NCBI GenBank assembly: GCA_016186955.1
Contig: JACPKP010000011.1
Span: forward strand, 12,477-76,476
Direction of reading: 5' to 3'
Source of the DNA: Candidatus Daviesbacteria bacterium
GTDB taxonomy: Bacteria > Patescibacteriota > Microgenomatia > Daviesbacterales > UBA10151
Length of the DNA: 64,000 nucleotides
The translations under genes and the position numbers were made by a program. This document shows, one piece after another, positions 1 through 64,000 of the stretch (position 1 is the first letter of the stretch; the number at the start of each line of letters is the position of its first letter). The notes below the pieces were generated by a model that worked only from the letters and a program-made list of their open reading frames with translations, searched no databases and had not been told where the DNA came from.

Positions 1-595
1 GATGGGTTACAACGAGTACATTTCTCTTTACAAATTCCCTGACTAACATATCATTAAAACGACTGACTCTTGCCCTAACATCAGGTATGTTTTCACCCTG
101 CGGAAACCTGTACCAATAGCCCCCCATAAGTTTTTCAAGTAGTTTTTGCTCAGGGTGGAATACATAGAAAATTTTCCTGTCATTATAAAGCAGGCACAAA
201 CCATGCTCCCTTTCCCTCATCCTCTCTTCCTCTTTTATTTCAACTTTCGCCAGATCAGGCCAACCCCTTTTCATATGTTCAAAAGTGTCTTTGGTTCTTC
301 TATACGGAGACACAAAAATGATATCAGGCAACTTTATTAATGTTGAAAGCTTTTTTGCCATTTCCTCTGCCTGCCAACCGGCGCCCGGCGCCAAAGGGGT
401 ATTGTGGTCACTGACTTTTATTGAAAGCTCTTCCCTGACTTTTTCTGCAAAAAACCTTGTTGCTTTTGAAAGATGATTTTCTTCATAAGCTTTTAAAAAC
501 CTCTGGTATAAGGGATTATCCTTTTTATTTTTCTTAAACTCATTGTATGCTGAGATATCATGCCTTACCAGGGTTAGTGTTTCAGGCCATTTCAT
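1..595 (-). CDS. Histidine phosphatase superfamily protein (phosphoglycerate-mutase-like), 3' end truncated by window edge
   Basis: Manual translation of the minus strand from the ATG at 595: MKWPETLTLVRHDISAYNE...LVVTH. This carries an N-terminal RHG-type motif (VRHD) and a C-terminal VVTH motif typical of branch-1 histidine phosphatases. It is absent from the ORF track because its stop lies outside the window. Confidence 0.45.
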   Translation of the reverse strand, partial: MKWPETLTLVRHDISAYNEFKKNKKDNPLYQRFLKAYEENHLSKATRFFAEKVREELSIKVSDHNTPLAPGAGWQAEEMAKKLSTLIKLPDIIFVSPYRRTKDTFEHMKRGWPDLAKVEIKEEERMREREHGLCLLYNDRKIFYVFHPEQKLLEKLMGGYWYRFPQGENIPDVRARVSRFNDMLVREFVKRNVLVVTH

Positions 596-660
596 ATATC
601 TTAGGGATTTTAGCACAAATACCCACTTTAACCAAATTTTTTGTCTGGTATAATGCGGCT

Positions 661-1986
661 ATGGTGCAGATAAAAGTTATCATCATGGGGGCAGCCGGAC
701 GGGATTTCCATAATTTTAATTTACTATATAGGGATAACCCTCGTTATCAGGTCATCGCATTTACAGCCTGCCAGATTCCCAACATCTCAGATAGAATTTA
801 CCCTGCCAGTTTAGCCGGCAAATTATACCCCAACGGCATCCCCATCTATCCTGAAGAGAAATTGAATGATCTCATCAGAAAACATAATATAGACGAGGTG
901 GTTTTTGCCTACTCGGATGTCTCCCATGAATATGTGATGGATAAATCTTCACTTGTTAATGCAGCCGGCGCCAACTTTACCTTATTAGGGACAAAACAAA
1001 CTATGCTGGAATCCAAAAAACCTGTTGTGGCGGTTTGTGCAGTCAGAACCGGCTCCGGCAAAAGCCAGGCTGCAAGAAAAGTCACCAGATACCTGCTTAA
1101 AAAAGGGCTTAAAGTTGTGGCAGTCAGGCACCCCATGCCTTACGGGGATCTTGCCAAACAGGAGACCCAAAGGTTTGCCTCATATGAAGACTTGGATAAA
1201 AATGAATGCACCATTGAAGAGCGGGAAGAATACGAACCATATGTTGAGCAGGGCATGGTGGTTTTTGCCGGGGTGGATTACGGAAAGATTTTAGAGCTGG
1301 CTGAAAAAGAGGCTGATGTCATAATCTGGGACGGGGGAAACAACGACACCCCTTTTTATAAACCTGACCTGCATATTGTGATTGCCGACCCGCACAGAAG
1401 TGGGAGTGAAAGTTCATATTATCCGGGGGAAACCAATGCCAGAATGGCTGATGTGTTGATTGTAAATAAAGTAAATACCGCAAAGGCGGAAAATGTCAGG
1501 GCTGTTATGGAAAACCTGGCCAAACTCAACCCTAAAGCAACTCTTATCAAATCAGACTCGGTCATAACAGTCAGCAATCCGGAGACAGTAAGGGGCAAAA
1601 AAGTCCTGGTTGTAGAAGATGGGCCAACCGTCACCCACGGCAACATGGCTTACGGCGCGGGATTTTTTGCTGCCAAAAAATACCATGCTCAAATTATTGA
1701 CCCCAGAAAGTTTGCCATCGGATCAATTAAGAAAACATTTGCCAAGTTTCCCCACTTAAAAGAGGTACTCCCTGCCATGGGTTACGGGGGAAAACAGATC
1801 CATGAGCTGCAAAGAACAATCAACTCCTCCAGCGCGCAGGCTGTTATTGTAGGGACACCGATAGACCTGGCCAAACTGCTCAAATTAACTAAGCCTTCCG
1901 CCAGAATAACTTATGATATAAAAGAGCATGGCACAGTGACTATAGAAAGTATCATGGCAAAATTTGTTAAAAAACACCAATTATGA
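661..1986 (+). CDS. COG2403-like P-loop GTPase (cyclic 2,3-diphosphoglycerate synthetase-like family)
   Basis: Internal start MVQIKVIIMGAAGRDFHNFN chosen over the 547 start. Walker A AVRTGSGKSQ and an NKxD-like IVNKVNTA motif. The domain order resembles archaeal cDPG synthetase and COG2403. Overlaps the next gene by 4 nt (ATGA). Confidence 0.4.
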   Translation: MVQIKVIIMGAAGRDFHNFNLLYRDNPRYQVIAFTACQIPNISDRIYPASLAGKLYPNGIPIYPEEKLNDLIRKHNIDEVVFAYSDVSHEYVMDKSSLVNAAGANFTLLGTKQTMLESKKPVVAVCAVRTGSGKSQAARKVTRYLLKKGLKVVAVRHPMPYGDLAKQETQRFASYEDLDKNECTIEEREEYEPYVEQGMVVFAGVDYGKILELAEKEADVIIWDGGNNDTPFYKPDLHIVIADPHRSGSESSYYPGETNARMADVLIVNKVNTAKAENVRAVMENLAKLNPKATLIKSDSVITVSNPETVRGKKVLVVEDGPTVTHGNMAYGAGFFAAKKYHAQIIDPRKFAIGSIKKTFAKFPHLKEVLPAMGYGGKQIHELQRTINSSSAQAVIVGTPIDLAKLLKLTKPSARITYDIKEHGTVTIESIMAKFVKKHQL

Positions 1987-2924
1987 CATACCCTGAGAAA
2001 CAGACCACCTCTTCTGTGCTGATGGTCAGGCCTGCCAATTTCGGCTTTAATGAAGAGACTTTTGAAACCTGCCCATTCCAGACTAAAACCGATATGCCTG
2101 CTCCAATACTACAACAAAAAGCCCTTTTTGAGTTTGACCTGTTGGTGAAATATCTTAAACATGCCGGTGTCAATGCATTAGTTTTTGAAGATACCCCCTA
2201 TCCTGTAAAACCTGATGCAATCTTTCCTAACAACTGGATAACATTCCATGAAGGCGGAGATGTCATACTTTACCCGATGCTGGCCCCAAACAGAAGGCTT
2301 GAGAGGAGAATGGATATCTTAAACAGTTTGAGAAGGGACCACGGCTATCCCACCTCAACAATATTGGACCTTAGGCCTTTTGAGGAAAACAACCAGTTTC
2401 TGGAAGGGACAGGCAGTATGGTTTTAGACAGGGCCAGTAAAATTGTTTATGCCTGTATCTCGCCAAGAACCCATATTGAACCTTTGGAAAAATTCGCCAA
2501 AAATATGGGGTATGAAATTTTTACTTTCCATACCCGCGACAAGCTGGCAAAACCTGTTTACCATACCAATGTTGTTATGTCAGTAGGCGAAAAATACGCC
2601 GTAGCTTGTCTGGAGGCTGTGGCAGACAAAACAGAAGCAAGGAAGCTTGCAAAAAAATTAAAAGACACCAACCATAAGCTGATAAATATCTCCCTTGACC
2701 AGCTTTATGCTTTCTGCGGGAATATTTTAGAAGTCAAAAATACCAAAGGCGAGCCAATCACAATTATGTCTACCCAAGCATATAAAGCCTTCAATCCAAA
2801 ACAGTTATCTGTAATAGATAAGTATTCTGAAAGGATCACCTCGCCTGCATACACAATTGAGGCTACTAGCGGCGGGAGTGTCAGGTGCATGCTGGCAGAG
2901 ATCTTCCCTCCTGTTGATTCTTAA
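1983..2924 (+). CDS. Amidinotransferase-superfamily hydrolase (arginine deiminase-related/CtlX-like)
   Basis: N-terminal VLMVRPANFGFNEET and C-terminal GGSVRCM catalytic-Cys motif typical of the arginine deiminase/DDAH/amidinotransferase fold. Translationally coupled to the upstream gene. Confidence 0.45.
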   Translation: MTYPEKQTTSSVLMVRPANFGFNEETFETCPFQTKTDMPAPILQQKALFEFDLLVKYLKHAGVNALVFEDTPYPVKPDAIFPNNWITFHEGGDVILYPMLAPNRRLERRMDILNSLRRDHGYPTSTILDLRPFEENNQFLEGTGSMVLDRASKIVYACISPRTHIEPLEKFAKNMGYEIFTFHTRDKLAKPVYHTNVVMSVGEKYAVACLEAVADKTEARKLAKKLKDTNHKLINISLDQLYAFCGNILEVKNTKGEPITIMSTQAYKAFNPKQLSVIDKYSERITSPAYTIEATSGGSVRCMLAEIFPPVDS

Positions 2925-2937
2925 AGTATAGTTTCCT

Positions 2938-3348
2938 TCATAATTCTGAAGCTAATTTAAAACCTTTACTTTTATAAAACTTGTCAAAACTGAATATTGC
3001 ATCAGCCTGATATTTTTGGGCAATTGCAGCCACAACTGCATCAAAAAGAGTATTATGTTTGCTTTTTTTGAAATCCATAAACAGACTTGCTTTTTGAATG
3101 ATTTCAATATCTACCGGCTCTATAGTAAGCTGGCCATCGTTCACCAACCGGATAACTTGGTTCGCCAATTCTGGTGAATTTAGTCTGCCTTGTAAAAAGG
3201 TTACAGTCTCAACTATGACGGTCGCTGGATAAATTAATGTAGCCCCATTTTTGACTAATCGGGTTGATATTTTCTGTGTATTCGAATGGTGCATATCTTG
3301 GGGGTCAAGATTGCCAATAAACCCATCGCTATCAACAATAATTATCAT
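2938..3348 (-). CDS. vapC: PIN-domain toxin (VapC)
   Basis: N-terminal IIVDSDGFIG acidic motif. The 136-aa length and the layout match a PIN domain. A 4-nt overlap with the upstream RHH gene indicates an operon. Confidence 0.65.
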   Translation of the reverse strand: MIIIVDSDGFIGNLDPQDMHHSNTQKISTRLVKNGATLIYPATVIVETVTFLQGRLNSPELANQVIRLVNDGQLTIEPVDIEIIQKASLFMDFKKSKHNTLFDAVVAAIAQKYQADAIFSFDKFYKSKGFKLASEL

Positions 3349-3620
3349 GGCTTAATCTTAGGATTTCTCTTAGGCAGTCCCCACAAATAGTAATCGTGGT
3401 TTGAAGAAGCGTCTCTCGGACCCTTTATATTATGTTTTTTAGCAAATTCAGCTAGTTTTAATAGTACTTCCGCACCGCCTGGTTTTTGCTTCTCCATAAC
3501 TCCAAAACCAGCCTTTAAAGCATTTCTTATCACTTCTGCTTTACTGGTTTTCTGGGCTTTAGCGGCCAGGCTAATCTTTTGGTCAAGATCATCAGGAATA
3601 TATAGATAAGTTTTTAGCAT
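3345..3620 (-). CDS. vapB: Ribbon-helix-helix antitoxin (VapB/CopG-like)
   Basis: N-terminal YIPDDLDQKISLAAKAQKTSKAEVIRNALKAG is RHH-like. Overlaps the vapC start. Confidence 0.55.
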   Translation of the reverse strand: MLKTYLYIPDDLDQKISLAAKAQKTSKAEVIRNALKAGFGVMEKQKPGGAEVLLKLAEFAKKHNIKGPRDASSNHDYYLWGLPKRNPKIKP

Positions 3621-3678
3621 ATAACTGAATTATACCATATCTTGCAACATGTTGTACAATATGTTGTCATCTGACTTT

Positions 3679-5547
3679 TCACCCCGGGGTTTTAAAATAC
3701 AGCCCGCTGTGGGAGATTGGGAGAGAAAAGGAAAAAGTAGACCCAACTCCTTGTTTGGATTCAACCCAAATTTTTCCATGATGCGCTTCTATAATAGTTT
3801 TGCAATAATAAAGCCCCAACCCCACACCCGGGTAATTGTACTGCAAATAATCCGTACCCCGGTGGAATTTTTCAAACAGTGTTGGTAAAACAGCGCTATC
3901 AATGCCTATACCATGATCGGTCACACTTGTCACTAAACTATCTCCTTCAATCTTGATCCTCAATTCAATAATACCACCTTCGGATGAAAATTTAATTGCA
4001 TTATCTAAAAGGTTAACAACCACATCATGGATCCTGTTTTTATTTGCAGACGCCAAAGGCAAGTTTGGGGGGCAATTTAAAATTACTTTTAAACCTTTAG
4101 GTTTAATTAAAATGTCCAATACCTCAATAACATCTTGAATCAGCCGGCAGATGTCTGTTGGCTCAGTCTCAACCCTCATCCCCCCTGCACCCATAGAACT
4201 GATATATAACATCTCATCTACCAACCGGTTAAGATTGTCTACATTCTGATCTATTTTAAAAATGTAATCCTTACCTTTACTGTCTGAGATAATCTTATTC
4301 CTTATTACTGAAAGATATCCTTTAATAATAGTCAAAGGCGTCCTGAGATTATGGGATACTAAAACTATAAATTCATCCTTTAATTTATCCGTTTTTTTTA
4401 ATTCTTCTATCTGATTTTTGATAAGTCCCGCCATTGAGTTAAACTGCATCGCCAAATCTTCAATCTCATCTCCTGTAGCTACCAAAACACGGTAATCCAA
4501 ATTACCCCTCGCTATCGCCTGGGATGCTTTATACAACTGTTCTACCGGCCCTACTATTTTGCCGGTAAAAATAAGCGCTGTAAACACTGCCGCCAAAAGT
4601 ATAAAAATAGTTATTACTGTCGTAAAGATTGTTACCTGGCGGACGGCCTCAAATGCCACTGAGACAGTTTGTTCTGAAACTACCATCCAATCAGTTTTAA
4701 GTTCGTTTTTCCCCTGGTTTTGGAATGACAGGTTAACAGGGACGCCAAAAGCCAAAACTTCACTTCCAAGTTCATTATGAAAACTGCCCATCTGAGTATC
4801 AGCAGGTTTGAAGTTGCGGATTGCCCGGATAACCTCAACTTTTGAAAAATCTTTTTGGACTAACACATCGGATATGTCCGGATGGGCAATTACAATATTA
4901 TTTTCGTCGAGTATATATACCCTTGACAGTTTGGAGGTTTCAGAGATATTTTTGACAACATCCTGCATCACCCTGGCATCAACAATCCCAAAGACGGCTC
5001 CCATAAACTTATCCGCACTGTCAAGCACAGGAACACCAATTTGGAAAAATGGCCTTCCCTCAAACAGGTAGACAGGCCCAAGGTACCTTTTTTTACTTTT
5101 TACAGCTTGAAATTCGGGACTCAGCGACCTGTCAACCAGCTCATCTTTTGTAAATAACTTTAAAGTATTTTCACGCCTTTTTTCCGTGCCTTTATTGTCT
5201 ACTATAGCTATATCATTGAAGTTTATACTTTTGAATAGAACGTGCTCCAATAGGTTATTTTGGATGTCTTGGTCAAAAAGTTGCGGATCAATACTCACAT
5301 ACTCCAATACTCCAAATTGAGCTTCAACAAATGCTTCAACCTGTTCAGCAACATTTAAGGCGATCTGCTGGTTTAAGTTTGAAGCATTAAGTTTTTCTAT
5401 ATTTTGCAGGTTAAAAATTGTAATCGTCATCCCCAAAAGAACCGGCAGCAGGGCGATGCAAAGAAACAAAATCACAAATTTACTTCTTAATTTAATCCTC
5501 AAAAGCAACAACTTCCCCAACATATACCCATCATACACAATTGACAA
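3679..5547 (-). CDS. Sensor histidine kinase (TM-periplasmic-TM, HAMP, HisKA, HATPase_c)
   Basis: Two TM segments, H-box HNLRTPLT, N-box NLLDNAIKFS and G-boxes DHGIGI and GVGLGL. Confidence 0.8.
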   Translation of the reverse strand: MSIVYDGYMLGKLLLLRIKLRSKFVILFLCIALLPVLLGMTITIFNLQNIEKLNASNLNQQIALNVAEQVEAFVEAQFGVLEYVSIDPQLFDQDIQNNLLEHVLFKSINFNDIAIVDNKGTEKRRENTLKLFTKDELVDRSLSPEFQAVKSKKRYLGPVYLFEGRPFFQIGVPVLDSADKFMGAVFGIVDARVMQDVVKNISETSKLSRVYILDENNIVIAHPDISDVLVQKDFSKVEVIRAIRNFKPADTQMGSFHNELGSEVLAFGVPVNLSFQNQGKNELKTDWMVVSEQTVSVAFEAVRQVTIFTTVITIFILLAAVFTALIFTGKIVGPVEQLYKASQAIARGNLDYRVLVATGDEIEDLAMQFNSMAGLIKNQIEELKKTDKLKDEFIVLVSHNLRTPLTIIKGYLSVIRNKIISDSKGKDYIFKIDQNVDNLNRLVDEMLYISSMGAGGMRVETEPTDICRLIQDVIEVLDILIKPKGLKVILNCPPNLPLASANKNRIHDVVVNLLDNAIKFSSEGGIIELRIKIEGDSLVTSVTDHGIGIDSAVLPTLFEKFHRGTDYLQYNYPGVGLGLYYCKTIIEAHHGKIWVESKQGVGSTFSFSLPISHSGLYFKTPG

Positions 5548-5586
5548 AAGAAGTTTTTGTCTGTTAAATTTAAATAGGAACCAATA

Positions 5587-6636
5587 ATGCTGCCTAAAAT
5601 TATCATAGCCCTAGTTTTAGTTGTTGTTGCGTCTGCAGCAGGCCTTTGGGTTTTGAACGGCGCCCCCAAAACAGATCAAATTAAAAAACCTGCCACGGTG
5701 AAAAGGATCGGTATTGTCCAATACCAAAAGATTTTTGAACCATCCATCAAGGGTTTTAAGGACGGTTTGGCGGAATCAGGATACAAAGAAGGGGAAAATG
5801 TAAGTTATGACGTACGGCTTGCCGACGGCAATAAAGATAAGTTAAAAGAAGGCGCTGACTATTTTTTAAACCAGAATGTTGACTTAATCTTTGCGGATTC
5901 TCCAGAATCTGCCTCTAGCGCCTTAAACGAATCTACGAGGTCCGGCAAAACTAACATACCGATAGTTTTTACAAACGGCACCAACCCTGACAAAGTAGGC
6001 ATAATCAAGAGTTTCAAATCATCCGGGAATAATACCACAGGCGTTGCGGTTGATTTTGCTGCTATCACAACAAAAAAACTTGAATTTTTAAAACGCATAA
6101 ACCCCACTATCAAAAAAGTAGGCGTTGTTTATGGCGCCGTATCTGACCCAACCGCTGATTTTAATATGAAGGTCTTAAGGGAAGCTGCAACAAAGTTTGA
6201 TATAAACTTGGTTGAATACAAATTACTTAAACCTCCCGGGCCTCTTTCTGCTCAAGAAGCTCAAAAATTGGTAGACAGCCTAAAACCTGGGGATTTTGAT
6301 GCCTATTTTCATCCTGCCGGCCCTGTTGTCAACTTTCCTGACACAAAAAAAGTTTTGATGGGTATCGGTAAAAAATTAAAAGTGCCTACTGTTTTTACCA
6401 GGGATTTTGACCCAAAAGAGGAAAGCTGGCTGTTATCTTATGGGCATGACTTTTTTGAAACAGGCAAACAGGCTGCAGAAATCGCTGCCAAGGTGCTCGG
6501 CGGTACCAAACCTGCTGATATCCCGATAGAATACCAGAAAAAAATCAGGCTGATTGTTGATTTACGGGCCGCAAAAGAGATTGGCGTCACTATCCCTGAA
6601 TCAATTTTGGCGATTGCTGATAAAAGAATAGAATAA
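5587..6636 (+). CDS. Periplasmic substrate-binding protein (ABC_sub_bind/PF04392-like), divergent from histidine kinase
   Basis: Signal-anchor N-terminus; the length and the IGIVQY...GVVYG segment pattern fit the ABC transporter substrate-binding family that is often paired with sensor kinases. Confidence 0.45.
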   Translation: MLPKIIIALVLVVVASAAGLWVLNGAPKTDQIKKPATVKRIGIVQYQKIFEPSIKGFKDGLAESGYKEGENVSYDVRLADGNKDKLKEGADYFLNQNVDLIFADSPESASSALNESTRSGKTNIPIVFTNGTNPDKVGIIKSFKSSGNNTTGVAVDFAAITTKKLEFLKRINPTIKKVGVVYGAVSDPTADFNMKVLREAATKFDINLVEYKLLKPPGPLSAQEAQKLVDSLKPGDFDAYFHPAGPVVNFPDTKKVLMGIGKKLKVPTVFTRDFDPKEESWLLSYGHDFFETGKQAAEIAAKVLGGTKPADIPIEYQKKIRLIVDLRAAKEIGVTIPESILAIADKRIE

Positions 6637-6663
6637 TCTCCTGTATGATGGATTTGATTGTAA

Positions 6664-7395
6664 TCAGAACTCTTCTTTTTGCTCTGCTAATCCATCTGTT
6701 TCACTAACTACCCGGAGACTATCCACCGGGATCAAATCCCCGCATGCCGTTCCCTTTTGTTTTAACATCCCGGCCCTTTTAACCTGGCCAAGCCCCTGAT
6801 CCACTTTGCATGCCGAAGTTAACTCTATTTCCAAAGTTTCACACTCTTTTGGCTCATTTTTAGTTTGTAAAAAGATAGTAAAACACTGACCCTTTCCGGA
6901 GATATACCCTTTCGGCCAAACAATTCCATCATATGTTTTATCATCGTTATAAATTATTTTGACTGCCCCGTCCCTTTGACCATAGTACTGGTATTGATCA
7001 ACGTTAACTTCCCGTCCAAGCACCTGATTTGCTGAATCATAAGTTACTACTAAGCTATTGAACCGGTAAGTTCCTTCAATATTAGGCGGTTTATCCCCTC
7101 TATAAATTGTCATCCCGGCTGCCTCAACTTTCTCCATATCAATTTTATCCAGAATCGAATTCACCGGGCTTGGAAAATCTTGGCTGGGTTTTGTTACTTC
7201 TGCTTTAGTCTCTGTTTTGGTATTGGTAGTTATATTGGCCGGAGTTTGACTGCTTTGACTTTTCCTGTTGGTAAACAAATATCCAATCGCAGCGACTACC
7301 AATACCCCTATTAAAATTAAGACCACCGGGGGTATAAATCCACGCTCATTATTGGGCATTATCTTTAGAATAGTCCAATGGTTATCTTCCGTCAA
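6664..7395 (-). CDS. Hypothetical membrane-anchored secreted protein
   Basis: N-terminal TM helix, Thr/Pro-rich linker, then a beta-rich domain. No recognisable motif. Confidence 0.4.
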   Translation of the reverse strand: MTEDNHWTILKIMPNNERGFIPPVVLILIGVLVVAAIGYLFTNRKSQSSQTPANITTNTKTETKAEVTKPSQDFPSPVNSILDKIDMEKVEAAGMTIYRGDKPPNIEGTYRFNSLVVTYDSANQVLGREVNVDQYQYYGQRDGAVKIIYNDDKTYDGIVWPKGYISGKGQCFTIFLQTKNEPKECETLEIELTSACKVDQGLGQVKRAGMLKQKGTACGDLIPVDSLRVVSETDGLAEQKEEF

Positions 7396-7488
7396 TCCTT
7401 AGCACTTGACAAACCGGCAAACAGGGCTTGATACCTCCTCTTTGTCGGTTTGAGTTAGACACAAATTGTAGTATTTTGAGTATAGTAT

Positions 7489-8733
7489 ATGAATTCTTTA
7501 GAGAAGATTGTCCAAAAAGCTAAGAAGGTACTGGCTTCCAACAGACAAAAGGGCGTTTCAAAGTGGGGGGGAAGGGAGTATGATTTTGTTTGCCCGTCAG
7601 CTCAAAATTACCCTTTCCAATGGTTTTGGGACAGCGCTTTCCATGCTATTGCTTTGCTCCAAGTTGACCCCGGGCTTGCCAAACAAGAGATCATTTGTTT
7701 ACTCCAAGCTGCCCAACCTGACGGATTTATCCCTCATATGATCCTTTGGGAAAAATCATTACATAAGGCTGCAGAGAATAACTATTCCATTATTTTAGCT
7801 GATGAATTTTATACAGCTACCATCCAACCTCCTGTATTGGCCAGAGCGGTTTTTAGAATCTACCAAACCACTAAGGATAGGGAGTTTCTACTTCAGGTTT
7901 TACCTAAAACAATCAACTTTTTTAACTGGCTCAAAGAATACAGAGACCCTGATAATGATTCCCTGATATCCATTATCCAACCCGATGAGTCCGGATTAGA
8001 CGCTTGTTCAAAATACGACCTTTTATTCAATTTAAGCAGTAAGAAAAAACTTAATAAAGCTATGCGGTTTTTAGTTAAAAGTTATGTTCCTTTCAGAAAA
8101 GATCCTAAAAAATTACCTGCTCTCAATATTTTTAATTGGGAGGATGTCATGGTTAACTCAATCTATGCTGATGGACTGGAATGCTTAGAGTTTCTTTCAA
8201 AAGAAGCGGGATTTTCCGGACAAGCTGCAGAATTAAAGATAGAGTCACAGCAAACCATTAACTCTTTAATGGAAAAGTGTTGGGATAAAAAACGGGGAGT
8301 TTTTTGGGACCTATATGGGGAAGATGAAAAACAGGCTAAAATTCTCACTTTTTCCAGTATCTTCCCGTTAATCCTGAAAAACCTTGATAATTCGATCAAA
8401 GACCGTTTAATCAGTGAACATCTGTTGGATAAAAAGGAGTTCTGGCTGCCTTATCCTATCCCTTCCGTGGCAGCAAATGAACCAAGTTTTGTGCCTGATT
8501 TTACTAATAAAACAATTTGGAGAGGACCTTCATGGGTGAATATAAACTGGTATATTTGGCAAGCGCTCAAAGATGACCCCAGGCGCCAGAATATAGCTAC
8601 TGAGTTAGCCAACCGCACTTTAAAAATGGTTGAAATAGGAGGAATGAGGGAGTTTTTTAACCCATACACAGCCGAAGGTATGGGAGCTATTAACTTTGGT
8701 TGGACAACTCTAATTTTGGATATGATCTCTTAA
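7489..8733 (+). CDS. (alpha/alpha)6-barrel glycoside hydrolase, GH63/mannosylglycerate-hydrolase-like
   Basis: The FQWFWDSAFHAIAL motif and overall length are typical of the GH63/MGH/glycogen-debranching N-glycan glucosidase fold. Confidence 0.45.
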   Translation: MNSLEKIVQKAKKVLASNRQKGVSKWGGREYDFVCPSAQNYPFQWFWDSAFHAIALLQVDPGLAKQEIICLLQAAQPDGFIPHMILWEKSLHKAAENNYSIILADEFYTATIQPPVLARAVFRIYQTTKDREFLLQVLPKTINFFNWLKEYRDPDNDSLISIIQPDESGLDACSKYDLLFNLSSKKKLNKAMRFLVKSYVPFRKDPKKLPALNIFNWEDVMVNSIYADGLECLEFLSKEAGFSGQAAELKIESQQTINSLMEKCWDKKRGVFWDLYGEDEKQAKILTFSSIFPLILKNLDNSIKDRLISEHLLDKKEFWLPYPIPSVAANEPSFVPDFTNKTIWRGPSWVNINWYIWQALKDDPRRQNIATELANRTLKMVEIGGMREFFNPYTAEGMGAINFGWTTLILDMIS

Positions 8734-9003
8734 CTTCTGGCCATCCATAGCCTTATAAGGTCTGCTCTACGGTTTTTGCAGTGCTTTATCAAATGTAAAA
8801 ATCTGAATTTCTTCGATTTCTGATTTGGCTAACAAGAAACAATCAACTAAGCTCAGCTTTTTCTTCCTATAATTTTTTAAACTTTTTTTGAAAATGTCTC
8901 CATCTTGCACAGAGAAATATGACGCTGTAAGTATTGATTCAAGTTTATCAATAATCTGGAACCTGGGAAACTTATAGTATTTAGACAGGGCAAAGTGAAT
9001 CTA

Positions 9004-9130
9004 CACCGCTTTAAAAAGCGGTGCATCTTCCTGTCATTCCCGCGAAGGCCTGCCTTGCCGGCAGGCAGGCGGGAATCCATAATTTCATTCATCCCCAGCT
9101 TTAAAAAGCTGGGGCTTTCTGAAATGACAG
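9004..9130. repeat. Nested GC-rich palindromic element
   Basis: Two gctttaaaaagc hairpins (caccgctttaaaaagcggtg and ccccagctttaaaaagctgggg) flank gcctgccttgccggcaggcaggc. An outer ctgtcattcccgc / gcgggaat / gaaatgacag pairing encloses them. The GC palindrome is related to the repeats at 11430 and 13525. Confidence 0.6.
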
Positions 9131-9179
9131 TAAATCCGTAGTACTCTCGAACAATTATAGAAAGATTATCAGTCTTAAA

Positions 9180-9635
9180 TTAAGATTCTATTGATGACTC
9201 TTCTGGATATCTTTTTCTTGTGTTCATAAATATAGGGCCTAAACCAACAATTAATGCTCCTGCGGCTGCTCCACCCCCAACCATAACTCTAGCCAAACCC
9301 CATGGTCTATCTTTTTGAGCTTGCTCTTCATATTTAGCTATTAACTCACTGGCGGGAACTCCTTGATCAAGTTTGACACAAACTTCTGTTGGATTCTTGA
9401 GGGAATAAACTGGTGGATCTAACCGGGTCAACACTTTCTCGCATTTATTTTTCTCAAAGTTAAATCTATACTCTCCAGAAGTTAAACCATCCGCTCCACC
9501 TGCGACTAACACTCCTCCACCTATCAAACAAATTCCAAACCAATTTAATTTTACCCTCTTAATTTCTTTGCCTAAATTTCTCCCGAATTCGATCATAATG
9601 TTGGGAATTGTATATTGAATTGATTGTCTTGTCAA
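9180..9635 (-). CDS. Hypothetical membrane protein
   Basis: Long ORF with two hydrophobic Gly-rich segments. Confidence 0.35.
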   Translation of the reverse strand: MTRQSIQYTIPNIMIEFGRNLGKEIKRVKLNWFGICLIGGGVLVAGGADGLTSGEYRFNFEKNKCEKVLTRLDPPVYSLKNPTEVCVKLDQGVPASELIAKYEEQAQKDRPWGLARVMVGGGAAAGALIVGLGPIFMNTRKRYPEESSIES

Positions 9636-9688
9636 CTATGAGACTGACGCTTGAATTTTTAGTGTAATTACATAATAATAAAAGAGCT

Positions 9689-10033
9689 ATGGGAGTAATC
9701 ATTTTAGCTGTGATCGTAGGTTTGGGTATTGGCTATTTTGCCACTCAAAATACTAACCAGATTAGTTTATATTTTGGTCCTTATGCTGTCTCAAATACTC
9801 CTCTTTATCTTGTAGTAATAAGCGCCTTGCTTATGGGATTGCTTCTTGCTTGGATCTTTTCTTTAGTCAACTCATTTTCTTCTAAGATTACTCTGCACGG
9901 AAAAGAGAATAAAATTAAAGAAGATGAGAAAACTATTGCAGAGCTTACTAAAGAAATTCACCAGCTCGAGCTTGATAATACTCGTTTGAAAGAAAAGTCA
10001 GGAGAGGGAAAAAACGATGATAAATCTCTATGA
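9689..10033 (+). CDS. Small membrane protein with C-terminal coiled coil (LapA/DUF1049-like)
   Basis: Two TM helices (IILAVIVGLGIGYF, LYLVVISALLMGLLLAWIF) followed by a charged coiled coil. Confidence 0.35.
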   Translation: MGVIILAVIVGLGIGYFATQNTNQISLYFGPYAVSNTPLYLVVISALLMGLLLAWIFSLVNSFSSKITLHGKENKIKEDEKTIAELTKEIHQLELDNTRLKEKSGEGKNDDKSL

Positions 10034-10491
10034 AGAGTCTTTTAGCAAAACTGTGGCGGCTGCTTAAACTCCCCAAACACATTCAACTTAATATCATGAG
10101 ACTTACCCAAGATCAATTCTTAGTTGGAACAACAGGCATTGTCTTCAATAACAAAAATGAGGTTTTACTTTTTAAACATACCTATAGACAACATCAATGG
10201 AGCTTGCCCGGTGGTTATATGAAAGCAACAGAACATCCCTCTGAAGGCCTCGATAGAGAGATCGAAGAAGAGTCTGGACTGATTGTAAGCATTGATAAGG
10301 AAATAAAAATCAGAGCAGACAGGGAAACAGCAAGATTGGATATTGCATACATTGGCGCTTATATTGGTGGAAGGTTTAAATCCAGTAGCGAAGTGTCTGA
10401 CGCCAGATTTTTCTCTTTTGAAAATTTACCCCTTTTGCCTAAAAATCAGCTACTTATGATCAAGGAGGCTCTGCAAATGAAAGTCACTTAA
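10030..10491 (+). CDS. NUDIX hydrolase
   Basis: Nudix box GGYMKATEHPSEGLDREIEEESGL (Gx5Ex7REuxEExGu). Overlaps the upstream gene by 4 nt. Confidence 0.65.
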   Translation: MKSLLAKLWRLLKLPKHIQLNIMRLTQDQFLVGTTGIVFNNKNEVLLFKHTYRQHQWSLPGGYMKATEHPSEGLDREIEEESGLIVSIDKEIKIRADRETARLDIAYIGAYIGGRFKSSSEVSDARFFSFENLPLLPKNQLLMIKEALQMKVT

Positions 10492-10503
10492 CATCTAAAT
10501 GTG

Positions 10504-10827
10504 TCATCTAAACCCGGCTAAATATAATATCAAGCCTACAATTATAGCAATTACCAGCATTGAAGACAGTCCTCCAAAAGCCAATATTCCTAAAACTGAT
10601 AGTACCCATAAAATGAACAATACACCTGCTATTTCTTTAAAAGGACTGGGTAAGACACCAATTACCGATGAAATAACAAGCAGGATTAGAATATTCCATA
10701 GAGTAATTGGTTGACCATTTATGTTAAATAAAATCAAATCAGGGATAGGAAAGGCGCCAACGCTTAAATACCCTACAAACCAAAGAATGATCAAAATGAC
10801 GAGTAAAGCTTCAAGCATTTGAATCAA
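10504..10827 (-). CDS. Hypothetical polytopic membrane protein
   Basis: Three to four hydrophobic helices. Overlaps the next gene on the same strand. Confidence 0.35.
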   Translation of the reverse strand: MIQMLEALLVILIILWFVGYLSVGAFPIPDLILFNINGQPITLWNILILLVISSVIGVLPSPFKEIAGVLFILWVLSVLGILAFGGLSSMLVIAIIVGLILYLAGFR

Positions 10828-11266
10828 CTTTTTTATTTACTTCGTCTGGGGTAACCGGTTTAATAAATTGCAAAAGATTAACTAACCCATATGCCAAAAG
10901 TAAATATACCATCATGGCCACAAAAGTTGACCACTCAATTACAGGACCTTCATCAACAGATGTTTTAATAATTCCCCTGAAAGGGAGTGCAAGGGGAGCG
11001 CTTAAAGAATAAATTAAATTAACAAACCCGCTGGGATACGCTCCAGACATCCTCAGAAATATTCTAAATGCCAGCAAAAATTCAATAACACCTAAGATAT
11101 ACCAAATAACCTGATAGGTACGAAAAATTATTTTTTTCTTTTCAAATACTTTTTGAGGATGCTCAGTTTGTATAGGGGGAGGAGTTATGGTTTTTGTTGT
11201 TTGTGTAACTTGAACCGGAGCAGACTTTGATACTGTTGTTACTTCTTGAGCTTCTAATTGTGCCAT
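10811..11266 (-). CDS. Hypothetical membrane protein (YGGT-like?)
   Basis: Two TM helices flank a FLRMSGAYP loop. Family assignment is weak. Confidence 0.3.
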   Translation of the reverse strand: MAQLEAQEVTTVSKSAPVQVTQTTKTITPPPIQTEHPQKVFEKKKIIFRTYQVIWYILGVIEFLLAFRIFLRMSGAYPSGFVNLIYSLSAPLALPFRGIIKTSVDEGPVIEWSTFVAMMVYLLLAYGLVNLLQFIKPVTPDEVNKKVDSNA

Positions 11267-11429
11267 GTTTTTAATATAACATAAGAACCCAACCAGACCA
11301 AATACTGTTTAAAAATCTTTATTTATGGTGTGATAGTAGGAGTAGGCAAAGCAGTTGGATTTATAATAACATTAATGTTGTTCCAGAACTGGCAGATGGG
11401 TTGGGTGTTGGAGTAGAGCTAGGGGTGCA

Positions 11430-11576
11430 AAAACCCATACACCCTCCGGGTGTATTACCTGCCTGCCCTGCCCTGCCGGCAGGCGGGCGGCAGGCAGGAC
11501 TTGACACCTGCTCTTTTTCGGCTCCGTATTCCTAGTCTTAATCGAACTTGAAGTATCAATTCGAACCTATCTTGCT
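11430..11576. repeat. Repeat copy A: GC-palindrome element plus decayed tRNA-Asn 3'-end remnant
   Basis: aaacccatacaccctccgggtgtattacctgcctgcc...ggcaggcaggacttgacacctgctcttttt is near-identical to 13525-13611. It is followed by ggctcc...aatcgaacttgaag, which resembles the tRNA-Asn 3' region ggctcctcggccaagattcgaacttggaa. Confidence 0.55.
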
Positions 11577-12040
11577 AATCTAGGACTACTTTTTTCTCCC
11601 CTTTTATATATTGACGAATTAATAAACCGATTAAAGTTTGATAGGCTATACCATTTCTCTTGGCTTTAGCTTTAACCTTAATCAAATCCTCAGTATTAAC
11701 CCTGAGTGTAATACTTTTTGTTTGTTGTAACTACCTAAAGTTTCTAGCCGCTTCCTGAAACATTTGTTTAGTAACTTCTAGATTAGGGCTATTTTCAAAT
11801 TCGCCCTTTTCTAAAGCATTTTCTAAATCTTTCTCGTATTTATCAAGTATTACTTTCATTTTTGGCGCCTCCTTTCAGATATTTATCAGCCAACACCCTA
11901 CTTGGGTAGACTGTTTTTAAAAAAACTACTTTTCTTTTTTTATCTATTACGTAAGGCGTTGCATACACATATTCTTTTATCTTTATTACTAGTATTTTCT
12001 TCTCTTCAATATAAGTGCCACTTGGCTCCACTGTGTTGAT

Positions 12041-12910
12041 TCATTTAACCCCTATCTTCCATACCCCTTTTTCCCGAAAAGCAGGAATTGTTTGACGTTT
12101 TGCCGCATTTAAAATTACTGGAGCTGGTTTACCAATTTTTACCGCATACTCAGTTGCTTCGATAATTTTATTCCCTTTAAGATAGGCTACTCTTTTATGT
12201 AAAGCCTCCAGCAGCGCAAGCGATATTAACTTGTCCATATTTTTGGTCATTTTATCATCCCTATATTCCTTAAAAGAGTTATAATAGGCTTGCTTTTCTT
12301 TATCACGGATAATTACTCCAGGAAACCCCAATCTATATAGTTGATAATTTATAATAACTCTGCCAATTCTGCCATTGCCATCATTAAAAGGGTGAATTGT
12401 TTCAAATTGCAAGTGAAATTTAGAAATTTTATCTATAAAGTAATCTATATTATCGCTTGAGTATTCAATTAAAGCCTCTTCCAGTAAACGTTCTATATGT
12501 TCTGGAGCAGTAGCAATAAAAGTCCCTATGCGCACATATTCTGTTTTTTTGCGAAATCTCCCGGCAATACTTTCATCAATATTTCCTATTAACATCTGGT
12601 GAAGGAGTAATACAATCTCTTTAGAAAGCTCTCCAGCTTTATCACGGATATATTCCATGACCCGAGCCAAATTCTTAGCTTCAAAAACTTCACGCAGGCT
12701 GACATTTTTAGATACCTCCATCTCTAAGAGTATCTTCTCTGTTTCTTTTAAAGTTAAAGTAGAATTTTCTATAGCATTTGAGTTATAAACACTCTCGGGA
12801 ATTTCAGCTTCATCAATAATTTTAAGCAGAGACTCTTTGCCTGTCTTAAGATGATCATATTCTTTTTTAAGGATTTCTATCCTTTTTTGAAGGGGAAGCG
12901 AGGTTGACAT
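12041..12910 (-). CDS. Fic/Doc family protein (AMPylase-type)
   Basis: Canonical Fic motif HPFNDGNGRIGR. Confidence 0.75.
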   Translation of the reverse strand: MSTSLPLQKRIEILKKEYDHLKTGKESLLKIIDEAEIPESVYNSNAIENSTLTLKETEKILLEMEVSKNVSLREVFEAKNLARVMEYIRDKAGELSKEIVLLLHQMLIGNIDESIAGRFRKKTEYVRIGTFIATAPEHIERLLEEALIEYSSDNIDYFIDKISKFHLQFETIHPFNDGNGRIGRVIINYQLYRLGFPGVIIRDKEKQAYYNSFKEYRDDKMTKNMDKLISLALLEALHKRVAYLKGNKIIEATEYAVKIGKPAPVILNAAKRQTIPAFREKGVWKIGVK

Positions 12911-13107
12911 GATACCCTATTATACCAGATTCACGTTATTTTGTCAATTTGACGTGAATTAAGTGCCATTTACGGCATAAATTCACGCTATTTAGTCGGT
13001 TCGAGTAAAAACTATCTGGCTCCCCTGAGTTGGTGCGCTTAGAACTAGCATTGTTAGAATCTGAGGACGAATTCGAACCTGTATTCGTTTAAATTAGAAG
13101 AGGACTA

Positions 13108-13347
13108 CTAATTTGCTTGCTCTGAGTCCAGAATAGTCCTTTGATGATCTGAATTGAAGATAATTCTCAATCGTTCTATGGCATCTTTAAGTATGTAACC
13201 ACGACTCCCTAAATTTTCGATAGCATGGTTAGTATTCGCCTGGTCAAACATATCTATAACATAGACTGCTCCTTCTAAAATAGGTTGTACTTCTTCTGTA
13301 GGAGATAATTCTCTTTGAGATGATTCATAAAGGACTCGTTCTATCAT
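13108..13347 (-). CDS. Hypothetical small protein
   Basis: ORF only. Confidence 0.25.
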   Translation of the reverse strand: MIERVLYESSQRELSPTEEVQPILEGAVYVIDMFDQANTNHAIENLGSRGYILKDAIERLRIIFNSDHQRTILDSEQAN

Positions 13348-13524
13348 TGGAGGATAATATCATGACATAATTGAGATTGCAAGAATCATTTTATTTGCTC
13401 TTCGAGTAAATTCTGTTATGCTACTAATTTAGCCTGAAGTTCTGTTTTTAGGCTCTCATTATCTTTGAACAGGATTGTTTGAAGCCCTGCTCTATTAGCT
13501 GCTTCTACATTTACTTCACTATCG

Positions 13525-13611
13525 AAACCCATACACCCTCCGGGTGTATTACCTGCCTGCCGGCCTGCCTGACGGCAGTCAGGGCAGGCAGGACTTGACA
13601 CCTGCTCTTTT
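13525..13611. repeat. Repeat copy B: GC-palindrome element abutting attL
   Basis: Same about 90-nt unit as 11430-11520 (acaccctccgggtgt hairpin, cctgcctgcc...ggcaggcagg palindrome, cttgacacctgctctttttt). Confidence 0.6.
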
Positions 13612-13858
13612 TTGGCTCCTCGGCCAAGATAATATACCCTCGCTTCGCTCAAGCGAACAGCTTCCCATTTCATGGGGCGCAGTTCAAATCAGTCTCGAGA
13701 AAAAAATGAAAAATACAGATATGAAACCTCTATTTTTCATTTTGCTCCCCTTATTGGACACATTAAGAACTTTTAATTACCCTCAACTAGGAAACTTTGC
13801 TTACGCTTAGTTATAAAAATGATAATATACTAAATATAGCATCTTTAAAAATTAAGTA

Positions 13859-14575
13859 ATGAACAGTCAACAAAAAACTTTATTGATTATTAGCTTCGTA
13901 TTAGCTTTTGTAATTCCCATTTATGGATTAAGCCAATCATTAGCAGCTGGGTCATATGGTCAAACAAGACTTCCAGGGTTTACAGTATTTGTACTTGAAG
14001 CTGCCCTATTAGCAGCTACGGTTTTTGTTTATAAAATCCTGAAGGAACATCCAAACCTAAAAAGAAGCCTAATTACAGCTTTGATTGTTTTTATTACTCC
14101 TTTTATAGTTGGTGGATTATGTTTTTGGGGTTATGTTTCTTGGGCTAGCCATCAATATACCCCTTCTAACTTTGTCGCCGATCCAGCACCTCTAAAACCT
14201 GGTAAGGATATCTATCAGGTGGCAGAAGATATACCTTATGGTTACATGACATTAAGAATTGAGGCTGTAAAACGGCTGAGCACCAACATGATTGAGGTGG
14301 ATTTATATGAATATAACTCAAAGGACAATCCAAATAAACTGCAAATGTTTAATTCTCAATATTATTTAGAGGCACCAGACAAAACCAGAATAGAGCCAAA
14401 TTTTGATAATGGTGGTTTAAGAGGGGTTGATGTAGAACCAGATGAGGCAAAAAGAGGTAGAGTACTATTCCAAAATGATGCTTTGAAAGCGAATACACCT
14501 TTTATACTAAAGGTTCTACCATTTGAGGGGTCTCCTGCTCTTTCAGTGGATATTAGTAAGTATCTAGTTCAATAA
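13859..14575 (+). CDS. Membrane protein with C-terminal extracytoplasmic beta domain (DUF4352-like?)
   Basis: Three N-terminal TM helices, then a soluble domain. First gene inside the element. Confidence 0.4.
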   Translation: MNSQQKTLLIISFVLAFVIPIYGLSQSLAAGSYGQTRLPGFTVFVLEAALLAATVFVYKILKEHPNLKRSLITALIVFITPFIVGGLCFWGYVSWASHQYTPSNFVADPAPLKPGKDIYQVAEDIPYGYMTLRIEAVKRLSTNMIEVDLYEYNSKDNPNKLQMFNSQYYLEAPDKTRIEPNFDNGGLRGVDVEPDEAKRGRVLFQNDALKANTPFILKVLPFEGSPALSVDISKYLVQ

Positions 14576-14584
14576 GAAGAACCT

Positions 14585-15391
14585 TTACTGCTTCTTTTTC
14601 CCTCCAACACCTTTAATCTCAGTCAGGGTTTTATCAGCATCTTCCATAACTTTTCTCATAGAGTCGGCTTCTTTGCTCTGAAGAAAGTTGTCTCTTGTAA
14701 GTATTCTTAACGGTGTCTCTTTAGATACCACAAACGAACGTCCAGGCTCAGGAAAAAGTTTAGTACCCACCTTTATGTAGACTATATAACCTGCACCTAT
14801 ATAAAAACGGTAGGCATTCAAACCTGCGAACATATCAGTATCATACTCAGGGTGAGGATCAGCCATAAATGACTGTCCAATATCATCAGGAAACCTCGCA
14901 ATGATAAAAGAGAAGTTATTATCACCCCCTGAGTCATTATTCAATATATTTTGTCTAGCTCTTTCTAATTCTTCCTGGCTAAGATTTATTTTCCCAAATT
15001 GAGGTAACTGGCTTGCTCCTGCCCTCCATAACACTGAGATAACAAAAAGTTTTAATTTTTCATAATCAAATTGAGCTATTTCCCACCCTTTTAAATCACC
15101 ATTAACTATTATCTGCCTGTGGTGGTCTTCGTTTTGAAGAAGTAACCTAGGGGAATAATTATCATAAGGAGCAAATCTATTTTCGCACTCCGCACAAACC
15201 AGATCGGAATCGTACCACCCTATTCTCACCTTGCCTATTGGAAATTGATCCTTTGTATTAGTAATCAATTTCATCGATTGGGTTTTGGTCATTTTTGCTT
15301 TGCGCCTTGAGTACTCAAAATAAGCTCTTGGAAGAACATGAGCATTAGCTAATTTCACTACCTTCTCTTTGCAGAACTTACAGGTTTTCAT
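14585..15391 (-). CDS. Hypothetical protein with N-terminal HNH-like Cys/His motif
   Basis: N-terminal CKFCKEK...AHVLP resembles an HNH/zinc-ribbon nuclease signature. Remainder unrecognised. Confidence 0.35.
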   Translation of the reverse strand: MKTCKFCKEKVVKLANAHVLPRAYFEYSRRKAKMTKTQSMKLITNTKDQFPIGKVRIGWYDSDLVCAECENRFAPYDNYSPRLLLQNEDHHRQIIVNGDLKGWEIAQFDYEKLKLFVISVLWRAGASQLPQFGKINLSQEELERARQNILNNDSGGDNNFSFIIARFPDDIGQSFMADPHPEYDTDMFAGLNAYRFYIGAGYIVYIKVGTKLFPEPGRSFVVSKETPLRILTRDNFLQSKEADSMRKVMEDADKTLTEIKGVGGKKKQ

Positions 15392-15460
15392 AACCCCAAA
15401 ATTTTACCATTAAGGCTGGTATAATAACTAAAGTGACTGCCCTAAAAGAAGTAATGACTT

Positions 15461-16459
15461 ATGATAAAACGAGATGCAAATGGCAAATGGACGGCTTCTA
15501 ATGTCCCCAAGGATGTTAACCCTGTGTATGCAAGGGCTTTAGTAGATTTTTTTAATTCTCTTGACCCTCTCTTCACTAAAGCACAAGAGAAATCTGATTT
15601 TGAGTTTATTTTTGCGTTACTCAATGTTCAAGGAATGCAAGATGCTGGATGGGATGCTTTTGAAACTACCAAAGATATTTTTGAGACTTTTAATAAACTG
15701 AAGTCAAAAATTAAATACAATGATGAACAGCTACACCTTTTTTTAGTTTTATACGGCTTAATACTAGAAGCATCCTATCCATATGACCTTCTCTATAACT
15801 TGCTAAGAATAATTTCAGGCGAAAGATATTCAGTTATTTGCTTCCCAGACATAAAAATGGGTAGTAGTGGCAAGACCAGACCAATGTTTGCATCAGAAAA
15901 AATTAACAAAATAAAAGAACTGGCAAAAAAATTAGGTCTGGAATTAAATATACAACCTCTTGTGAACATTTTTGATAAAGAATTGCGAAATGCTATCTTC
16001 CATTCAGATTATTGCCTTTACGATAACGAATTACGACTACCAAAGTCTTCAACTATCTATAAAGTGGATAATGTAATGGCAATACTAAATAAAACAGTTG
16101 CTTATTACGAGGTGATTGTCAGGCTGGTAAAAATGTATAAGGCATCATATGAGAGACCTGAACTAATTGACCCTCCCCCTAGTTTTAATGCTGACCCAGA
16201 AGAAAAAATGGTAGTAATGGTGCGTAAAGGCACAGGAGCCATTGGAATTAAGAGTAATTGGACACAGGAGGAAATTGCTCAGGGAAAGATATCGTTCAGT
16301 ATAAGCCGCTTATTGCCCTACGAACAAAGAATGCTTCAAAAAGACCCTACGCTAGTTGAGTTCCCAGAAAACAAAGTTGAGAAATGGAATAAATTTTTGC
16401 ATATGTTCCCTGTACCAATAAGAAAACATCTCTTACCTATAACAGAACGGTTCTTGTAG
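15461..16459 (+). CDS. HEPN-motif protein, Abi_2 (AbiD/AbiF)-like abortive-infection candidate
   Basis: Contains ELRNAIFHSDY, a match to the Rx4-6H/RNxxxH HEPN motif conserved in AbiD/AbiF-like proteins. Size about 330 aa. Confidence 0.4.
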   Translation: MIKRDANGKWTASNVPKDVNPVYARALVDFFNSLDPLFTKAQEKSDFEFIFALLNVQGMQDAGWDAFETTKDIFETFNKLKSKIKYNDEQLHLFLVLYGLILEASYPYDLLYNLLRIISGERYSVICFPDIKMGSSGKTRPMFASEKINKIKELAKKLGLELNIQPLVNIFDKELRNAIFHSDYCLYDNELRLPKSSTIYKVDNVMAILNKTVAYYEVIVRLVKMYKASYERPELIDPPPSFNADPEEKMVVMVRKGTGAIGIKSNWTQEEIAQGKISFSISRLLPYEQRMLQKDPTLVEFPENKVEKWNKFLHMFPVPIRKHLLPITERFL

Positions 16460-16477
16460 CCTGTTTTTAAAAATGTA

Positions 16478-17209
16478 ATGAATAAGATTAAATCATCAGA
16501 CACAAAAATAACAATTGGTCAGTTAAGCAAGCTCACGGCTGAAGAGCGAACCAAAGTATTAGAACCAATTGTGAAAGCTAACGCAGAACAATTTACCAAA
16601 ATTGCCAGCGCTATAGGTGAAGCCTCTAATTTTGCTAAGACTATTAGCTCTATTGCCAGCTCTTTTAGGCTTCCGATGATTGATATGTTAGAAAACATCA
16701 AGCTCCCAGAACTACCCCAAATTCCTGATGTATACAGTTCTATTGATACTAAGGGAATGAGCTTTGAAAGATATGATCCACCAGTAGTAATTAAAAAATC
16801 AAAGTGGGAAATAGAAAAAGAAGCACGAGAGGCTTATAGAACAGAACTTCAAATTCAAGTGCTGGAACAACAACTGAATCTTTATAAAGGAATGCTCGCA
16901 CCTCAATATGATATAAATACTGGCACTATTACCTTTCTAGGTAAACAGATACAAATACCTCTAAATACAAATTTGGAAATGATCTGTCGCATTGTTCTTA
17001 AAAACTTAACCAATATGAAACGTAAGTGGTCGTGGGAGGAAATTATTGAAGAAAACAGAGAAAGCACTGATAATTTCACCTCAAGACAAATATATACGGC
17101 AGTCAGGTCAATCAATGATAAAGTTGCCGTAGAAACACAAGCAAAAGACCTACTTATTTCAAAACCCTACTCAACCGTTCAGGTAAACCCCAAATACCTG
17201 GCTAAATAG
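16478..17209 (+). CDS. Hypothetical protein (element cargo)
   Basis: ORF only; partly coiled-coil. Confidence 0.35.
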   Translation: MNKIKSSDTKITIGQLSKLTAEERTKVLEPIVKANAEQFTKIASAIGEASNFAKTISSIASSFRLPMIDMLENIKLPELPQIPDVYSSIDTKGMSFERYDPPVVIKKSKWEIEKEAREAYRTELQIQVLEQQLNLYKGMLAPQYDINTGTITFLGKQIQIPLNTNLEMICRIVLKNLTNMKRKWSWEEIIEENRESTDNFTSRQIYTAVRSINDKVAVETQAKDLLISKPYSTVQVNPKYLAK

Positions 17210-17556
17210 TTAGCTACATTTAGCTACTATCCCCTTTGATAAGCTCTGTTCATTATGAAACAAAGTAATGAGCAGCTAAAAATGAGCTTGGAAAAACTCT
17301 ATGGTCGCACCTTGACCACACAGGAACTTTTTTCTATCAAATACAACCTCGTAGGCTTCTTTGAAACCTTAATTAAGTTAGATAAACAGATGCAGAAAGG
17401 AGCACTTTATGGGAGCTCGTGAAGAAATGCAAAAAGAATATGAGCAGAACCTAGACAATCTCTTTGTTGAGGATTTTAAAGACTTGCTGATGAGTCTTTA
17501 TAAAAAACACCTAAGTTTAAATATAAAAAGAGGTATAGCAGCAAAAAGGAGAAAAA

Positions 17557-17826
17557 ATGCTCAAAGTAAGTGAGGTTCAGATAAGAGTCATTAAGCCCAA
17601 GGATGGGCTCGTAGGCTTTGCTAGCTGTGTCTTAGATGGTGTCCTCTACCTAAGTTCTATTGGCATATTTAGCAGACTGGATGGGACTGGCTACAGAATA
17701 ACTTTCCCAACTAAAAAAGTTGGCGATACTGACCTACAAATCTTTCATCCAATTAGCAGAGAGCTCGGTCAAGAAATAGAACAGGCAATTATTGATAAAG
17801 CTAGAAAGGTTTTTGAGGCTATATGA
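17557..17826 (+). CDS. spoVG: SpoVG family protein
   Basis: MLKVSEVQIRVIKP...GFASCVLDGVLYLSSIGIF...FPTKK...IFHPISRELGQEIEQAI matches the SpoVG pattern V.IR.I/ASI.FD..F.I..I.V/P...DI.HPI..E.R..I. Confidence 0.6.
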   Translation: MLKVSEVQIRVIKPKDGLVGFASCVLDGVLYLSSIGIFSRLDGTGYRITFPTKKVGDTDLQIFHPISRELGQEIEQAIIDKARKVFEAI

Positions 17827-17873
17827 GCTGAAAATCACTGACAGCTTATGTCGCTGAAGTAATGAGGTAAGTA

Positions 17874-19025
17874 ATGATTGACACAGTAATCCTAACTATG
17901 CAACTAGATAAAACACTTGTTACCGACCCTGATAAGTTCACACCTTCGCTAAGATGGCTTAAAGAAAGCGATAGGGGTTTTGGTGCTCGTTTGTTTACAA
18001 AGTACACTCAAAATATAAATCAAAAGTATGGTTATTACCCTCGTTTGACGGTTACTCCTAGATGGAAAGGGTATCTTGAAATACCTCTGAAAATTGAGTT
18101 TTCAGTCCCTAAATTATTATATGGTAACAACTTGGATGAAGTTAGCGAGGATGACTTTGAAAGAGTAATAGAAGTATTACAAAGCAAGCTAAAAGAAATG
18201 GGTATTAGAGTATTTCCAGAGCAGCTTAGAAATGCTCTGGTTTCCGCTGTGCATTATTCAAAAAATATACCCTTGTCTCATTTTGTTACAGCCTCCTGGG
18301 TAATCAGTGTCCTGAGCAAATTAGATGTAACTAAAAGATTAGAGCTTAACCATAGACATTTTAAGAACCAGGGACACGCTCTCTATTTTGACTGTGGCTC
18401 CTACCAAATAGTTATCTACGACAAACTAAAAGATATAGGTAAAAGTAAGCGGCACGCTGTAGATAAAGAACCTACATCAGAACAGCTAGGATTATTTGAC
18501 TTTATTAAGAAAAATAAGATACCTGCAGAAATTCTTAGAATTGAGATTAGACTTGTTCAGAAAGGAAAACTTAATTCCCTCTTTACCCAATTTGGTTATC
18601 CAGCTAATCCTACTTTTAAACAGATTTTTAATAGTGAAATTGCTAGAAAAGTTCTACACTTTTACTGGGACTTTATTGCTAATGAGAAGAGTTTATTTCT
18701 ACTCAAAGCCACTGACCAGGACACTTTAAAACAAGTAATTGAATTCCAGAGATTGAATAAAAGAAAGTTAAGTACTATTGAAACTTTAGGTATAGCTCAA
18801 ATTATAGAGTATTCTAAGACAAATGGGCTTAGAACATTAAGAGAGTCCCTTAGTAGCTTTTATTCAGACAGAAACTGGTTTAGACAACAAAAGTATTTTG
18901 ATTTAATAGAAAAAATTACTGCAGATAAAAAACCGTATGACTTTGTTACAGATATTGAAAATACCCTTAATACATTGAAGCCATATAGAATTGAGAACGA
19001 CTTAATCAAAGGAGAAGAGTCGTGA
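17874..19025 (+). CDS. Putative replication initiation protein (Rep_trans-like)
   Basis: 383 aa, positioned between a small regulator and the integrase as in phage or ICE replication modules. Family call by architecture only. Confidence 0.3.
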   Translation: MIDTVILTMQLDKTLVTDPDKFTPSLRWLKESDRGFGARLFTKYTQNINQKYGYYPRLTVTPRWKGYLEIPLKIEFSVPKLLYGNNLDEVSEDDFERVIEVLQSKLKEMGIRVFPEQLRNALVSAVHYSKNIPLSHFVTASWVISVLSKLDVTKRLELNHRHFKNQGHALYFDCGSYQIVIYDKLKDIGKSKRHAVDKEPTSEQLGLFDFIKKNKIPAEILRIEIRLVQKGKLNSLFTQFGYPANPTFKQIFNSEIARKVLHFYWDFIANEKSLFLLKATDQDTLKQVIEFQRLNKRKLSTIETLGIAQIIEYSKTNGLRTLRESLSSFYSDRNWFRQQKYFDLIEKITADKKPYDFVTDIENTLNTLKPYRIENDLIKGEES

Positions 19026-19226
19026 TAAAGGGATTTTCAAGGCTTTTGCAAGCCTACCTATATTTTCTAAGGATGGGTTTCTTAATCCTCTTTCAATACC
19101 TGAGATATAGGTTCTATCTAACCCAGTCTCAAAACCTAACTTCTCTTGAGAAAGCCCAATGCTCTTTCTTAATTCAAGAATCCTGGCACCGAACTTTTTC
19201 CTTAGTGGACTTGATTTTGTTACCAT
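19002..19226 (-). CDS. XRE-family HTH transcriptional regulator
   Basis: ILELRKSIGLSQEKLGFETGLDRTYISGIERGLRNPSLENIGRLAKAL is a canonical HTH_3 segment. Confidence 0.65.
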   Translation of the reverse strand: MVTKSSPLRKKFGARILELRKSIGLSQEKLGFETGLDRTYISGIERGLRNPSLENIGRLAKALKIPLSRLFSFD

Positions 19227-19308
19227 CAGCTATCATAATCAGAGATAAGTGGACTATTGGTCTACGGACTATTAGTCACAATCTCTGTCAAAAGGAGGTG
19301 AAAAAGTA

Positions 19309-19992
19309 ATGAAAGAAACAGAAAAAAGTACTTCTAAAATAGGCATTGGTTCTATCTTGAGTTGGGGTTTAGGAGGATTATTAGTAGTTGGTGGTATTAT
19401 TGAGCTTTTTAGCAAGCCAGCGATGGGTATTTTTACTCTCCTTGCAGGTTTGATTATATTTCCACCAGCAGTTAAGTTTATTAAAAACAGAACTCACTTT
19501 GAGCTATCAAAAGCCTTAAAAGTAGTAGCATTTTTAGTCCTGCTCGGTATTGGTGGTGCTCTGGCTGGTACTTCAAGTACTTCCACAGCAAGCACACCTA
19601 GTGCTAGCAACCAACAAAACAAACCTAATAGTGCCTCAAGTAAACCTGAGCCAACAGCGACAAGCGTAAGCAAGCAACCAGATGTACCAACTGAATATAA
19701 ATCTGCTCTCAGCCAAGCTACTTCATATGCCAACACAATGCATATGTCCAAGCAAGGCGTCTATGACCAGCTAGTTTCAGAATATGGTGGTAAGTTTTCG
19801 CCAGCAGCCGCACAGTATGGAATAGACAATGTAAAAGCAGATTGGAACGCTAATGCCCTAGCTAAAGCAAAGAACTATCAAGATTCCATGCATATGTCAC
19901 CAGCTGCCATTCATGACCAGCTAACATCTGCTTATGGGGAAAAGTTCACACAATCAGAGGCAGATTATGCTATTCAGCATCTTAACGACTAA
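19309..19992 (+). CDS. Membrane protein with two Ltp-like (PF07553, phage superinfection-exclusion lipoprotein) repeats
   Basis: Two TM helices and a Ser/Thr/Pro linker, then two roughly 48-aa repeats: YKSALSQATSYANTMHMSKQGVYDQLVSEYGGKFSPAAAQYGIDNV and AKAKNYQDSMHMSPAAIHDQLTSAYGEKFTQSEADYAIQHL. Confidence 0.5.
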   Translation: MKETEKSTSKIGIGSILSWGLGGLLVVGGIIELFSKPAMGIFTLLAGLIIFPPAVKFIKNRTHFELSKALKVVAFLVLLGIGGALAGTSSTSTASTPSASNQQNKPNSASSKPEPTATSVSKQPDVPTEYKSALSQATSYANTMHMSKQGVYDQLVSEYGGKFSPAAAQYGIDNVKADWNANALAKAKNYQDSMHMSPAAIHDQLTSAYGEKFTQSEADYAIQHLND

Positions 19993-20094
19993 TAGTGCTT
20001 ATAAAGTGAGACTATACAAAAGTTGTTCTTTTTAATTCTGGGCAGGAGCAATCCTTCCCAGCCTAAAGAGAAGGTTATACCTAACTATAAAATT

Positions 20095-21609
20095 ATGAAG
20101 GCTCTTGGCATTGCTCGTGTATCAACACCAGAACAAAAAGAAGCAGGAAACTCATTACCTGCTCAGGTAGCTCGTATTGAAAAATACTGTCGTATCAAAA
20201 CCTTTGACCCAGTAGAAACATTCAGCTTTGATGAGACTGCCTATAAAGAGGATAGGGATAAGTTTGACAGCATTCTAGATAGGATTATTGAAGAGAAAGA
20301 TAAGATTGCAGTTTGTTTTGATAAAGTTGACCGCTTATCAAGAAATGTATTTGATAAACGAGTATCTTTATTGTACGAAAAGGCTCTAAGAGATGAGATA
20401 GAGCTTCATTTTGTATCTGATGGTCAAGTAATTAACAGTCAAATATCGGCAGTTGAAAAATTCCAGTTTGGTATCAGCTTAGGCCTTGCTAAATATTACT
20501 CAGATGCCATTAGTGACAATGTAAAAAGAGCAACCGAACAAAAACTACGCAGAGGCGAATGGCCTACTAAAGCACCTATCGGCTACTTAAATATAGACCT
20601 GGAAGATGAAAAGAAATGGATTGAAGTTGACACTCAACGAGCAGATTTGGTTATTAAGATATTTGAATGGTATGCAACCACTGCTTATTCCATGGAAATG
20701 CTTAGAAGGAAAGCTAAAGAAGAAGGGTTAACAAACAATACAGTTTCTGGCACCTATCTAACGAAAAGCCAAATAGAACTTATCCTTAAAAATCCTTTTT
20801 ACTATGGCGAAATGCGATATAGAGACAATATTTACCCTCATAGCTATAAACCACTTATATCAAAAGAGTTGTTTGATAAAGTGCAGCAAGTTAAACAAAA
20901 CTGGCACAAAAAGCCCTTTAAGTACGCTGCTAAGCCATTTATTTATAGAGGTCTACTCTCCTGCTCCAGTTGTGGTTGCAGGATTACTTTTGAAACAGCT
21001 AAAGGCAAATACAATTATGGACACTGTACTAACTATTATAAAAATTGTTCTAATGTAGTTTGGATTAGAGAAGAGGATATAACTGACCAATTTAAAGATT
21101 TATTAAAAGGGTTAACTATAGATAAAGAGGTATTAGAAGAACTGGTTAAAGAACTTAGGGATAACCACACAGCCAAGGTTGAGTATCACGAGCGTACCAT
21201 GTCTAACTTAAAAGCAGAATACGATAAATTGGAAAACCGCTTAACTAAAATGTATGAGGATAAACTAGATGGGAGTATTACAGGCGATAAGTATGACAGC
21301 TTACTCAGTAAGTATAAGGGTATTCAGGCAGACATTCTTTTACAGATGGAAAGACATAGTAAAGCAGATGAGAGTTATTACACTGAAGCGAATAAGTTGC
21401 TAGAGCTTGCCAGTCGTGCTTATGAGATTTTTGAAAGTTCTGAAGCCGATGGTAAAAGGGAACTTTTAAAGTACCTACTTCAGAACTCTGAAATGAAAGG
21501 CAGAAAGGTTATTCCCACGCTCCAAATGCCATTTGATGCTATCCTTCTTGCCAACAAAACAAAAGATTGGCTCCTCGGCCAAGATTCGAACTTGGAACCT
21601 TCTCGTTAA
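20095..21609 (+). CDS. Large serine recombinase (integrase)
   Basis: Start set at MKALGIARVSTPEQ (catalytic Ser) rather than 20023. Has a resolvase N-domain, recombinase domain and zinc ribbon CSSCGCRITF...HCTNYYKNC. The ORF's C-terminal about 40 nt run into the tRNA-Asn 3' end, so the true stop is uncertain. Confidence 0.75.
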   Translation: MKALGIARVSTPEQKEAGNSLPAQVARIEKYCRIKTFDPVETFSFDETAYKEDRDKFDSILDRIIEEKDKIAVCFDKVDRLSRNVFDKRVSLLYEKALRDEIELHFVSDGQVINSQISAVEKFQFGISLGLAKYYSDAISDNVKRATEQKLRRGEWPTKAPIGYLNIDLEDEKKWIEVDTQRADLVIKIFEWYATTAYSMEMLRRKAKEEGLTNNTVSGTYLTKSQIELILKNPFYYGEMRYRDNIYPHSYKPLISKELFDKVQQVKQNWHKKPFKYAAKPFIYRGLLSCSSCGCRITFETAKGKYNYGHCTNYYKNCSNVVWIREEDITDQFKDLLKGLTIDKEVLEELVKELRDNHTAKVEYHERTMSNLKAEYDKLENRLTKMYEDKLDGSITGDKYDSLLSKYKGIQADILLQMERHSKADESYYTEANKLLELASRAYEIFESSEADGKRELLKYLLQNSEMKGRKVIPTLQMPFDAILLANKTKDWLLGQDSNLEPSR

Positions 21610-21642
21610 CAGCGAGCCGCTCTACCATTGAGCTACCGAGGA
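21568..21642 (-). tRNA. tRNA-Asn (anticodon GTT)
   Basis: The reverse-complement folds as a cloverleaf: acceptor TCCTCGG/CCGAGGA, anticodon loop CTGTTAA, T-loop TTCGAAT, encoded CCA. Confidence 0.8.
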
Positions 21643-21740
21643 TTGTTAAGGTACTTTAGCAATTCTACCATCTAGCAGGCTTGAAATCCACCCTAACCAA
21701 AATAGCATGTCTGGGGTATAATTTTATAGTTACATAAAAA

Positions 21741-22448
21741 ATGAGCCCTGCACAAACAGAACCTCACTCATCAAGTAGTGTTGCAAAACTTAATTGGCTG
21801 CGCGCAGCTGTGCTGGGAGCAAATGACGGGATTGTATCTATAGCAGGACTGGTGGTAGGAGTCGCAAGCGTCACAACTTCCCAGTCGATAATTTTAACAG
21901 CCGGAATAGCCGGGATTATTGCAGGCGCTATATCAATGGCTGCCGGTGAGTATATATCTGTCAGCAGCTCCAGGGATACTGAAAAAGCGCTTTTAAAAAA
22001 AGAGCGCCATGAACTGCGTGAATTTCCAAAAGAAGAGCTGGAAGAACTGGCAATTATTTACGAACGGAAAGGCTTATCAAGAAAAACAGCCTTGACTGTG
22101 GCTCAAGAATTAACCAAACATGATGCATTTGCAGCCCACGCTGAGGCAGAGCTTCATATTGACCCACATAACCTAACTAATCCATGGCACGCAGCTTTTG
22201 CATCAGCTGCCGCTTTCCTGGTGGGCGCAGTCATACCATTGGTATTAATCTTGATTCCCCCGGCCGAAATCCGGATCCCCATAGCTTTTGTTTCGGTAAT
22301 CATCGCACTGGCAATCACCGGGGTCTTAAGCGCTTTGGTGAGCGGGGCAGGGGTGCTGCGCGCGATATTTCGGGTTACAACCGGCGGAGCTATTGCCATG
22401 GCAGTAACTTATGGCATAGGCAGGATGTTTAATGTTTCCGGCATATAA
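21741..22448 (+). CDS. VIT1/CCC1 family iron/manganese transporter
   Basis: LNWLRAAVLGANDGIVSIAGLVVGVA N-terminal signature, Glu-rich cytoplasmic loop, five TM helices. Confidence 0.7.
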   Translation: MSPAQTEPHSSSSVAKLNWLRAAVLGANDGIVSIAGLVVGVASVTTSQSIILTAGIAGIIAGAISMAAGEYISVSSSRDTEKALLKKERHELREFPKEELEELAIIYERKGLSRKTALTVAQELTKHDAFAAHAEAELHIDPHNLTNPWHAAFASAAAFLVGAVIPLVLILIPPAEIRIPIAFVSVIIALAITGVLSALVSGAGVLRAIFRVTTGGAIAMAVTYGIGRMFNVSGI

Positions 22449-22449
22449 T

Positions 22450-23544
22450 TTACTCTAAATAATCCCTTAACTTTTTGGCTCTGGTTGGATGCTTGAGTTT
22501 CCTGACTGCTTTAGCCTCAATCTGCCTTATACGCTCCCTGGTTACTCCAAATTCCCTGCCCACTTCCTCTAAAGTCCTCTGTTTGCCATCCTCAAGCCCA
22601 AATCTCAGCTGCAGGACGCGCTTTTCCCTGGGAGATAAGGTATCCAGCACCTCATCAAGTTGGCCTTTTAAAAGCTCCCTGGTAGCCTGTTCATCAGGTT
22701 TCAAGCCAGGAGCTTCAATAAAATCTCCCAACTGGGAATCATCCTCATCACCAACAGGTGTGGCAAGGGATGTGGGTTCTTGCGAAACTTTGACAATCTC
22801 GCGGGCTTTGCCCGGGTCTATCCCCAAAACCTCCGCCACCTCCTCCGGTGAAGGCTCCCTCCCAAGCTCCTGCATAAGCCGCCTTTGGGTCCTGTTAAAA
22901 CGGTTTATTGTCTCAACCATATGGACCGGGATCCTGATAGTCCTGGCCTGGTCTGCAATCGCCCTTGTTATAGCCTGCCTGATCCACCAGGTTGCATAAG
23001 TTGAGAATTTATAACCCCTTCTCCAATCATATTTTTCAACAGCCCTCATCAGCCCGATATTCCCTTCCTCAATCAGGTCAAGCAGGCTCATCCCTCGCCC
23101 CACATATTTTTTGGCAATAGATACAACCAATCTTAAGTTTGCAGAAATCAACCTATGTTTGGCAGGTAGTTCACCTTTTTCTGATTTTTGGGCAAGTTCA
23201 ATCTCCTGGGCTGCAGTAAGCAGTTGGACTTTACCAATATCCCTTAAATATTGTCTGACAGGGTCTGTGACAGAGCCTTCCTCTAGCGCTGCAAGAACTT
23301 CCAGCTCCCGCTCAAGGTCAGTCGCTGATTTTGTATCCTCAGCTACTTCCTCTGAGGTTGTTTCAAATACATCAATCCCAGCCTCTGTCAGTTTCAAGTA
23401 AAAGTTGTCGAGCGCTTCTAGAGTATCTTCCGGCTTTGGAAAAACCTGCAGGATTTCTTCCTGGGTGATAAACCCCCGCTCCTTACCAAATTTTAGCAGT
23501 TTTTTCTCATCTAAATTTGCTAATTTATTGTTCTTTTTAGCCAT
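22450..23544 (-). CDS. rpoD: RNA polymerase sigma factor RpoD (sigma-70)
   Basis: [27 protein letters not shown] (region 2.4/3) and region 4 [13 protein letters not shown]...LTPRE. Confidence 0.85.
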
Positions 23545-23663
23545 TATATTAAATTTTCAATTTTTAGTTTTTAATTTTTAATGAATTTTCAATAATTATT
23601 TTTCTAAACATTGGAACATTTGAATTTGATTTAAAATTTTAAATTTCAAATTAAAAATTATCT

Positions 23664-25436
23664 TCATAGATTCTTAAGTTTTATTGACAAATCCCTAAAC
23701 CGTTTGTTAAGTATACCCAACTGTTCCATATTATCAAATTCCTGTGCACTTTTAATCTGCAAAGATAATTTTTCCAGTGATGTTTTGATCAATGTCTTTT
23801 TAAGCTGGGTTACTACCAGGTTTAATTCTTTCTGCCAGTTTTCCAGATCAGTTAATTTATCATCAATTGGCATTAAATACAACTTGTCTACTTCGGCCAC
23901 CAGACTCTCGGGTACTTTTTTGATAAATTCCGATATCTTAAAGGATTTGGCCTTAAATGAGATTGAGTCTAAAAAGAGGACCAACAGGACATAAATTTGC
24001 CTTAATTCTTCTGATAAAAAAAGTGTCTCCGGAAATGAAGGGACAAAGGTATGTTGCAAAGGGATATGCAACATTAATGCTATTAAATACGCCTCCAGCA
24101 GTTCCCTTCTGCTATAAGGCTCTACCTTTCTAACTTGTGTTTGGTCTTCTCTCAACACCTTAAATTCAGGCTTCAACTTGTCCATCTCCTCTTTGATAAC
24201 ATCATCTTTAATTTGAAGCAGGGCCGCCAGTTTTTGGGTGTAGTGCTCTTTGACTATCGGGTCTGAAATTTTCCTGAATATTGGCATCAACTCCGCAGAA
24301 ATAGCTTTTTTAGAGCTGGCTGATTTAATACCATATCTTTGGTTTGCTGACTGGAGGTAGTAATCATAAATCGGCTCTGCTTTTAAAACATTTTGCAACC
24401 ATTGCTGGGGGTTTTTGAGACAAAGTTCAGCAGGATCCTTGGCGCCTTCAATTTTTATTACCTTGATGTTTAAACCAGCTTTATCAGCTATCTCAATCCC
24501 TCTTCTGGAAGCGCTGTCTCCTGCTAAATCTGTATCAAAACACAGGCTGATGGCATCTGCCTGTTTTTTCAAAGACTCTATCTGCTGTTCTGTCAAAGCA
24601 GTCCCTTTTGAGGCAACTACATTTTTTACCCCAACCTGATACGAAAAAAGCATATCCATCTCCCCTTCCACTAAAATTGCTTCTTTGCTTTTGCGTATGT
24701 CCGGTTTGGAGATATGCAGGCCGAATATAAACTTCCCTTTGTCAAATACCGGAGTTTGCGGGGTATTAATATATTTTGGCTCCCCATGGTCTATAATCCT
24801 TCCTGAAAACCCCACAATCCTGCCTCTTATATCGATTAAAGGAAACGTGATCCGCCCCCTAAACCTGTCATAACAACTGCCTTTAGACGGCACACAAAGC
24901 CCGGAGATTATCAGGTCCTGGATACCAAACCCCCTTTTCTTTAAAAAATTTGTCAGTGATTCCCAATTTTGCGGGGCATAACCTATACCAAACTGTTCAA
25001 TAGTCTCTGCTTTTAAACCTCTTTTTTGAAGATACCCTAGGGGCTTTTTACCCAAGGGGTGTTTTAAGAGGATGTGCTGAAAAAACTGCTGGGCTTTTTG
25101 GTTGACAAGGTAGATCTGCTCATTTGAATCTTTTTTTTTGCCTGTTTTTTGCAATACAACCCCTGCTTTTTGGGCTAAAATTTCCAGGCTTTCAGGGAAA
25201 GTCAACCCTTCCTTCTCCATCACGAATTTGAAGATATCCCCGCCACGGTCGCAGCCAAAACAATGCCAAATCTGGCGTTCCGGGGATACCACAAAAGAAG
25301 GGGTCCGTTCGTTATGGAATGGGCAATTAGCTTTAAAATTTACACCTGCTTTTTTTAGGGGAAGATATTCCGAGATTAAATCTACAACATTAATCTTTTG
25401 CTTGATAAGTTCGGTGTCGTCCATGCCTTTTATCAA
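23664..25436 (-). CDS. dnaG: DNA primase DnaG
   Basis: Zinc-binding CPFHNERTPSFVVSPERQIWHCFGC, TOPRIM segment EGEMDMLS. Sits downstream of rpoD in the classic operon order. Confidence 0.85.
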   Translation of the reverse strand: MIKGMDDTELIKQKINVVDLISEYLPLKKAGVNFKANCPFHNERTPSFVVSPERQIWHCFGCDRGGDIFKFVMEKEGLTFPESLEILAQKAGVVLQKTGKKKDSNEQIYLVNQKAQQFFQHILLKHPLGKKPLGYLQKRGLKAETIEQFGIGYAPQNWESLTNFLKKRGFGIQDLIISGLCVPSKGSCYDRFRGRITFPLIDIRGRIVGFSGRIIDHGEPKYINTPQTPVFDKGKFIFGLHISKPDIRKSKEAILVEGEMDMLFSYQVGVKNVVASKGTALTEQQIESLKKQADAISLCFDTDLAGDSASRRGIEIADKAGLNIKVIKIEGAKDPAELCLKNPQQWLQNVLKAEPIYDYYLQSANQRYGIKSASSKKAISAELMPIFRKISDPIVKEHYTQKLAALLQIKDDVIKEEMDKLKPEFKVLREDQTQVRKVEPYSRRELLEAYLIALMLHIPLQHTFVPSFPETLFLSEELRQIYVLLVLFLDSISFKAKSFKISEFIKKVPESLVAEVDKLYLMPIDDKLTDLENWQKELNLVVTQLKKTLIKTSLEKLSLQIKSAQEFDNMEQLGILNKRFRDLSIKLKNL

Positions 25437-25542
25437 TTATCCAGTCGCCCCTACGTTCAGTTTACATGAACGTAGTTTAGCCACCAGACATTGATGTGGG
25501 CAAATTTTAACCTAAAATAGAAAATAATGCAAGTTTGGGGTC

Positions 25543-25866
25543 TTGCCAAAAAAAATATTATATAGTAAGTTAGTATTGAATATGTTTCCTGAAGCACCAA
25601 AAGAAAATCCCAAAAAAGAATATTCAGTACAAGAATTGATAATAATAAAAGAACAATTTGCAGATGAATTTATGAATGTTCCTGGTGTAAATGGGATTGG
25701 AGTTGGAATAGCTGATGTTTCACACAAAGATGTTGGTGTGGTTTTATTCTTGGAGAGAATGCCTAAAAAAGATTCTGATCTTAACCGTTTAATCAGTGTA
25801 GCTAGAAAATTACCTGAAGATGTTTTATTACACATAAGACAGATCGGAACAATTAGAGCTTTATAA
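25543..25866 (+). CDS. Hypothetical small protein
   Basis: ORF only, divergent from dnaG. Confidence 0.25.
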   Translation: MPKKILYSKLVLNMFPEAPKENPKKEYSVQELIIIKEQFADEFMNVPGVNGIGVGIADVSHKDVGVVLFLERMPKKDSDLNRLISVARKLPEDVLLHIRQIGTIRAL

Positions 25867-25918
25867 TCCTTAATTTAACTTCCCATTTATAATTTTAATC
25901 GCTATAATATGACCATTT

Positions 25919-26010
25919 GGAGGGGTCGCATAGTGGTCTAGTGCGCTTGCTTGGAAAGCAGGTGTCCGATGAACATCGGACCGTGGGTTCAAATCCCACC
26001 CCCTCCGCCA
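25919..26010 (+). tRNA. tRNA-Ser (anticodon GGA)
   Basis: GGAGGGGTCGCATAGTGG...; anticodon loop TTGGAAA; long variable arm TGTCCGATGAACATCGGAC; T-loop TTCAAAT; acceptor CCCCTCC-G-CCA. Confidence 0.8.
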
Positions 26011-26013
26011 AGT

Positions 26014-26625
26014 TCAGATTTCAGAATTCGAATTTCGGACATCAGATATTAAAAGCAGGTATTCCCTGTTTCCTCCGCTTCCCAAAATCGGTGACTCAAT
26101 AGAATTAACAATATTGAATGATAAATTATGAATTTTATCTTTAACACTGTTTACAACCTCTTCCAATTCCTCATCTTTTACAACTCCTTTTACTCTTTGC
26201 TGTTCAAAAGCCTCATATTGGGGCTTAAGTAAGGCAATAATGATTCCGTCTTTTTTCAAAAACTTTCTCACAACCGGAAGCACTAATTCCAACTTAGTCC
26301 ACCCCGCATCAATGGTAATAAGATCCACTTTATCCACCTCGCCACCATCTAAGGTGTTTTCAGACCCACCCTCCAGGTGAGGCAAATGCAATATGTTTGT
26401 GCGTTCCATCACCACCACCCTGGGATCATTCCTCAGCTTCCATGCCAACTCACCATAAGAGGTATCCACTGAATAAATTTTTGCTGCCCCATTTTGCAAA
26501 AGACAGTCCACAAACCCGCCAGTTGAAGACCCAACATCCAAACAACTGAAATTTTTAATTTTTAATTTGAAATTTTCAATTGCATGCTGGAGTTTAATCC
26601 CACCGCGGGAAACAAATTGATTCAT
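26014..26625 (-). CDS. tlyA: TlyA-family rRNA 2'-O-methyltransferase (FtsJ fold, no S4 domain)
   Basis: VSRGGIKLQHAIENF and SAM motif CLDVGSSTGGFVDCLLQNGAAKIYSVD. Confidence 0.6.
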   Translation of the reverse strand: MNQFVSRGGIKLQHAIENFKLKIKNFSCLDVGSSTGGFVDCLLQNGAAKIYSVDTSYGELAWKLRNDPRVVVMERTNILHLPHLEGGSENTLDGGEVDKVDLITIDAGWTKLELVLPVVRKFLKKDGIIIALLKPQYEAFEQQRVKGVVKDEELEEVVNSVKDKIHNLSFNIVNSIESPILGSGGNREYLLLISDVRNSNSEI

Positions 26626-26713
26626 AATCTTAAAACGAAAATCGTAAAACTCAAATCTACATTTAAAAATTTAAAGTTTGAAAGATTTTAAATTTTAGAT
26701 GTAATTTTGACAT

Positions 26714-27139
26714 TTAGGATTTGAGATTTAACATTTTTAAGGCTTTTTCTAAAAGTTTCTTGTCATTTTGGAAACTGAGCATTTTCATGGCTTCCTTGGG
26801 CTCAACCCATTTTGCATCAAGAAGTTCTGAAGGCTGGTGTTTCAACTCACCACCCGTATATTTCATCAAGTAAATAATCACAATCTTAAAAATCCTTTCT
26901 TCGCCTTTGCCAAAGACATATTTTGAATCCCCAACCTTATCCACTATCTCCACTTCTACCCCGGTTTCCTCGCTTACTTCCCTTAAGGCTGCTTCTTTAC
27001 TTGATTCTTTACCCTCAATATGGCCTTTGGGAAACCCCCAATATACTGTCCTGGCATCCCTAATGGATGAGTTTTGTATGAGTAAAGCTTCCCCCTTATT
27101 ATTAAACACTATCCCTCCTGCAGAAAATTCTCGCTTCAC
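26714..27139 (-). CDS. NUDIX hydrolase
   Basis: Nudix box GFPKGHIEGKESSKEAALREVSEETGV. Confidence 0.65.
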   Translation of the reverse strand: MKREFSAGGIVFNNKGEALLIQNSSIRDARTVYWGFPKGHIEGKESSKEAALREVSEETGVEVEIVDKVGDSKYVFGKGEERIFKIVIIYLMKYTGGELKHQPSELLDAKWVEPKEAMKMLSFQNDKKLLEKALKMLNLKS

Positions 27140-27390
27140 CTATAAATATCCTTTCTATGGTCAACAATATGAATAACCAAATTTTTGTCCTCTACATCAA
27201 AAGCTACACGATAATTACCTATTCTAAATCTATACTTTCCCATCTGTATATTATTTAAGGTTTCTGCAAATTCAATAGGGTTTTGCTGGCTGCAAAAAAA
27301 ATCCAGTTTCTCAATAATTCTTTGTTGGATTTCTTTTGGTAATTTTCTGAAGTGCTTAAATGAAGATTTGGTAAATTGATAATCAAACAT
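27136..27390 (-). CDS. RelE/ParE-family toxin
   Basis: 84 aa, basic, ...YRVAFDVEDKNLVIHIVDHRKDIYR C-terminus typical of RelE/ParE. Overlaps the upstream antitoxin by 4 nt. Confidence 0.5.
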   Translation of the reverse strand: MFDYQFTKSSFKHFRKLPKEIQQRIIEKLDFFCSQQNPIEFAETLNNIQMGKYRFRIGNYRVAFDVEDKNLVIHIVDHRKDIYR

Positions 27391-27675
27391 TTATACTAAA
27401 CCTAACATTTTTTTAACCTGAACGGATGAATAACGGACTTTATCTGCTCTTGATTTCGCAATTCTTTTTAAATAATTTTCAGAAGATAAAGCTTCTAAAT
27501 CTTCCAGGAAAGATTCCCAAACATTATCAGGGACCAGTACACCTAAAGGTTTATTATTGCGCATTACCCTAATAAACTTACCTTTTTTTTCTGCAGTTTT
27601 AAAGATTTTAGTCAAACCTGCCTGGGCTTTTTGGACGCTGGTGAATTCTTCATCGTTAATCAGTTGTCTTTGCAT
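27391..27675 (-). CDS. Antitoxin (Phd/YefM-like)
   Basis: Small acidic protein immediately upstream of the toxin, on the same strand. Confidence 0.4.
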   Translation of the reverse strand: MQRQLINDEEFTSVQKAQAGLTKIFKTAEKKGKFIRVMRNNKPLGVLVPDNVWESFLEDLEALSSENYLKRIAKSRADKVRYSSVQVKKMLGLV

Positions 27676-27728
27676 ATGTAATAATTATTACAGAATTATG
27701 ACAGATTGTCAACACTGCGCAAAACTTT

Positions 27729-27800
27729 GCGCCCCCGGCGGGAATCGAACCCACATATCAGGATCCGGAATCCTGTGGTCTATCCGTTAGCCTACGGGGG
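27729..27800 (-). tRNA. tRNA-Arg (anticodon CCG)
   Basis: Reverse-complement GCCCCCGTAGGCTAACGGATAGACCACAGGATTCCGGATCCTGATATGTGGGTTCGATTCCCGCCGGGGGCG; anticodon loop TTCCGGA; no encoded CCA. Confidence 0.75.
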
Positions 27801-27950
27801 CATCCAATGCTCTAAGATAACAAAGTCTGTTATTAAAACAACGATTTTAATAACAAGCGACGTTATCGCAAACTTTGTTTATCCATTAAGCTACAGGTGC
27901 AAAACGAAATCCTGCGGTCTAAAATATCGTAGTGTTTTTGTATTTTACCA

Positions 27951-28235
27951 TCAAGGATAGACTTTTATATGCCCGCCGATTGCTAAAAAGCTTACCGTAT
28001 TTTTACCTGCTATCTTGTAAACAATTCTTACATCATCATTGATACTAAAAGCCCACAAACCTTTCATTTTTTTTCTAAGAGGATGGTTGTGTAATCTTGT
28101 ATCGTCTGGGTTCCGCTCAAACAACCTGACTTTCTCATTAATAACTGCTTCAAGACCCGGAGATTCTTTTAGTAGGGTCTTTAAAAATGGGACGTAGTCT
28201 CTGGCATATTTAATCTTAACCATGCTTCTGCTCAC
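27951..28235 (-). CDS. RelE/YoeB-like toxin
   Basis: 94 aa; overlaps the RHH partner. RelE-like ...DDVRIVYKIAGKNTVSFLAIGGHIKVY C-terminus. Confidence 0.45.
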   Translation of the reverse strand: MSRSMVKIKYARDYVPFLKTLLKESPGLEAVINEKVRLFERNPDDTRLHNHPLRKKMKGLWAFSINDDVRIVYKIAGKNTVSFLAIGGHIKVYP

Positions 28236-28506
28236 GATGGTTCTTTAAAGGATAGTTCATCACAAACTGAGAGAAAGGCGTTTTGCCATCCCACTCGATA
28301 TATTCCTGGTTGGAATCATTGGCTATTTGTAGCACTTCTTCTTCAAACTCTGAGGTGAATCCATTTTCAGTCAATTCGGGGTACAAAAACCGCCGCAAAG
28401 CATCACGAAAGAGCTCACTGATTGATGTATAACCCTTACCGGCTACCGCTTTCTTAGCGTCGGCATGGAGAGATTTTGGGAGTGAGATGTTAATCGTAGT
28501 TGTCAT
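28216..28506 (-). CDS. RHH/ParD-like antitoxin
   Basis: INISLPKSLHADAKKAVAGKGYTSISELFRDALRRF is RHH-like. Confidence 0.45.
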   Translation of the reverse strand: MTTTINISLPKSLHADAKKAVAGKGYTSISELFRDALRRFLYPELTENGFTSEFEEEVLQIANDSNQEYIEWDGKTPFSQFVMNYPLKNHREQKHG

Positions 28507-28558
28507 AGTATCATTGTATGGTTTTCATACAAACTTTGTCAACTATTACTATCTCCTG

Positions 28559-28645
28559 CGGTGGGGGTGGGATTTGAACCCACGAAGGACTTTCGCCCTT
28601 TCCGGTTTTCGAAACCAGTGCACTCGGCCACTATGCGACCCCACC
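28559..28645 (-). tRNA. tRNA-Ser (anticodon CGA)
   Basis: Reverse-complement GGTGGGGTCGCATAGTGGCCGAGT...; anticodon loop TTCGAAA; long variable arm; T-loop TTCAAAT. Confidence 0.75.
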
Positions 28646-28654
28646 ATGTGCACC

Positions 28655-28765
28655 CCCGAAAGGATAATATACCCACCGACTAAAGTCGGTGAGCGAACCT
28701 TCGAGGATAGCGCGCCCGGCGGGACAACATACCACTCGCCTCCGGCGAGTAGCGAACCTGCCAGG
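28655..28765. repeat. Duplicated tRNA-Arg 3'-end fragment plus two hairpin-agcgaacct units
   Basis: gcacccccgaaaggat at 28654-28669 repeats the tRNA-Arg 3' end at 28766-28781. Between the copies: ccaccgactaaagtcggtgagcgaaccttcgagg and ccactcgcctccggcgagtagcgaacctgccagg (hairpin followed by agcgaacct, twice). Confidence 0.55.
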
Positions 28766-28839
28766 CACCCCCGAAAGGATTCGAACCTTCGACCTCAACG
28801 TCCGCAACGTTGCGCTCTAATCCACTGAGCTACGGGGGT
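28766..28839 (-). tRNA. tRNA-Arg (anticodon GCG as read)
   Basis: Reverse-complement ACCCCCGTAGCTCAGTGGATTAGAGCGCAACGTTGCGGACGTTGAGGTCGAAGGTTCGAATCCTTTCGGGGGTG; anticodon loop TTGCGGA. GCG is an unusual Arg anticodon, so the isoacceptor call is tentative. Confidence 0.6.
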
Positions 28840-28899
28840 ACTGTGTGTATTTTACCTTATTGACTTATAAAAATCATAAGTTTAATATCTTAAATTGTA

Positions 28900-29220
28900 A
28901 TGTCTCCTGAACAGAGGGAAATAGTAGGTAAACCATTTGAGGAGGTTTGCGGAATTAAAGATATTTTTGTTGAAAAATATTTGCGACCATTCTTTTATGA
29001 TTATGAATACCCCTTGAATGGTGCAGGAGTTGGCCTGTCTAACTACAATAGGGGCCGTGCACGCTTTGTGATAAGTGTTAATACCCTCCAAAAACCTACC
29101 TCAGAATTTTTAAAGTCTCTAAGTTTACCAAGGAAATCATTCAAAGGAGTGCCTGTAAAATACCAACTTTTTGCTGGGTTTAGGGCTGCCGCGGACAGCA
29201 GAAACCAACTGTTTGAATGA
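28900..29220 (+). CDS. Hypothetical protein
   Basis: ORF only. Confidence 0.2.
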   Translation: MSPEQREIVGKPFEEVCGIKDIFVEKYLRPFFYDYEYPLNGAGVGLSNYNRGRARFVISVNTLQKPTSEFLKSLSLPRKSFKGVPVKYQLFAGFRAAADSRNQLFE

Positions 29221-29353
29221 GCAAAGAAAATTTAGATCCGAACAGGGCATATTTTGAGTAGAGTCACAGCTTTGGATAACGGACCTGTGTATAGCTATGG
29301 TGGACCGGAAGAAGAGTTCTATCCAAAGGGCAAAAAACGGTTTTGTTAAGATT

Positions 29354-29995
29354 TCATCTGTGGGGGTTCTCCAGCGGAAAATGTTTCTGCAGGCTGTCTG
29401 ACCATTTTTCCATCATAGTTTTTGGCGCGATCTCATGAAAAGGCAGGTATCTTGCGCAGGTATTCCTGACCTCCTCTTCACTGACATCTGAACCCAAAAC
29501 AAGGATCAACACACCGGGAAAATTTATCCTTGTCAAAACATGTAGGAGTTTATGCCCGTCTTTTTCGGAAAACCAGAAAGAGTCAAGTTCCTGCCAGTGG
29601 TAAAAATGGTCTCCTATGGTAACACCCTGTGTAGATATTTTATAGCCAACATCTTCAGGGGAGATAAAATTTAAAACATAAACCAGAAAACCCAAGGCTA
29701 ATATCGCCCCTACCAGAATCTTTTCCCCTGCTAAAAAGACTATCATTGAGGTTAAAACGATTAATACTGCAACTGTAGTATAAAAAGAGCGGTCTTTTTT
29801 CCTGAATGGCCGGGACGGGGCTTTCCAAGATAGCAGAGTCCTGACAGGATCATAATCAAAAAAAGGGTCGCTTTGCTGAACATCTTCGGCAGGGAGCTCC
29901 TCCGCAGGTTTTATGGGATTTGGGAGTTCCTTTTCAGGGTCAATCGAACTGGGCAACTCCGGTGTAAGCAGGTCTTTTTCGAAATATTCGGGCAT
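29354..29995 (-). CDS. Hypothetical membrane protein (two TM helices)
   Basis: MPEYFEKDLLTPELP... acidic N-terminus, two TM helices. The heptamer repeat begins 8 nt upstream of the start codon. Confidence 0.4.
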   Translation of the reverse strand: MPEYFEKDLLTPELPSSIDPEKELPNPIKPAEELPAEDVQQSDPFFDYDPVRTLLSWKAPSRPFRKKDRSFYTTVAVLIVLTSMIVFLAGEKILVGAILALGFLVYVLNFISPEDVGYKISTQGVTIGDHFYHWQELDSFWFSEKDGHKLLHVLTRINFPGVLILVLGSDVSEEEVRNTCARYLPFHEIAPKTMMEKWSDSLQKHFPLENPHR

Positions 29996-30003
29996 TAGGG
30001 ATA

Positions 30004-30031
30004 GTGTAAAGTGTAAAGTGTAAAGTGTAAA
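30004..30031. repeat. Heptanucleotide tandem repeat (GTGTAAA)x4
   Basis: gtgtaaagtgtaaagtgtaaagtgtaaa, 8 nt upstream of the ATG of 29354..29995 (minus strand). Confidence 0.8.
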
Positions 30032-30040
30032 GTAGTAACC

Positions 30041-30595
30041 CTAACTTAATTGGGCCCTAATAGCGCTGATAATCAGCGGATAATAGTTATGGGGGACGAA
30101 TTTTTTGCTCAAAATAGGATCAGTAACCTCTTTTTCAAACCGGTCAACAGGCTCAAACTTCACCTTCCCCACCTCCCCATCCTTAAAATCCAGTTCTTTC
30201 ACAGCACCGTCAAACTGAAACAAATAAAGATGGTTCAGTTCATTGTTTTGGAACCCTGGTTTACCAGAAATCCTGTATTTCTGTTTTTGGATCTTCACTT
30301 TTTTTAACAGCTTGGGGTCTATTTTTATACCAAGCTCCTCTGATAACTCCCTTATTGCAGCGCCATCAGGGGTTTGCCCTGCAGAAATATGCCCTGCGCA
30401 GGATATATCCCAAAGCCCGGGGTAAACATATAGGTTATCTGCCCGCTTTTGCAGAAGCACTTCACCTTTTTTGTTGTACATCCAGATGTGGACTGTGGCA
30501 TGCCAGGAACCGTCGCTGTGCGCCAGGTTTCTGGATTTCACCCTGCCTGTTTTATTGCCTTTTGCATCAAGGATATCCAAAAGTTCATCAGGCAT
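30041..30595 (-). CDS. NUDIX hydrolase (IPP-isomerase-like subtype)
   Basis: Start set at MPDELLD. Nudix box GLWDISCAGHISAGQTPDGAAIRELSEELGI. Confidence 0.6.
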   Translation of the reverse strand: MPDELLDILDAKGNKTGRVKSRNLAHSDGSWHATVHIWMYNKKGEVLLQKRADNLYVYPGLWDISCAGHISAGQTPDGAAIRELSEELGIKIDPKLLKKVKIQKQKYRISGKPGFQNNELNHLYLFQFDGAVKELDFKDGEVGKVKFEPVDRFEKEVTDPILSKKFVPHNYYPLIISAIRAQLS

Positions 30596-30678
30596 GTTAC
30601 GGTAGTACATTATACCAAGTTTTGCAAACAATATCACATTGTGATATTGACATATGATATAATAGTAAATATAATTCA

Positions 30679-30960
30679 ATGATGCTAAACGCCAATATTG
30701 TGCCCGCCAGAAATCTTCAAAAATCTTACAAATCCATTATTGAAGAAGTAAAGAAAAAAAAGAAGGCAGTGGTTTTAACAACCAATAACCAGCCGCAAGC
30801 CGCCATTGTGAGTCTTGAGGATTTAGAAAAACTACAACAGACTAAAGCACAACAAGGGACTGCTGAAATGCTAAATTTTGTGGAGGAACACAAAGAAGAA
30901 CTGAAAGAACTACCAGCAAATTTACGCGAAATTGCAGATGATATCCTATATAGCAAATGA
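30679..30960 (+). CDS. Phd/YefM-type antitoxin
   Basis: Beta-strand KAVVLTTNNQPQAAIVSLEDLEKLQ typical of Phd/YefM. 4-nt overlap with the PIN gene. Confidence 0.55.
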   Translation: MMLNANIVPARNLQKSYKSIIEEVKKKKKAVVLTTNNQPQAAIVSLEDLEKLQQTKAQQGTAEMLNFVEEHKEELKELPANLREIADDILYSK

Positions 30961-31400
30961 TTAAAAAAGTGGTTATAGATTCTGATGCTATATATGCAAT
31001 TTATAACCATAATGATCCTTTACATAGTAAGGCAATTAAAACTTTACAGCTGTTGAATAAAACCCAAGTTCAATTAATTTATCCTACTTCGGTTATTTTT
31101 GAAGTCATGTCTTTATTCCAAAGAGTTCTCTCAGCACCTTCAGTAACAATAAAGATGGTAGATTTAATTAGCAGAGATCTTTTAATAATCTATGCAATAG
31201 ACAATGAGCTGCTTAAAGAAGCTACGAATATCTTTAAACCAGCTGGAAGTGAGCAAGCTCCTTCCTTCGGAAGTAAAAAGAATACCTTAGTGGATTGCTC
31301 AGTAGTGGCTGTGGCTAAAAAAATAAAAGCAGATGGTGTATTTTCTTATGATGAGTTTTATAAAAAACAAGGTCTAAAATTAGCTGAAGATTTAATTTAG
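30957..31400 (+). CDS. vapC: PIN-domain toxin (VapC), paralog of 2938..3348
   Basis: IKKVVIDSDAIYAIY; C-terminus FSYDEFYKKQGLKLAEDLI resembles 2938..3348 (FSFDKFYKSKGFKLASEL). Confidence 0.65.
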   Translation: MIKKVVIDSDAIYAIYNHNDPLHSKAIKTLQLLNKTQVQLIYPTSVIFEVMSLFQRVLSAPSVTIKMVDLISRDLLIIYAIDNELLKEATNIFKPAGSEQAPSFGSKKNTLVDCSVVAVAKKIKADGVFSYDEFYKKQGLKLAEDLI

Positions 31401-31555
31401 CCTTCTAAATTCTTCCAAAATCTCCCTCGGCGGTACCTGGTTGCCTGCCATCCATAGCTTTAGCAAGGGATGGACTATGTTGGAACCTTTTATCAAATCT
31501 CAACACAGCAAAAGGCCTTTGTTAACACATTAATTGTACGATAAAATTAGTTTTA

Positions 31556-32065
31556 GTGACCAATAATGATTTCCTCAACTATCTATTCAATCTACAACCT
31601 ACTTGGGTAGCATTGCTTATCTTTTTATGGGGAGTTGGGTCGTTATTGATTGTTGCCGCAAAAACTAAAACAATAAAAACTGTCCTTTTTAAAAATCCCG
31701 GAATTGTAGTAGGAGACTTTTTTCTCTTGCCCATAGCAGGAGGTTTGATAACTTTCTTCTATCAACAGGTTACTAACCCCGTACCCGTAAATAATCCTTT
31801 GTGGACCCTTTCTATAATGTTTATTAGCCTACTTTTAACTATATTCTCGGCATTAAGATTTAAACTGCTCAACATTTTATGGCTACCTCATGGACTGTTT
31901 TATTTATTCATGAGTTATATTGTCTTAACTTTTATAAGTAAAGGACTGTGGCAACTCATACATGGTGGTACCCCACTATTATGGTTAATATGGATATTAG
32001 TCGTATTTGCTGTTACAACTCACCAACTCTTAGGTATTTTATGGTCAAAAAAGTTTCCTCTGTAA
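31556..32065 (+). CDS. Hypothetical polytopic membrane protein
   Basis: Five hydrophobic helices. Confidence 0.4.
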   Translation: MTNNDFLNYLFNLQPTWVALLIFLWGVGSLLIVAAKTKTIKTVLFKNPGIVVGDFFLLPIAGGLITFFYQQVTNPVPVNNPLWTLSIMFISLLLTIFSALRFKLLNILWLPHGLFYLFMSYIVLTFISKGLWQLIHGGTPLLWLIWILVVFAVTTHQLLGILWSKKFPL

Positions 32066-32223
32066 AAAAGTTTTGGTTGGAACCTGTTAAAAACTGCCTT
32101 TTTAGGCACAAATTGATGATATTGATAAAAAATGCCCTAAAAAATGATTGGGTTGGTTGGAACTTACCCTTAAGGGAAATATAGCCTGGTAAAACTGACT
32201 AGCTAAGGTTATTGTTAATCTTT

Positions 32224-32460
32224 TCATATAAATCTCTTTTTTAAAAATGCTCTTCCAGAACCAGACTTTAGATATTTCTCAAAACCATAAGCCTTATATT
32301 TATCTGTAAAAACTAAATAAGTTATCAATTTGACAGGTAATCTACTCTTGGTTGCTGGTACCCATCCGGACTCATGCCGTTTTAAGCGTTCATCTAAATT
32401 ATCTGTACATCCAACATAAGTCTTTTCATCATTACAAGTTAATATGTAAACATACCACAT
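32224..32460 (-). CDS. GIY-YIG nuclease domain protein (UPF0213/Slx1-like)
   Basis: Start set at MWYVYILTC: WYVYILTCNDEKTYVGCTDNLDERLKRHE is a textbook GIY-YIG. The longer ORF N-terminus is read from the repeat sequence. Confidence 0.6.
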   Translation of the reverse strand: MWYVYILTCNDEKTYVGCTDNLDERLKRHESGWVPATKSRLPVKLITYLVFTDKYKAYGFEKYLKSGSGRAFLKKRFI

Positions 32461-32464
32461 ATCA

Positions 32465-32820
32465 TTTATCTTAGCGGACTTTGTCCGTGCGCCGACGCTG
32501 AAGCTCTGGCGCAAGCGTCCGAAGCTCGCCATACAATCTCGCCGTCGCTAAAGCTATGGCGAGCGAATTCCTCTTTCGCGTACTTGGCGGATTTTATCCG
32601 CCGAAGTCCGCTTCAGCGGACGAAGGCGGAGGGGGTGAGATTCGAACTCACGGAGAGCTTGCGCCCTCAGAAGTTTTCAAAACTTCCGCACTAGGCCACT
32701 ATGCGACCCCTCCATCAAACTTTAATCTTTGAGGTCGCATAGGTACATTAGATAGTAAAGCACCGCTTGACGGTGCGGCTATCGCAAGAAACGAAGTTTC
32801 TTATGCGACCTCTCCATTCC
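32465..32820. repeat. Segmental duplication unit 1 (tRNA-Ser flanked by conserved 60-nt and 100-nt blocks)
   Basis: gcggactttgtccgtgcgccgacgctgaagctctggcgcaa (32465-32524) and atcaaactttaatctttgaggtcgcatag...cttatgcgacctctcca (32714-32815) recur at 32916-32975 and 33098-33199. Confidence 0.7.
32627..32713 (-). tRNA. tRNA-Ser (anticodon TGA)
   Basis: Reverse-complement GGAGGGGTCGCATAGTGGCCTAGTGCGGAAGTTTTGAAAACTTCT...; anticodon loop TTTGAAA; long variable arm. Confidence 0.75.
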
Positions 32821-32915
32821 GGATGTCAGATGTCAAAAATCGGATTTCGGATCAGTACAATTTTATCCGATTTATCCGAGATCTGATTTCCGATATCCGA
32901 AATCCGAACTTGGCG

Positions 32916-33199
<284 letters not shown>

Positions 33200-33232
33200 A
33201 GACAGGCTTAATTGTATCAAAACATTGTACTG

Positions 33233-33925
33233 TTATCTAGCCAACGTCAGCGACCAGACTTTTTTTGCCCCATTTCTTTTTAAGACATAGCAACATTCTT
33301 TTAGGGTTGAGCCGGTAGTCCAGACATCATCTACCAAAATAGTGTTATTAGTTATTAGTTCATGGTTCATAGTAAGGGAAAAAGTATTTTTAATATTTTG
33401 CCTGCGTTTTTGGGAATCCAAACCTACCTGAGAGCTGGTCATTTTATGACGCTTCAAGGCCTCCGAATAGTCCAAACCAAGCCTGTCTGCAAAAACTTTT
33501 GCAAACAGGGATGATTGGTTAAAACCTCTTGAATTTTTTCTGGTCCAGTGCAACGGTACAGGCACAACTACCCAATCTTTCCCATAATTTTTTTTAATTT
33601 CATCCAACAAAAATGTCCCGCTTTTCGCCCAATATTCCAAAGTTATATCCACTAAATCTTCAGCCAACTCTTTGATGTATCTGTACTTAATTTTTTGGAT
33701 TGCTGATCTTAAGGAACCGGAGTAGACCCCTAAACTCCAAAGCCCGTCCAGCCCAAACTTTCTTCGGCAGACAGGATGGGTCACACCCCCTATTGAGGGG
33801 CGTTCACAGCCCGGACAGACAAGTTCAGCCTGAAGGATATTTGAAATACAACCAGGACAAAAATATGCACCCAGCTTATTACATCCTACGCATTTTTTGG
33901 GAAATAAAAGATCCAAAATATTCAT
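33233..33925 (-). CDS. comFC: ComF-family protein (ComFC, zinc finger plus phosphoribosyltransferase domain)
   Basis: CVGCNKLGAYFCPGC...CPGCERP zinc ribbon; C-terminal PRTase motif ILVDDVWTTGSTL. Confidence 0.65.
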   Translation of the reverse strand: MNILDLLFPKKCVGCNKLGAYFCPGCISNILQAELVCPGCERPSIGGVTHPVCRRKFGLDGLWSLGVYSGSLRSAIQKIKYRYIKELAEDLVDITLEYWAKSGTFLLDEIKKNYGKDWVVVPVPLHWTRKNSRGFNQSSLFAKVFADRLGLDYSEALKRHKMTSSQVGLDSQKRRQNIKNTFSLTMNHELITNNTILVDDVWTTGSTLKECCYVLKRNGAKKVWSLTLAR

Positions 33926-34076
33926 AATCCATCATTGCGAGACCACGAAGTGGCGAAGCAATCTCTTAAAAATAAGTCAAAAACTCTATAAATTAGATTG
34001 CCACGTCGTTTCACTCCTCGCAATGACAAAATAGAAATTTGCATTTAGGCTCAGGTTGTGGTAGTATACTACTTAC

Positions 34077-34443
34077 GGGGATGTATAGTTTCGACAAGTC
34101 GGCACTTTAAAAACTGCAAGCCGTTTAGGGAACATTAAACGTTAAATACTGTTTCAAAACGTAAACGCCAATTTATTTGGTCGTTCCAGTGACCGCGTAG
34201 CATACGCTTACGCCTAACCGGTGCTTTAGAAATTCTTCCTCCTGATGGGAATCTAAGGTATATACACAGTCGGGATGCAAAATTTAAAGGTGCAGGTTGA
34301 TCCTTAAATTTTAAAGACAACTCAATCTGGTATCAGTTTTCCTGCTAATTGGTTACAATTGATATCTAAATATTAATTAGCTAAGCTTGTAGAAGTTTTT
34401 GAATAACTTACTTGGACGAGGGGTCACACCCTCCATCTCCACC
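34077..34443 (+). ncRNA. ssrA: tmRNA (SsrA)
   Basis: 5' GGGGATGTATAGTTTCGACAAG (tRNA-like acceptor and TTCGAC D-loop analogue). 3' GGACGAGGGGTCACACCCTCCATCTCCACC compares with the E. coli 3' end GGACGGGGGTTCAAATCCCCCCGGCTCCACCA. Internal tag ORF ...gca tac gct tac gcc taa (…AYAYA*). smpB lies 0.9 kb away. Confidence 0.7.
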
Positions 34444-34517
34444 CGATAATCCCATACTTTGAGTATGGGATTTTTGAAGATTGACATTTCCCAAATAAAA
34501 AAGTATATTCCCTAACA

Positions 34518-35318
34518 ATGGCTGTAGAAAGTTTATTTAATGGGGAATTTGTGGTTAAACAGGATGGTATTTATACCTTTGTACACTATTACACCCATCC
34601 TGAAACTGAACTCCAGGTAGTTTTAGCAGGTATGAATCATGGAGGAGACAAAAAATATTTTGATAGAATCGGCAAGATACTCAACAAACAAGATAAAGTA
34701 ATATTTGAAGCTATTTCCTCTGATGACAGACCCCGGGAAGAAAAACGGCAGGAGGAGGAGAAAGAATTACAGAACGTATACAGCGCAGATCCGAATGAAG
34801 CTTTTTTCCCCGCAGTCGGAGTTTATTTTCAAAAAACAGACCAATATCTAAATCTTGTTTGTGAGGAGGATGCTTTTGACTTTACAAATCCAAACTGGGT
34901 CTGTGGTGACATGGAGTTTTTTATGTCGCTTGAGAATAAAGACAGACAACTGGCTCTTGAAGAGGAAATGCAAAAAAAGTTAAATTATATCCCAACCGAG
35001 CGTAAAAAAGAGGTAGTTGAATACATTAAAAGGTCTTTTGGAAAAATAGAAAGTAAGCAGTTTACCAAGAGAGATTTTGGTGAAAGCTTTGTATTTTTAT
35101 ATTCTGATCCTAATATAGTCAAATTATTTTCAGAAATTTTGTGTACAGAAAGGGAAGAGATGATAATGAACTGTTTTGATAAAATCGTTGTTGAGGATAA
35201 TCCCAGATCAATTGGTTTAAAATACGGAGCAGCACATATTCCTAATTTGAGATCCTTATGTGAACAGAGAGGGTATCTACTCAACAGGTCAACAGAGTTT
35301 AGAAATTTGAAATTTTAA
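34518..35318 (+). CDS. TraB/GumN/PrgY/Tiki-family protein
   Basis: N-terminal VVLAGMNHGG and C-terminal GLKYGAAHIPNLRSLCEQRGYLL match the two GxxH motifs of the TraB/GumN fold. Confidence 0.4.
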   Translation: MAVESLFNGEFVVKQDGIYTFVHYYTHPETELQVVLAGMNHGGDKKYFDRIGKILNKQDKVIFEAISSDDRPREEKRQEEEKELQNVYSADPNEAFFPAVGVYFQKTDQYLNLVCEEDAFDFTNPNWVCGDMEFFMSLENKDRQLALEEEMQKKLNYIPTERKKEVVEYIKRSFGKIESKQFTKRDFGESFVFLYSDPNIVKLFSEILCTEREEMIMNCFDKIVVEDNPRSIGLKYGAAHIPNLRSLCEQRGYLLNRSTEFRNLKF

Positions 35319-35762
35319 TCATTCTTTAAGCCCTCTTAGCTCCTGTTCAATCCTGCGCTGGTGGTCTTTTTCCTTCAACACTTTTCTTTTATCAAATTCC
35401 CTTTTTGACTTGGCCAAGCCCACATCAACCTTAAAATTGTTGTTTTTTTCATAGATTGAAACCGGCACCAAAGTTATACCTTTACCTGAAGTTTTACCCA
35501 TTAAATTTTGGATCTGACTCTTGTGCAGCAAAAGCTTCCTTGGCCTGAAAGGGTCATAGGTTTTTGATCCTGTTTGGACTAATTTCGGGATATTGGCATT
35601 GATTAAAAATGCCTCTTCATTTAAAACCCTGATAAAACTCTCATTAAGATCCAACCTACCCGCCCTGATTGACTTGACTTCAGAGCCCAACAAAGCCACT
35701 CCTGCCTCCAGGCGCTCCAGGATGTGATAGTTACGCAAAGCTTTTTTGTTAACAATTCTCAT
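35319..35762 (-). CDS. smpB: SsrA-binding protein SmpB
   Basis: KALRNYHILERLEAGVALLGSEVKSIRAGRLDLNESFI matches the SmpB N-terminal region; about 150 aa. Confidence 0.8.
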   Translation of the reverse strand: MRIVNKKALRNYHILERLEAGVALLGSEVKSIRAGRLDLNESFIRVLNEEAFLINANIPKLVQTGSKTYDPFRPRKLLLHKSQIQNLMGKTSGKGITLVPVSIYEKNNNFKVDVGLAKSKREFDKRKVLKEKDHQRRIEQELRGLKE

Positions 35763-35785
35763 ATTTTAATATTATCATTTTAAGC

Positions 35786-35820
35786 TTAAAAAAGAGGGGT
35801 CCGATGTAACATCGGACCCC
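35786..35820 (-). terminator. Rho-independent terminator for minus-strand transcript
   Basis: ggggtccgatg-taa-catcggacccc hairpin, followed on the minus strand by TCTTTTTT. Confidence 0.6.
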
Positions 35821-35828
35821 ATAGCACG

Positions 35829-36026
35829 TCATGAATCAGAACCGTCAGTCTCCTCAAGATACTGCAGAACAGGACAATCTTCTGCATTTTTGTCCCCACA
35901 AGGACAAATTCTGCAGCATGCCCCGCAGCTGTGTTCCTCATGAACACCGCATCCTGGCGGAAAGACAAATTTTTCCGCTGCATCCGCCAGGCTTACAACC
36001 TCAACTCTCGGATCTCTGCAACCCAT
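35829..36026 (-). CDS. Small Cys-rich protein (8 Cys in 65 aa), putative metal-binding
   Basis: CGACCRICPCGD cluster. Lies between the upstream 596-aa gene and the terminator. Competing overlapping ORFs exist, so confidence is low. Confidence 0.25.
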   Translation of the reverse strand: MGCRDPRVEVVSLADAAEKFVFPPGCGVHEEHSCGACCRICPCGDKNAEDCPVLQYLEETDGSDS

Positions 36027-36093
36027 TCATTCTCCCTTTCAACGTACTGTCTTTTGCAAGACACCGGAATTTTAACTCATTATGGGATTCTTG

Positions 36094-37884
36094 TCAATGC
36101 AGGTCCAGCTGGTATATTTTGTTCCCTTCCAGAAGATACAACTTTTTCCCTCCAGAATCCACTGCAAAATCATCCGCGTCTTTAAACTTATCCCCGGTAA
36201 TTTGTGACTGGTACTGCCCGTTTTTCTTCAGGACAACCACTCTGTTGTTGGGCCTGTCTAACACATACATACTGTCAATGTCTTCGGGGACAACAAAACC
36301 GGACACTTCACTAATAGGTTTGTCCAACCCGCCCACTGAGAAAAAATCACCGGCTCCGGCGGTAAATTTGAGGATTTGGCTTTCCTTCAATACCCAAACG
36401 GAATAATCTATATTTAACTTTTTAGCGCCTGCAAGGTCAACTTTTTGGCCTGGCTTCAAATAAGCAAATTTGTTTGAATACCCGGTTTCTGTAGGCACAT
36501 ATTTCCAGATTTGGCTTTTGATTGAATCAAGCAGATAAATATTGCCTGCAAACCCAAAAATATCAGATATCTCTCCCCAAGTATCGTCAGGTTTGACTAC
36601 CGGCGTAGATTTTGAATTTATCAGGTCAACCTTCACCACTCCTTTATCCTTGGAATAAACAAAAGCAGAATTGGCATTCAGTGAAGCAAAAGAAGCATCC
36701 CCAAGCTGGGTTTGGCCTGCCAATATCTGATTGGTCTTTTTACTGGTATCGACCACCACCAATGTTTTTTGTTTTTCATCTAGTAATAAAAGCTTTCCAA
36801 GTGAAAATGAGAATTTTTTAACAAACAGGTCGCTTTTAATAAGGTCAAGGCTTAAATAAAGCGGCCAATCACGGATCTCCACCACCTTTAGGATTTCATT
36901 ACTGCCACTATCAAGCTCTTTTTTAAGTTCCTGTGCTTTAATATCTTTTGGTTTAATTTTAAGCGCTTCGGTCATATTTTTTTTTGCTTCATCAAGACTT
37001 TGTTTTGCACCTTGGGGATCCGAATCCTTTAAATTTTGTGCTTTGGAATATTGTTCCCGGGCAGCAGAATAGGCTTTGGAAAACCTGGTTTCTTTTTGTG
37101 TATTTTGGGTGTTTAAATAGGACAATCCAATCCAAACCAATAATAAACATCCTAAAAACACCCCAAATAAAACTTTAATCTTTTTACTCAAAAAAATAGT
37201 ATGGTTGCTTTGTATTAACCTTAATCTTTCTAATAACCTCTTTTTTAATAGCGCTGTCATCTGCCCATGGCCCACAGTAATTTGCGGAGCCGGATTTATG
37301 GTATTAGGTTCCAAAATAGTTTTTTCGGGTTGGTTGTCTATTAATACAGCAGCCACCGGAGGATGATTCTCGGCCTTTAACAGGTACATACCCAACTCTT
37401 CTTCGAATGAACAAGTTTTTGACTCCGCCAATAAATCAACCGACTGATAAATCAGCTCCTGCAAACCCTGGTCGGTTGCCAATAGCACCTTATCGTAATC
37501 TTTAACAAAACCTGAGATTAACTGCCCTTTTCCGTCCGGAGGTATAAGCTCGGAAACCTTCCCTTCCCTAAGTAAATAAGCCTTGAACTCCCCTGTAGAA
37601 TACAGGTACAAAACATCACCCTGCCAAAAACCCAAAAGAACCTGAAGGTTTACGACAGCAGAGAGTTGGGTGTTTATCTTTTCAATTATTTGTGGAATCC
37701 TGGTGGCATACGGCTCCTGAGAACTAAAAAACTCCTCTTCTAAATCCAGGCCTGTTTGTCTGATTTTAATAAAAACATCATCGCCTTCGCCGGATAAAAG
37801 AACAGCCAAAGAAGACTGGTATATAAAAGCTTGGGCAGTCAGCAAATCGGTATTTGCGCCAATTGCCTTGGCAAATTTCAACAT
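36094..37884 (-). CDS. Hypothetical bitopic membrane protein (cytoplasmic N-domain, TM, coiled coil, C-terminal beta-rich domain)
   Basis: Single TM helix near aa 230; no recognisable catalytic motif. Confidence 0.45.
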   Translation of the reverse strand: MLKFAKAIGANTDLLTAQAFIYQSSLAVLLSGEGDDVFIKIRQTGLDLEEEFFSSQEPYATRIPQIIEKINTQLSAVVNLQVLLGFWQGDVLYLYSTGEFKAYLLREGKVSELIPPDGKGQLISGFVKDYDKVLLATDQGLQELIYQSVDLLAESKTCSFEEELGMYLLKAENHPPVAAVLIDNQPEKTILEPNTINPAPQITVGHGQMTALLKKRLLERLRLIQSNHTIFLSKKIKVLFGVFLGCLLLVWIGLSYLNTQNTQKETRFSKAYSAAREQYSKAQNLKDSDPQGAKQSLDEAKKNMTEALKIKPKDIKAQELKKELDSGSNEILKVVEIRDWPLYLSLDLIKSDLFVKKFSFSLGKLLLLDEKQKTLVVVDTSKKTNQILAGQTQLGDASFASLNANSAFVYSKDKGVVKVDLINSKSTPVVKPDDTWGEISDIFGFAGNIYLLDSIKSQIWKYVPTETGYSNKFAYLKPGQKVDLAGAKKLNIDYSVWVLKESQILKFTAGAGDFFSVGGLDKPISEVSGFVVPEDIDSMYVLDRPNNRVVVLKKNGQYQSQITGDKFKDADDFAVDSGGKKLYLLEGNKIYQLDLH

Positions 37885-37962
37885 CAGTTAGAGTCCAGTT
37901 GCCAGAATCCAGAATCTAGAAAAAATATTCCTGGACTCTTGACTCTGGACTCTTGTCGCTAA

Positions 37963-38190
37963 TTAAAGAAACCCCACAAACAAGATGATTATACCTAAAG
38001 CCAACCCTGAATGCAAAATGCTCACCGCCCGGAGGACCGGGCCTGTTTGAGTCATAATAGTTTCTGTCATTAAATATACTTGCCTGATTATAATTAAACT
38101 AAATAAAAAATAAAGGCAGGCAAACGCAATAAAGCTCAACTTAAATACCAAGCCAATATTACCATTAAAAATAGCGGTTATGTCCGGCAT
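37963..38190 (-). CDS. Small two-TM membrane protein
   Basis: 75 aa, two hydrophobic helices, directly downstream of 38191..38757. Confidence 0.3.
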   Translation of the reverse strand: MPDITAIFNGNIGLVFKLSFIAFACLYFLFSLIIIRQVYLMTETIMTQTGPVLRAVSILHSGLALGIIILFVGFL

Positions 38191-38757
38191 TTAAACCCTC
38201 TTTAAATCTTCAATTCGGTCTGCCACTAAATCCGGTTTGGGTACATTTAAAAACCCTATGTTGTGGGTTTCCGCTGCAGTTTGGATTATGATATCCCCAA
38301 AGTAAAAAAGGGACCCAAAAACCCCTTTTACCGACGAGGATATTGTCTCAATATTTTTAAGGTCAATGGTCAAAATATCCCTTGAGGTCAGGTTATAAAA
38401 ATTAACATCTATAACATGCAGGTTGGTGACTATATAGATATTAAAATACCAGAATAAAAACTTCTCAATTGTGTAGGCTACAACAAGCATATACCAGATG
38501 ACCAAACCCCCAACAAAAACCTGAATTGGTATTGCACTGATAATATTTAGATTGAAAATCTCTTCCAGTCTGATGGTAATCACTGGCAGTGTAAATGCTG
38601 CCAGTGAAGCTAAAATCCACGGTAGATTGACAATTCCATGCTCCCTTAAAAAAAGCTCTACAACTTCATCTTTCTCTTGTTCAATAAACTGAATTTTTTG
38701 GGGCTTGTCAAAAAAGGAGGGGAAAAATTTAAGGTCCATATGAGTGGATAATAGCAC
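38191..38757 (-). CDS. Membrane protein with bacterial PH-like (DUF304/bPH_2-like) domain
   Basis: Two TM helices followed by a beta-rich domain of about 90 aa; assignment by architecture only. Confidence 0.3.
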   Translation of the reverse strand: MLLSTHMDLKFFPSFFDKPQKIQFIEQEKDEVVELFLREHGIVNLPWILASLAAFTLPVITIRLEEIFNLNIISAIPIQVFVGGLVIWYMLVVAYTIEKFLFWYFNIYIVTNLHVIDVNFYNLTSRDILTIDLKNIETISSSVKGVFGSLFYFGDIIIQTAAETHNIGFLNVPKPDLVADRIEDLKRV

Positions 38758-38856
38758 AGGTAATTTTCAATTTACAATTAATTTTTAAACTGTTTAAAAA
38801 TTAAAACATTGATTATTGATTGAAAATTAGAAATTAAAAATTGAAAATTAAATTAA

Positions 38857-40518
38857 TTATTTTTTCTCAATATTATAGAGTGGGGACTTAATTGAGACAT
38901 ACCCCGGGGCCCGCAGGTTAAAGATGGTTTTAAAATCAGCCCCTGAAATGGTGATTGAACCTGTTTGGGTTGCAAAAGTCACGCTAGCTGTGCTTCCTCC
39001 CTCTGAATACACCACCGATGCACTGCTGACAGAGGTGACTGCCCCACCATGCTGGTTGGCTTTATCCCTCATCTCTGATATGGAAAACGGGTTTCCGCTC
39101 CAGCAGGATGTATCTACCGGGGAAATCCTATCCCGCGAGTCCCCGGACTGATAAACAATCCAGGAATTTAATATATCCGACATCTCTTCGTTATTCAACC
39201 AGGGATGGGACTTGCCGCAGGACGCTCCCAAACGGTCCTTATACCAACCTTTATAAAACCAGGGTGAACCGGCGATTTTTTCAAAAGCATCACCTGTCCA
39301 GCAATTCTTTGAACCGCATTTTGTATCCCAACCGCCATTGTTGGTATAACCTCCTGTTGTGGAAGAATACTGGGCGTTTGGCCCGCCTTCCAAAACCCAC
39401 CCTTTTGTCTCATTTACAGCCTCTTCCCAAGCTCCGCCTTTGTTTGAGTCTTTATAAACCTGGCACGACTCAGTCGGGCAGATTGAACCGCCCTGGCGCA
39501 CAGCATAAGTCCTGGCTGCCACAGCCTGGGCTTTGAGGGCTTCTTTGGGAAACGAGTTGGGCATTTCATAAATCCTTTTCATATACTCATCTTCAAAATT
39601 CCTACTCCCGTACCCTGATACATTGATGGTTGCAGGCACATTATAGCTTTTATTAAGTGAGGCCCCGGGATAATAGGCTGCCAAAATCTGCTCCGCATTT
39701 TGCCCTGAATCAGCCCTGCCTTTGGCGCCGTATTGGCTCATCCCGTTGCGGTGGGTATAAGCGCCAAACGAAAACATGGCAAAAGCAGGTGAAAAACCAG
39801 GGTTGAAATCAGGCCTGGCATTACTATCATCTGCCAACGGGACATCACCAACAGAGGTGGTAAAGGTGCCTGATTTGGCAGCTAATATCGCCTGTTGCCT
39901 GGCGGAGAGTTCCGCAATTTTACCGGAGAGATCTGCCTGATAATCTTTGGCTTTTTTTATTTCCCCACCTAAAAACACGGCGTTTTTATCTACCTGAGCC
40001 TGCAGGGAAGCAAGGGAAGCCTTGTCTTTTTCCAGTTTTTCTTTCTGGCTGAGCAGATCAACAATCTCGTCCGTAATAGAAGTTATTACTTTCTGGTCCT
40101 CCCTGGTTGCTGCAAGGCGGTAGGAGAGTTCCCGGAAAATACTGGCTGAGGATTGTGAGGAAAATAAAACAGTTAAGGGGTTGGTGTGGTAAGAGCGGAT
40201 GTAATATGAGCGAACCCGCTGTTCAAGCAAAACCTGCTGAAAGGCTATTTTTTCTGTCCTGGCTTCAAGGTCTTTTTCCTTCCGGGAGATTTTATAAGAA
40301 AGGCTGTAAAGGGAAGCCTGGATTTGGGCAAGCTGGCGCTTCAAAGAATCCAGCTGGCCTTCCAAAGGTTTGGTGGCATCAACGGACATCTTTTTAGCCT
40401 TCTCAAGCTCATTTATCTGTTTTTGCAGGTCCTCTACCTCATCAGCATGAATGGGAAAAGTAACAAGTAACAAGTAACAAGTAACAAGTAACAAAAATGG
40501 AAGAATAGTTTTTCTCAT
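38857..40518 (-). CDS. SpoIID/LytB-domain cell-wall protein with N-terminal coiled coil (EnvC-like)
   Basis: Signal peptide, long coiled coil, SpoIID signature EALKAQAVAARTYAVRQ. Confidence 0.6.
   Translation of the reverse strand: MRKTILPFLLLVTCYLLLVTFPIHADEVEDLQKQINELEKAKKMSVDATKPLEGQLDSLKRQLAQIQASLYSLSYKISRKEKDLEARTEKIAFQQVLLEQRVRSYYIRSYHTNPLTVLFSSQSSASIFRELSYRLAATREDQKVITSITDEIVDLLSQKEKLEKDKASLASLQAQVDKNAVFLGGEIKKAKDYQADLSGKIAELSARQQAILAAKSGTFTTSVGDVPLADDSNARPDFNPGFSPAFAMFSFGAYTHRNGMSQYGAKGRADSGQNAEQILAAYYPGASLNKSYNVPATINVSGYGSRNFEDEYMKRIYEMPNSFPKEALKAQAVAARTYAVRQGGSICPTESCQVYKDSNKGGAWEEAVNETKGWVLEGGPNAQYSSTTGGYTNNGGWDTKCGSKNCWTGDAFEKIAGSPWFYKGWYKDRLGASCGKSHPWLNNEEMSDILNSWIVYQSGDSRDRISPVDTSCWSGNPFSISEMRDKANQHGGAVTSVSSASVVYSEGGSTASVTFATQTGSITISGADFKTIFNLRAPGYVSIKSPLYNIEKK
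40460..40494. repeat. Heptanucleotide tandem repeat (GTAACAA)x5, coding-strand TTGTTAC, inside signal-peptide codons of 38857..40518
   Basis: gtaacaagtaacaagtaacaagtaacaagtaacaa encodes LLVTCYLLLVT. Confidence 0.85.
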
Positions 40519-40579
40519 ACGAGCTCTTTAAGCCATTTTACCACGTTGACAATGATTACAAAAGTAATATAATTGTATT

Positions 40580-40876
40580 ATGCATAGAACTATACTGCAG
40601 GTTCCACTACCTAAAGATCTTAAAGAAGGGGCTGAAAAAGCAGCCTTGGATGCAGGGTTCTCTTCTTTACAAGAAGTTTTGAGGGTGTTTATGAAAAAAT
40701 TTGCAAACAAAAAAATAGATCTATCATTTGAAGAAGAAAAAGTTGTTTACCTTTCTGAAAAAGCTGAAAAAAGATATACTAAGGCTATGGAAGATTTCAG
40801 AAAAGGTAAAAATGTCTATGAAGCAAAAGATGTAGATGATCTTTTAAAACAACTGCATAGCTACAGTGAAAATTAA
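40580..40876 (+). CDS. Putative antitoxin
   Basis: 98-aa acidic protein overlapping the RelE-like gene start. Confidence 0.35.
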   Translation: MHRTILQVPLPKDLKEGAEKAALDAGFSSLQEVLRVFMKKFANKKIDLSFEEEKVVYLSEKAEKRYTKAMEDFRKGKNVYEAKDVDDLLKQLHSYSEN

Positions 40877-41129
40877 ATTCTACAAACAATTCGTTAAACA
40901 TCTTACCCAAAGAGTTAAACCCAACCCAAGTTTACTGAAAAAGTGTGATGAAAGAATCGCTTTATTTATTAAAAACCCCAAAGATCCATTACTAAAAGAC
41001 CATAAGTTAATAGGGAGGAAAGAAGACTTTAGGGCATTTTCAATTACAGGCGATATTAGAATTATCTACCGACAAGGAGAGGATTACATCTATTTTATTG
41101 ATATCGGCTCCCATAACCAAGTATATTGA
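40866..41129 (+). CDS. RelE/ParE-family toxin
   Basis: ...DHKLIGRKEDFRAFSITGDIRIIYRQGEDYIYFIDIGSHNQVY matches the RelE/StbE C-terminal pattern. Confidence 0.55.
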   Translation: MKIKFYKQFVKHLTQRVKPNPSLLKKCDERIALFIKNPKDPLLKDHKLIGRKEDFRAFSITGDIRIIYRQGEDYIYFIDIGSHNQVY

Positions 41130-41173
41130 AATTTTACCCCAAACCCTAATTTTAAGTTATATTAATCAAATCC

Positions 41174-42973
41174 TTGCCCCTCTTCAAAATGCATGGTAAG
41201 CAAAGCTTGCCATTTCATGGTAAGCTGGGGTTAATGTCCAAACTGATATCAATTTTAGCAATACAATTGTTTGGTTTATGTATTATTTTAACTCCTACTA
41301 TAATTTTTGCTGATGAATCTTGCAATGTAAGTGGTGGGGGGCAACAAGGTACGGTTACAATTACCACTAAATTACTAAACCCAGTTATACCTCCTAATTA
41401 TGAAATAACATTCGAGCTTGATCCAAACGCTTTAGATATATTACGAGACCACAATATTGGTTTAGAAACCGGAGGTGGTTTTGGTGGAAGTTCAGTATAC
41501 ACAAACCCTATATCTGTAACCACAAGTAATATTGCTTTTGTAATAAGAGCTGGAAACATCAACCCTGATAACAACGATTCTTTAAGTAAATTCACTGACC
41601 CTGGAAAACATCAAATATCTATATACGAAGCTGCAGGAGGAAGTTCCGGAAGTACCGGGCGATCCAACATATGTTTAGCTTCAGCTGTTTTTGATTATGA
41701 AATTACAAACCCGAGGGTTTTAGAATGCAGTGGACAAATCACGGATAGCTCTACTTCTCAGGGGATTAATGGTGTAGTAATTGAAGTTTATGACGGAGCT
41801 GCTGCCAGCCCAACCCGTACATATAACGTCACCTCTGATGATGGTAAGTATGCTTTCAGACCATCTTCCGGTGGTTTTGGACCTGGCTCCCAACAAACAC
41901 ATAAGGTCATTTTTAAAAACAACGATTACCAAGATTATATTGTTGATTATCTATTACCTGTTACCCCACAAGCCTGTCCAGGAAATATTTCTCTAAAATC
42001 AGTGGCTTTAAAAGGATATGTTTGTGATAAAGGAACTTGCAGAGAATCAAACCCCGGAGAATCATCTAAATACCTGGACAATAATATGTGTAGTAAAGAT
42101 TGTGGTTTATATATTTATGATACGGGGAGATTATATTGTAGACCTGCTTTACCCAATGAAACAACAGGAATAATTTACAGTAAATCAGAATGCGAGGCAA
42201 AAACTCCCCTCGCAGGTACAGATAATTGTGTATATAACAAAACAGTAAATAAATGCGTATGCAACCCTAACTCTGTATCAGGTGGACAACCTCTTACAGA
42301 ATGCCTTAAAAAAGTAACTTCTTCAATTTATTCAGGCATAGACTGTTCAAAGCCTGAAAATAAAGACAAGTGCTCAACTTCTGCAGGACAGACATGTAAT
42401 ATCAATACCAATGAGGTTATAAAAATAGAAAATATTACCGCTAAAAAAGAAGACATGCCTAACACCAGGACCAACCCCATCTCAACATGCAGCGACGGAA
42501 CAGACCTGCGGGAAGTAGACAAAAGAACTGATAACCCTAACAGTTGTAACCCTGAAGCATCCTGCTACAAGGCTGTGACAGGTACAGGAGGTTTTGCTGC
42601 ATATTTTTGCTACAGGGAGCAAAAGACAGTAGCTGCTAAAACTACATATAGTGACAAAAATGGTAATCCGATAGATATGGACTCTAAGAATTTAGGTGTT
42701 TATACTGCCATTGGGTGTATCCCCACTGAGCCCTCAGCTCTAATTACTAAGCTTTTGACATTTGCTGCGGGAGGGGCTGGGGGGATTGCCCTTTTGCTTA
42801 TGATCTTTGGGGCTTTCAGGATGACGACCTCGGCCGGCAACCCGGAGAGCTTAAAAGCAGGCCAGGAACAATTTTCCTCCGCGGTAATAGGGCTGTTGTT
42901 TATTATTTTTGCAGTGTTGTTGCTGCAGATTATCGGGGTTGATATACTGGGATTGCCTGGTTTCACCAAATAA
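41174..42973 (+). CDS. Large secreted Cys-rich protein ending in a VirB2/TrbC-like pilin module (adhesin-pilin fusion)
   Basis: Signal peptide, then about 480 aa with more than 30 Cys. The C-terminal roughly 90 aa (TFAAGGAGGIALLLMIFGAFRMTTSAGNPESLKAGQEQFSSAVIGLLFIIFAVLLLQIIG) are homologous to the five downstream small TM-loop-TM proteins. Confidence 0.45.
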   Translation: MPLFKMHGKQSLPFHGKLGLMSKLISILAIQLFGLCIILTPTIIFADESCNVSGGGQQGTVTITTKLLNPVIPPNYEITFELDPNALDILRDHNIGLETGGGFGGSSVYTNPISVTTSNIAFVIRAGNINPDNNDSLSKFTDPGKHQISIYEAAGGSSGSTGRSNICLASAVFDYEITNPRVLECSGQITDSSTSQGINGVVIEVYDGAAASPTRTYNVTSDDGKYAFRPSSGGFGPGSQQTHKVIFKNNDYQDYIVDYLLPVTPQACPGNISLKSVALKGYVCDKGTCRESNPGESSKYLDNNMCSKDCGLYIYDTGRLYCRPALPNETTGIIYSKSECEAKTPLAGTDNCVYNKTVNKCVCNPNSVSGGQPLTECLKKVTSSIYSGIDCSKPENKDKCSTSAGQTCNINTNEVIKIENITAKKEDMPNTRTNPISTCSDGTDLREVDKRTDNPNSCNPEASCYKAVTGTGGFAAYFCYREQKTVAAKTTYSDKNGNPIDMDSKNLGVYTAIGCIPTEPSALITKLLTFAAGGAGGIALLLMIFGAFRMTTSAGNPESLKAGQEQFSSAVIGLLFIIFAVLLLQIIGVDILGLPGFTK

Positions 42974-43095
42974 TCTCAAAACTCAAATATCAAATGATAA
43001 ATCTACATCTTAAATTTTAAATCTTCGCAACCTTAAGATTTTAGATTTTAATTGTAGTTTTGACATTTGAGATCTCAGATTTGAGATTTAATATT

Positions 43096-43440
43096 ATGAA
43101 CAAGCTTGCTTTGACAATTGACAACAAAACTATTTCTCCCCCAACTAGCTTTAAACCTGAATTTACTGACCTTGGCTCTGTTATTACAGCTTCATTAAAC
43201 TTAATTTTTTATATTTCAGGGATGCTTTTGTTTATCTGGTTGGCCTGGGGGATCATGCAATATATCTTTGCAGGAGGGAATAAAGAAGCCCTGGCCAAAG
43301 CCCGGACCAGGATTATCTATGCCTTGGTCGGATTCATTATAGTAGTCCTGTCTTTCACCCTCAGTGAATACATCAAAGCTGTACTTAGCCCAACCAGTTC
43401 AATCCCGCAACCGCCAATCACACCAATCACACCACCATGA
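43096..43440 (+). CDS. VirB2/TrbC-like pilin paralog 1
   Basis: Start set at MNKLAL. TM - FAGGNKEALAKARTRI - TM. Confidence 0.45.
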   Translation: MNKLALTIDNKTISPPTSFKPEFTDLGSVITASLNLIFYISGMLLFIWLAWGIMQYIFAGGNKEALAKARTRIIYALVGFIIVVLSFTLSEYIKAVLSPTSSIPQPPITPITPP

Positions 43441-43805
43441 TTAAAAAGTTAGCCTTCATTAGTATAACGGTTATAACGTTTATAAATATTATATTTACAC
43501 ACCCTGTCTATGCTGAAGACCTTAAAAAACAATATGGTTTTGGCTGGATCACCAGTTTGGGGGATGTTATCAGCCGTAACATTGTCCCGGCCGGTTTTGA
43601 GATTGCCGGGATTGCACTCCTTTTTTATATAGTCATAGCAGCCATAAAGTACATGACCTCAGGCGGTGATAAAGAAGCTGTAGCTTCTGCCCGTGGCATG
43701 ATTACCCATTCTGTGATAGGATTTTTAATGCTGATATTTTTATTTTTATTTTTGCAGTACATCCTGCCCGCAATCGGGCTTAAAAATTTTATTATTGTAA
43801 GATAA
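43437..43805 (+). CDS. VirB2/TrbC-like pilin paralog 2
   Basis: Signal peptide (…THPVYA), then TM - MTSGGDKEAVASARGMIT - TM. Confidence 0.5.
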   Translation: MIKKLAFISITVITFINIIFTHPVYAEDLKKQYGFGWITSLGDVISRNIVPAGFEIAGIALLFYIVIAAIKYMTSGGDKEAVASARGMITHSVIGFLMLIFLFLFLQYILPAIGLKNFIIVR

Positions 43806-44125
43806 TGGCATACCTGGCAAAAAGTTTTCAAGATATTATCGGACAGATTACCCCTCCTGACCCTATCCAGGACATAGGCCGGGGAGGCCGGGGAATAAAT
43901 ACTGTCTTAAGCAATATCCTGACCATAATTTATATATTCGGGACAATCATTTTCCTATTTATGATTGTCATAAGTGCGGTTCAGTGGATTGTCTCAGGCG
44001 GTGATAAAGAAGTTGTCCAAAAAGCCCGCTCAAGGATAACTAATGCTATAATAGGTATAGTGCTTTTAGCGCTGGCAAGGTTTATTGTTTCGCTGATAGG
44101 CTCAATCACAGGGTTTAAAATCTAA
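43805..44125 (+). CDS. VirB2/TrbC-like pilin paralog 3
   Basis: TM - WIVSGGDKEVVQKARSRIT - TM. Confidence 0.5.
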   Translation: MAYLAKSFQDIIGQITPPDPIQDIGRGGRGINTVLSNILTIIYIFGTIIFLFMIVISAVQWIVSGGDKEVVQKARSRITNAIIGIVLLALARFIVSLIGSITGFKI

Positions 44126-44158
44126 ACAGTATATTGACAAACCTTAAATAACCTGCAT

Positions 44159-44587
44159 ATGATAATATTAATGAGATCAAAAGTTCTTAGTGTATTAGCT
44201 GTCGGTGCTGCTGTATTGCTAAATCCTATCTCTGTCTTTGCGCAGGATGATGTTAGAAATATTGGTTCTATAGCGCCATCTGCCAGCGGTCTTACGGGAA
44301 TTAATCCATCAACTACCTCTTTAGGTGATTTAATCAGAAATGCCCTTGTTATTATTTATATACTTGCAGCAGTAGCAGTTTTAGCTATGCTGGTTTTTGG
44401 TGCCTTCCAATGGATCACATCAGGAGGAGACAAGGAAGCTGTACAAAAAGCCAGAAGCAGGATAACTGCTGCTTTAGTCGGTATGGGTATTTTGGCTTTA
44501 GCATTATTTATCACTGTACTCATGGGACAAATATTGAATATCAATGTCTTAAATCTTCCAACCTTACCAACACTCGGTAATCCATAA
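44159..44587 (+). CDS. VirB2/TrbC-like pilin paralog 4
   Basis: Signal peptide (…VFAQ), then TM - WITSGGDKEAVQKARSRIT - TM. Confidence 0.5.
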   Translation: MIILMRSKVLSVLAVGAAVLLNPISVFAQDDVRNIGSIAPSASGLTGINPSTTSLGDLIRNALVIIYILAAVAVLAMLVFGAFQWITSGGDKEAVQKARSRITAALVGMGILALALFITVLMGQILNINVLNLPTLPTLGNP

Positions 44588-44629
44588 ACTCATTTGCCTA
44601 TTTCACTTATTCTGTAGTAATCTTAAGTT

Positions 44630-44932
44630 ATGGATGGGCCTGCCGGAATAAAACAGATACAAGAACTTATTTTGCGGGTAATAAACCTGTCTGTGGGGTT
44701 AGTGTTTTTTGTTTTGGTAATAGTCCTGGCCATAGGCGGGATTAAATTTTTAACCTCCGGGGGTGAGCAGAAAGCTGTCCAATCCGCCAAAAGCATGATT
44801 ACCTGGGGTATCCTGGGAGTTGTTTTTATGGGGCTGGCCTGGTTGATTTTAAGCCTGGTTGAAGCTTTTACAGGAGTCAAGGTAACCCAGTTTAACCTTT
44901 GTGTGTTGTTTCCAGGCGGTGTCTGCCCATGA
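44630..44932 (+). CDS. VirB2/TrbC-like pilin paralog 5
   Basis: TM - FLTSGGEQKAVQSAKSMIT - TM. Confidence 0.5.
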   Translation: MDGPAGIKQIQELILRVINLSVGLVFFVLVIVLAIGGIKFLTSGGEQKAVQSAKSMITWGILGVVFMGLAWLILSLVEAFTGVKVTQFNLCVLFPGGVCP

Positions 44933-45843
44933 TTAGTAAATTTCAAATTTCAAATTTCAAATTTCAAATTTCTTTATTTTTCCTTTTTACTTTTTCCTTT
45001 TTACTTTTTCCTTTACATGCTTTTGCCAGCCATTGTGATGCCTCAGGTAATTTTACCTCACTAAACAGCTACTGCGACCCCTCCACCAACACCATCTGGC
45101 AAGATGAGGTTGACTGCACCCATGCTGACACTGGCACAGCCTGCGCTATCCCCGCACCTGCAACCTGTCTGTACAATGAAACCTGTGACGCAGGACCGGG
45201 CCCTGCCAGCGGGGAACACACTTGCACAGGCACTAACCCAAATGAAGCCGGGCAACCCCAGTGCGGATATAACAGTGCAGTTGACCCTGCCTGCACAGCC
45301 TGCACAGCCAAAACACCTCCTGCGCCACCTGTTCCACCTCCAGCCCCGCCAGCTCCACCTGCTGGCGCCACCCCAACAGCAGCCATAGCTACAGAAAGCG
45401 CTGAGGAAGCAGCCATCAGGCATATGGATACAGGGTTAAAACCTGAGGAATTACCACAAGAAGCAGACGAGAAACCAGGGATCATCCAAATCATAGGGGA
45501 TTTTTTTAGCAATATAGGGAGGTTATTAAACAGAATGGTATCTTTTTTCCAAAATTCTCAGGGTTTGCAAACAGCCGAGCTTCCTGAACAAAATTGTAAA
45601 TCAAGCGATCCTGATAGTGCAGTAAGTAACTTTTTAGGGGATAGTGATTGTAAAGGAATCTATAACAGCACAACACCTGATGAACAAATTTTACCGAATG
45701 GAATAAAAGTCAGGGTTGGTAATATTGATATCCCAAAAACTGAACAGGCGAATGCTAAAGAGGAGGGTTTTGAGGATGCGTTTTTACCTGAAGGATGTAA
45801 TAAAATAACTACCGGTGATTGTAATATACCTATTAGCCCATAG
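44929..45843 (+). CDS. Secreted Cys-rich, Pro-rich protein
   Basis: Start set at MISKF. Signal peptide, Cys-rich module, PAPPVPPPAPPAPPA linker, second Cys-containing module. Confidence 0.4.
   Translation: MISKFQISNFKFQISLFFLFTFSFLLFPLHAFASHCDASGNFTSLNSYCDPSTNTIWQDEVDCTHADTGTACAIPAPATCLYNETCDAGPGPASGEHTCTGTNPNEAGQPQCGYNSAVDPACTACTAKTPPAPPVPPPAPPAPPAGATPTAAIATESAEEAAIRHMDTGLKPEELPQEADEKPGIIQIIGDFFSNIGRLLNRMVSFFQNSQGLQTAELPEQNCKSSDPDSAVSNFLGDSDCKGIYNSTTPDEQILPNGIKVRVGNIDIPKTEQANAKEEGFEDAFLPEGCNKITTGDCNIPISP
44938..44972. repeat. Heptanucleotide tandem repeat (TTTCAAA)x4 inside the first codons of 44929..45843
   Basis: aaatttcaaatttcaaatttcaaatttcaaatttc encodes SKFQISNFKFQIS. Confidence 0.85.
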
Positions 45844-45883
45844 TTGACAGCTTGTATACTTTGTGTTATAATTTATTAGTTTT

Positions 45884-46441
45884 ATGGCTACTGAAACTTC
45901 ACCTGAAATCAGGCAAACTAAAAGATATTTGCCAAGAGCCGGACGCAGAAATTTTTTGAAGCTTCTTGGAGGAGTATCTTTAGCATCTCTTGTTGCTGCA
46001 TGCGCACCTCAACCTGTAGCACAAATAGCATCTGTGCCTGTTGAATCTAAACCTATAATCAATCCTCCAGCTAAACCCGAAATAAGATTGCAAAACATGG
46101 AAACTCCAGAAAATAGGGCTAAAGAGTGGTTTAATTCAGTATCAACAGGGAATAAAGACCTTTACAAGGCTCAATTTCCTGCAAATGATCCTCCGCTGCC
46201 ACTTCCTGAAGGATTAAGAAATCGTTACACAGAGTGTGATATTAATTCAAACTCAACAAAAATATTGCCTCCTATTAATTTATCTGATGGGACAACTAAG
46301 TTGGTTGTTGATTTTAATAAAAATTGTATTAAAAATGGAGCTGGAGTAGGTGAATATAGATATATTATCTTTAAAATGAAAAAAGATCAAAATGGACATA
46401 TCACTGTTATATCTGCCAATCCTGATATTACTCCAAACTAA
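45884..46441 (+). CDS. Putative Tat-signal lipoprotein
   Basis: RRNFLKLLGGVSLASLVAAC is a twin-arginine motif followed by a lipobox-like LVAAC. Confidence 0.4.
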   Translation: MATETSPEIRQTKRYLPRAGRRNFLKLLGGVSLASLVAACAPQPVAQIASVPVESKPIINPPAKPEIRLQNMETPENRAKEWFNSVSTGNKDLYKAQFPANDPPLPLPEGLRNRYTECDINSNSTKILPPINLSDGTTKLVVDFNKNCIKNGAGVGEYRYIIFKMKKDQNGHITVISANPDITPN

Positions 46442-46504
46442 ATTTACTGCCCTAAGCCATAAGTGCACTTGCAAAAATCCTTGGGTTTGAGGTAGTCTTA
46501 AAGT

Positions 46505-48316
46505 ATGGCTGCCCGGGAGTTGGTTATTAGTTCATGGTTTGTAGTTTATAGAAAAATTTTTCTCTTTTTTGTTTTACTTGTTACTTGTTACTTGTTACTT
46601 GTTACTTATCTTCCGCCCGCTTTTGCCCAGGGAACACCTCCTGCAGCAGGTACAACTTCTGCAGCCGGTACAACCCCTGCAGCTGCCCCCTGGAACGCCC
46701 AAAACCAGTCCAATTTCACCTCTCAAACCCTCCAACATGCAATCCTTTGCGACCTGGTATTTATGAGCCCATTGGGCAGGTGTGTCGGCTTTGAAAAAGA
46801 CCCGTCCAAAAAAGACGGTGTTAAAGTAAGCCTGTACGGACCGCAGTTCGGGGGAGCGCTGGGAAGTTTGACTAATATGGCGGTTGCCCTTTACCAACCC
46901 CCAACCTCCACAGTTTATTACCTGGCTGATGTGGCCAAAGGGTTTGGGATTATCACCCCAGCCTATGCCCAGGTTACCGGCTCAGGAGCAGGGATTATAG
47001 AACCTGTTAAAAAACTGTGGGAGGTGATGCGCAATTTTGCTTATCTGGCATTTATTATTATCTTTTTGGCGATCGGTTTTATGATCATGTTCAGGCAAAA
47101 ATTAAACGCCCAGACGGTTTTGACAGTCCAGGCAGCATTACCGGGGCTGGTACTGAGCCTAATCCTGGTATTTTTAAGTTATTTTATTGCAGCTTTTTTA
47201 ATTGACCTGGCTTTTTTAAGCGTCCAGATCCTGGCTTGGCTTTTTATACAAAACGGGCTGGCAAACTCTTTTGGTGATGCAGCGGGAATACAAAGCCTGG
47301 CCCAAAATTCTAATATCCTGGAACTATTTAAAAACAGCTTCCGGTTTGAAGCATTTGGAGAGGTTACGGGTGGAGTATCCGGTACTGTAAATTCAGTGTT
47401 TGGCGGGTCTGCTGCAGGACCAAATGCTTTGGCTATTATCATACCTGCAATTATCGGTTCAGTTATTGCATTTTTTATTTTTCCACCTGGAGGTTTGGTC
47501 GCACTTGGTGTTACTGCTGGTGGTGGAGCTGCTGCCGGCCTTTTGGCGCCTCTTATAATAGGCCTGCTCGTGCCTTTAATATTAATTATTGCCTTGGCTA
47601 TCCAGTTTTTTAAACTGCTTTTTAAGCTGATCATGGCTTATGTCATGTTGCTGGTGACAACAATCCTCGGCCCGCTGCTGATTTTAGTCAGCGCAGTACC
47701 CGGTAAAGGAACGTCATTGTCTTTTTGGTGGAAAAACCTGCTGGGTAATGCCCTGGTTTTTCCTGCTGTATTCGGGACTTTTTTATTTGCAGGGATGATC
47801 CTGGCCACAGACCCTTCAGCTTGGAAAGCCAGCCCCCCGCTTTTTGGCGGGCTCTCCACCGAACTTTTGAGGCTGATCATCGCTTACGGGATAATACTGG
47901 GCACACCAGCTGTACCTGATATGGTAAAAAAGATGATAGGAGCAGGGGATCTTGGAGAGATAGGCAAAACAGGCGCAGCCGGGTTCTTTGCAGGGTTTGG
48001 GGTAGGCAAGGGTGCAGGGACAGCTGGAGTTAATAGATTACTGGCGCCAACTATGCAACTTAGAAATGAGCGCAGAACCTTGCAAGAACAGGCCGCTCTT
48101 GGTAAGTTAGGTCCATTGGGTGAGGCAAGGCTTGCGGCGCTTCAAAGAGGCGCTTATAATGTTTATCCAACAGGGAAAAAGAACAAACAGGGTGAATATG
48201 AGAGGGATACCGAAGGTAACCTGGAAACCGAATCAAGGGGTAGAACATGGTGGCCAAGCAAGATCCAAAGATGGCTGGTTGAAACCGGAAATAAAGCCTG
48301 GTCAGGAAAAAAATAA
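46505..48316 (+). CDS. Polytopic Gly-rich membrane protein, VirB6/TrbL-like candidate
   Basis: Signal peptide, at least six TM helices and Gly-rich loops. Position within the T4SS-like locus. Family call by topology only. Confidence 0.35.
   Translation: MAARELVISSWFVVYRKIFLFFVLLVTCYLLLVTYLPPAFAQGTPPAAGTTSAAGTTPAAAPWNAQNQSNFTSQTLQHAILCDLVFMSPLGRCVGFEKDPSKKDGVKVSLYGPQFGGALGSLTNMAVALYQPPTSTVYYLADVAKGFGIITPAYAQVTGSGAGIIEPVKKLWEVMRNFAYLAFIIIFLAIGFMIMFRQKLNAQTVLTVQAALPGLVLSLILVFLSYFIAAFLIDLAFLSVQILAWLFIQNGLANSFGDAAGIQSLAQNSNILELFKNSFRFEAFGEVTGGVSGTVNSVFGGSAAGPNALAIIIPAIIGSVIAFFIFPPGGLVALGVTAGGGAAAGLLAPLIIGLLVPLILIIALAIQFFKLLFKLIMAYVMLLVTTILGPLLILVSAVPGKGTSLSFWWKNLLGNALVFPAVFGTFLFAGMILATDPSAWKASPPLFGGLSTELLRLIIAYGIILGTPAVPDMVKKMIGAGDLGEIGKTGAAGFFAGFGVGKGAGTAGVNRLLAPTMQLRNERRTLQEQAALGKLGPLGEARLAALQRGAYNVYPTGKKNKQGEYERDTEGNLETESRGRTWWPSKIQRWLVETGNKAWSGKK
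46574..46608. repeat. Heptanucleotide tandem repeat (TTACTTG)x4.9 (same unit as 40460-40494) in signal-peptide codons of 46505..48316
   Basis: ttacttgttacttgttacttgttacttgttactta encodes LLVTCYLLLVTY. Confidence 0.85.
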
Positions 48317-48444
48317 TTTACTGTTATCCTTTTTGGCTTAAACCTTGCTGAATAATTCCCTTGATAACTTCCCATATAAAAATCCCAAAAGCCTGGTCTG
48401 GTTTGAAAAAATCTTTAATCACGAGTAATTGGTTTATTAAAGAT

Positions 48445-50274
48445 TTACCCTTTCTTTCTTCCTTCACCCTTCCAGACATATTCAGCAAAATTCCTGATTA
48501 GTTTGCCTTTTTCGGTCCATTGGTCGGAATCCAAATGTTCCCACATATCCTTTACTTGAGCCAATGCTTCACTGGTAGGCACTTTTAAAAAGGTGCTCTT
48601 TAATTTATCCCTTAAATCTTCTGCATTCATTAGATTATAGATAGACCATTGGAGCATTGGGGAGATAGGGTCAAACACCCTGAAATCGATTTCCTGCCAA
48701 TCTACATTGCTTAAATCAACCAGTCTTGTATATTTAGGATCAGGAATACCATATTCGTCTACTCTAATATTTCCTGCTTCATCCCTCATATATATTTTGC
48801 CAGACCAATCATATTCATAAATACCCTTCTTTTTATCAAATTTCTTTTGCTCGGGCTTAAAACCATTAAATACTTTTTCTACCCTTTCCAGAGCTGTTTT
48901 ATCTGCTTTTACATTTAATTCTTTATCTTTTTCTGCCTCTTCTTCGGCATCTTCCCTGGTCTTCCCTTTTTCCACAAGCTCTTCTATCTTAGCCTGTTTT
49001 ATCTTGTTGAATTCAATGTCATAGATTTTCTTTGGCAGTTTCGAGGTTAAGAAATCCTGGTTGCCGATATCCACGTCTGCCATAAGCTCAGGGTGAAGAT
49101 GGTAATGGTCTTTATTTTTGATCAACCACCGCTGGAAATTAAACAACCTTCTGGCAAAAAAAACACCGCCTGTGAATTTTCCCTCAATTTTTTTATCCTG
49201 TGCAGACAGCCTGCCTGTAACCATCCAAAACCTTTCCCCAAGCCTACGCGCCCATTCCAACTCTGCATTTTCATTATAATCTGTGTTTTCTTCTTTCTTT
49301 TTTCTAAGTCTTTCAGAAAATTCAGGATCACTTTCCTTTTTTCTCTTAATTATCTTTTCTACTATCTTTTTTTGAAAATCCTCCAGGGTATCTGTTTTTG
49401 AAGCCTGGATATATTCCTGCGCCCGCAGATCATATTCAACGAAAAACTCCATCACCTCCGGAATATGGATCAAGGTGTTTAAGTATTCTGCCCTGAATTG
49501 TTGAACCAGACTGGCAACAGCTTTTACATCCTGAACACTTTCAAACCTCAAAAACATCTCCCTGAATTTTTTTCTGGCCTGCAATTCATTATTTAATCTA
49601 ATTCCTATGTCATAATTTGGATCTTTCTCGTCCGTATGATTCCTCCTATATTCAGGCTCCCTCAACGCTTCTATCATACTGTCAGCACGTCTTACTGCCC
49701 TATCCGCAGCCGGATCTCCGGCTTCAGAAGAAGCCGCTTCAGATAAAGCAAGCGCATCCCTTAGGTATTTGAATTTATTTTCTCTGCTTTCAGGAACATA
49801 AACTTTTCTCTGATACCCTGAATAAGATTCAATATAGGCTATTTCAACCGGATCCTTAAATTGGTGTGGTTTGGGGTTTTCAAGACCCGGCGGATTTGTT
49901 TCTAAATGAAAGTAGTTTTCCGCCTCGCTGCTACCCCTTAGCTCTTTATGTAGTTTTTCTAAACGGTGCCATGTTTTTTTATCATCTTCCTTAATCTTCA
50001 TAGAAGACAGTGAATTTCTATCTATACCAAATGATTTTAAACCCTCTAATAAATCCTCAAGATAATCTTTTTCTGTATCTGATATCTCTGGTTTTGTTGG
50101 ATCATATCCTATTTTAATATTTTTTGGTTCTTCTAATTGGGCCAATTGCGCACTCAATGCAGCTACCTGTTGTTCAAGGGATATAATTCTTTTATCTTTT
50201 TCTGAATCATTCTCCAGATCCGGGGAAGTTGTTGATGTTTCTAATTCTTCATCCATATATCTTTCTCTGCTCAT
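48445..50274 (-). CDS. Hypothetical large soluble protein (acidic, coiled-coil N-terminus)
   Basis: 609 aa, no TM helix, no recognisable motif. Confidence 0.45.
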   Translation of the reverse strand: MSRERYMDEELETSTTSPDLENDSEKDKRIISLEQQVAALSAQLAQLEEPKNIKIGYDPTKPEISDTEKDYLEDLLEGLKSFGIDRNSLSSMKIKEDDKKTWHRLEKLHKELRGSSEAENYFHLETNPPGLENPKPHQFKDPVEIAYIESYSGYQRKVYVPESRENKFKYLRDALALSEAASSEAGDPAADRAVRRADSMIEALREPEYRRNHTDEKDPNYDIGIRLNNELQARKKFREMFLRFESVQDVKAVASLVQQFRAEYLNTLIHIPEVMEFFVEYDLRAQEYIQASKTDTLEDFQKKIVEKIIKRKKESDPEFSERLRKKKEENTDYNENAELEWARRLGERFWMVTGRLSAQDKKIEGKFTGGVFFARRLFNFQRWLIKNKDHYHLHPELMADVDIGNQDFLTSKLPKKIYDIEFNKIKQAKIEELVEKGKTREDAEEEAEKDKELNVKADKTALERVEKVFNGFKPEQKKFDKKKGIYEYDWSGKIYMRDEAGNIRVDEYGIPDPKYTRLVDLSNVDWQEIDFRVFDPISPMLQWSIYNLMNAEDLRDKLKSTFLKVPTSEALAQVKDMWEHLDSDQWTEKGKLIRNFAEYVWKGEGRKKG

Positions 50275-50369
50275 AATAGTCTCCTTTCTAACTTATAGTG
50301 ATTATACCACAGATCTGAGCATGAGCCGACTTTAGTGTAGCTTTAAAGGAGTAATTTTGTCAAATTATT

Positions 50370-50792
50370 TCAATCCAATCCCAATCTTGTATATCCGTTT
50401 TTGGCAAATATCTCATCAAACCCAAAAATATCCTTTGTCTCAAAATGGTCGGCAAAAGCCATCACTATACAATCTGTGAAACTGGTAGAATTTACTTCCG
50501 TTTTAAACTTTTTAAAAGATGCCTTCCGGATTTGGTCATTTATCTCCTCCATAATAAACAAGTTCGAATCTAAAATCAGGTTACCTGTTGAAATGGCTAA
50601 ATTATGGCCAAATTTTTTCCCGATAACATTCATTGTTTCCGTAAAAATATCACCTGGGGTTATTATAGTGGTGTTGTATTCATCCAGGTGTTCCGCTGTT
50701 TTAACAGCAATTTTATGGTTATTATCTGTTGGAAAGAATAAAGATATTAAAGCACTTGAGTCAGCCACTACAAAAGCCTGCTTACTCCTCAT
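50370..50792 (-). CDS. vapC: PIN-domain toxin (VapC)
   Basis: AFVVADSSALISLFF N-terminal PIN signature; 140 aa. Confidence 0.65.
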   Translation of the reverse strand: MRSKQAFVVADSSALISLFFPTDNNHKIAVKTAEHLDEYNTTIITPGDIFTETMNVIGKKFGHNLAISTGNLILDSNLFIMEEINDQIRKASFKKFKTEVNSTSFTDCIVMAFADHFETKDIFGFDEIFAKNGYTRLGLD

Positions 50793-51030
50793 AAAGGTAT
50801 TTATCTATATTTGCAGACAGGTCTGGTGGACCCTTAATTTTTAATTTTTCCCCTAACTCTGCTAAAGCCAGCAACCCCTTTTTTGTGTTTGGTTTACGGG
50901 GGGATATAATCTTTAATCCTTTAGATAAAGCCTCTCTTATAACCTCCGCCTTTGGTTTATTGTTACTTTGCGCCAAAATCTGGATATCCCTATTGAGTTC
51001 TTGAGTGAGATAAACCTGTGTCCTGATCAT
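50782..51030 (-). CDS. vapB: RHH antitoxin (VapB/CopG-like)
   Basis: TQVYLTQELNRDIQILAQSNNKPKAEVIREAL is RHH-like; overlaps the vapC start. Confidence 0.55.
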   Translation of the reverse strand: MIRTQVYLTQELNRDIQILAQSNNKPKAEVIREALSKGLKIISPRKPNTKKGLLALAELGEKLKIKGPPDLSANIDKYLYEE

Positions 51031-51065
51031 ATATGTCTAATGTATAACATATGTCTGCTGGTTTG

Positions 51066-52073
51066 TCAAAGATATGATGACTTTTTATAAGTTAAGGTGC
51101 CTTTACATTTATAGCAGATGGATGTGCAGCAGTTTTCTACCTGGCAACTTGAACACCAGTTTTTTTTACTCTCGCTTAAAGTGACTGGCGGAAAATAGTA
51201 ATCCATACCAAGCATGGGTTGCATAAACATACCCCCAAAGTCAAAAACCGAGCAATTTGTCCTGATCTCCATGGGAGCAAACATAAACTCCATAGGATTT
51301 GGGCCGAAAAAGGCGCCAAAAAGCAGCCCGGAGTGGTATTTTTTTAAGGATTCCCCGCTCATGCCAACCTTAATCGCTTCCAGATACCTTCCGGCATTGA
51401 CTGAAGATAATCTGTTTGTTTCTTCCTCTATGTAGTTAAAGTTTAACCCTGGCCTTTCTTTGGATAACCCCAAAATCAGGGTTTGCACCTCGGCGTCCTT
51501 GATCTTGCCATTTCTCCCTCCTACAGATGTAATAATCAGGTCAGGTTCAGATTCAGGATCAACAACTTTCTTTGAAGACAATAAGTTCATCAGGACTGCT
51601 GCATCATGGCTGTCTAGCGCACCAGACTGGAACTGCCTGAAACTTACATAACCCTCGTTTACTTTTTCAGCCAAATTTATCTGTGTATCCATATACCCGT
51701 CGCCTTTAGGGGAAACCCAAATAACAGATTCCCCAATCCCGGCGTCAAATATCCTTTGCCGGTAATTTATGGCTGACCGGTATTCAGCGCCCCTTCTGAA
51801 CTCTTTATCAATACCCTCCAAAATATCTTTACCGCTGTACCTGTCTGAAGAATGCACCAACCTTTTTTCACCAAAAACCTCCTCTATAAAATACGCATCG
51901 TTATATGGCTTTAGGGTTTTTGAGGCTTCCCAGGTCTGGGAACGGAAGTTGTCTTTAAAAACATCAAGGGCTATTTTTTCCCCTACCCCAACCCCGTACA
52001 CCCTAAGGGTCTGGTGGTAAAAATTAACGTCTTTGTTGACGTCAAAAGTGTGGCTTACCGGGGAAAATTCCAT
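51066..52073 (-). CDS. Hypothetical protein with C-terminal Cys cluster
   Basis: 335 aa; C-terminus CSSCQVENCCTSICYKCKG; no family recognised. Confidence 0.45.
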   Translation of the reverse strand: MEFSPVSHTFDVNKDVNFYHQTLRVYGVGVGEKIALDVFKDNFRSQTWEASKTLKPYNDAYFIEEVFGEKRLVHSSDRYSGKDILEGIDKEFRRGAEYRSAINYRQRIFDAGIGESVIWVSPKGDGYMDTQINLAEKVNEGYVSFRQFQSGALDSHDAAVLMNLLSSKKVVDPESEPDLIITSVGGRNGKIKDAEVQTLILGLSKERPGLNFNYIEEETNRLSSVNAGRYLEAIKVGMSGESLKKYHSGLLFGAFFGPNPMEFMFAPMEIRTNCSVFDFGGMFMQPMLGMDYYFPPVTLSESKKNWCSSCQVENCCTSICYKCKGTLTYKKSSYL

Positions 52074-52297
52074 GGAAAATATAATCTATATTGATCTTTA
52101 CGCTTTGTCAATACGCTGTATATTGTGGTAGAGGAATGTGACTTTCTGATCCAGTTTGAGTGTCTAGACTATAAAATTTTCACGCAGTATAAAAAAAGCT
52201 GCTAGATAGATAGGTTCTAGTTTCTAGTAGAAATATGTGGATAAAGTCATATGATCGGTAAACTAGCACCTAGAAGCTAGTAACTAAAAGCTAATTT

Positions 52298-53377
52298 ATG
52301 GAAGCACATCCTGTCCCGCAAAATATAACCAATTTTGAATTCCACCTGGTTGGGGATATGACCTTAAAACAATTCGGGTATCTGGCTGGAGGTTTGGGGT
52401 TTGCATATATGATCTTTTTCCTTTTTGCCACCTCATTCCCGTTTGTTGCCTGGCCAATTGTCATAATTTCAGTAATCATCGGAATATCGTTTGCTTTTTT
52501 ACCCATCCAGGAACGCCCTCTTGACCATTGGGTTAGCGCTTTTTTTAAAGCTATTTTTAGGCCGACAAAATTTAATTATAAATCTGACATCGTTATAAAA
52601 GAGGACCCTTTTTTTAAAAAAAGGTTAGAATTTTTTCTCTCACAATTATCTGCAACCCCTGTAATTGGGCTTTCATGGGGGGATACACCTACTATAACTC
52701 CGCCTCCCCAACCTAAACCTGTTATAAAACCCGCCGTACAAGAGGTTAAAAAGGAAGCTGTCTCTCCGGCTGAACCTGTCAAACTCCCTGCCCCTGCTGA
52801 CTCTAAACTTCCAACCCAGGAAGACCTGAAAGCAACAGTCGAGCTGGCTGATAAAGCCCAAATAATCCGTAAAAAAATTACAGAAACAGAAGAGCAGTTA
52901 AGCCGGGTAAAAGCAAGGGCGATAGCGCCCGGAGAAGATAAAGAACTATTTGCTAAAGATTTCCAGGTTATTTTAAACAACCTGCAAAAATTAAACAGTG
53001 AAGCCGGCGAAATATCAAAAAAACTGGCAGTGCTTTCCAAAACGCCTATCAAAACACCAGCCATTGCCACCCCGGCAAAAAGCATGCCAACAATCAGTTT
53101 AACTGCTGTCCCTAATATCTTAAACGGGATTGTGACAGACCTTCAGGGAAATTATATAGAGGGTGCAATCCTGGTAGCCCATGACAAACAAAATTTACCT
53201 GTCCGGGCTTTAAAAACCAATAAGCTTGGCCAATTTATTGCCGCCACCCCCCTGCCCAACGGCGACTATGTTGTCACCTGCGAAAAAGATAATTTAATTT
53301 TTGACGTTATAAAAATAGAATTTTCAGGACAGGTGCTGCAACCTGTGATAATTTCAGCTAAAAAAGGAGCGCTCTGA
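52298..53377 (+). CDS. PrgI/VirB3-like two-TM protein fused to coiled coil and carboxypeptidase-regulatory-like beta-sandwich
   Basis: N-terminal GDMTLKQFGYLAGG, two TM helices and IQERPLDHWVSAFFKAIFRPTKFNY resemble the PrgI-family GLTxRQ...G.P.E.W...lrf signature. C-terminal GIVTDLQGNYIEGAIL...LPNGDYVVTCEKDN is CarboxypepD_reg-like. Confidence 0.35.
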   Translation: MEAHPVPQNITNFEFHLVGDMTLKQFGYLAGGLGFAYMIFFLFATSFPFVAWPIVIISVIIGISFAFLPIQERPLDHWVSAFFKAIFRPTKFNYKSDIVIKEDPFFKKRLEFFLSQLSATPVIGLSWGDTPTITPPPQPKPVIKPAVQEVKKEAVSPAEPVKLPAPADSKLPTQEDLKATVELADKAQIIRKKITETEEQLSRVKARAIAPGEDKELFAKDFQVILNNLQKLNSEAGEISKKLAVLSKTPIKTPAIATPAKSMPTISLTAVPNILNGIVTDLQGNYIEGAILVAHDKQNLPVRALKTNKLGQFIAATPLPNGDYVVTCEKDNLIFDVIKIEFSGQVLQPVIISAKKGAL

Positions 53378-54183
53378 TGGATACCACACAAAATTACCTG
53401 CCAATCAAAGATATTTTAAATGATTTAATTATTTTAAAAGACGGTAGTGTTTCTTGTGTGATTAAAACTTCCGCAGTCAACTTCGGTCTGATTTCAGAAA
53501 ATGAGCAGCTGGCGATTATATCCTCCTTTGCAGGACTTTTAAATTCATTGTCTTTTTCTATACAGCTGGTGATACGTTCAAAAAGGCTTGATATATCAAG
53601 CTATCTGAAACTGCTTGATGAATCAAGGAATAAACAAAACAACCCGCTGCTGCGTGATATGATGGGGCGTTACCGTACTTTTATTGAAAGTGTGATCAGG
53701 GAAAATGAGGTTTTAGATAAACAGTTTTATGTGGTGATCTCTGTTTCATACCTGGAGTTGGGGGTTATCAATAATATAGAAAAGCATTTCTCTAAAGCTA
53801 TAACAATACTCCTGCCAAGAAGGGATCATGTAATAAGGCAGCTTGAAAGAATCGGCCTTAAGGCAACTCAACTCAACACAGAAGCTCTAACCAGGCTTTT
53901 TTTTGATATTTTCAACGGGGACGGGCAACAACAACCAGACCGGAAACTTCAGGTTGAACCACTAATCACACAACCACAAACATCAGTACCAAAGGCTGCT
54001 GTGTTACTAAAACCACAAGTACAACCGCAGGCACAAACCCAACCAAAAAATCCACCGCCACAGCCGCAAACCATCAAAACACAATTTTCCCCGCCTGTCA
54101 TAAATGACCAACCAAAACCTGTCACCAGGTCATCCATGCCTTTTGTTGTAGAAGAACTGCCTGATGAATACAGCAGTGTATAA
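53377..54183 (+). CDS. VirB4 N-terminal-domain-like protein (split virB4, part 1)
   Basis: DGSVSCVIKTSAVNFGLISENEQLAIISSFAGLLNSLSFSIQLVI resembles the N-terminal domain of VirB4/TrbE. Overlaps the upstream gene (TGATGG). Ends in a Pro/Gln-rich tail 50 nt before the ATPase ORF, which is in a different frame. Confidence 0.35.
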   Translation: MDTTQNYLPIKDILNDLIILKDGSVSCVIKTSAVNFGLISENEQLAIISSFAGLLNSLSFSIQLVIRSKRLDISSYLKLLDESRNKQNNPLLRDMMGRYRTFIESVIRENEVLDKQFYVVISVSYLELGVINNIEKHFSKAITILLPRRDHVIRQLERIGLKATQLNTEALTRLFFDIFNGDGQQQPDRKLQVEPLITQPQTSVPKAAVLLKPQVQPQAQTQPKNPPPQPQTIKTQFSPPVINDQPKPVTRSSMPFVVEELPDEYSSV

Positions 54184-54232
54184 TAATTTTAAGCTGTTGT
54201 TTTACAATTTACGTTTTTAGTTTTTCGTTATT

Positions 54233-56020
54233 ATGGACATATCTTTTGTCACACCACCTAAGCCAAAAACACCCAAACAGGATTGGCCGCCTGGGGGAAA
54301 AACAGGCGGCAAACTCTCTATTGCTGATGTGCTGGCGCCGGCAGAGGTAGAGGTTGATTTTTCTTTTCTCAGGATCAACAACTCACTTTACAGGTCTTTC
54401 TTTGTTTCAGCTTACCCCCGGTACGCTGAACCAAATTGGCTTGAGCCTTTGATTGATTTTGACCATTCACTGGATATTTCAATGTTTATCTATCCCTCAA
54501 CCTCAAAAACAGTCCTGGATGACTTAAAAAGAAAGATAGCTGAGATGGAAGCCACCATCCAAACGGATATCGAAAGAGGGAGGGCTATAAATCCATCAGT
54601 GCAGGTAGCGCTTGATGATGCCAGGGCATTGCAAGACCAACTCGTAAAAGGGTCTGAAAGGTTTTTTAGGCTGGGGCTTTATATAACAGTGCCTGTGCAA
54701 AAAAAGCCCGCAGCTGATGAAGATTTAAACAATATCTCTGAGCTGGTAGAATCTACACTGGGATCCATCTCTATAACCGCCAAAAAAACCACACTCCAGA
54801 TGGAAGATGCTTTTATCTCCACTATACCTTTGGGTATAGATAGGTTGAACCTAAACCATAATATGGATACCACCTCACTTGCCACCACATTCCCTTTTAC
54901 TACATCGGAACTGACTGCAAATGAAGGGATTATGTACGGAATTAATGAACACAACGGGTCTTTGGTGGTGTTTGACAGGTTTTCCCTGGAAAACTATAAC
55001 TCTGTAGTTTTTGCAAAAGCCGGCGCCGGTAAGTCTTATTTTGTCAAGTTGGAAATTTTAAGATCCCTTATGTTTAATACACAGGTGATTGTAATTGACC
55101 CTGAGCATGAATATATTAAGCTTAGTGAGGCTGTCGGGGGAGAGTATATAAATTTCACATCAGAATCACCTGTTAAAATAAACCCTTTTGACCTCTCTAA
55201 TGTTTTAGAAAGCGGTGAAAATGAACTGGGCAGAAAAATATTAACCTTAACCGGTTTTTTAAAGCTGGTTTTAGGGGAATTAACTTCTTCACAATCCGCT
55301 GTCTTAGATAGGGCGTTATCTAACACTTACCGTCTTAAAGGGATTACCGCTGACCCCCAAACACAAAAACTGGCGCCTCCTTTAATGGAAGATTTGTATA
55401 AAGTTTTAATCGGGATGGAGGACCCTAATGCTAAAGAACTGGCATTCAGGCTGGAAAGGTTTATTAAGGGGTCGTTGGCAGGAATATTTTCTGCACCCTC
55501 AAATATTAACCTTAATAACCAAATGGTGGTTTTTTCAGTCAGGGACCTGGCTGACCAGCTCCGCCCTTTAGCTATGTACTTAATACTTGATTATATCTGG
55601 ACAAAAATCAGGGCAAACCTGCAAAAAAGGCTACTGGTTGTTGATGAAGCCTGGTATATGATGAAAAACCCTGATAGCGCGCAGTTTTTAGTAGAGATGG
55701 CCAAAAGGGCCAGGAAATATTATCTCGGGGTCACCACTATTACCCAGGATGTTGAGGATTTCCTGGCAGAAGACAGGGGTAAAGAAATTATTTCTAATTC
55801 ATCAATACAAACCCTGTTAAAACAAAGTCCTTCTTCAATTGATAAAATAGGACAAGTTTTTAACCTGTCAGAAGGGGAAAAACACCTGCTTTTATCTGCA
55901 GGTGTAGGCCAAGGCCTTTTCTTTGCCGGCCCTTCGCATGTAGCCATCCAGATAGTGGCCTCACCTGAAGAACACCAGCTGATCACCTCCAACCCTGCTG
56001 AACTTATAGCTAAAAACTAA
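54233..56020 (+). CDS. virB4: VirB4/TrbE/PrgJ-family T4SS ATPase (ATPase domains)
   Basis: YRSFFVSAYPRY...WL...ISMFIYP region, Walker A VFAKAGAGKSYFVK, Walker B LLVVDEAWYMM, C motif VTTITQDVEDF. Confidence 0.75.
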   Translation: MDISFVTPPKPKTPKQDWPPGGKTGGKLSIADVLAPAEVEVDFSFLRINNSLYRSFFVSAYPRYAEPNWLEPLIDFDHSLDISMFIYPSTSKTVLDDLKRKIAEMEATIQTDIERGRAINPSVQVALDDARALQDQLVKGSERFFRLGLYITVPVQKKPAADEDLNNISELVESTLGSISITAKKTTLQMEDAFISTIPLGIDRLNLNHNMDTTSLATTFPFTTSELTANEGIMYGINEHNGSLVVFDRFSLENYNSVVFAKAGAGKSYFVKLEILRSLMFNTQVIVIDPEHEYIKLSEAVGGEYINFTSESPVKINPFDLSNVLESGENELGRKILTLTGFLKLVLGELTSSQSAVLDRALSNTYRLKGITADPQTQKLAPPLMEDLYKVLIGMEDPNAKELAFRLERFIKGSLAGIFSAPSNINLNNQMVVFSVRDLADQLRPLAMYLILDYIWTKIRANLQKRLLVVDEAWYMMKNPDSAQFLVEMAKRARKYYLGVTTITQDVEDFLAEDRGKEIISNSSIQTLLKQSPSSIDKIGQVFNLSEGEKHLLLSAGVGQGLFFAGPSHVAIQIVASPEEHQLITSNPAELIAKN

Positions 56021-56025
56021 CTAAA

Positions 56026-57969
56026 ATGGCTGTCCCAAATGAGCAAAACTTAAACCCCGAGCATATCAGCCTCTATAAGGAAGCCCGGAATTTTATATTT
56101 GATTACACCACCCATAACTACAGTTATCAAAAAAGTTTAATTGACCGCCTGATTAAACCCGGAGAAATTTATGTACTCTACCCTATTAAAACTATTGTCT
56201 ATTACCTGGTTAAATTATCCCCTCCGCCTAACCTGCTTTTTGGCGCTAAACCTCCTTTTTCCTATGAAAAGATCCATCCTTTTTTAAGGTATTTTGGGAG
56301 TAAAGATGTATACAACAGGTTAAATGATATTGCCGCCGGTAAATTTAAAGCCTTGCCGGATAAGGAAGAGGTGGAGATAGCAAGTTTTAATAAGCTTCCG
56401 GAGGACCAGAAAGATAAAAAAATAAACCGGGAGATTTCCAAAAAGACAGGAGGTAAAATTTTTGGCTTTGTATCAATTCCTACATTAAAACCACCGCAAC
56501 AATACCCCAAGGTAAATATAAAACCGTTAGCCGTACCCTCTTTTATAAAAAACCTGGGGGTCTGGTCACTTATAAAAGTAAGTAATTTAATAAACAGGCA
56601 CCCTAAAATATCAGTCCCTTTGTCTGTTGGTATGATAGTGGGTTTTATACAATATGTTGTGACAGGCAACCCGGCTGTGGGGTGGATTTCCGGGATACTA
56701 ACTTCTGCCGGGGTTCATATAGCTTCACAATATCTGTCTGCGCCAAGACAGCCCCAGCAGATCGGTGATGAGGATAAACAATACAATAGTGGTGGTTGGA
56801 CTGGTGGTGGGGGTGTGGGTGGGGGCAGTTTCCAGCCGCCATGGCGGTCAAAGACTTCAAGGGCTTTAGGAAGGGGTTTGGGTAAAGCAGGAGCCAGAGC
56901 TGCAGGAGGACTGGCCAAAGCAGCTGTACCGCTTTTGGCAAATCCAATCACCTGGGTGGTAATAGGGATAATATTTTTTATCCTGCTTTTCTTCTTTTTG
57001 ATATTTAATAAAAATACCTCACTGTTTAACCCTGTTGAAGAAGATGCTGTCCCCACAGCTACATCAAGCGCCCAGTTAAAAATCAGTAAAACAGCCCCCG
57101 GAGCTGTCCCAAACGGTTCCCCAATCCCCTATGAAATTACTGTTACATATATAGGTACTGGAACTGCGGATATCACTGTCACGGATAAATTACCCGATAA
57201 CACAGATTTTACCAGTAGTAATCCTGCAGCAACCCCTGATGCCAACAGAATTCTGACATGGAACTTTCCTAAAATCCAGCCAAACCAGCCTCAAAAAGTA
57301 AGTTTTGTGATCCAACCTAATAAAAATGATATTTATGTCCAAAATACCGATTATGGTGCCAAAATAACAGGTGTTACCGGGGGAGGAGGTGGCGAGATAG
57401 CTGCCTGCACCTTCTTCAGGGAAGGAGATACTACTGTAACCGGCGGAGTATCAGGATTAAAATTTAATATACCTGAGTGGCCTGCTTTGATAAATGAAGT
57501 TACTTTAAAAGTCGGTGTCCCTGCTTCTTTCATCGCTGGTTTTCTCAGGGTAGAGTGCCCTGATTGTTTCGCAACTTCAGATCCGAGTTATATCATAAAC
57601 GACTACGATGGGCATTCTTCAGGTGTAGCTTATGGTGCTATGCAATTTACTCCCGGTACTTTTGAAGAGGTTTTTAAAAACCACAAAGACGAACTGAGGG
57701 ATAAATTCGGGAAAACATCATTTACTTTAAATATTGATCCGGGAGACCGAAATAATCCTAATAGTTCGGTGTTTAGAATGTATAGTGTTAAGGATTCTGT
57801 GGTCGCTGCCTCATTTAAAGCCAGAGATGACAGCGGTGGGGTATTTGATGAAGCTGGGGTCAGAAAAGCTGTGAAAGCCTATTATGGCAGCTGTATTTAC
57901 GATCAGGGTGGACAGGAGTGGAATTACTGCAGCGATGTCTGGAATAGTGTTTCCAGCTGCCATCCTTAA
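56026..57969 (+). CDS. Membrane-anchored lytic transglycosylase (SLT domain) with DUF11-like repeat domain, VirB1/PrgK-like
   Basis: TM helices, Gly-rich linker, DUF11-like TAPGAVPNGSPIPYEITVTYIGTGTADITVTDKLPDNTDFT, and SLT motif SGVAYGAMQFTPGTFEE. Confidence 0.5.
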   Translation: MAVPNEQNLNPEHISLYKEARNFIFDYTTHNYSYQKSLIDRLIKPGEIYVLYPIKTIVYYLVKLSPPPNLLFGAKPPFSYEKIHPFLRYFGSKDVYNRLNDIAAGKFKALPDKEEVEIASFNKLPEDQKDKKINREISKKTGGKIFGFVSIPTLKPPQQYPKVNIKPLAVPSFIKNLGVWSLIKVSNLINRHPKISVPLSVGMIVGFIQYVVTGNPAVGWISGILTSAGVHIASQYLSAPRQPQQIGDEDKQYNSGGWTGGGGVGGGSFQPPWRSKTSRALGRGLGKAGARAAGGLAKAAVPLLANPITWVVIGIIFFILLFFFLIFNKNTSLFNPVEEDAVPTATSSAQLKISKTAPGAVPNGSPIPYEITVTYIGTGTADITVTDKLPDNTDFTSSNPAATPDANRILTWNFPKIQPNQPQKVSFVIQPNKNDIYVQNTDYGAKITGVTGGGGGEIAACTFFREGDTTVTGGVSGLKFNIPEWPALINEVTLKVGVPASFIAGFLRVECPDCFATSDPSYIINDYDGHSSGVAYGAMQFTPGTFEEVFKNHKDELRDKFGKTSFTLNIDPGDRNNPNSSVFRMYSVKDSVVAASFKARDDSGGVFDEAGVRKAVKAYYGSCIYDQGGQEWNYCSDVWNSVSSCHP

Positions 57970-57986
57970 TCTGATACAATTTAAAA

Positions 57987-58685
57987 ATGAAAAAATATTC
58001 AATTTACATTTTATCTGTTCTTATATCTCTTACTTTGTTATATGGTAAAAATGCCTTAGTTTTTGCCCAAACTGTGGTCAAAGGCCTACCTGTCACTACT
58101 AAAGTGGGCAACCCAACTGAAGGAGCACCTGGAGGAGGTATATTACCTGGACCTACAGGTTTTGTTTACTATTGCCAGGGTAATACTGCCTGGGCGAGTA
58201 CTTGTAGTTTAGGTGTTGCCGGGTGTGGACCAACCTCAATGGCTATGGTACTGAGTAGTTTTGGGGTGGTAAAAACCCCACCAGAAGTTGACCGGGAGTG
58301 GGGGTTTAGGGTATGCGGAGACGTTGGAAGTAGTATGGAAGATGCACTGGGAAGTAGTTGGCTGGCAAATTTAGGTTTTGATAAGGGCCCTAATATCGGA
58401 CAAGGAAGCTTGAATGAAAACCTTGCTAAAATATTTTTAGAACAAGGAAGTTTAATTATTGGATCATCACATGCTTTCCCGTGCGCAAATTGTAAACCTG
58501 GAACTACAACAGTTGACCATATTTTTGTTGTAGATGGGATAGATGTAGCCGCAGGAACTGTTAGTATCAGGGATCCCAACAACTGTAGTTACGCCGACGG
58601 AAACGATGAAAACCCCGCAAAAGTAATCCACAAAATCAACGAATTTACCTGGGCATATGCATATCCAATAAAAAAAGTGAGATAA
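57987..58685 (+). CDS. Secreted papain-like cysteine peptidase (Peptidase_C39-like/CHAP-like), cell-wall hydrolase
   Basis: Signal peptide. CQGNTAWASTCSLGVAGCGPTSMAMVLSSFG holds the catalytic Cys as in C39-like domains; a downstream His lies in DHIFVVDGID. Confidence 0.45.
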   Translation: MKKYSIYILSVLISLTLLYGKNALVFAQTVVKGLPVTTKVGNPTEGAPGGGILPGPTGFVYYCQGNTAWASTCSLGVAGCGPTSMAMVLSSFGVVKTPPEVDREWGFRVCGDVGSSMEDALGSSWLANLGFDKGPNIGQGSLNENLAKIFLEQGSLIIGSSHAFPCANCKPGTTTVDHIFVVDGIDVAAGTVSIRDPNNCSYADGNDENPAKVIHKINEFTWAYAYPIKKVR

Positions 58686-58692
58686 TAATTTT

Positions 58693-59103
58693 ATGGAATT
58701 TGTCAAAAAAAATATTTTACTTATAATAGTTTTTGGTTTAATTGTTTTAATAATCATTTCTATAGTTGTATTGGGACTGGGCAAAAAAAAACCTTTACCA
58801 TCCGGCAGTCCAATACCTTCAGCTTCGGCAGTAATCCAAAAACCTGAAACAGGAAAAAAATATCAGATTATTACTGGCGCGGACCAAAAACAAATAGATC
58901 AAGATTCTCTTGTAGGAAATCTGCTGACAAAATTACCATATAAGGGAACTAATTTTTCTTTAGATTATTCTTATAATTCCCTCCAATTTATACTTACTTT
59001 AAATACTCAAAATAAAGATCTCGGCAATAAAGAGTTTGACCAGTTTTTACTTCAAAACCAGATACTAGACAGATCATGGCTTAAATATTTAACAATTAAG
59101 TAA
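58693..59103 (+). CDS. Small N-terminally anchored protein (possible VirB8-like component)
   Basis: TM helix plus a soluble domain of about 100 aa. Call from position and topology only. Confidence 0.25.
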   Translation: MEFVKKNILLIIVFGLIVLIIISIVVLGLGKKKPLPSGSPIPSASAVIQKPETGKKYQIITGADQKQIDQDSLVGNLLTKLPYKGTNFSLDYSYNSLQFILTLNTQNKDLGNKEFDQFLLQNQILDRSWLKYLTIK

Positions 59104-59104
59104 T

Positions 59105-59590
59105 ATGAGTCTGAAACAAAAAATTATCGGGATTATTGTGGTTTTAGGGATAGCGTTGATTGCTGTTTTTCAAACTGGGTTGGGTGGAAATTTATCAGGA
59201 AGGATGGATTCCCTCCGCCAGCTGGCGGATCGCGGGAATGACAGTGTGAAGGGTGTGAATAATACCAAAGATCAGGAAATTAAAATAATCTCAACCAACC
59301 CGTCACCACTAGAGGAAACTACAATCCTTCCCATGCAAGCTATTGAAATAACCTTTAACCAGACTCTTGAAAGCGCCCCGGAGTTTAAAACCAGTATGGA
59401 GCCTAAGGCTGATTATAAAACCGAACTATCCGAAGACAGGAAAACCGCAAAAATCATTCCAATTAAACCATACACCCTAGGAGGAGGTTATACACTTCAT
59501 ATTTTAGGCAATACTAAATTTGACGGCAAAAAAGAACTAAACAGGGAAGAAATTTTCCATTTCAAAACCATAAATTACACTGGGGTATAG
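59105..59590 (+). CDS. N-terminally anchored Ig-like (Big_5/SbsA-like) domain protein
   Basis: ISTNPSPLEETTILPMQAIEITFNQTL matches the bacterial Ig-like Big_5 start pattern. Confidence 0.35.
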   Translation: MSLKQKIIGIIVVLGIALIAVFQTGLGGNLSGRMDSLRQLADRGNDSVKGVNNTKDQEIKIISTNPSPLEETTILPMQAIEITFNQTLESAPEFKTSMEPKADYKTELSEDRKTAKIIPIKPYTLGGGYTLHILGNTKFDGKKELNREEIFHFKTINYTGV

Positions 59591-59601
59591 TACTTATATT
59601 T

Positions 59602-60735
59602 TTAGCTTAATCTGATTGGCATTATCACATATTCAAGCCCCTCTTCACCGATAGGTTTAACTAAAGCCGGAGACAGGTTGCCTGAAAATTCAATAGAAAC
59701 CTGTAAACAGGCAAGTACTGAAAGTATGTCAATTAAATACTTACTATTAAAAGCAATGGAAATTTCCGAACCTTCAGTATCAGCCTCAAGTTGGGTTTCC
59801 TGGCCACCCACCTCTTTTGCCTCAGAAGATAAAACAATCTTTTTTTCAAAAGCGCTAATTTTTATTATATTAGCTTCCGACCTGGAAAAAACAGCGGCTA
59901 ATTTACATGCTTTTAGTAACTCAACCCTGTCTATAATTGTCCTGTTTTCAAACTTTTGAGGAACAATCTTTTCCCAAACAGGAAACTGACCCTCTATTAG
60001 GCGTGATGAAAGCTGGGTATCACCTATTTTAAAAACCATCTGGTTTTGGTTTTCCGATGTAGAAATCTCTATATTTTCTTCCCCAGATGAATCTTCACTA
60101 ATCAGCCTGGCAACCTCTTCAAATGTCCTTCTGGGAATAAGTACCCTTAAATTATTTTTTTCCTTCAAGTCAACTTTTGTAGTATCGGGATTAATTTTAG
60201 TGTGTTTATGTGCAAGCCTGAAACCATCTGTTGCCACAAATTCTAAACTATCTTTTTTAATCTCAGTTAAAATTCCTGTTAAGACAGGTCTTCCATCATC
60301 TGATGCAGCAGAAAAAGTGATTAAAGGAAGTGTATTTAAAAGGACTGTGCTGTTTACTAAAATAGGCTTATCGGAAGATATAGGTATAACAGGGAATTCA
60401 CTGGCCGGTATGCAATTTAAGGTAGCGTTAAATTTTTGAGTTGATATCTTAAGTTGCTCTGACTTTGATTCAATCTCTAGGGTTTCCCCTGTAAGTGATG
60501 CAATAATATCCAGGAATGTTTTAGCCGGCACTGTCAATTCTCCTTCTTCATAAACTTCCGTATTTACAGTTTTTATAATACCTACCTCTAAATTTGTGGC
60601 TGATAATTTAAGCCTATTATTTTCAGTCCTAATTAAGATATTAGCCAAAACAGGTAAGGTTGACCTGACCCCGACAGACCTTGATACAGCCTGTAATACC
60701 GGCAGTAAATCCTGCTGTAAAATTTTTATTTTCAT
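59602..60735 (-). CDS. dnaN: DNA polymerase III beta sliding clamp DnaN
   Basis: MKIKILQQDLLPVLQAVSRSVGVRSTLPVLANILI; 377 aa; lies downstream of dnaA. Confidence 0.85.
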   Translation of the reverse strand: MKIKILQQDLLPVLQAVSRSVGVRSTLPVLANILIRTENNRLKLSATNLEVGIIKTVNTEVYEEGELTVPAKTFLDIIASLTGETLEIESKSEQLKISTQKFNATLNCIPASEFPVIPISSDKPILVNSTVLLNTLPLITFSAASDDGRPVLTGILTEIKKDSLEFVATDGFRLAHKHTKINPDTTKVDLKEKNNLRVLIPRRTFEEVARLISEDSSGEENIEISTSENQNQMVFKIGDTQLSSRLIEGQFPVWEKIVPQKFENRTIIDRVELLKACKLAAVFSRSEANIIKISAFEKKIVLSSEAKEVGGQETQLEADTEGSEISIAFNSKYLIDILSVLACLQVSIEFSGNLSPALVKPIGEEGLEYVIMPIRLS

Positions 60736-60746
60736 CTTTGTGTTTT

Positions 60747-61205
60747 TTAATCCCTCCTTTTTATTGAAACAAACTTTTGTATTTCATCTTCTGTTACTTT
60801 AATCAACCTGAAATTTACCAACCCTGCTGTAATCAGATTTTTAATATGTTTTTCTTCCTCGGTTAAAATATGGTTTTGGCCGGATTTAACTTCTATAAAA
60901 TCAATCCGCTCATTGTTTTTAATACCTATAAAATCAATAGGCCACCCTAAGGGGATTATTCTATCATAATCATAACGGAGCTCGGCATAAGTCAAAAGTT
61001 CCGCCATCCTACCTTTTTGGGGATTAATTGAACCTTGTATTGTCTGGAGTATTTTAATAGGTAAATGTTCTATTTGTTTGTAAATATCAATAAAATCCTG
61101 GGGGATTTCAGAAGTTTTCCTTGAATGAAGCCTGCCAATAAGATAGGTTATTACCAAAGTAAGAATAATGATAATAAAAAAAATTAAATCTATTTTTATA
61201 GTCAT
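60747..61205 (-). CDS. Membrane-anchored PD-(D/E)xK nuclease-fold protein (Hjc-like)
   Basis: N-terminal TM helix; GRMAELLTYAEL...GWPIDFIGI...IDFIEVKSGQ gives a D...E-V-K motif with Hjc/VRR-NUC-like spacing. Confidence 0.4.
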   Translation of the reverse strand: MTIKIDLIFFIIIILTLVITYLIGRLHSRKTSEIPQDFIDIYKQIEHLPIKILQTIQGSINPQKGRMAELLTYAELRYDYDRIIPLGWPIDFIGIKNNERIDFIEVKSGQNHILTEEEKHIKNLITAGLVNFRLIKVTEDEIQKFVSIKRRD

Positions 61206-61390
61206 ATTAATTTATCCACATTTTATTAGGTTAACTTTAAATATTTATTATAGTAACCGTAGTTATAGATATTGTCTATATGTTAAAAACAATCTTATTT
61301 GAGCACTAAATTCGTAATATTTTCGTGTTGAAAACTCTTTTAAAAATGTGGATAAGTCAGTGGATAACTGTGTATTTATATGTTGATAAC
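61206..61390. promoter_or_regulatory. oriC-like region with DnaA boxes (dnaA-dnaN intergenic)
   Basis: Perfect TTATCCACA at 61212-61220 and perfect TGTGGATAA at 61347-61355. One-mismatch boxes at 61359-61367 (AGTGGATAA) and 61381-61389 (TGTTGATAA). AT-rich. Confidence 0.65.
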
Positions 61391-62758
61391 TCATGATATT
61401 AAACCCTGCCTTACTTCTAATACCAGCCTTTGTAATTCCCTATCCCTTTGGGATAATTGCCTGATTTTTTCTATTCCATGCAAAATTGTGGTATGGTCCC
61501 TTCCTCCCAGTATCTGGCCTATCCTTTCCATTGGCAGATTGCATTCTTCATACATTAAAAACATCGCTATTTGTCTGGGTATTACCAGCTCTTTTTGCCT
61601 CCTCGGGCCTGTCAAATCAGCCATCCTGATATTAAAATACTGGTTTATTTCCGCTAAAACTTTTTTATGGTCTAAAAACTGGGTGTTGGTATGGGGTTTT
61701 CCCATTAATTTCTTAATATAATCCAACTCAGGTTTATTACCTGTTGTTTTTATCAGCTGAATTATCTGGATCAGTTTTCCTTCCAACTCCCTGGTATTTG
61801 ATTCAACAGTTTCAGCAATTATTTTAATATATTCTTCATCTAAAAATTCCCCCCGCTCCTTAATTTTTGCCTTAAGTATTGCCACCCTGGTATCAAAATC
61901 AGGGAGTTGTATATCTACCATCAACCCGCCTTGAAAACGGGATTGCAGCCTTGGCTCAAGTTTTACAATCTCATTTGGAGGTCTATCAGAGGTGAAGACC
62001 AGCTGGCTATTTTTATTTTGCAATTCGTTAAACAGGTGGAAAAATTCCTGCTGTGTGGAATCCTTACCGGAGATAAATTGGATATCATCTATCAGTAAAA
62101 TATCACAGGAGCGGTATTTTTGACGGAAATCACCGGTTTTTTTTGTCTGTATTGAATCAACAAAATCGTTCATAAATTTTTCTGAAGGGGCGTAAACAAC
62201 TTTATAATATGGTTTTTTAGAAAGAAGGGCATTGCCAATACCCAACATCAGATGAGTTTTACCTACGCCGGATTGGCCGTATATAAAAAGCGGATTATAA
62301 GATACACCGGGATTTTGGACAACTGCCTGGGCTGCTGCAAATGCCAGATTATTGGTAAACCCAACCATAAAATTTTCCAAAGTAAATTTAGGGTTTAGGG
62401 GGTTTTGGATATTGGCAGTTTTAATGTTTCCCAGTGGGAATATACCCTCCTCTTTAATAGGTATTTTTTTAGTAAATTTCGAGGAATTTATTAAATATTC
62501 TACAGACAGATGTTTACCGGTAACCTGTTTTGTTGTACTGCTGATTAAATTATCATAACGGCGTATTAACTCCCCTTTTATAAATGCAGACGGGACAGAA
62601 ATTATAAGTCTTTCATCATTTATTTGATGAAGCGATGTTTGGGAGAACCATGTACTGAAGTTTTGGATGTTTATCTGACCCTTTATTATTTTAAGTATCT
62701 TACCCCACTCCTTATTATTATCCATAATGGAAAAGATACTAGTGGATAAGTTATACAT
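61391..62758 (-). CDS. dnaA: Chromosomal replication initiator DnaA
   Basis: Walker A GQSGVGKTHLM, LLIDDIQF, sensor motifs, and C-terminal DNA-binding helix VIPRQIAMFLMYE. Confidence 0.9.
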   Translation of the reverse strand: MYNLSTSIFSIMDNNKEWGKILKIIKGQINIQNFSTWFSQTSLHQINDERLIISVPSAFIKGELIRRYDNLISSTTKQVTGKHLSVEYLINSSKFTKKIPIKEEGIFPLGNIKTANIQNPLNPKFTLENFMVGFTNNLAFAAAQAVVQNPGVSYNPLFIYGQSGVGKTHLMLGIGNALLSKKPYYKVVYAPSEKFMNDFVDSIQTKKTGDFRQKYRSCDILLIDDIQFISGKDSTQQEFFHLFNELQNKNSQLVFTSDRPPNEIVKLEPRLQSRFQGGLMVDIQLPDFDTRVAILKAKIKERGEFLDEEYIKIIAETVESNTRELEGKLIQIIQLIKTTGNKPELDYIKKLMGKPHTNTQFLDHKKVLAEINQYFNIRMADLTGPRRQKELVIPRQIAMFLMYEECNLPMERIGQILGGRDHTTILHGIEKIRQLSQRDRELQRLVLEVRQGLIS

Positions 62759-62845
62759 AAGTAAAGATAGTGAAACTGTTTAAAAATAGATCAGCTTTTA
62801 AATTTAAGTTTTGCAATTTAGATGAAGCGCTGGTATACTAAACAA

Positions 62846-62986
62846 ATGTCCACTAAAAGAACCTATCAGCCCAAAAAAATAAAAAGAGCCAGGAAACATG
62901 GTTTTAGGGCTAGGATGGAAACAAGTGGTGGTAAAAAAGTCCTCAAAAGAAGAAGAATAGAAGGAAGAGTAAGACTGGCTGTTTAA
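62846..62986 (+). CDS. rpmH: 50S ribosomal protein L34
   Basis: Manual translation [46 protein letters not shown] (46 aa). Not in the ORF track because it is under 60 aa. Confidence 0.8.
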
Positions 62987-62987
62987 A

Positions 62988-63317
62988 ATGCTTCCAAAAT
63001 CCCAAAGACTGAATCTTAAGGAAAAATTTAAATGGGTAACTTCAGGTAAAAGAATAGAAACGCACTCATTTAAACTTTATTTAAAATTAGGAGATAATAG
63101 TAAACCCTTGATAGGAATAGCGGTCCCAAAACATATTATAAAAAAAGCCCACGATAGGAATAAAACAAAAAGGGTAATTTCAGATACGATAAACCAATTT
63201 TATACCAGCTTGCCAAATAACCTAAATTTAGTTATCATTCCCAAAGGGGATATTTTTAAAGAAAATAAGGAACAACTAAAAGATGAGCTCAGCATTACTC
63301 AAAACATTAATCATTAA
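62988..63317 (+). CDS. rnpA: RNase P protein component RnpA
   Basis: LPKSQRLNLKEKFKWV...FKLYL...IGIAVPKHIIKKAHDRNKTKR; classic position after rpmH. Confidence 0.75.
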   Translation: MLPKSQRLNLKEKFKWVTSGKRIETHSFKLYLKLGDNSKPLIGIAVPKHIIKKAHDRNKTKRVISDTINQFYTSLPNNLNLVIIPKGDIFKENKEQLKDELSITQNINH

Positions 63318-63498
63318 TATAATTGGTTTTTACCAGAAATACCTTTCATTTGACCGGGGATTATTGATGTTTTTAGCGCCAAGCGGAAGCTGTAAATATT
63401 CCATAACATGCTCTGAATATACAAAGCTGATGATTTTAGAAGAAGGTGTTTTAAAAGGAATTTTTAAAGGATTAAGGAGGATTATTTCATGCAGGTGA
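63283..63498 (+). CDS. yidD: Membrane protein insertion efficiency factor YidD
   Basis: IIGFYQKYLSFDRG...CKYSITCSEYTKLMILEEGVLKGIFKGLRRIISC matches PF01809. Confidence 0.65.
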   Translation: MSSALLKTLIINIIGFYQKYLSFDRGLLMFLAPSGSCKYSITCSEYTKLMILEEGVLKGIFKGLRRIISCR

Positions 63499-64000
63499 TT
63501 GGAGACCTTTTTAATGCACTTTTTCTGGCGCCAATTATAAATCTTCTGGTATTAATATTAAGAATTCTTCAGGCAATAAATATTCCAGGGGCTTTAGGTT
63601 TTGCAATAATTATTTTAACAGTCATTATCCGGGTAATAATCTGGCCTTTTATGGCAACCCAACTTAAATCAGCTAAAAAAATGGCAGATTTAAAACCCCA
63701 CCTTGATGAATTAAAAAAGAAGCACGGTAAGGATAAACAGTCTTTTGTAAAAGCCCAGATGGATTTATATAAAGAACACGGTGTTAATCCTGCCGGGGGT
63801 TGTCTGCCATCAATTATACAAATTCCAATAATTTTGGCGTTATACCAGGTGATACTTTCTTTATTTGATAAATCCGGGTTGGAAAAAATCAACCATTTTC
63901 TTTATACAAACTCCTGGCACATAAACACTCCTCCCGACCCGCAATTTTTTGGTGTTAGCCTGGCTGATAAACCGTCTGATTTTGCCAAGATAGGTGTATT
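63489..64000 (+). CDS. yidC: Membrane protein insertase YidC (5' part; continues beyond window)
   Basis: Manual translation MQVIGDLFNALFLAPIINLLVLIL...VNPAGGCLPSIIQIPIILALYQVIL (short Gram-positive-type YidC motif NP..GCLP.L.Q.PI..ALY). No stop within the window. Confidence 0.6.
   Translation, partial: MQVIGDLFNALFLAPIINLLVLILRILQAINIPGALGFAIIILTVIIRVIIWPFMATQLKSAKKMADLKPHLDELKKKHGKDKQSFVKAQMDLYKEHGVNPAGGCLPSIIQIPIILALYQVILSLFDKSGLEKINHFLYTNSWHINTPPDPQFFGVSLADKPSDFAKIGV

What the first reader, a model, noticed from the sequence alone, without database searches (positions are those of the whole stretch)
53377..56020. VirB4 apparently split into two ORFs (N-domain 268 aa plus ATPase 595 aa) separated by 50 nt and a frame change
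ORF 53377..54183 resembles the VirB4/TrbE N-terminal domain and ends in a low-complexity Pro/Gln tail. ORF 54233..56020 starts with the YRSFFVSAYPRY region that normally follows that domain in a single polypeptide. Their combined length (863 aa) is VirB4-sized. This is either a natural two-subunit arrangement, a programmed frameshift, or a recent inactivating lesion.
Basis: inference. Interest (0 to 1): 0.5.

Follow-up and report, generated by a model that had tools for sequence, protein, structure and literature searches.

The report
Natural two-gene VirB4: TrsD-like plus ATPase
The apparent "broken" VirB4 secretion ATPase is not damaged: it is the normal, conserved two-gene form (a TrsD-like N-terminal module plus a short VirB4 ATPase) already described for type IV secretion systems of Patescibacteria and some Gram-positive plasmids.

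Summary
ORF1 (53377-54183, 268 aa) and ORF2 (54233-56020, 595 aa) lie 49 nt apart in different frames. Together they are exactly collinear with single-chain VirB4 proteins: ORF1 residues 4-186 match residues 11-182 of a 754-aa fused relative, and ORF2 residues 25-591 match residues 179-747.

It is neither a lesion nor a frameshift site. All 80 orthologous loci from other species are split, with different junction geometries. ORF1 ends TAA-TAA-TTT-TAA, and the ORF2 frame is closed until 12 nt before its ATG. ORF1 homologues are stand-alone proteins, and only 1 of the best 150 cluster representatives is fused.

ORF1 is a TrsD-like protein. Published work (PMC12102498) already reports TrsD, a remote homologue of the VirB4 N-terminus, as the commonest T4SS component of Patescibacteria, usually next to virB4. 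The locus shows the usual PrgI-TrsD-VirB4 order beside dnaA/dnaN.

Two smaller points seem unreported. The Pro/Gln tail is a variable disordered linker ending in a near-invariant peptide, PFVVEEL; another lineage has linkers up to about 500 aa ending in LPPIxEI. Fused and split forms both occur among close relatives (Amesbacteria).

Verdict: real, ordinary, already known.

The parts
52298..53377 (+). PrgI (VirB3-like) membrane protein with a Pro-rich linker and a C-terminal CarboxypepD_reg-like beta-sandwich domain. Its TGA stop overlaps the ORF1 ATG by one base (TGATG).
   Evidence: Pfam PrgI, E 8.6e-9, residues 5-91; CarboxypepD_reg, E 4.6e-5. The gene lies directly upstream of the ORF1 homologue in 79 of 80 loci.
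53364..53369 (+). Shine-Dalgarno-like AAGGAG, 7 nt upstream of the ORF1 ATG.
   Evidence: Read directly from the sequence.
53377..53925 (+). ORF1 residues 1-183: folded TrsD-like domain, equivalent to the first ~180 residues of single-chain VirB4.
53926..54138 (+). ORF1 residues 184-254: Pro/Gln-rich disordered linker (15 Q and 15 P in 70 residues), hypervariable in length and sequence among homologues.
   Evidence: pLDDT below 50. Alignment A1 shows linkers of roughly 45-140 aa with no conserved columns. Composition.
54139..54171 (+). ORF1 residues 255-265: conserved C-terminal peptide PFVVEELPDEY, followed by SSV and the stop codon.
   Evidence: P, F, E, E and L are invariant in A1. The motif is present in 62 of 80 orthologous loci: P 60, F 61, V 62, E 62, E 61 and L 62 of 62. 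It is present in 111 of the 120 closest homologues. It occurs only once in the six-frame translation of the window.
54181..54232 (+). ORF1 stop region (TAA TAA TTT TAA) and the 49-nt AT-rich spacer. The ORF2 frame is closed by TAG at 54218-54220. There is no Shine-Dalgarno sequence, plus-strand promoter, terminator or stable RNA structure.
54233..54310 (+). ORF2 residues 1-26: non-VirB4 'head' (MDISFVTPPKPKTPK...). It is a degenerate copy of the basic/hydrophobic N-terminal motif (M-K-L-P-x-F-K-K) seen in orthologues.
   Evidence: ORF2 heads in the orthologous loci. This region has no counterpart in fused VirB4.
54311..56020 (+). ORF2 residues 27-595: the rest of VirB4, comprising the second half of the N-terminal region (including YRSFFVSAYPRY, 54389-54424) and the RecA-like ATPase domain. 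Walker A GAGKS is at 55022-55036 and Walker B LLVVDEAW at 55631-55654.
   Evidence: NCBIfam conju_CD1110, E 5e-112, positions 184-734/752. Pfam P-loop_TraG, AAA_10 and DUF87. PDB 4ag5 VirB4 C-terminal domain, E 2e-49. BLASTP to fused protein residues 179-747, E 7e-68. Motif coordinates.
56026..58685 (+). Two downstream genes that probably belong to the same T4SS operon: a 647-aa membrane/DUF11 protein and a 232-aa C39-like peptidase, likely cell-wall remodelling (VirB1-type) functions.
   Evidence: Pfam DUF11, E 3e-6, and Peptidase_C39_2, E 7e-7. The functional role is inferred.

Best explanation
This is an intact type IV secretion ATPase encoded as two polypeptides.

ORF1 is a TrsD-like protein. 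It carries the first ~180 residues of the VirB4 N-terminal region, then a disordered Pro/Gln linker, then a conserved C-terminal peptide (PFVVEEL...). ORF2 is a 'short' VirB4 holding the rest of the N-terminal region and the Walker A/B ATPase domain.

The two genes sit in a PrgI(VirB3-like)-TrsD-VirB4 operon next to dnaN/dnaA in a Candidatus Daviesbacteria (Patescibacteria) chromosome, and are translated separately.

Inferred mechanism: ORF1 binds ORF2 non-covalently to rebuild the membrane-proximal VirB4 N-terminal collar. In the R388 structure, that collar contacts VirB3 and VirB8 and links VirB4 protomers. The ATPase then powers assembly of, or transport through, the Patescibacteria T4SS.

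The linker plus C-terminal peptide is inferred to act as a flexible tether that docks on a partner. The partner is not identified; candidates are the ATPase subunit, the cytoplasmic domain of PrgI, or another T4SS component.

Shown here: homology, collinearity, conservation of the split, and conservation of the peptide. Inferred: physical association and the tether role.
For: Collinearity:
- NCBIfam places ORF1 on positions 1-171 and ORF2 on positions 184-734 of the 752-position CD1110 VirB4 model.
- BLASTP to the fused 754-aa Carboxydocella protein gives ORF1 4-186 <-> 11-182 and ORF2 25-591 <-> 179-747.

Conservation of the split:
- 80 of 80 loci from other species are split, with varied overlaps, gaps and frames.
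- The 120 closest ORF1 homologues are 248-325 aa.
- 1999 cluster representatives match ORF1, and only 1 of the best 150 is fused.

The two states are interchangeable. A clade of fused 738-897-aa proteins (Amesbacteria; 43 of the best 120 clusters) is 38-50% identical to ORF1 and 54-64% identical to ORF2. ATPase-only relatives are up to 88% identical to the fused ATPase part.

ORF2 is an intact ATPase: Walker A and B are present, and it matches the solved VirB4 C-terminal domain 4ag5 at E 2e-49.

Precedent:
- Bacillus plasmids carry an annotated TrsD followed by TrsE (BLASTP E 2e-13).
- PMC12102498 describes TrsD as a remote homologue of the VirB4 N-terminus, found 2,272 times in Patescibacteria and 1,664 times next to virB4. 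It is essential in Ca. Southlakia epibionticum, and the T4SS is often near the origin.

Context in the window: PrgI upstream, five T4SS_pilin genes, and dnaN/dnaA downstream.
Against: - No direct evidence here that ORF1 and ORF2 bind each other; a multimer prediction could not be run.
- ORF1 scores far below the curated NCBIfam cut-offs for TrsD (32.8 against 200 bits) and for the VirB4 families.
- ORF2 has no recognisable Shine-Dalgarno sequence and is not overlapped by ORF1, unlike many orthologues, so its translation efficiency is unknown.
- The partner of the PFVVEEL peptide could not be identified. The PrgI C-terminal domain and the ORF2 head motif occur in lineages both with and without the peptide.
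Confidence: 0.9

Rival explanations
1. Recent inactivating lesion: a formerly single virB4 gene was broken by a nonsense or frameshift mutation, and the locus is a decaying pseudogene.
For: Fused VirB4 genes do exist in related Microgenomates, so a single-gene ancestor is conceivable. ORF2 lacks a Shine-Dalgarno sequence.
Against: All 80 orthologous loci in other species are split. ORF1 carries 82 extra residues, including a near-invariant C-terminal peptide under clear selection, and ORF2 carries its own conserved head. Both ORFs are full length with intact motifs.
Confidence: 0.02
2. Programmed +1 ribosomal frameshift or stop-codon readthrough produces a single VirB4 polypeptide from the two ORFs.
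For: ORF2 is in the +1 frame relative to ORF1 and only 49 nt downstream.
Against: ORF1 is followed by three stops in four codons (TAA TAA TTT TAA). The ORF2 frame has stops at 54149 and 54218, so any shift before the ORF1 stop terminates at 54218. The junction folds no better than shuffled sequence (z -0.61). Orthologues use all three relative frames, including same-frame and overlapping arrangements.
Confidence: 0.01
3. ORF1 is derived from the VirB4 N-terminus but no longer works as a structural half of VirB4. It has become an independent adaptor or regulator. For example, its long disordered arm and C-terminal peptide might recruit substrates, a coupling protein or another machine to the T4SS, while the short VirB4 functions alone.
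For: The tail varies from about 50 to 500 aa and ends in lineage-specific conserved peptides (PFVVEEL; LPP[IL][PA]EI). This pattern is typical of tethered interaction motifs. [quoted passage not shown] Short VirB4 proteins such as that of T. pseudethanolicus have been studied on their own (own knowledge).
Against: Fused relatives keep the same domain directly joined to the ATPase by junctions as short as 2-3 residues. The PrgI-TrsD-VirB4 order is almost universal (79 of 80 loci). Many orthologues have overlapping stop and start codons, suggesting coupled translation and matched stoichiometry.
Confidence: 0.12
4. Assembly or sequencing artefact: an indel error in a metagenome-assembled genome created a false split.
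For: The source is a metagenome-assembled genome; the identical protein is MBI2596409.1 from Candidatus Daviesbacteria, found on one contig.
Against: The two ORFs are separated by a real 49-nt non-coding spacer with several stops, not by a single indel. Independent assemblies of 80 other species show the same split.
Confidence: 0.01

Closest known systems
TrsD homologues next to VirB4 in Patescibacteria T4SS loci (Quinonero-Coronel et al. 2025, PMC12102498)
   Same: The arrangement is the same: a stand-alone protein remotely homologous to the VirB4 N-terminus, encoded beside virB4 with PrgI/VirB3 and VirB2-like pilins, often close to the replication origin. All of these features are seen in this window.
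   Different: Nothing essential differs. In the text I could search, the paper assigns TrsD no function and does not mention the disordered linker, the conserved C-terminal peptides, or the fused Amesbacteria forms.
TrsD + TrsE of pGO1/pSK41-type Gram-positive conjugative plasmids (and the NCBIfam TrsD/TraD family NF041427)
   Same: A separate TrsD gene lies immediately upstream of a ~630-aa VirB4-like TrsE. ORF1 aligns with Bacillus cereus plasmid TrsD (26% identity, E 2e-13) over its whole folded domain.
   Different: The Bacillus TrsD carries a ~130-residue N-terminal extension and has no Pro/Gln linker or PFVVEEL peptide. ORF1 is far below the NF041427 cut-off. The plasmid systems are conjugative with a relaxase, whereas this locus is chromosomal and beside the origin.
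Single-chain VirB4 of the CD1110 family (e.g. the Carboxydocella pCCELLA01 754-aa protein) and fused VirB4 of Candidatus Amesbacteria
   Same: The domains and their order are the same. ORF1 plus ORF2 cover the fused protein end to end, with the break in a short loop (NGxG).
   Different: These are one polypeptide. The junction is 2-88 residues and lacks the PFVVEEL peptide.
TrwK/VirB4 of plasmid R388 (solved T4SS structure, 7o41/7o42)
   Different: TrwK is an 823-aa single chain from a diderm system, with 11% identity to ORF1.

Membership tests
VirB4/TraC/TrbE-family T4SS ATPase (ORF2) | Profile match above a curated family threshold | tested here: met
   NCBIfam conju_CD1110 scores 375.4 bits against a cut-off of 325. 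Pfam P-loop_TraG scores 99.5 against 25.8.
VirB4/TraC/TrbE-family T4SS ATPase (ORF2) | Walker A and Walker B nucleotide-binding motifs intact | tested here: met
   GAGKS at residues 264-268 and LLVVDEAW at residues 467-474.
VirB4/TraC/TrbE-family T4SS ATPase (ORF2) | Similarity to a solved VirB4 ATPase domain | tested here: met
   4ag5 (T. pseudethanolicus VirB4 C-terminal domain), E 2e-49; TrwK, E 3e-3.
VirB4/TraC/TrbE-family T4SS ATPase (ORF2) | Encoded among other T4SS genes | tested here: met
   PrgI upstream, five T4SS_pilin genes at 41174-44587, and a C39-like hydrolase downstream.
VirB4/TraC/TrbE-family T4SS ATPase (ORF2) | Complete N-terminal region in the same polypeptide | tested here: not met
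   Model positions 1-183 are missing from ORF2 and are supplied by ORF1.
VirB4/TraC/TrbE-family T4SS ATPase (ORF2) | ATP hydrolysis and hexamer formation | not testable with these tools
   Requires biochemistry.
TrsD-like proteins (stand-alone VirB4 N-terminal homologue) | Homology to the N-terminal part of VirB4 and to annotated TrsD | tested here: met
TrsD-like proteins (stand-alone VirB4 N-terminal homologue) | Separate gene immediately upstream of a short virB4 | tested here: met
   Seen in the window and in 80 of 80 orthologous loci.
TrsD-like proteins (stand-alone VirB4 N-terminal homologue) | Score above the curated NCBIfam NF041427 (TrsD/TraD subfamily) cut-off | tested here: not met
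   32.8 bits against a cut-off of 200. ORF1 is therefore a distant relative, not a member of the Firmicutes subfamily as NCBI defines it.
TrsD-like proteins (stand-alone VirB4 N-terminal homologue) | Hit by the CONJScan/MacSyFinder TrsD profile used in PMC12102498 | not testable with these tools
   The profile is not available here. All homologues carry the precomputed Pfam family PF26593, which also marks the N-terminus of fused VirB4. That family is absent from the local Pfam copy, and I could not confirm its name.
Programmed-frameshift genes (e.g. prfB, dnaX type) | The downstream frame is open across the end of the upstream ORF, so that one slip joins them | tested here: not met
   The ORF2 frame is closed at 54149 and 54218.
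Programmed-frameshift genes (e.g. prfB, dnaX type) | Conserved frame relationship and stimulatory RNA element in orthologues | tested here: not met
   Orthologues use all three relative frames. The junction has no significant structure.

The most novel reading that the evidence does not exclude
The most novel reading the evidence allows concerns how the split is tolerated. In these bacteria the TrsD-like subunit may stay attached to the T4SS through a 'leash'. The leash would be an intrinsically disordered linker of 50-500 residues ending in a lineage-specific hydrophobic/acidic docking peptide: PFVVEEL in Daviesbacteria, and LPP[IL][PA]EI in another lineage.

This peptide might pair with the basic LPxFKK-type head of the short VirB4, or with another T4SS partner. 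If so, the leash would replace the covalent link lost at the break and could also serve as a recruitment arm.

The repeated switching between fused and split genes in Microgenomates would then be a natural experiment in protein fission.
Probability: 0.25. Interest if true: 0.45.

Novelty: already known. Interest (0 to 1): 0.2.

Why it matters
The result matters mainly for annotation. This gene pair should be called a TrsD-like subunit plus VirB4, not a pseudogene or frameshifted virB4. Pipelines that flag 'truncated VirB4' in Patescibacteria would be wrong.

The T4SS of Patescibacteria is reported to be essential for their epibiotic life, and the TrsD homologue is among the essential genes (PMC12102498, PMC10633639). 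Any clue to TrsD function therefore has some value.

Two clues emerged here: the conserved C-terminal peptide on a variable disordered linker, and the coexistence of fused and split forms. Both give concrete, testable handles on how the two halves cooperate. They are refinements of a known system, not a new one.

Tried and rejected
- **Solved-structure sequence search.** A profile of the ORF1 family found nothing. Fold comparison was needed instead.
- **Local Pfam.** ORF1 got only sub-threshold hits (TraC_F_IV, E 0.06). PF26593, precomputed for all homologues, is not in the local copy, and a literature search for its accession found nothing.
- **Partner of the PFVVEEL peptide, by co-occurrence.**
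  - The PrgI C-terminal beta-sandwich domain is present in loci both with and without the peptide.
  - The ORF2 head motif is likewise present in both.
  - The only neighbour restricted to peptide-bearing loci is the small Ig-like protein at 59105-59590 (41 of 62 loci against 0 of 18). This may simply reflect phylogeny.
  - The peptide occurs nowhere else in the window or the loci.
  - In the ORF1-alone model the peptide stays at pLDDT about 50, so there is no sign that it folds back on its own domain.
- **Regulatory elements in the 49-nt spacer.** No plus-strand promoter-like or terminator-like site was found, and the RNA fold is no better than shuffled sequence.
- **Guglielmini et al. 2014 (PMC4027160).** It is cited by the 2025 paper for the TrsD-VirB4 homology, but its main text does not contain the word TrsD. 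I therefore rely on the 2025 paper's statement.
- **Co-fold of ORF1 and ORF2.** Not attempted.
- **Lineage of the class-B (LPPIxEI) proteins.** The cluster look-up gave no names.
Full report
**1. The observation**

The two ORFs exist as described: 53377-54183 (268 aa) and 54233-56020 (595 aa). They are separated by 49 nt, and ORF2 is in the +1 frame relative to ORF1. ORF1 starts at a TGATG overlap with the upstream gene and has an AAGGAG box 7 nt upstream of its ATG. ORF2 has no such box.

**2. Are they two halves of VirB4?**

Yes. The evidence comes from profile, pairwise and structural comparisons.

- **Profiles.** NCBIfam places ORF1 only on the N-terminal positions of VirB4 models:
  - CD1110 family, positions 1-171 of 752, E 8e-6.
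  - Mycoplasma ICE VirB4, positions 103-280 of 894, E 6e-10.
  - TIGR00929, positions 8-151 of 792.
  - The stand-alone TrsD/TraD family, E 6e-8.
  - ORF2 falls on the remainder: CD1110 positions 184-734, E 5e-112, above the curated cut-off.
- **Pairwise.** A plasmid search found a fused 754-aa protein in Carboxydocella. ORF1 residues 4-186 align to its residues 11-182 (E 2e-21). ORF2 residues 25-591 align to its residues 179-747 (E 7e-68). The break therefore falls in one short loop (NGxG).
- **Extra segments.** ORF1 residues 187-268 and ORF2 residues 1-24 have no counterpart in the fused protein.
- **ATPase integrity.** ORF2 keeps Walker A (GAGKS) and Walker B (LLVVDEAW). It matches the solved VirB4 ATPase domain 4ag5 at E 2e-49.

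**3. Lesion, frameshift or natural split?**

The evidence points to a natural split.

*Readthrough and frameshifting are impossible.*
- ORF1 is followed by TAA TAA TTT TAA.
- The ORF2 frame carries stops at 54101, 54149 and 54218, the last only 12 nt before the ATG. No single slip or readthrough can join the two ORFs.
- The junction RNA folds no better than shuffled sequence (z -0.61), and no plus-strand promoter or terminator pattern lies in the spacer.

*ORF1 belongs to a large family of stand-alone proteins.*
- 1570 homologues were found. The 120 closest are 248-325 aa long at 46-67% identity, and several are named Candidatus Daviesbacteria.
- The identical protein is MBI2596409.1.

*The split is conserved across species.*
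- 80 loci from different species were analysed (Daviesbacteria, Gottesmanbacteria and other Microgenomates).
- The N-terminal module and the ATPase are separate ORFs in all 80.
- Junctions range from overlaps of 4-20 nt to gaps of about 130 nt, in all three relative frames. This is the signature of an old, maintained two-gene arrangement.
- A search of 1.84 billion cluster representatives found 1999 relatives of the ORF1 domain. Among the best 150 the domain always lies at the N-terminus, and only one protein is fused to the ATPase.

**4. Relation to what is known**

Direct tblastn of the ORF1 domain hits CDSs annotated TrsD on Bacillus plasmids. In B. cereus pH308197_73, TrsD is followed by TrsE, a 627-aa VirB4-like ATPase. 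ORF1 aligns to that TrsD at E 2e-13.

The 2025 survey of Patescibacteria T4SS (PMC12102498) makes several relevant statements:
- It was the most abundant T4SS component in Patescibacteria: 2,272 homologues, 1,664 of them associated with virB4.
- It is essential in Ca. Southlakia epibionticum.
- It has no assigned function.
- These T4SS loci often lie near the replication origin.

The window fits this picture.
- A PrgI/VirB3-like gene lies upstream.
- Five VirB2-like pilin genes lie at 41174-44587.
- Putative wall hydrolases lie downstream.
- dnaN, dnaA and rnpA lie at 59602-63317.
- The PrgI-TrsD-VirB4 order is present in 79 of 80 loci, and dnaN is nearby in 47.

The finding is therefore a correct recognition of an arrangement that is already described.

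**5. How it most likely works**

From the R388 structure as summarised in PMC12857230, VirB4 N-terminal domains link protomers and contact VirB3 and VirB8 at the membrane.

I infer that ORF1 binds the N-terminal part of ORF2 (residues ~27-250) to complete this collar and connect the ATPase to PrgI. Three observations support this:
- Fused relatives join the same two parts by junctions as short as 2-3 residues.
- The gene order is almost invariant.
- Many orthologues have overlapping stop and start codons, which suggests coupled translation.

Physical association was not tested here.

**6. Details that seem not to be described**

*(a) The tail of ORF1 is organised.*
- It consists of a hypervariable Pro/Gln linker followed by a near-invariant C-terminal peptide, PFVVEEL-x-D-(D/E)-Y.
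- The peptide is present in 62 of 80 loci with almost no substitutions, and lies 1-9 residues from the C-terminus.
- It is present in 111 of the 120 closest homologues.

*(b) A second lineage shows the same design on a larger scale.*
- The same N-terminal domain is followed by a Q/P/T/S-rich linker of up to ~500 residues and a different terminal peptide, LPP[IL][PA]EI. This was seen in 38 of the 150 representatives, with a median length of 523 aa.
- One such locus has the same PrgI-TrsD-VirB4-dnaA-dnaN synteny.

*(c) Short VirB4 proteins carry a head motif.*
- In all these lineages they begin with a basic/hydrophobic motif such as MKLPxFKK or NLPFLKKK. The window's MDISFVTPPKPK is a degenerate copy.
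- The motif persists inside some long fused junctions as GLPAFLQKK.

*(d) Fused genes are not rare in Candidatus Amesbacteria.*
- 43 of the best 120 clusters found with a fused query are fused (738-897 aa), and one of them was seen on 17 contigs.
- ATPase-only relatives up to 88% identical coexist with them. The fused or split state has therefore changed more than once, or recently.
- The fused forms lack the PFVVEEL-type peptide.

Together these points suggest that the linker plus peptide is a tether used when the chain is broken. I could not identify its binding partner, so this remains inference.

**7. Verdict**

The frameshift and lesion alternatives are excluded. The arrangement is already known (TrsD plus VirB4). 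Only the tail and head motifs and the fused/split lability add anything, and these are refinements. Interest is low.

Noticed in passing
L063:6638-10579, L064:6615-10286, also L068 and L069 (Gottesmanbacteria loci); proteins P0302, P0303, P0306, P0312 and others: In some relatives the short VirB4 is ~1160-1310 aa because an intein with a LAGLIDADG homing endonuclease is inserted at or near the P-loop. Pfam finds Intein_splicing and LAGLIDADG_3, and 9 of the 120 clusters are of this kind.
   Followed up: partly
window 41174-44587 (+): Five genes carry the T4SS_pilin (VirB2-like) domain: four small ones of 106-142 aa, and a 599-aa protein with the domain at its C-terminus. This matches the pilin cluster reported for Patescibacteria T4SS.
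   Followed up: partly
window 50370-51030 (-): A PIN-domain toxin (140 aa) and a ribbon-helix-helix antitoxin (82 aa), with overlapping genes, sit between the pilin block and the PrgI-TrsD-VirB4 block on the opposite strand.
   Followed up: no
window 59602-63317: dnaN (-), a Holliday-junction-resolvase-like endonuclease (-), dnaA (-) and rnpA (+) show that the T4SS operon abuts the chromosomal replication origin region. dnaN is also near the T4SS in 47 of 80 related loci.
   Followed up: partly
window 52298-53377 (+) and homologues in 75 of 80 loci: The PrgI/VirB3-like protein is extended by a Pro-rich linker and a conserved C-terminal CarboxypepD_reg-like beta-sandwich domain. In some Microgenomates the whole protein reaches ~800 aa. 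The role of this domain is unknown.
   Followed up: partly
window 59105-59590 (+): A small protein (161 aa) with a weak Ig-like (Big_5) match is found near the T4SS in 41 of 62 loci whose TrsD-like protein carries PFVVEEL, and in 0 of 18 loci without it. This may be only phylogenetic signal.
   Followed up: no
window 51066-52073 (-): A 335-aa ORF with no Pfam match and a Cys-rich C-terminus (CSSCQVENCCTSICYKCKG) lies between the toxin-antitoxin pair and the T4SS operon. It is found in only 2 of the related loci.
   Followed up: no
window 21568-33097: Seven tRNA genes are clustered here, including four different tRNA-Ser and two tRNA-Arg.
   Followed up: no
Loci L001-L003, L005, L006 and many others: Many related genome records are titled 'uncultured Gammaproteobacteria bacterium'. 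Their T4SS locus and sequence similarity place them with Daviesbacteria/Microgenomates, so the record titles look like mislabels.
   Followed up: no
L081:2320-3357 (Bacillus cereus pH308197_73 TrsD): The Bacillus TrsD is 345 aa. The VirB4-N-like domain occupies residues ~131-306, so it has an N-terminal extension of ~130 residues, unlike the Patescibacteria proteins, which are extended at the C-terminus.
   Followed up: no
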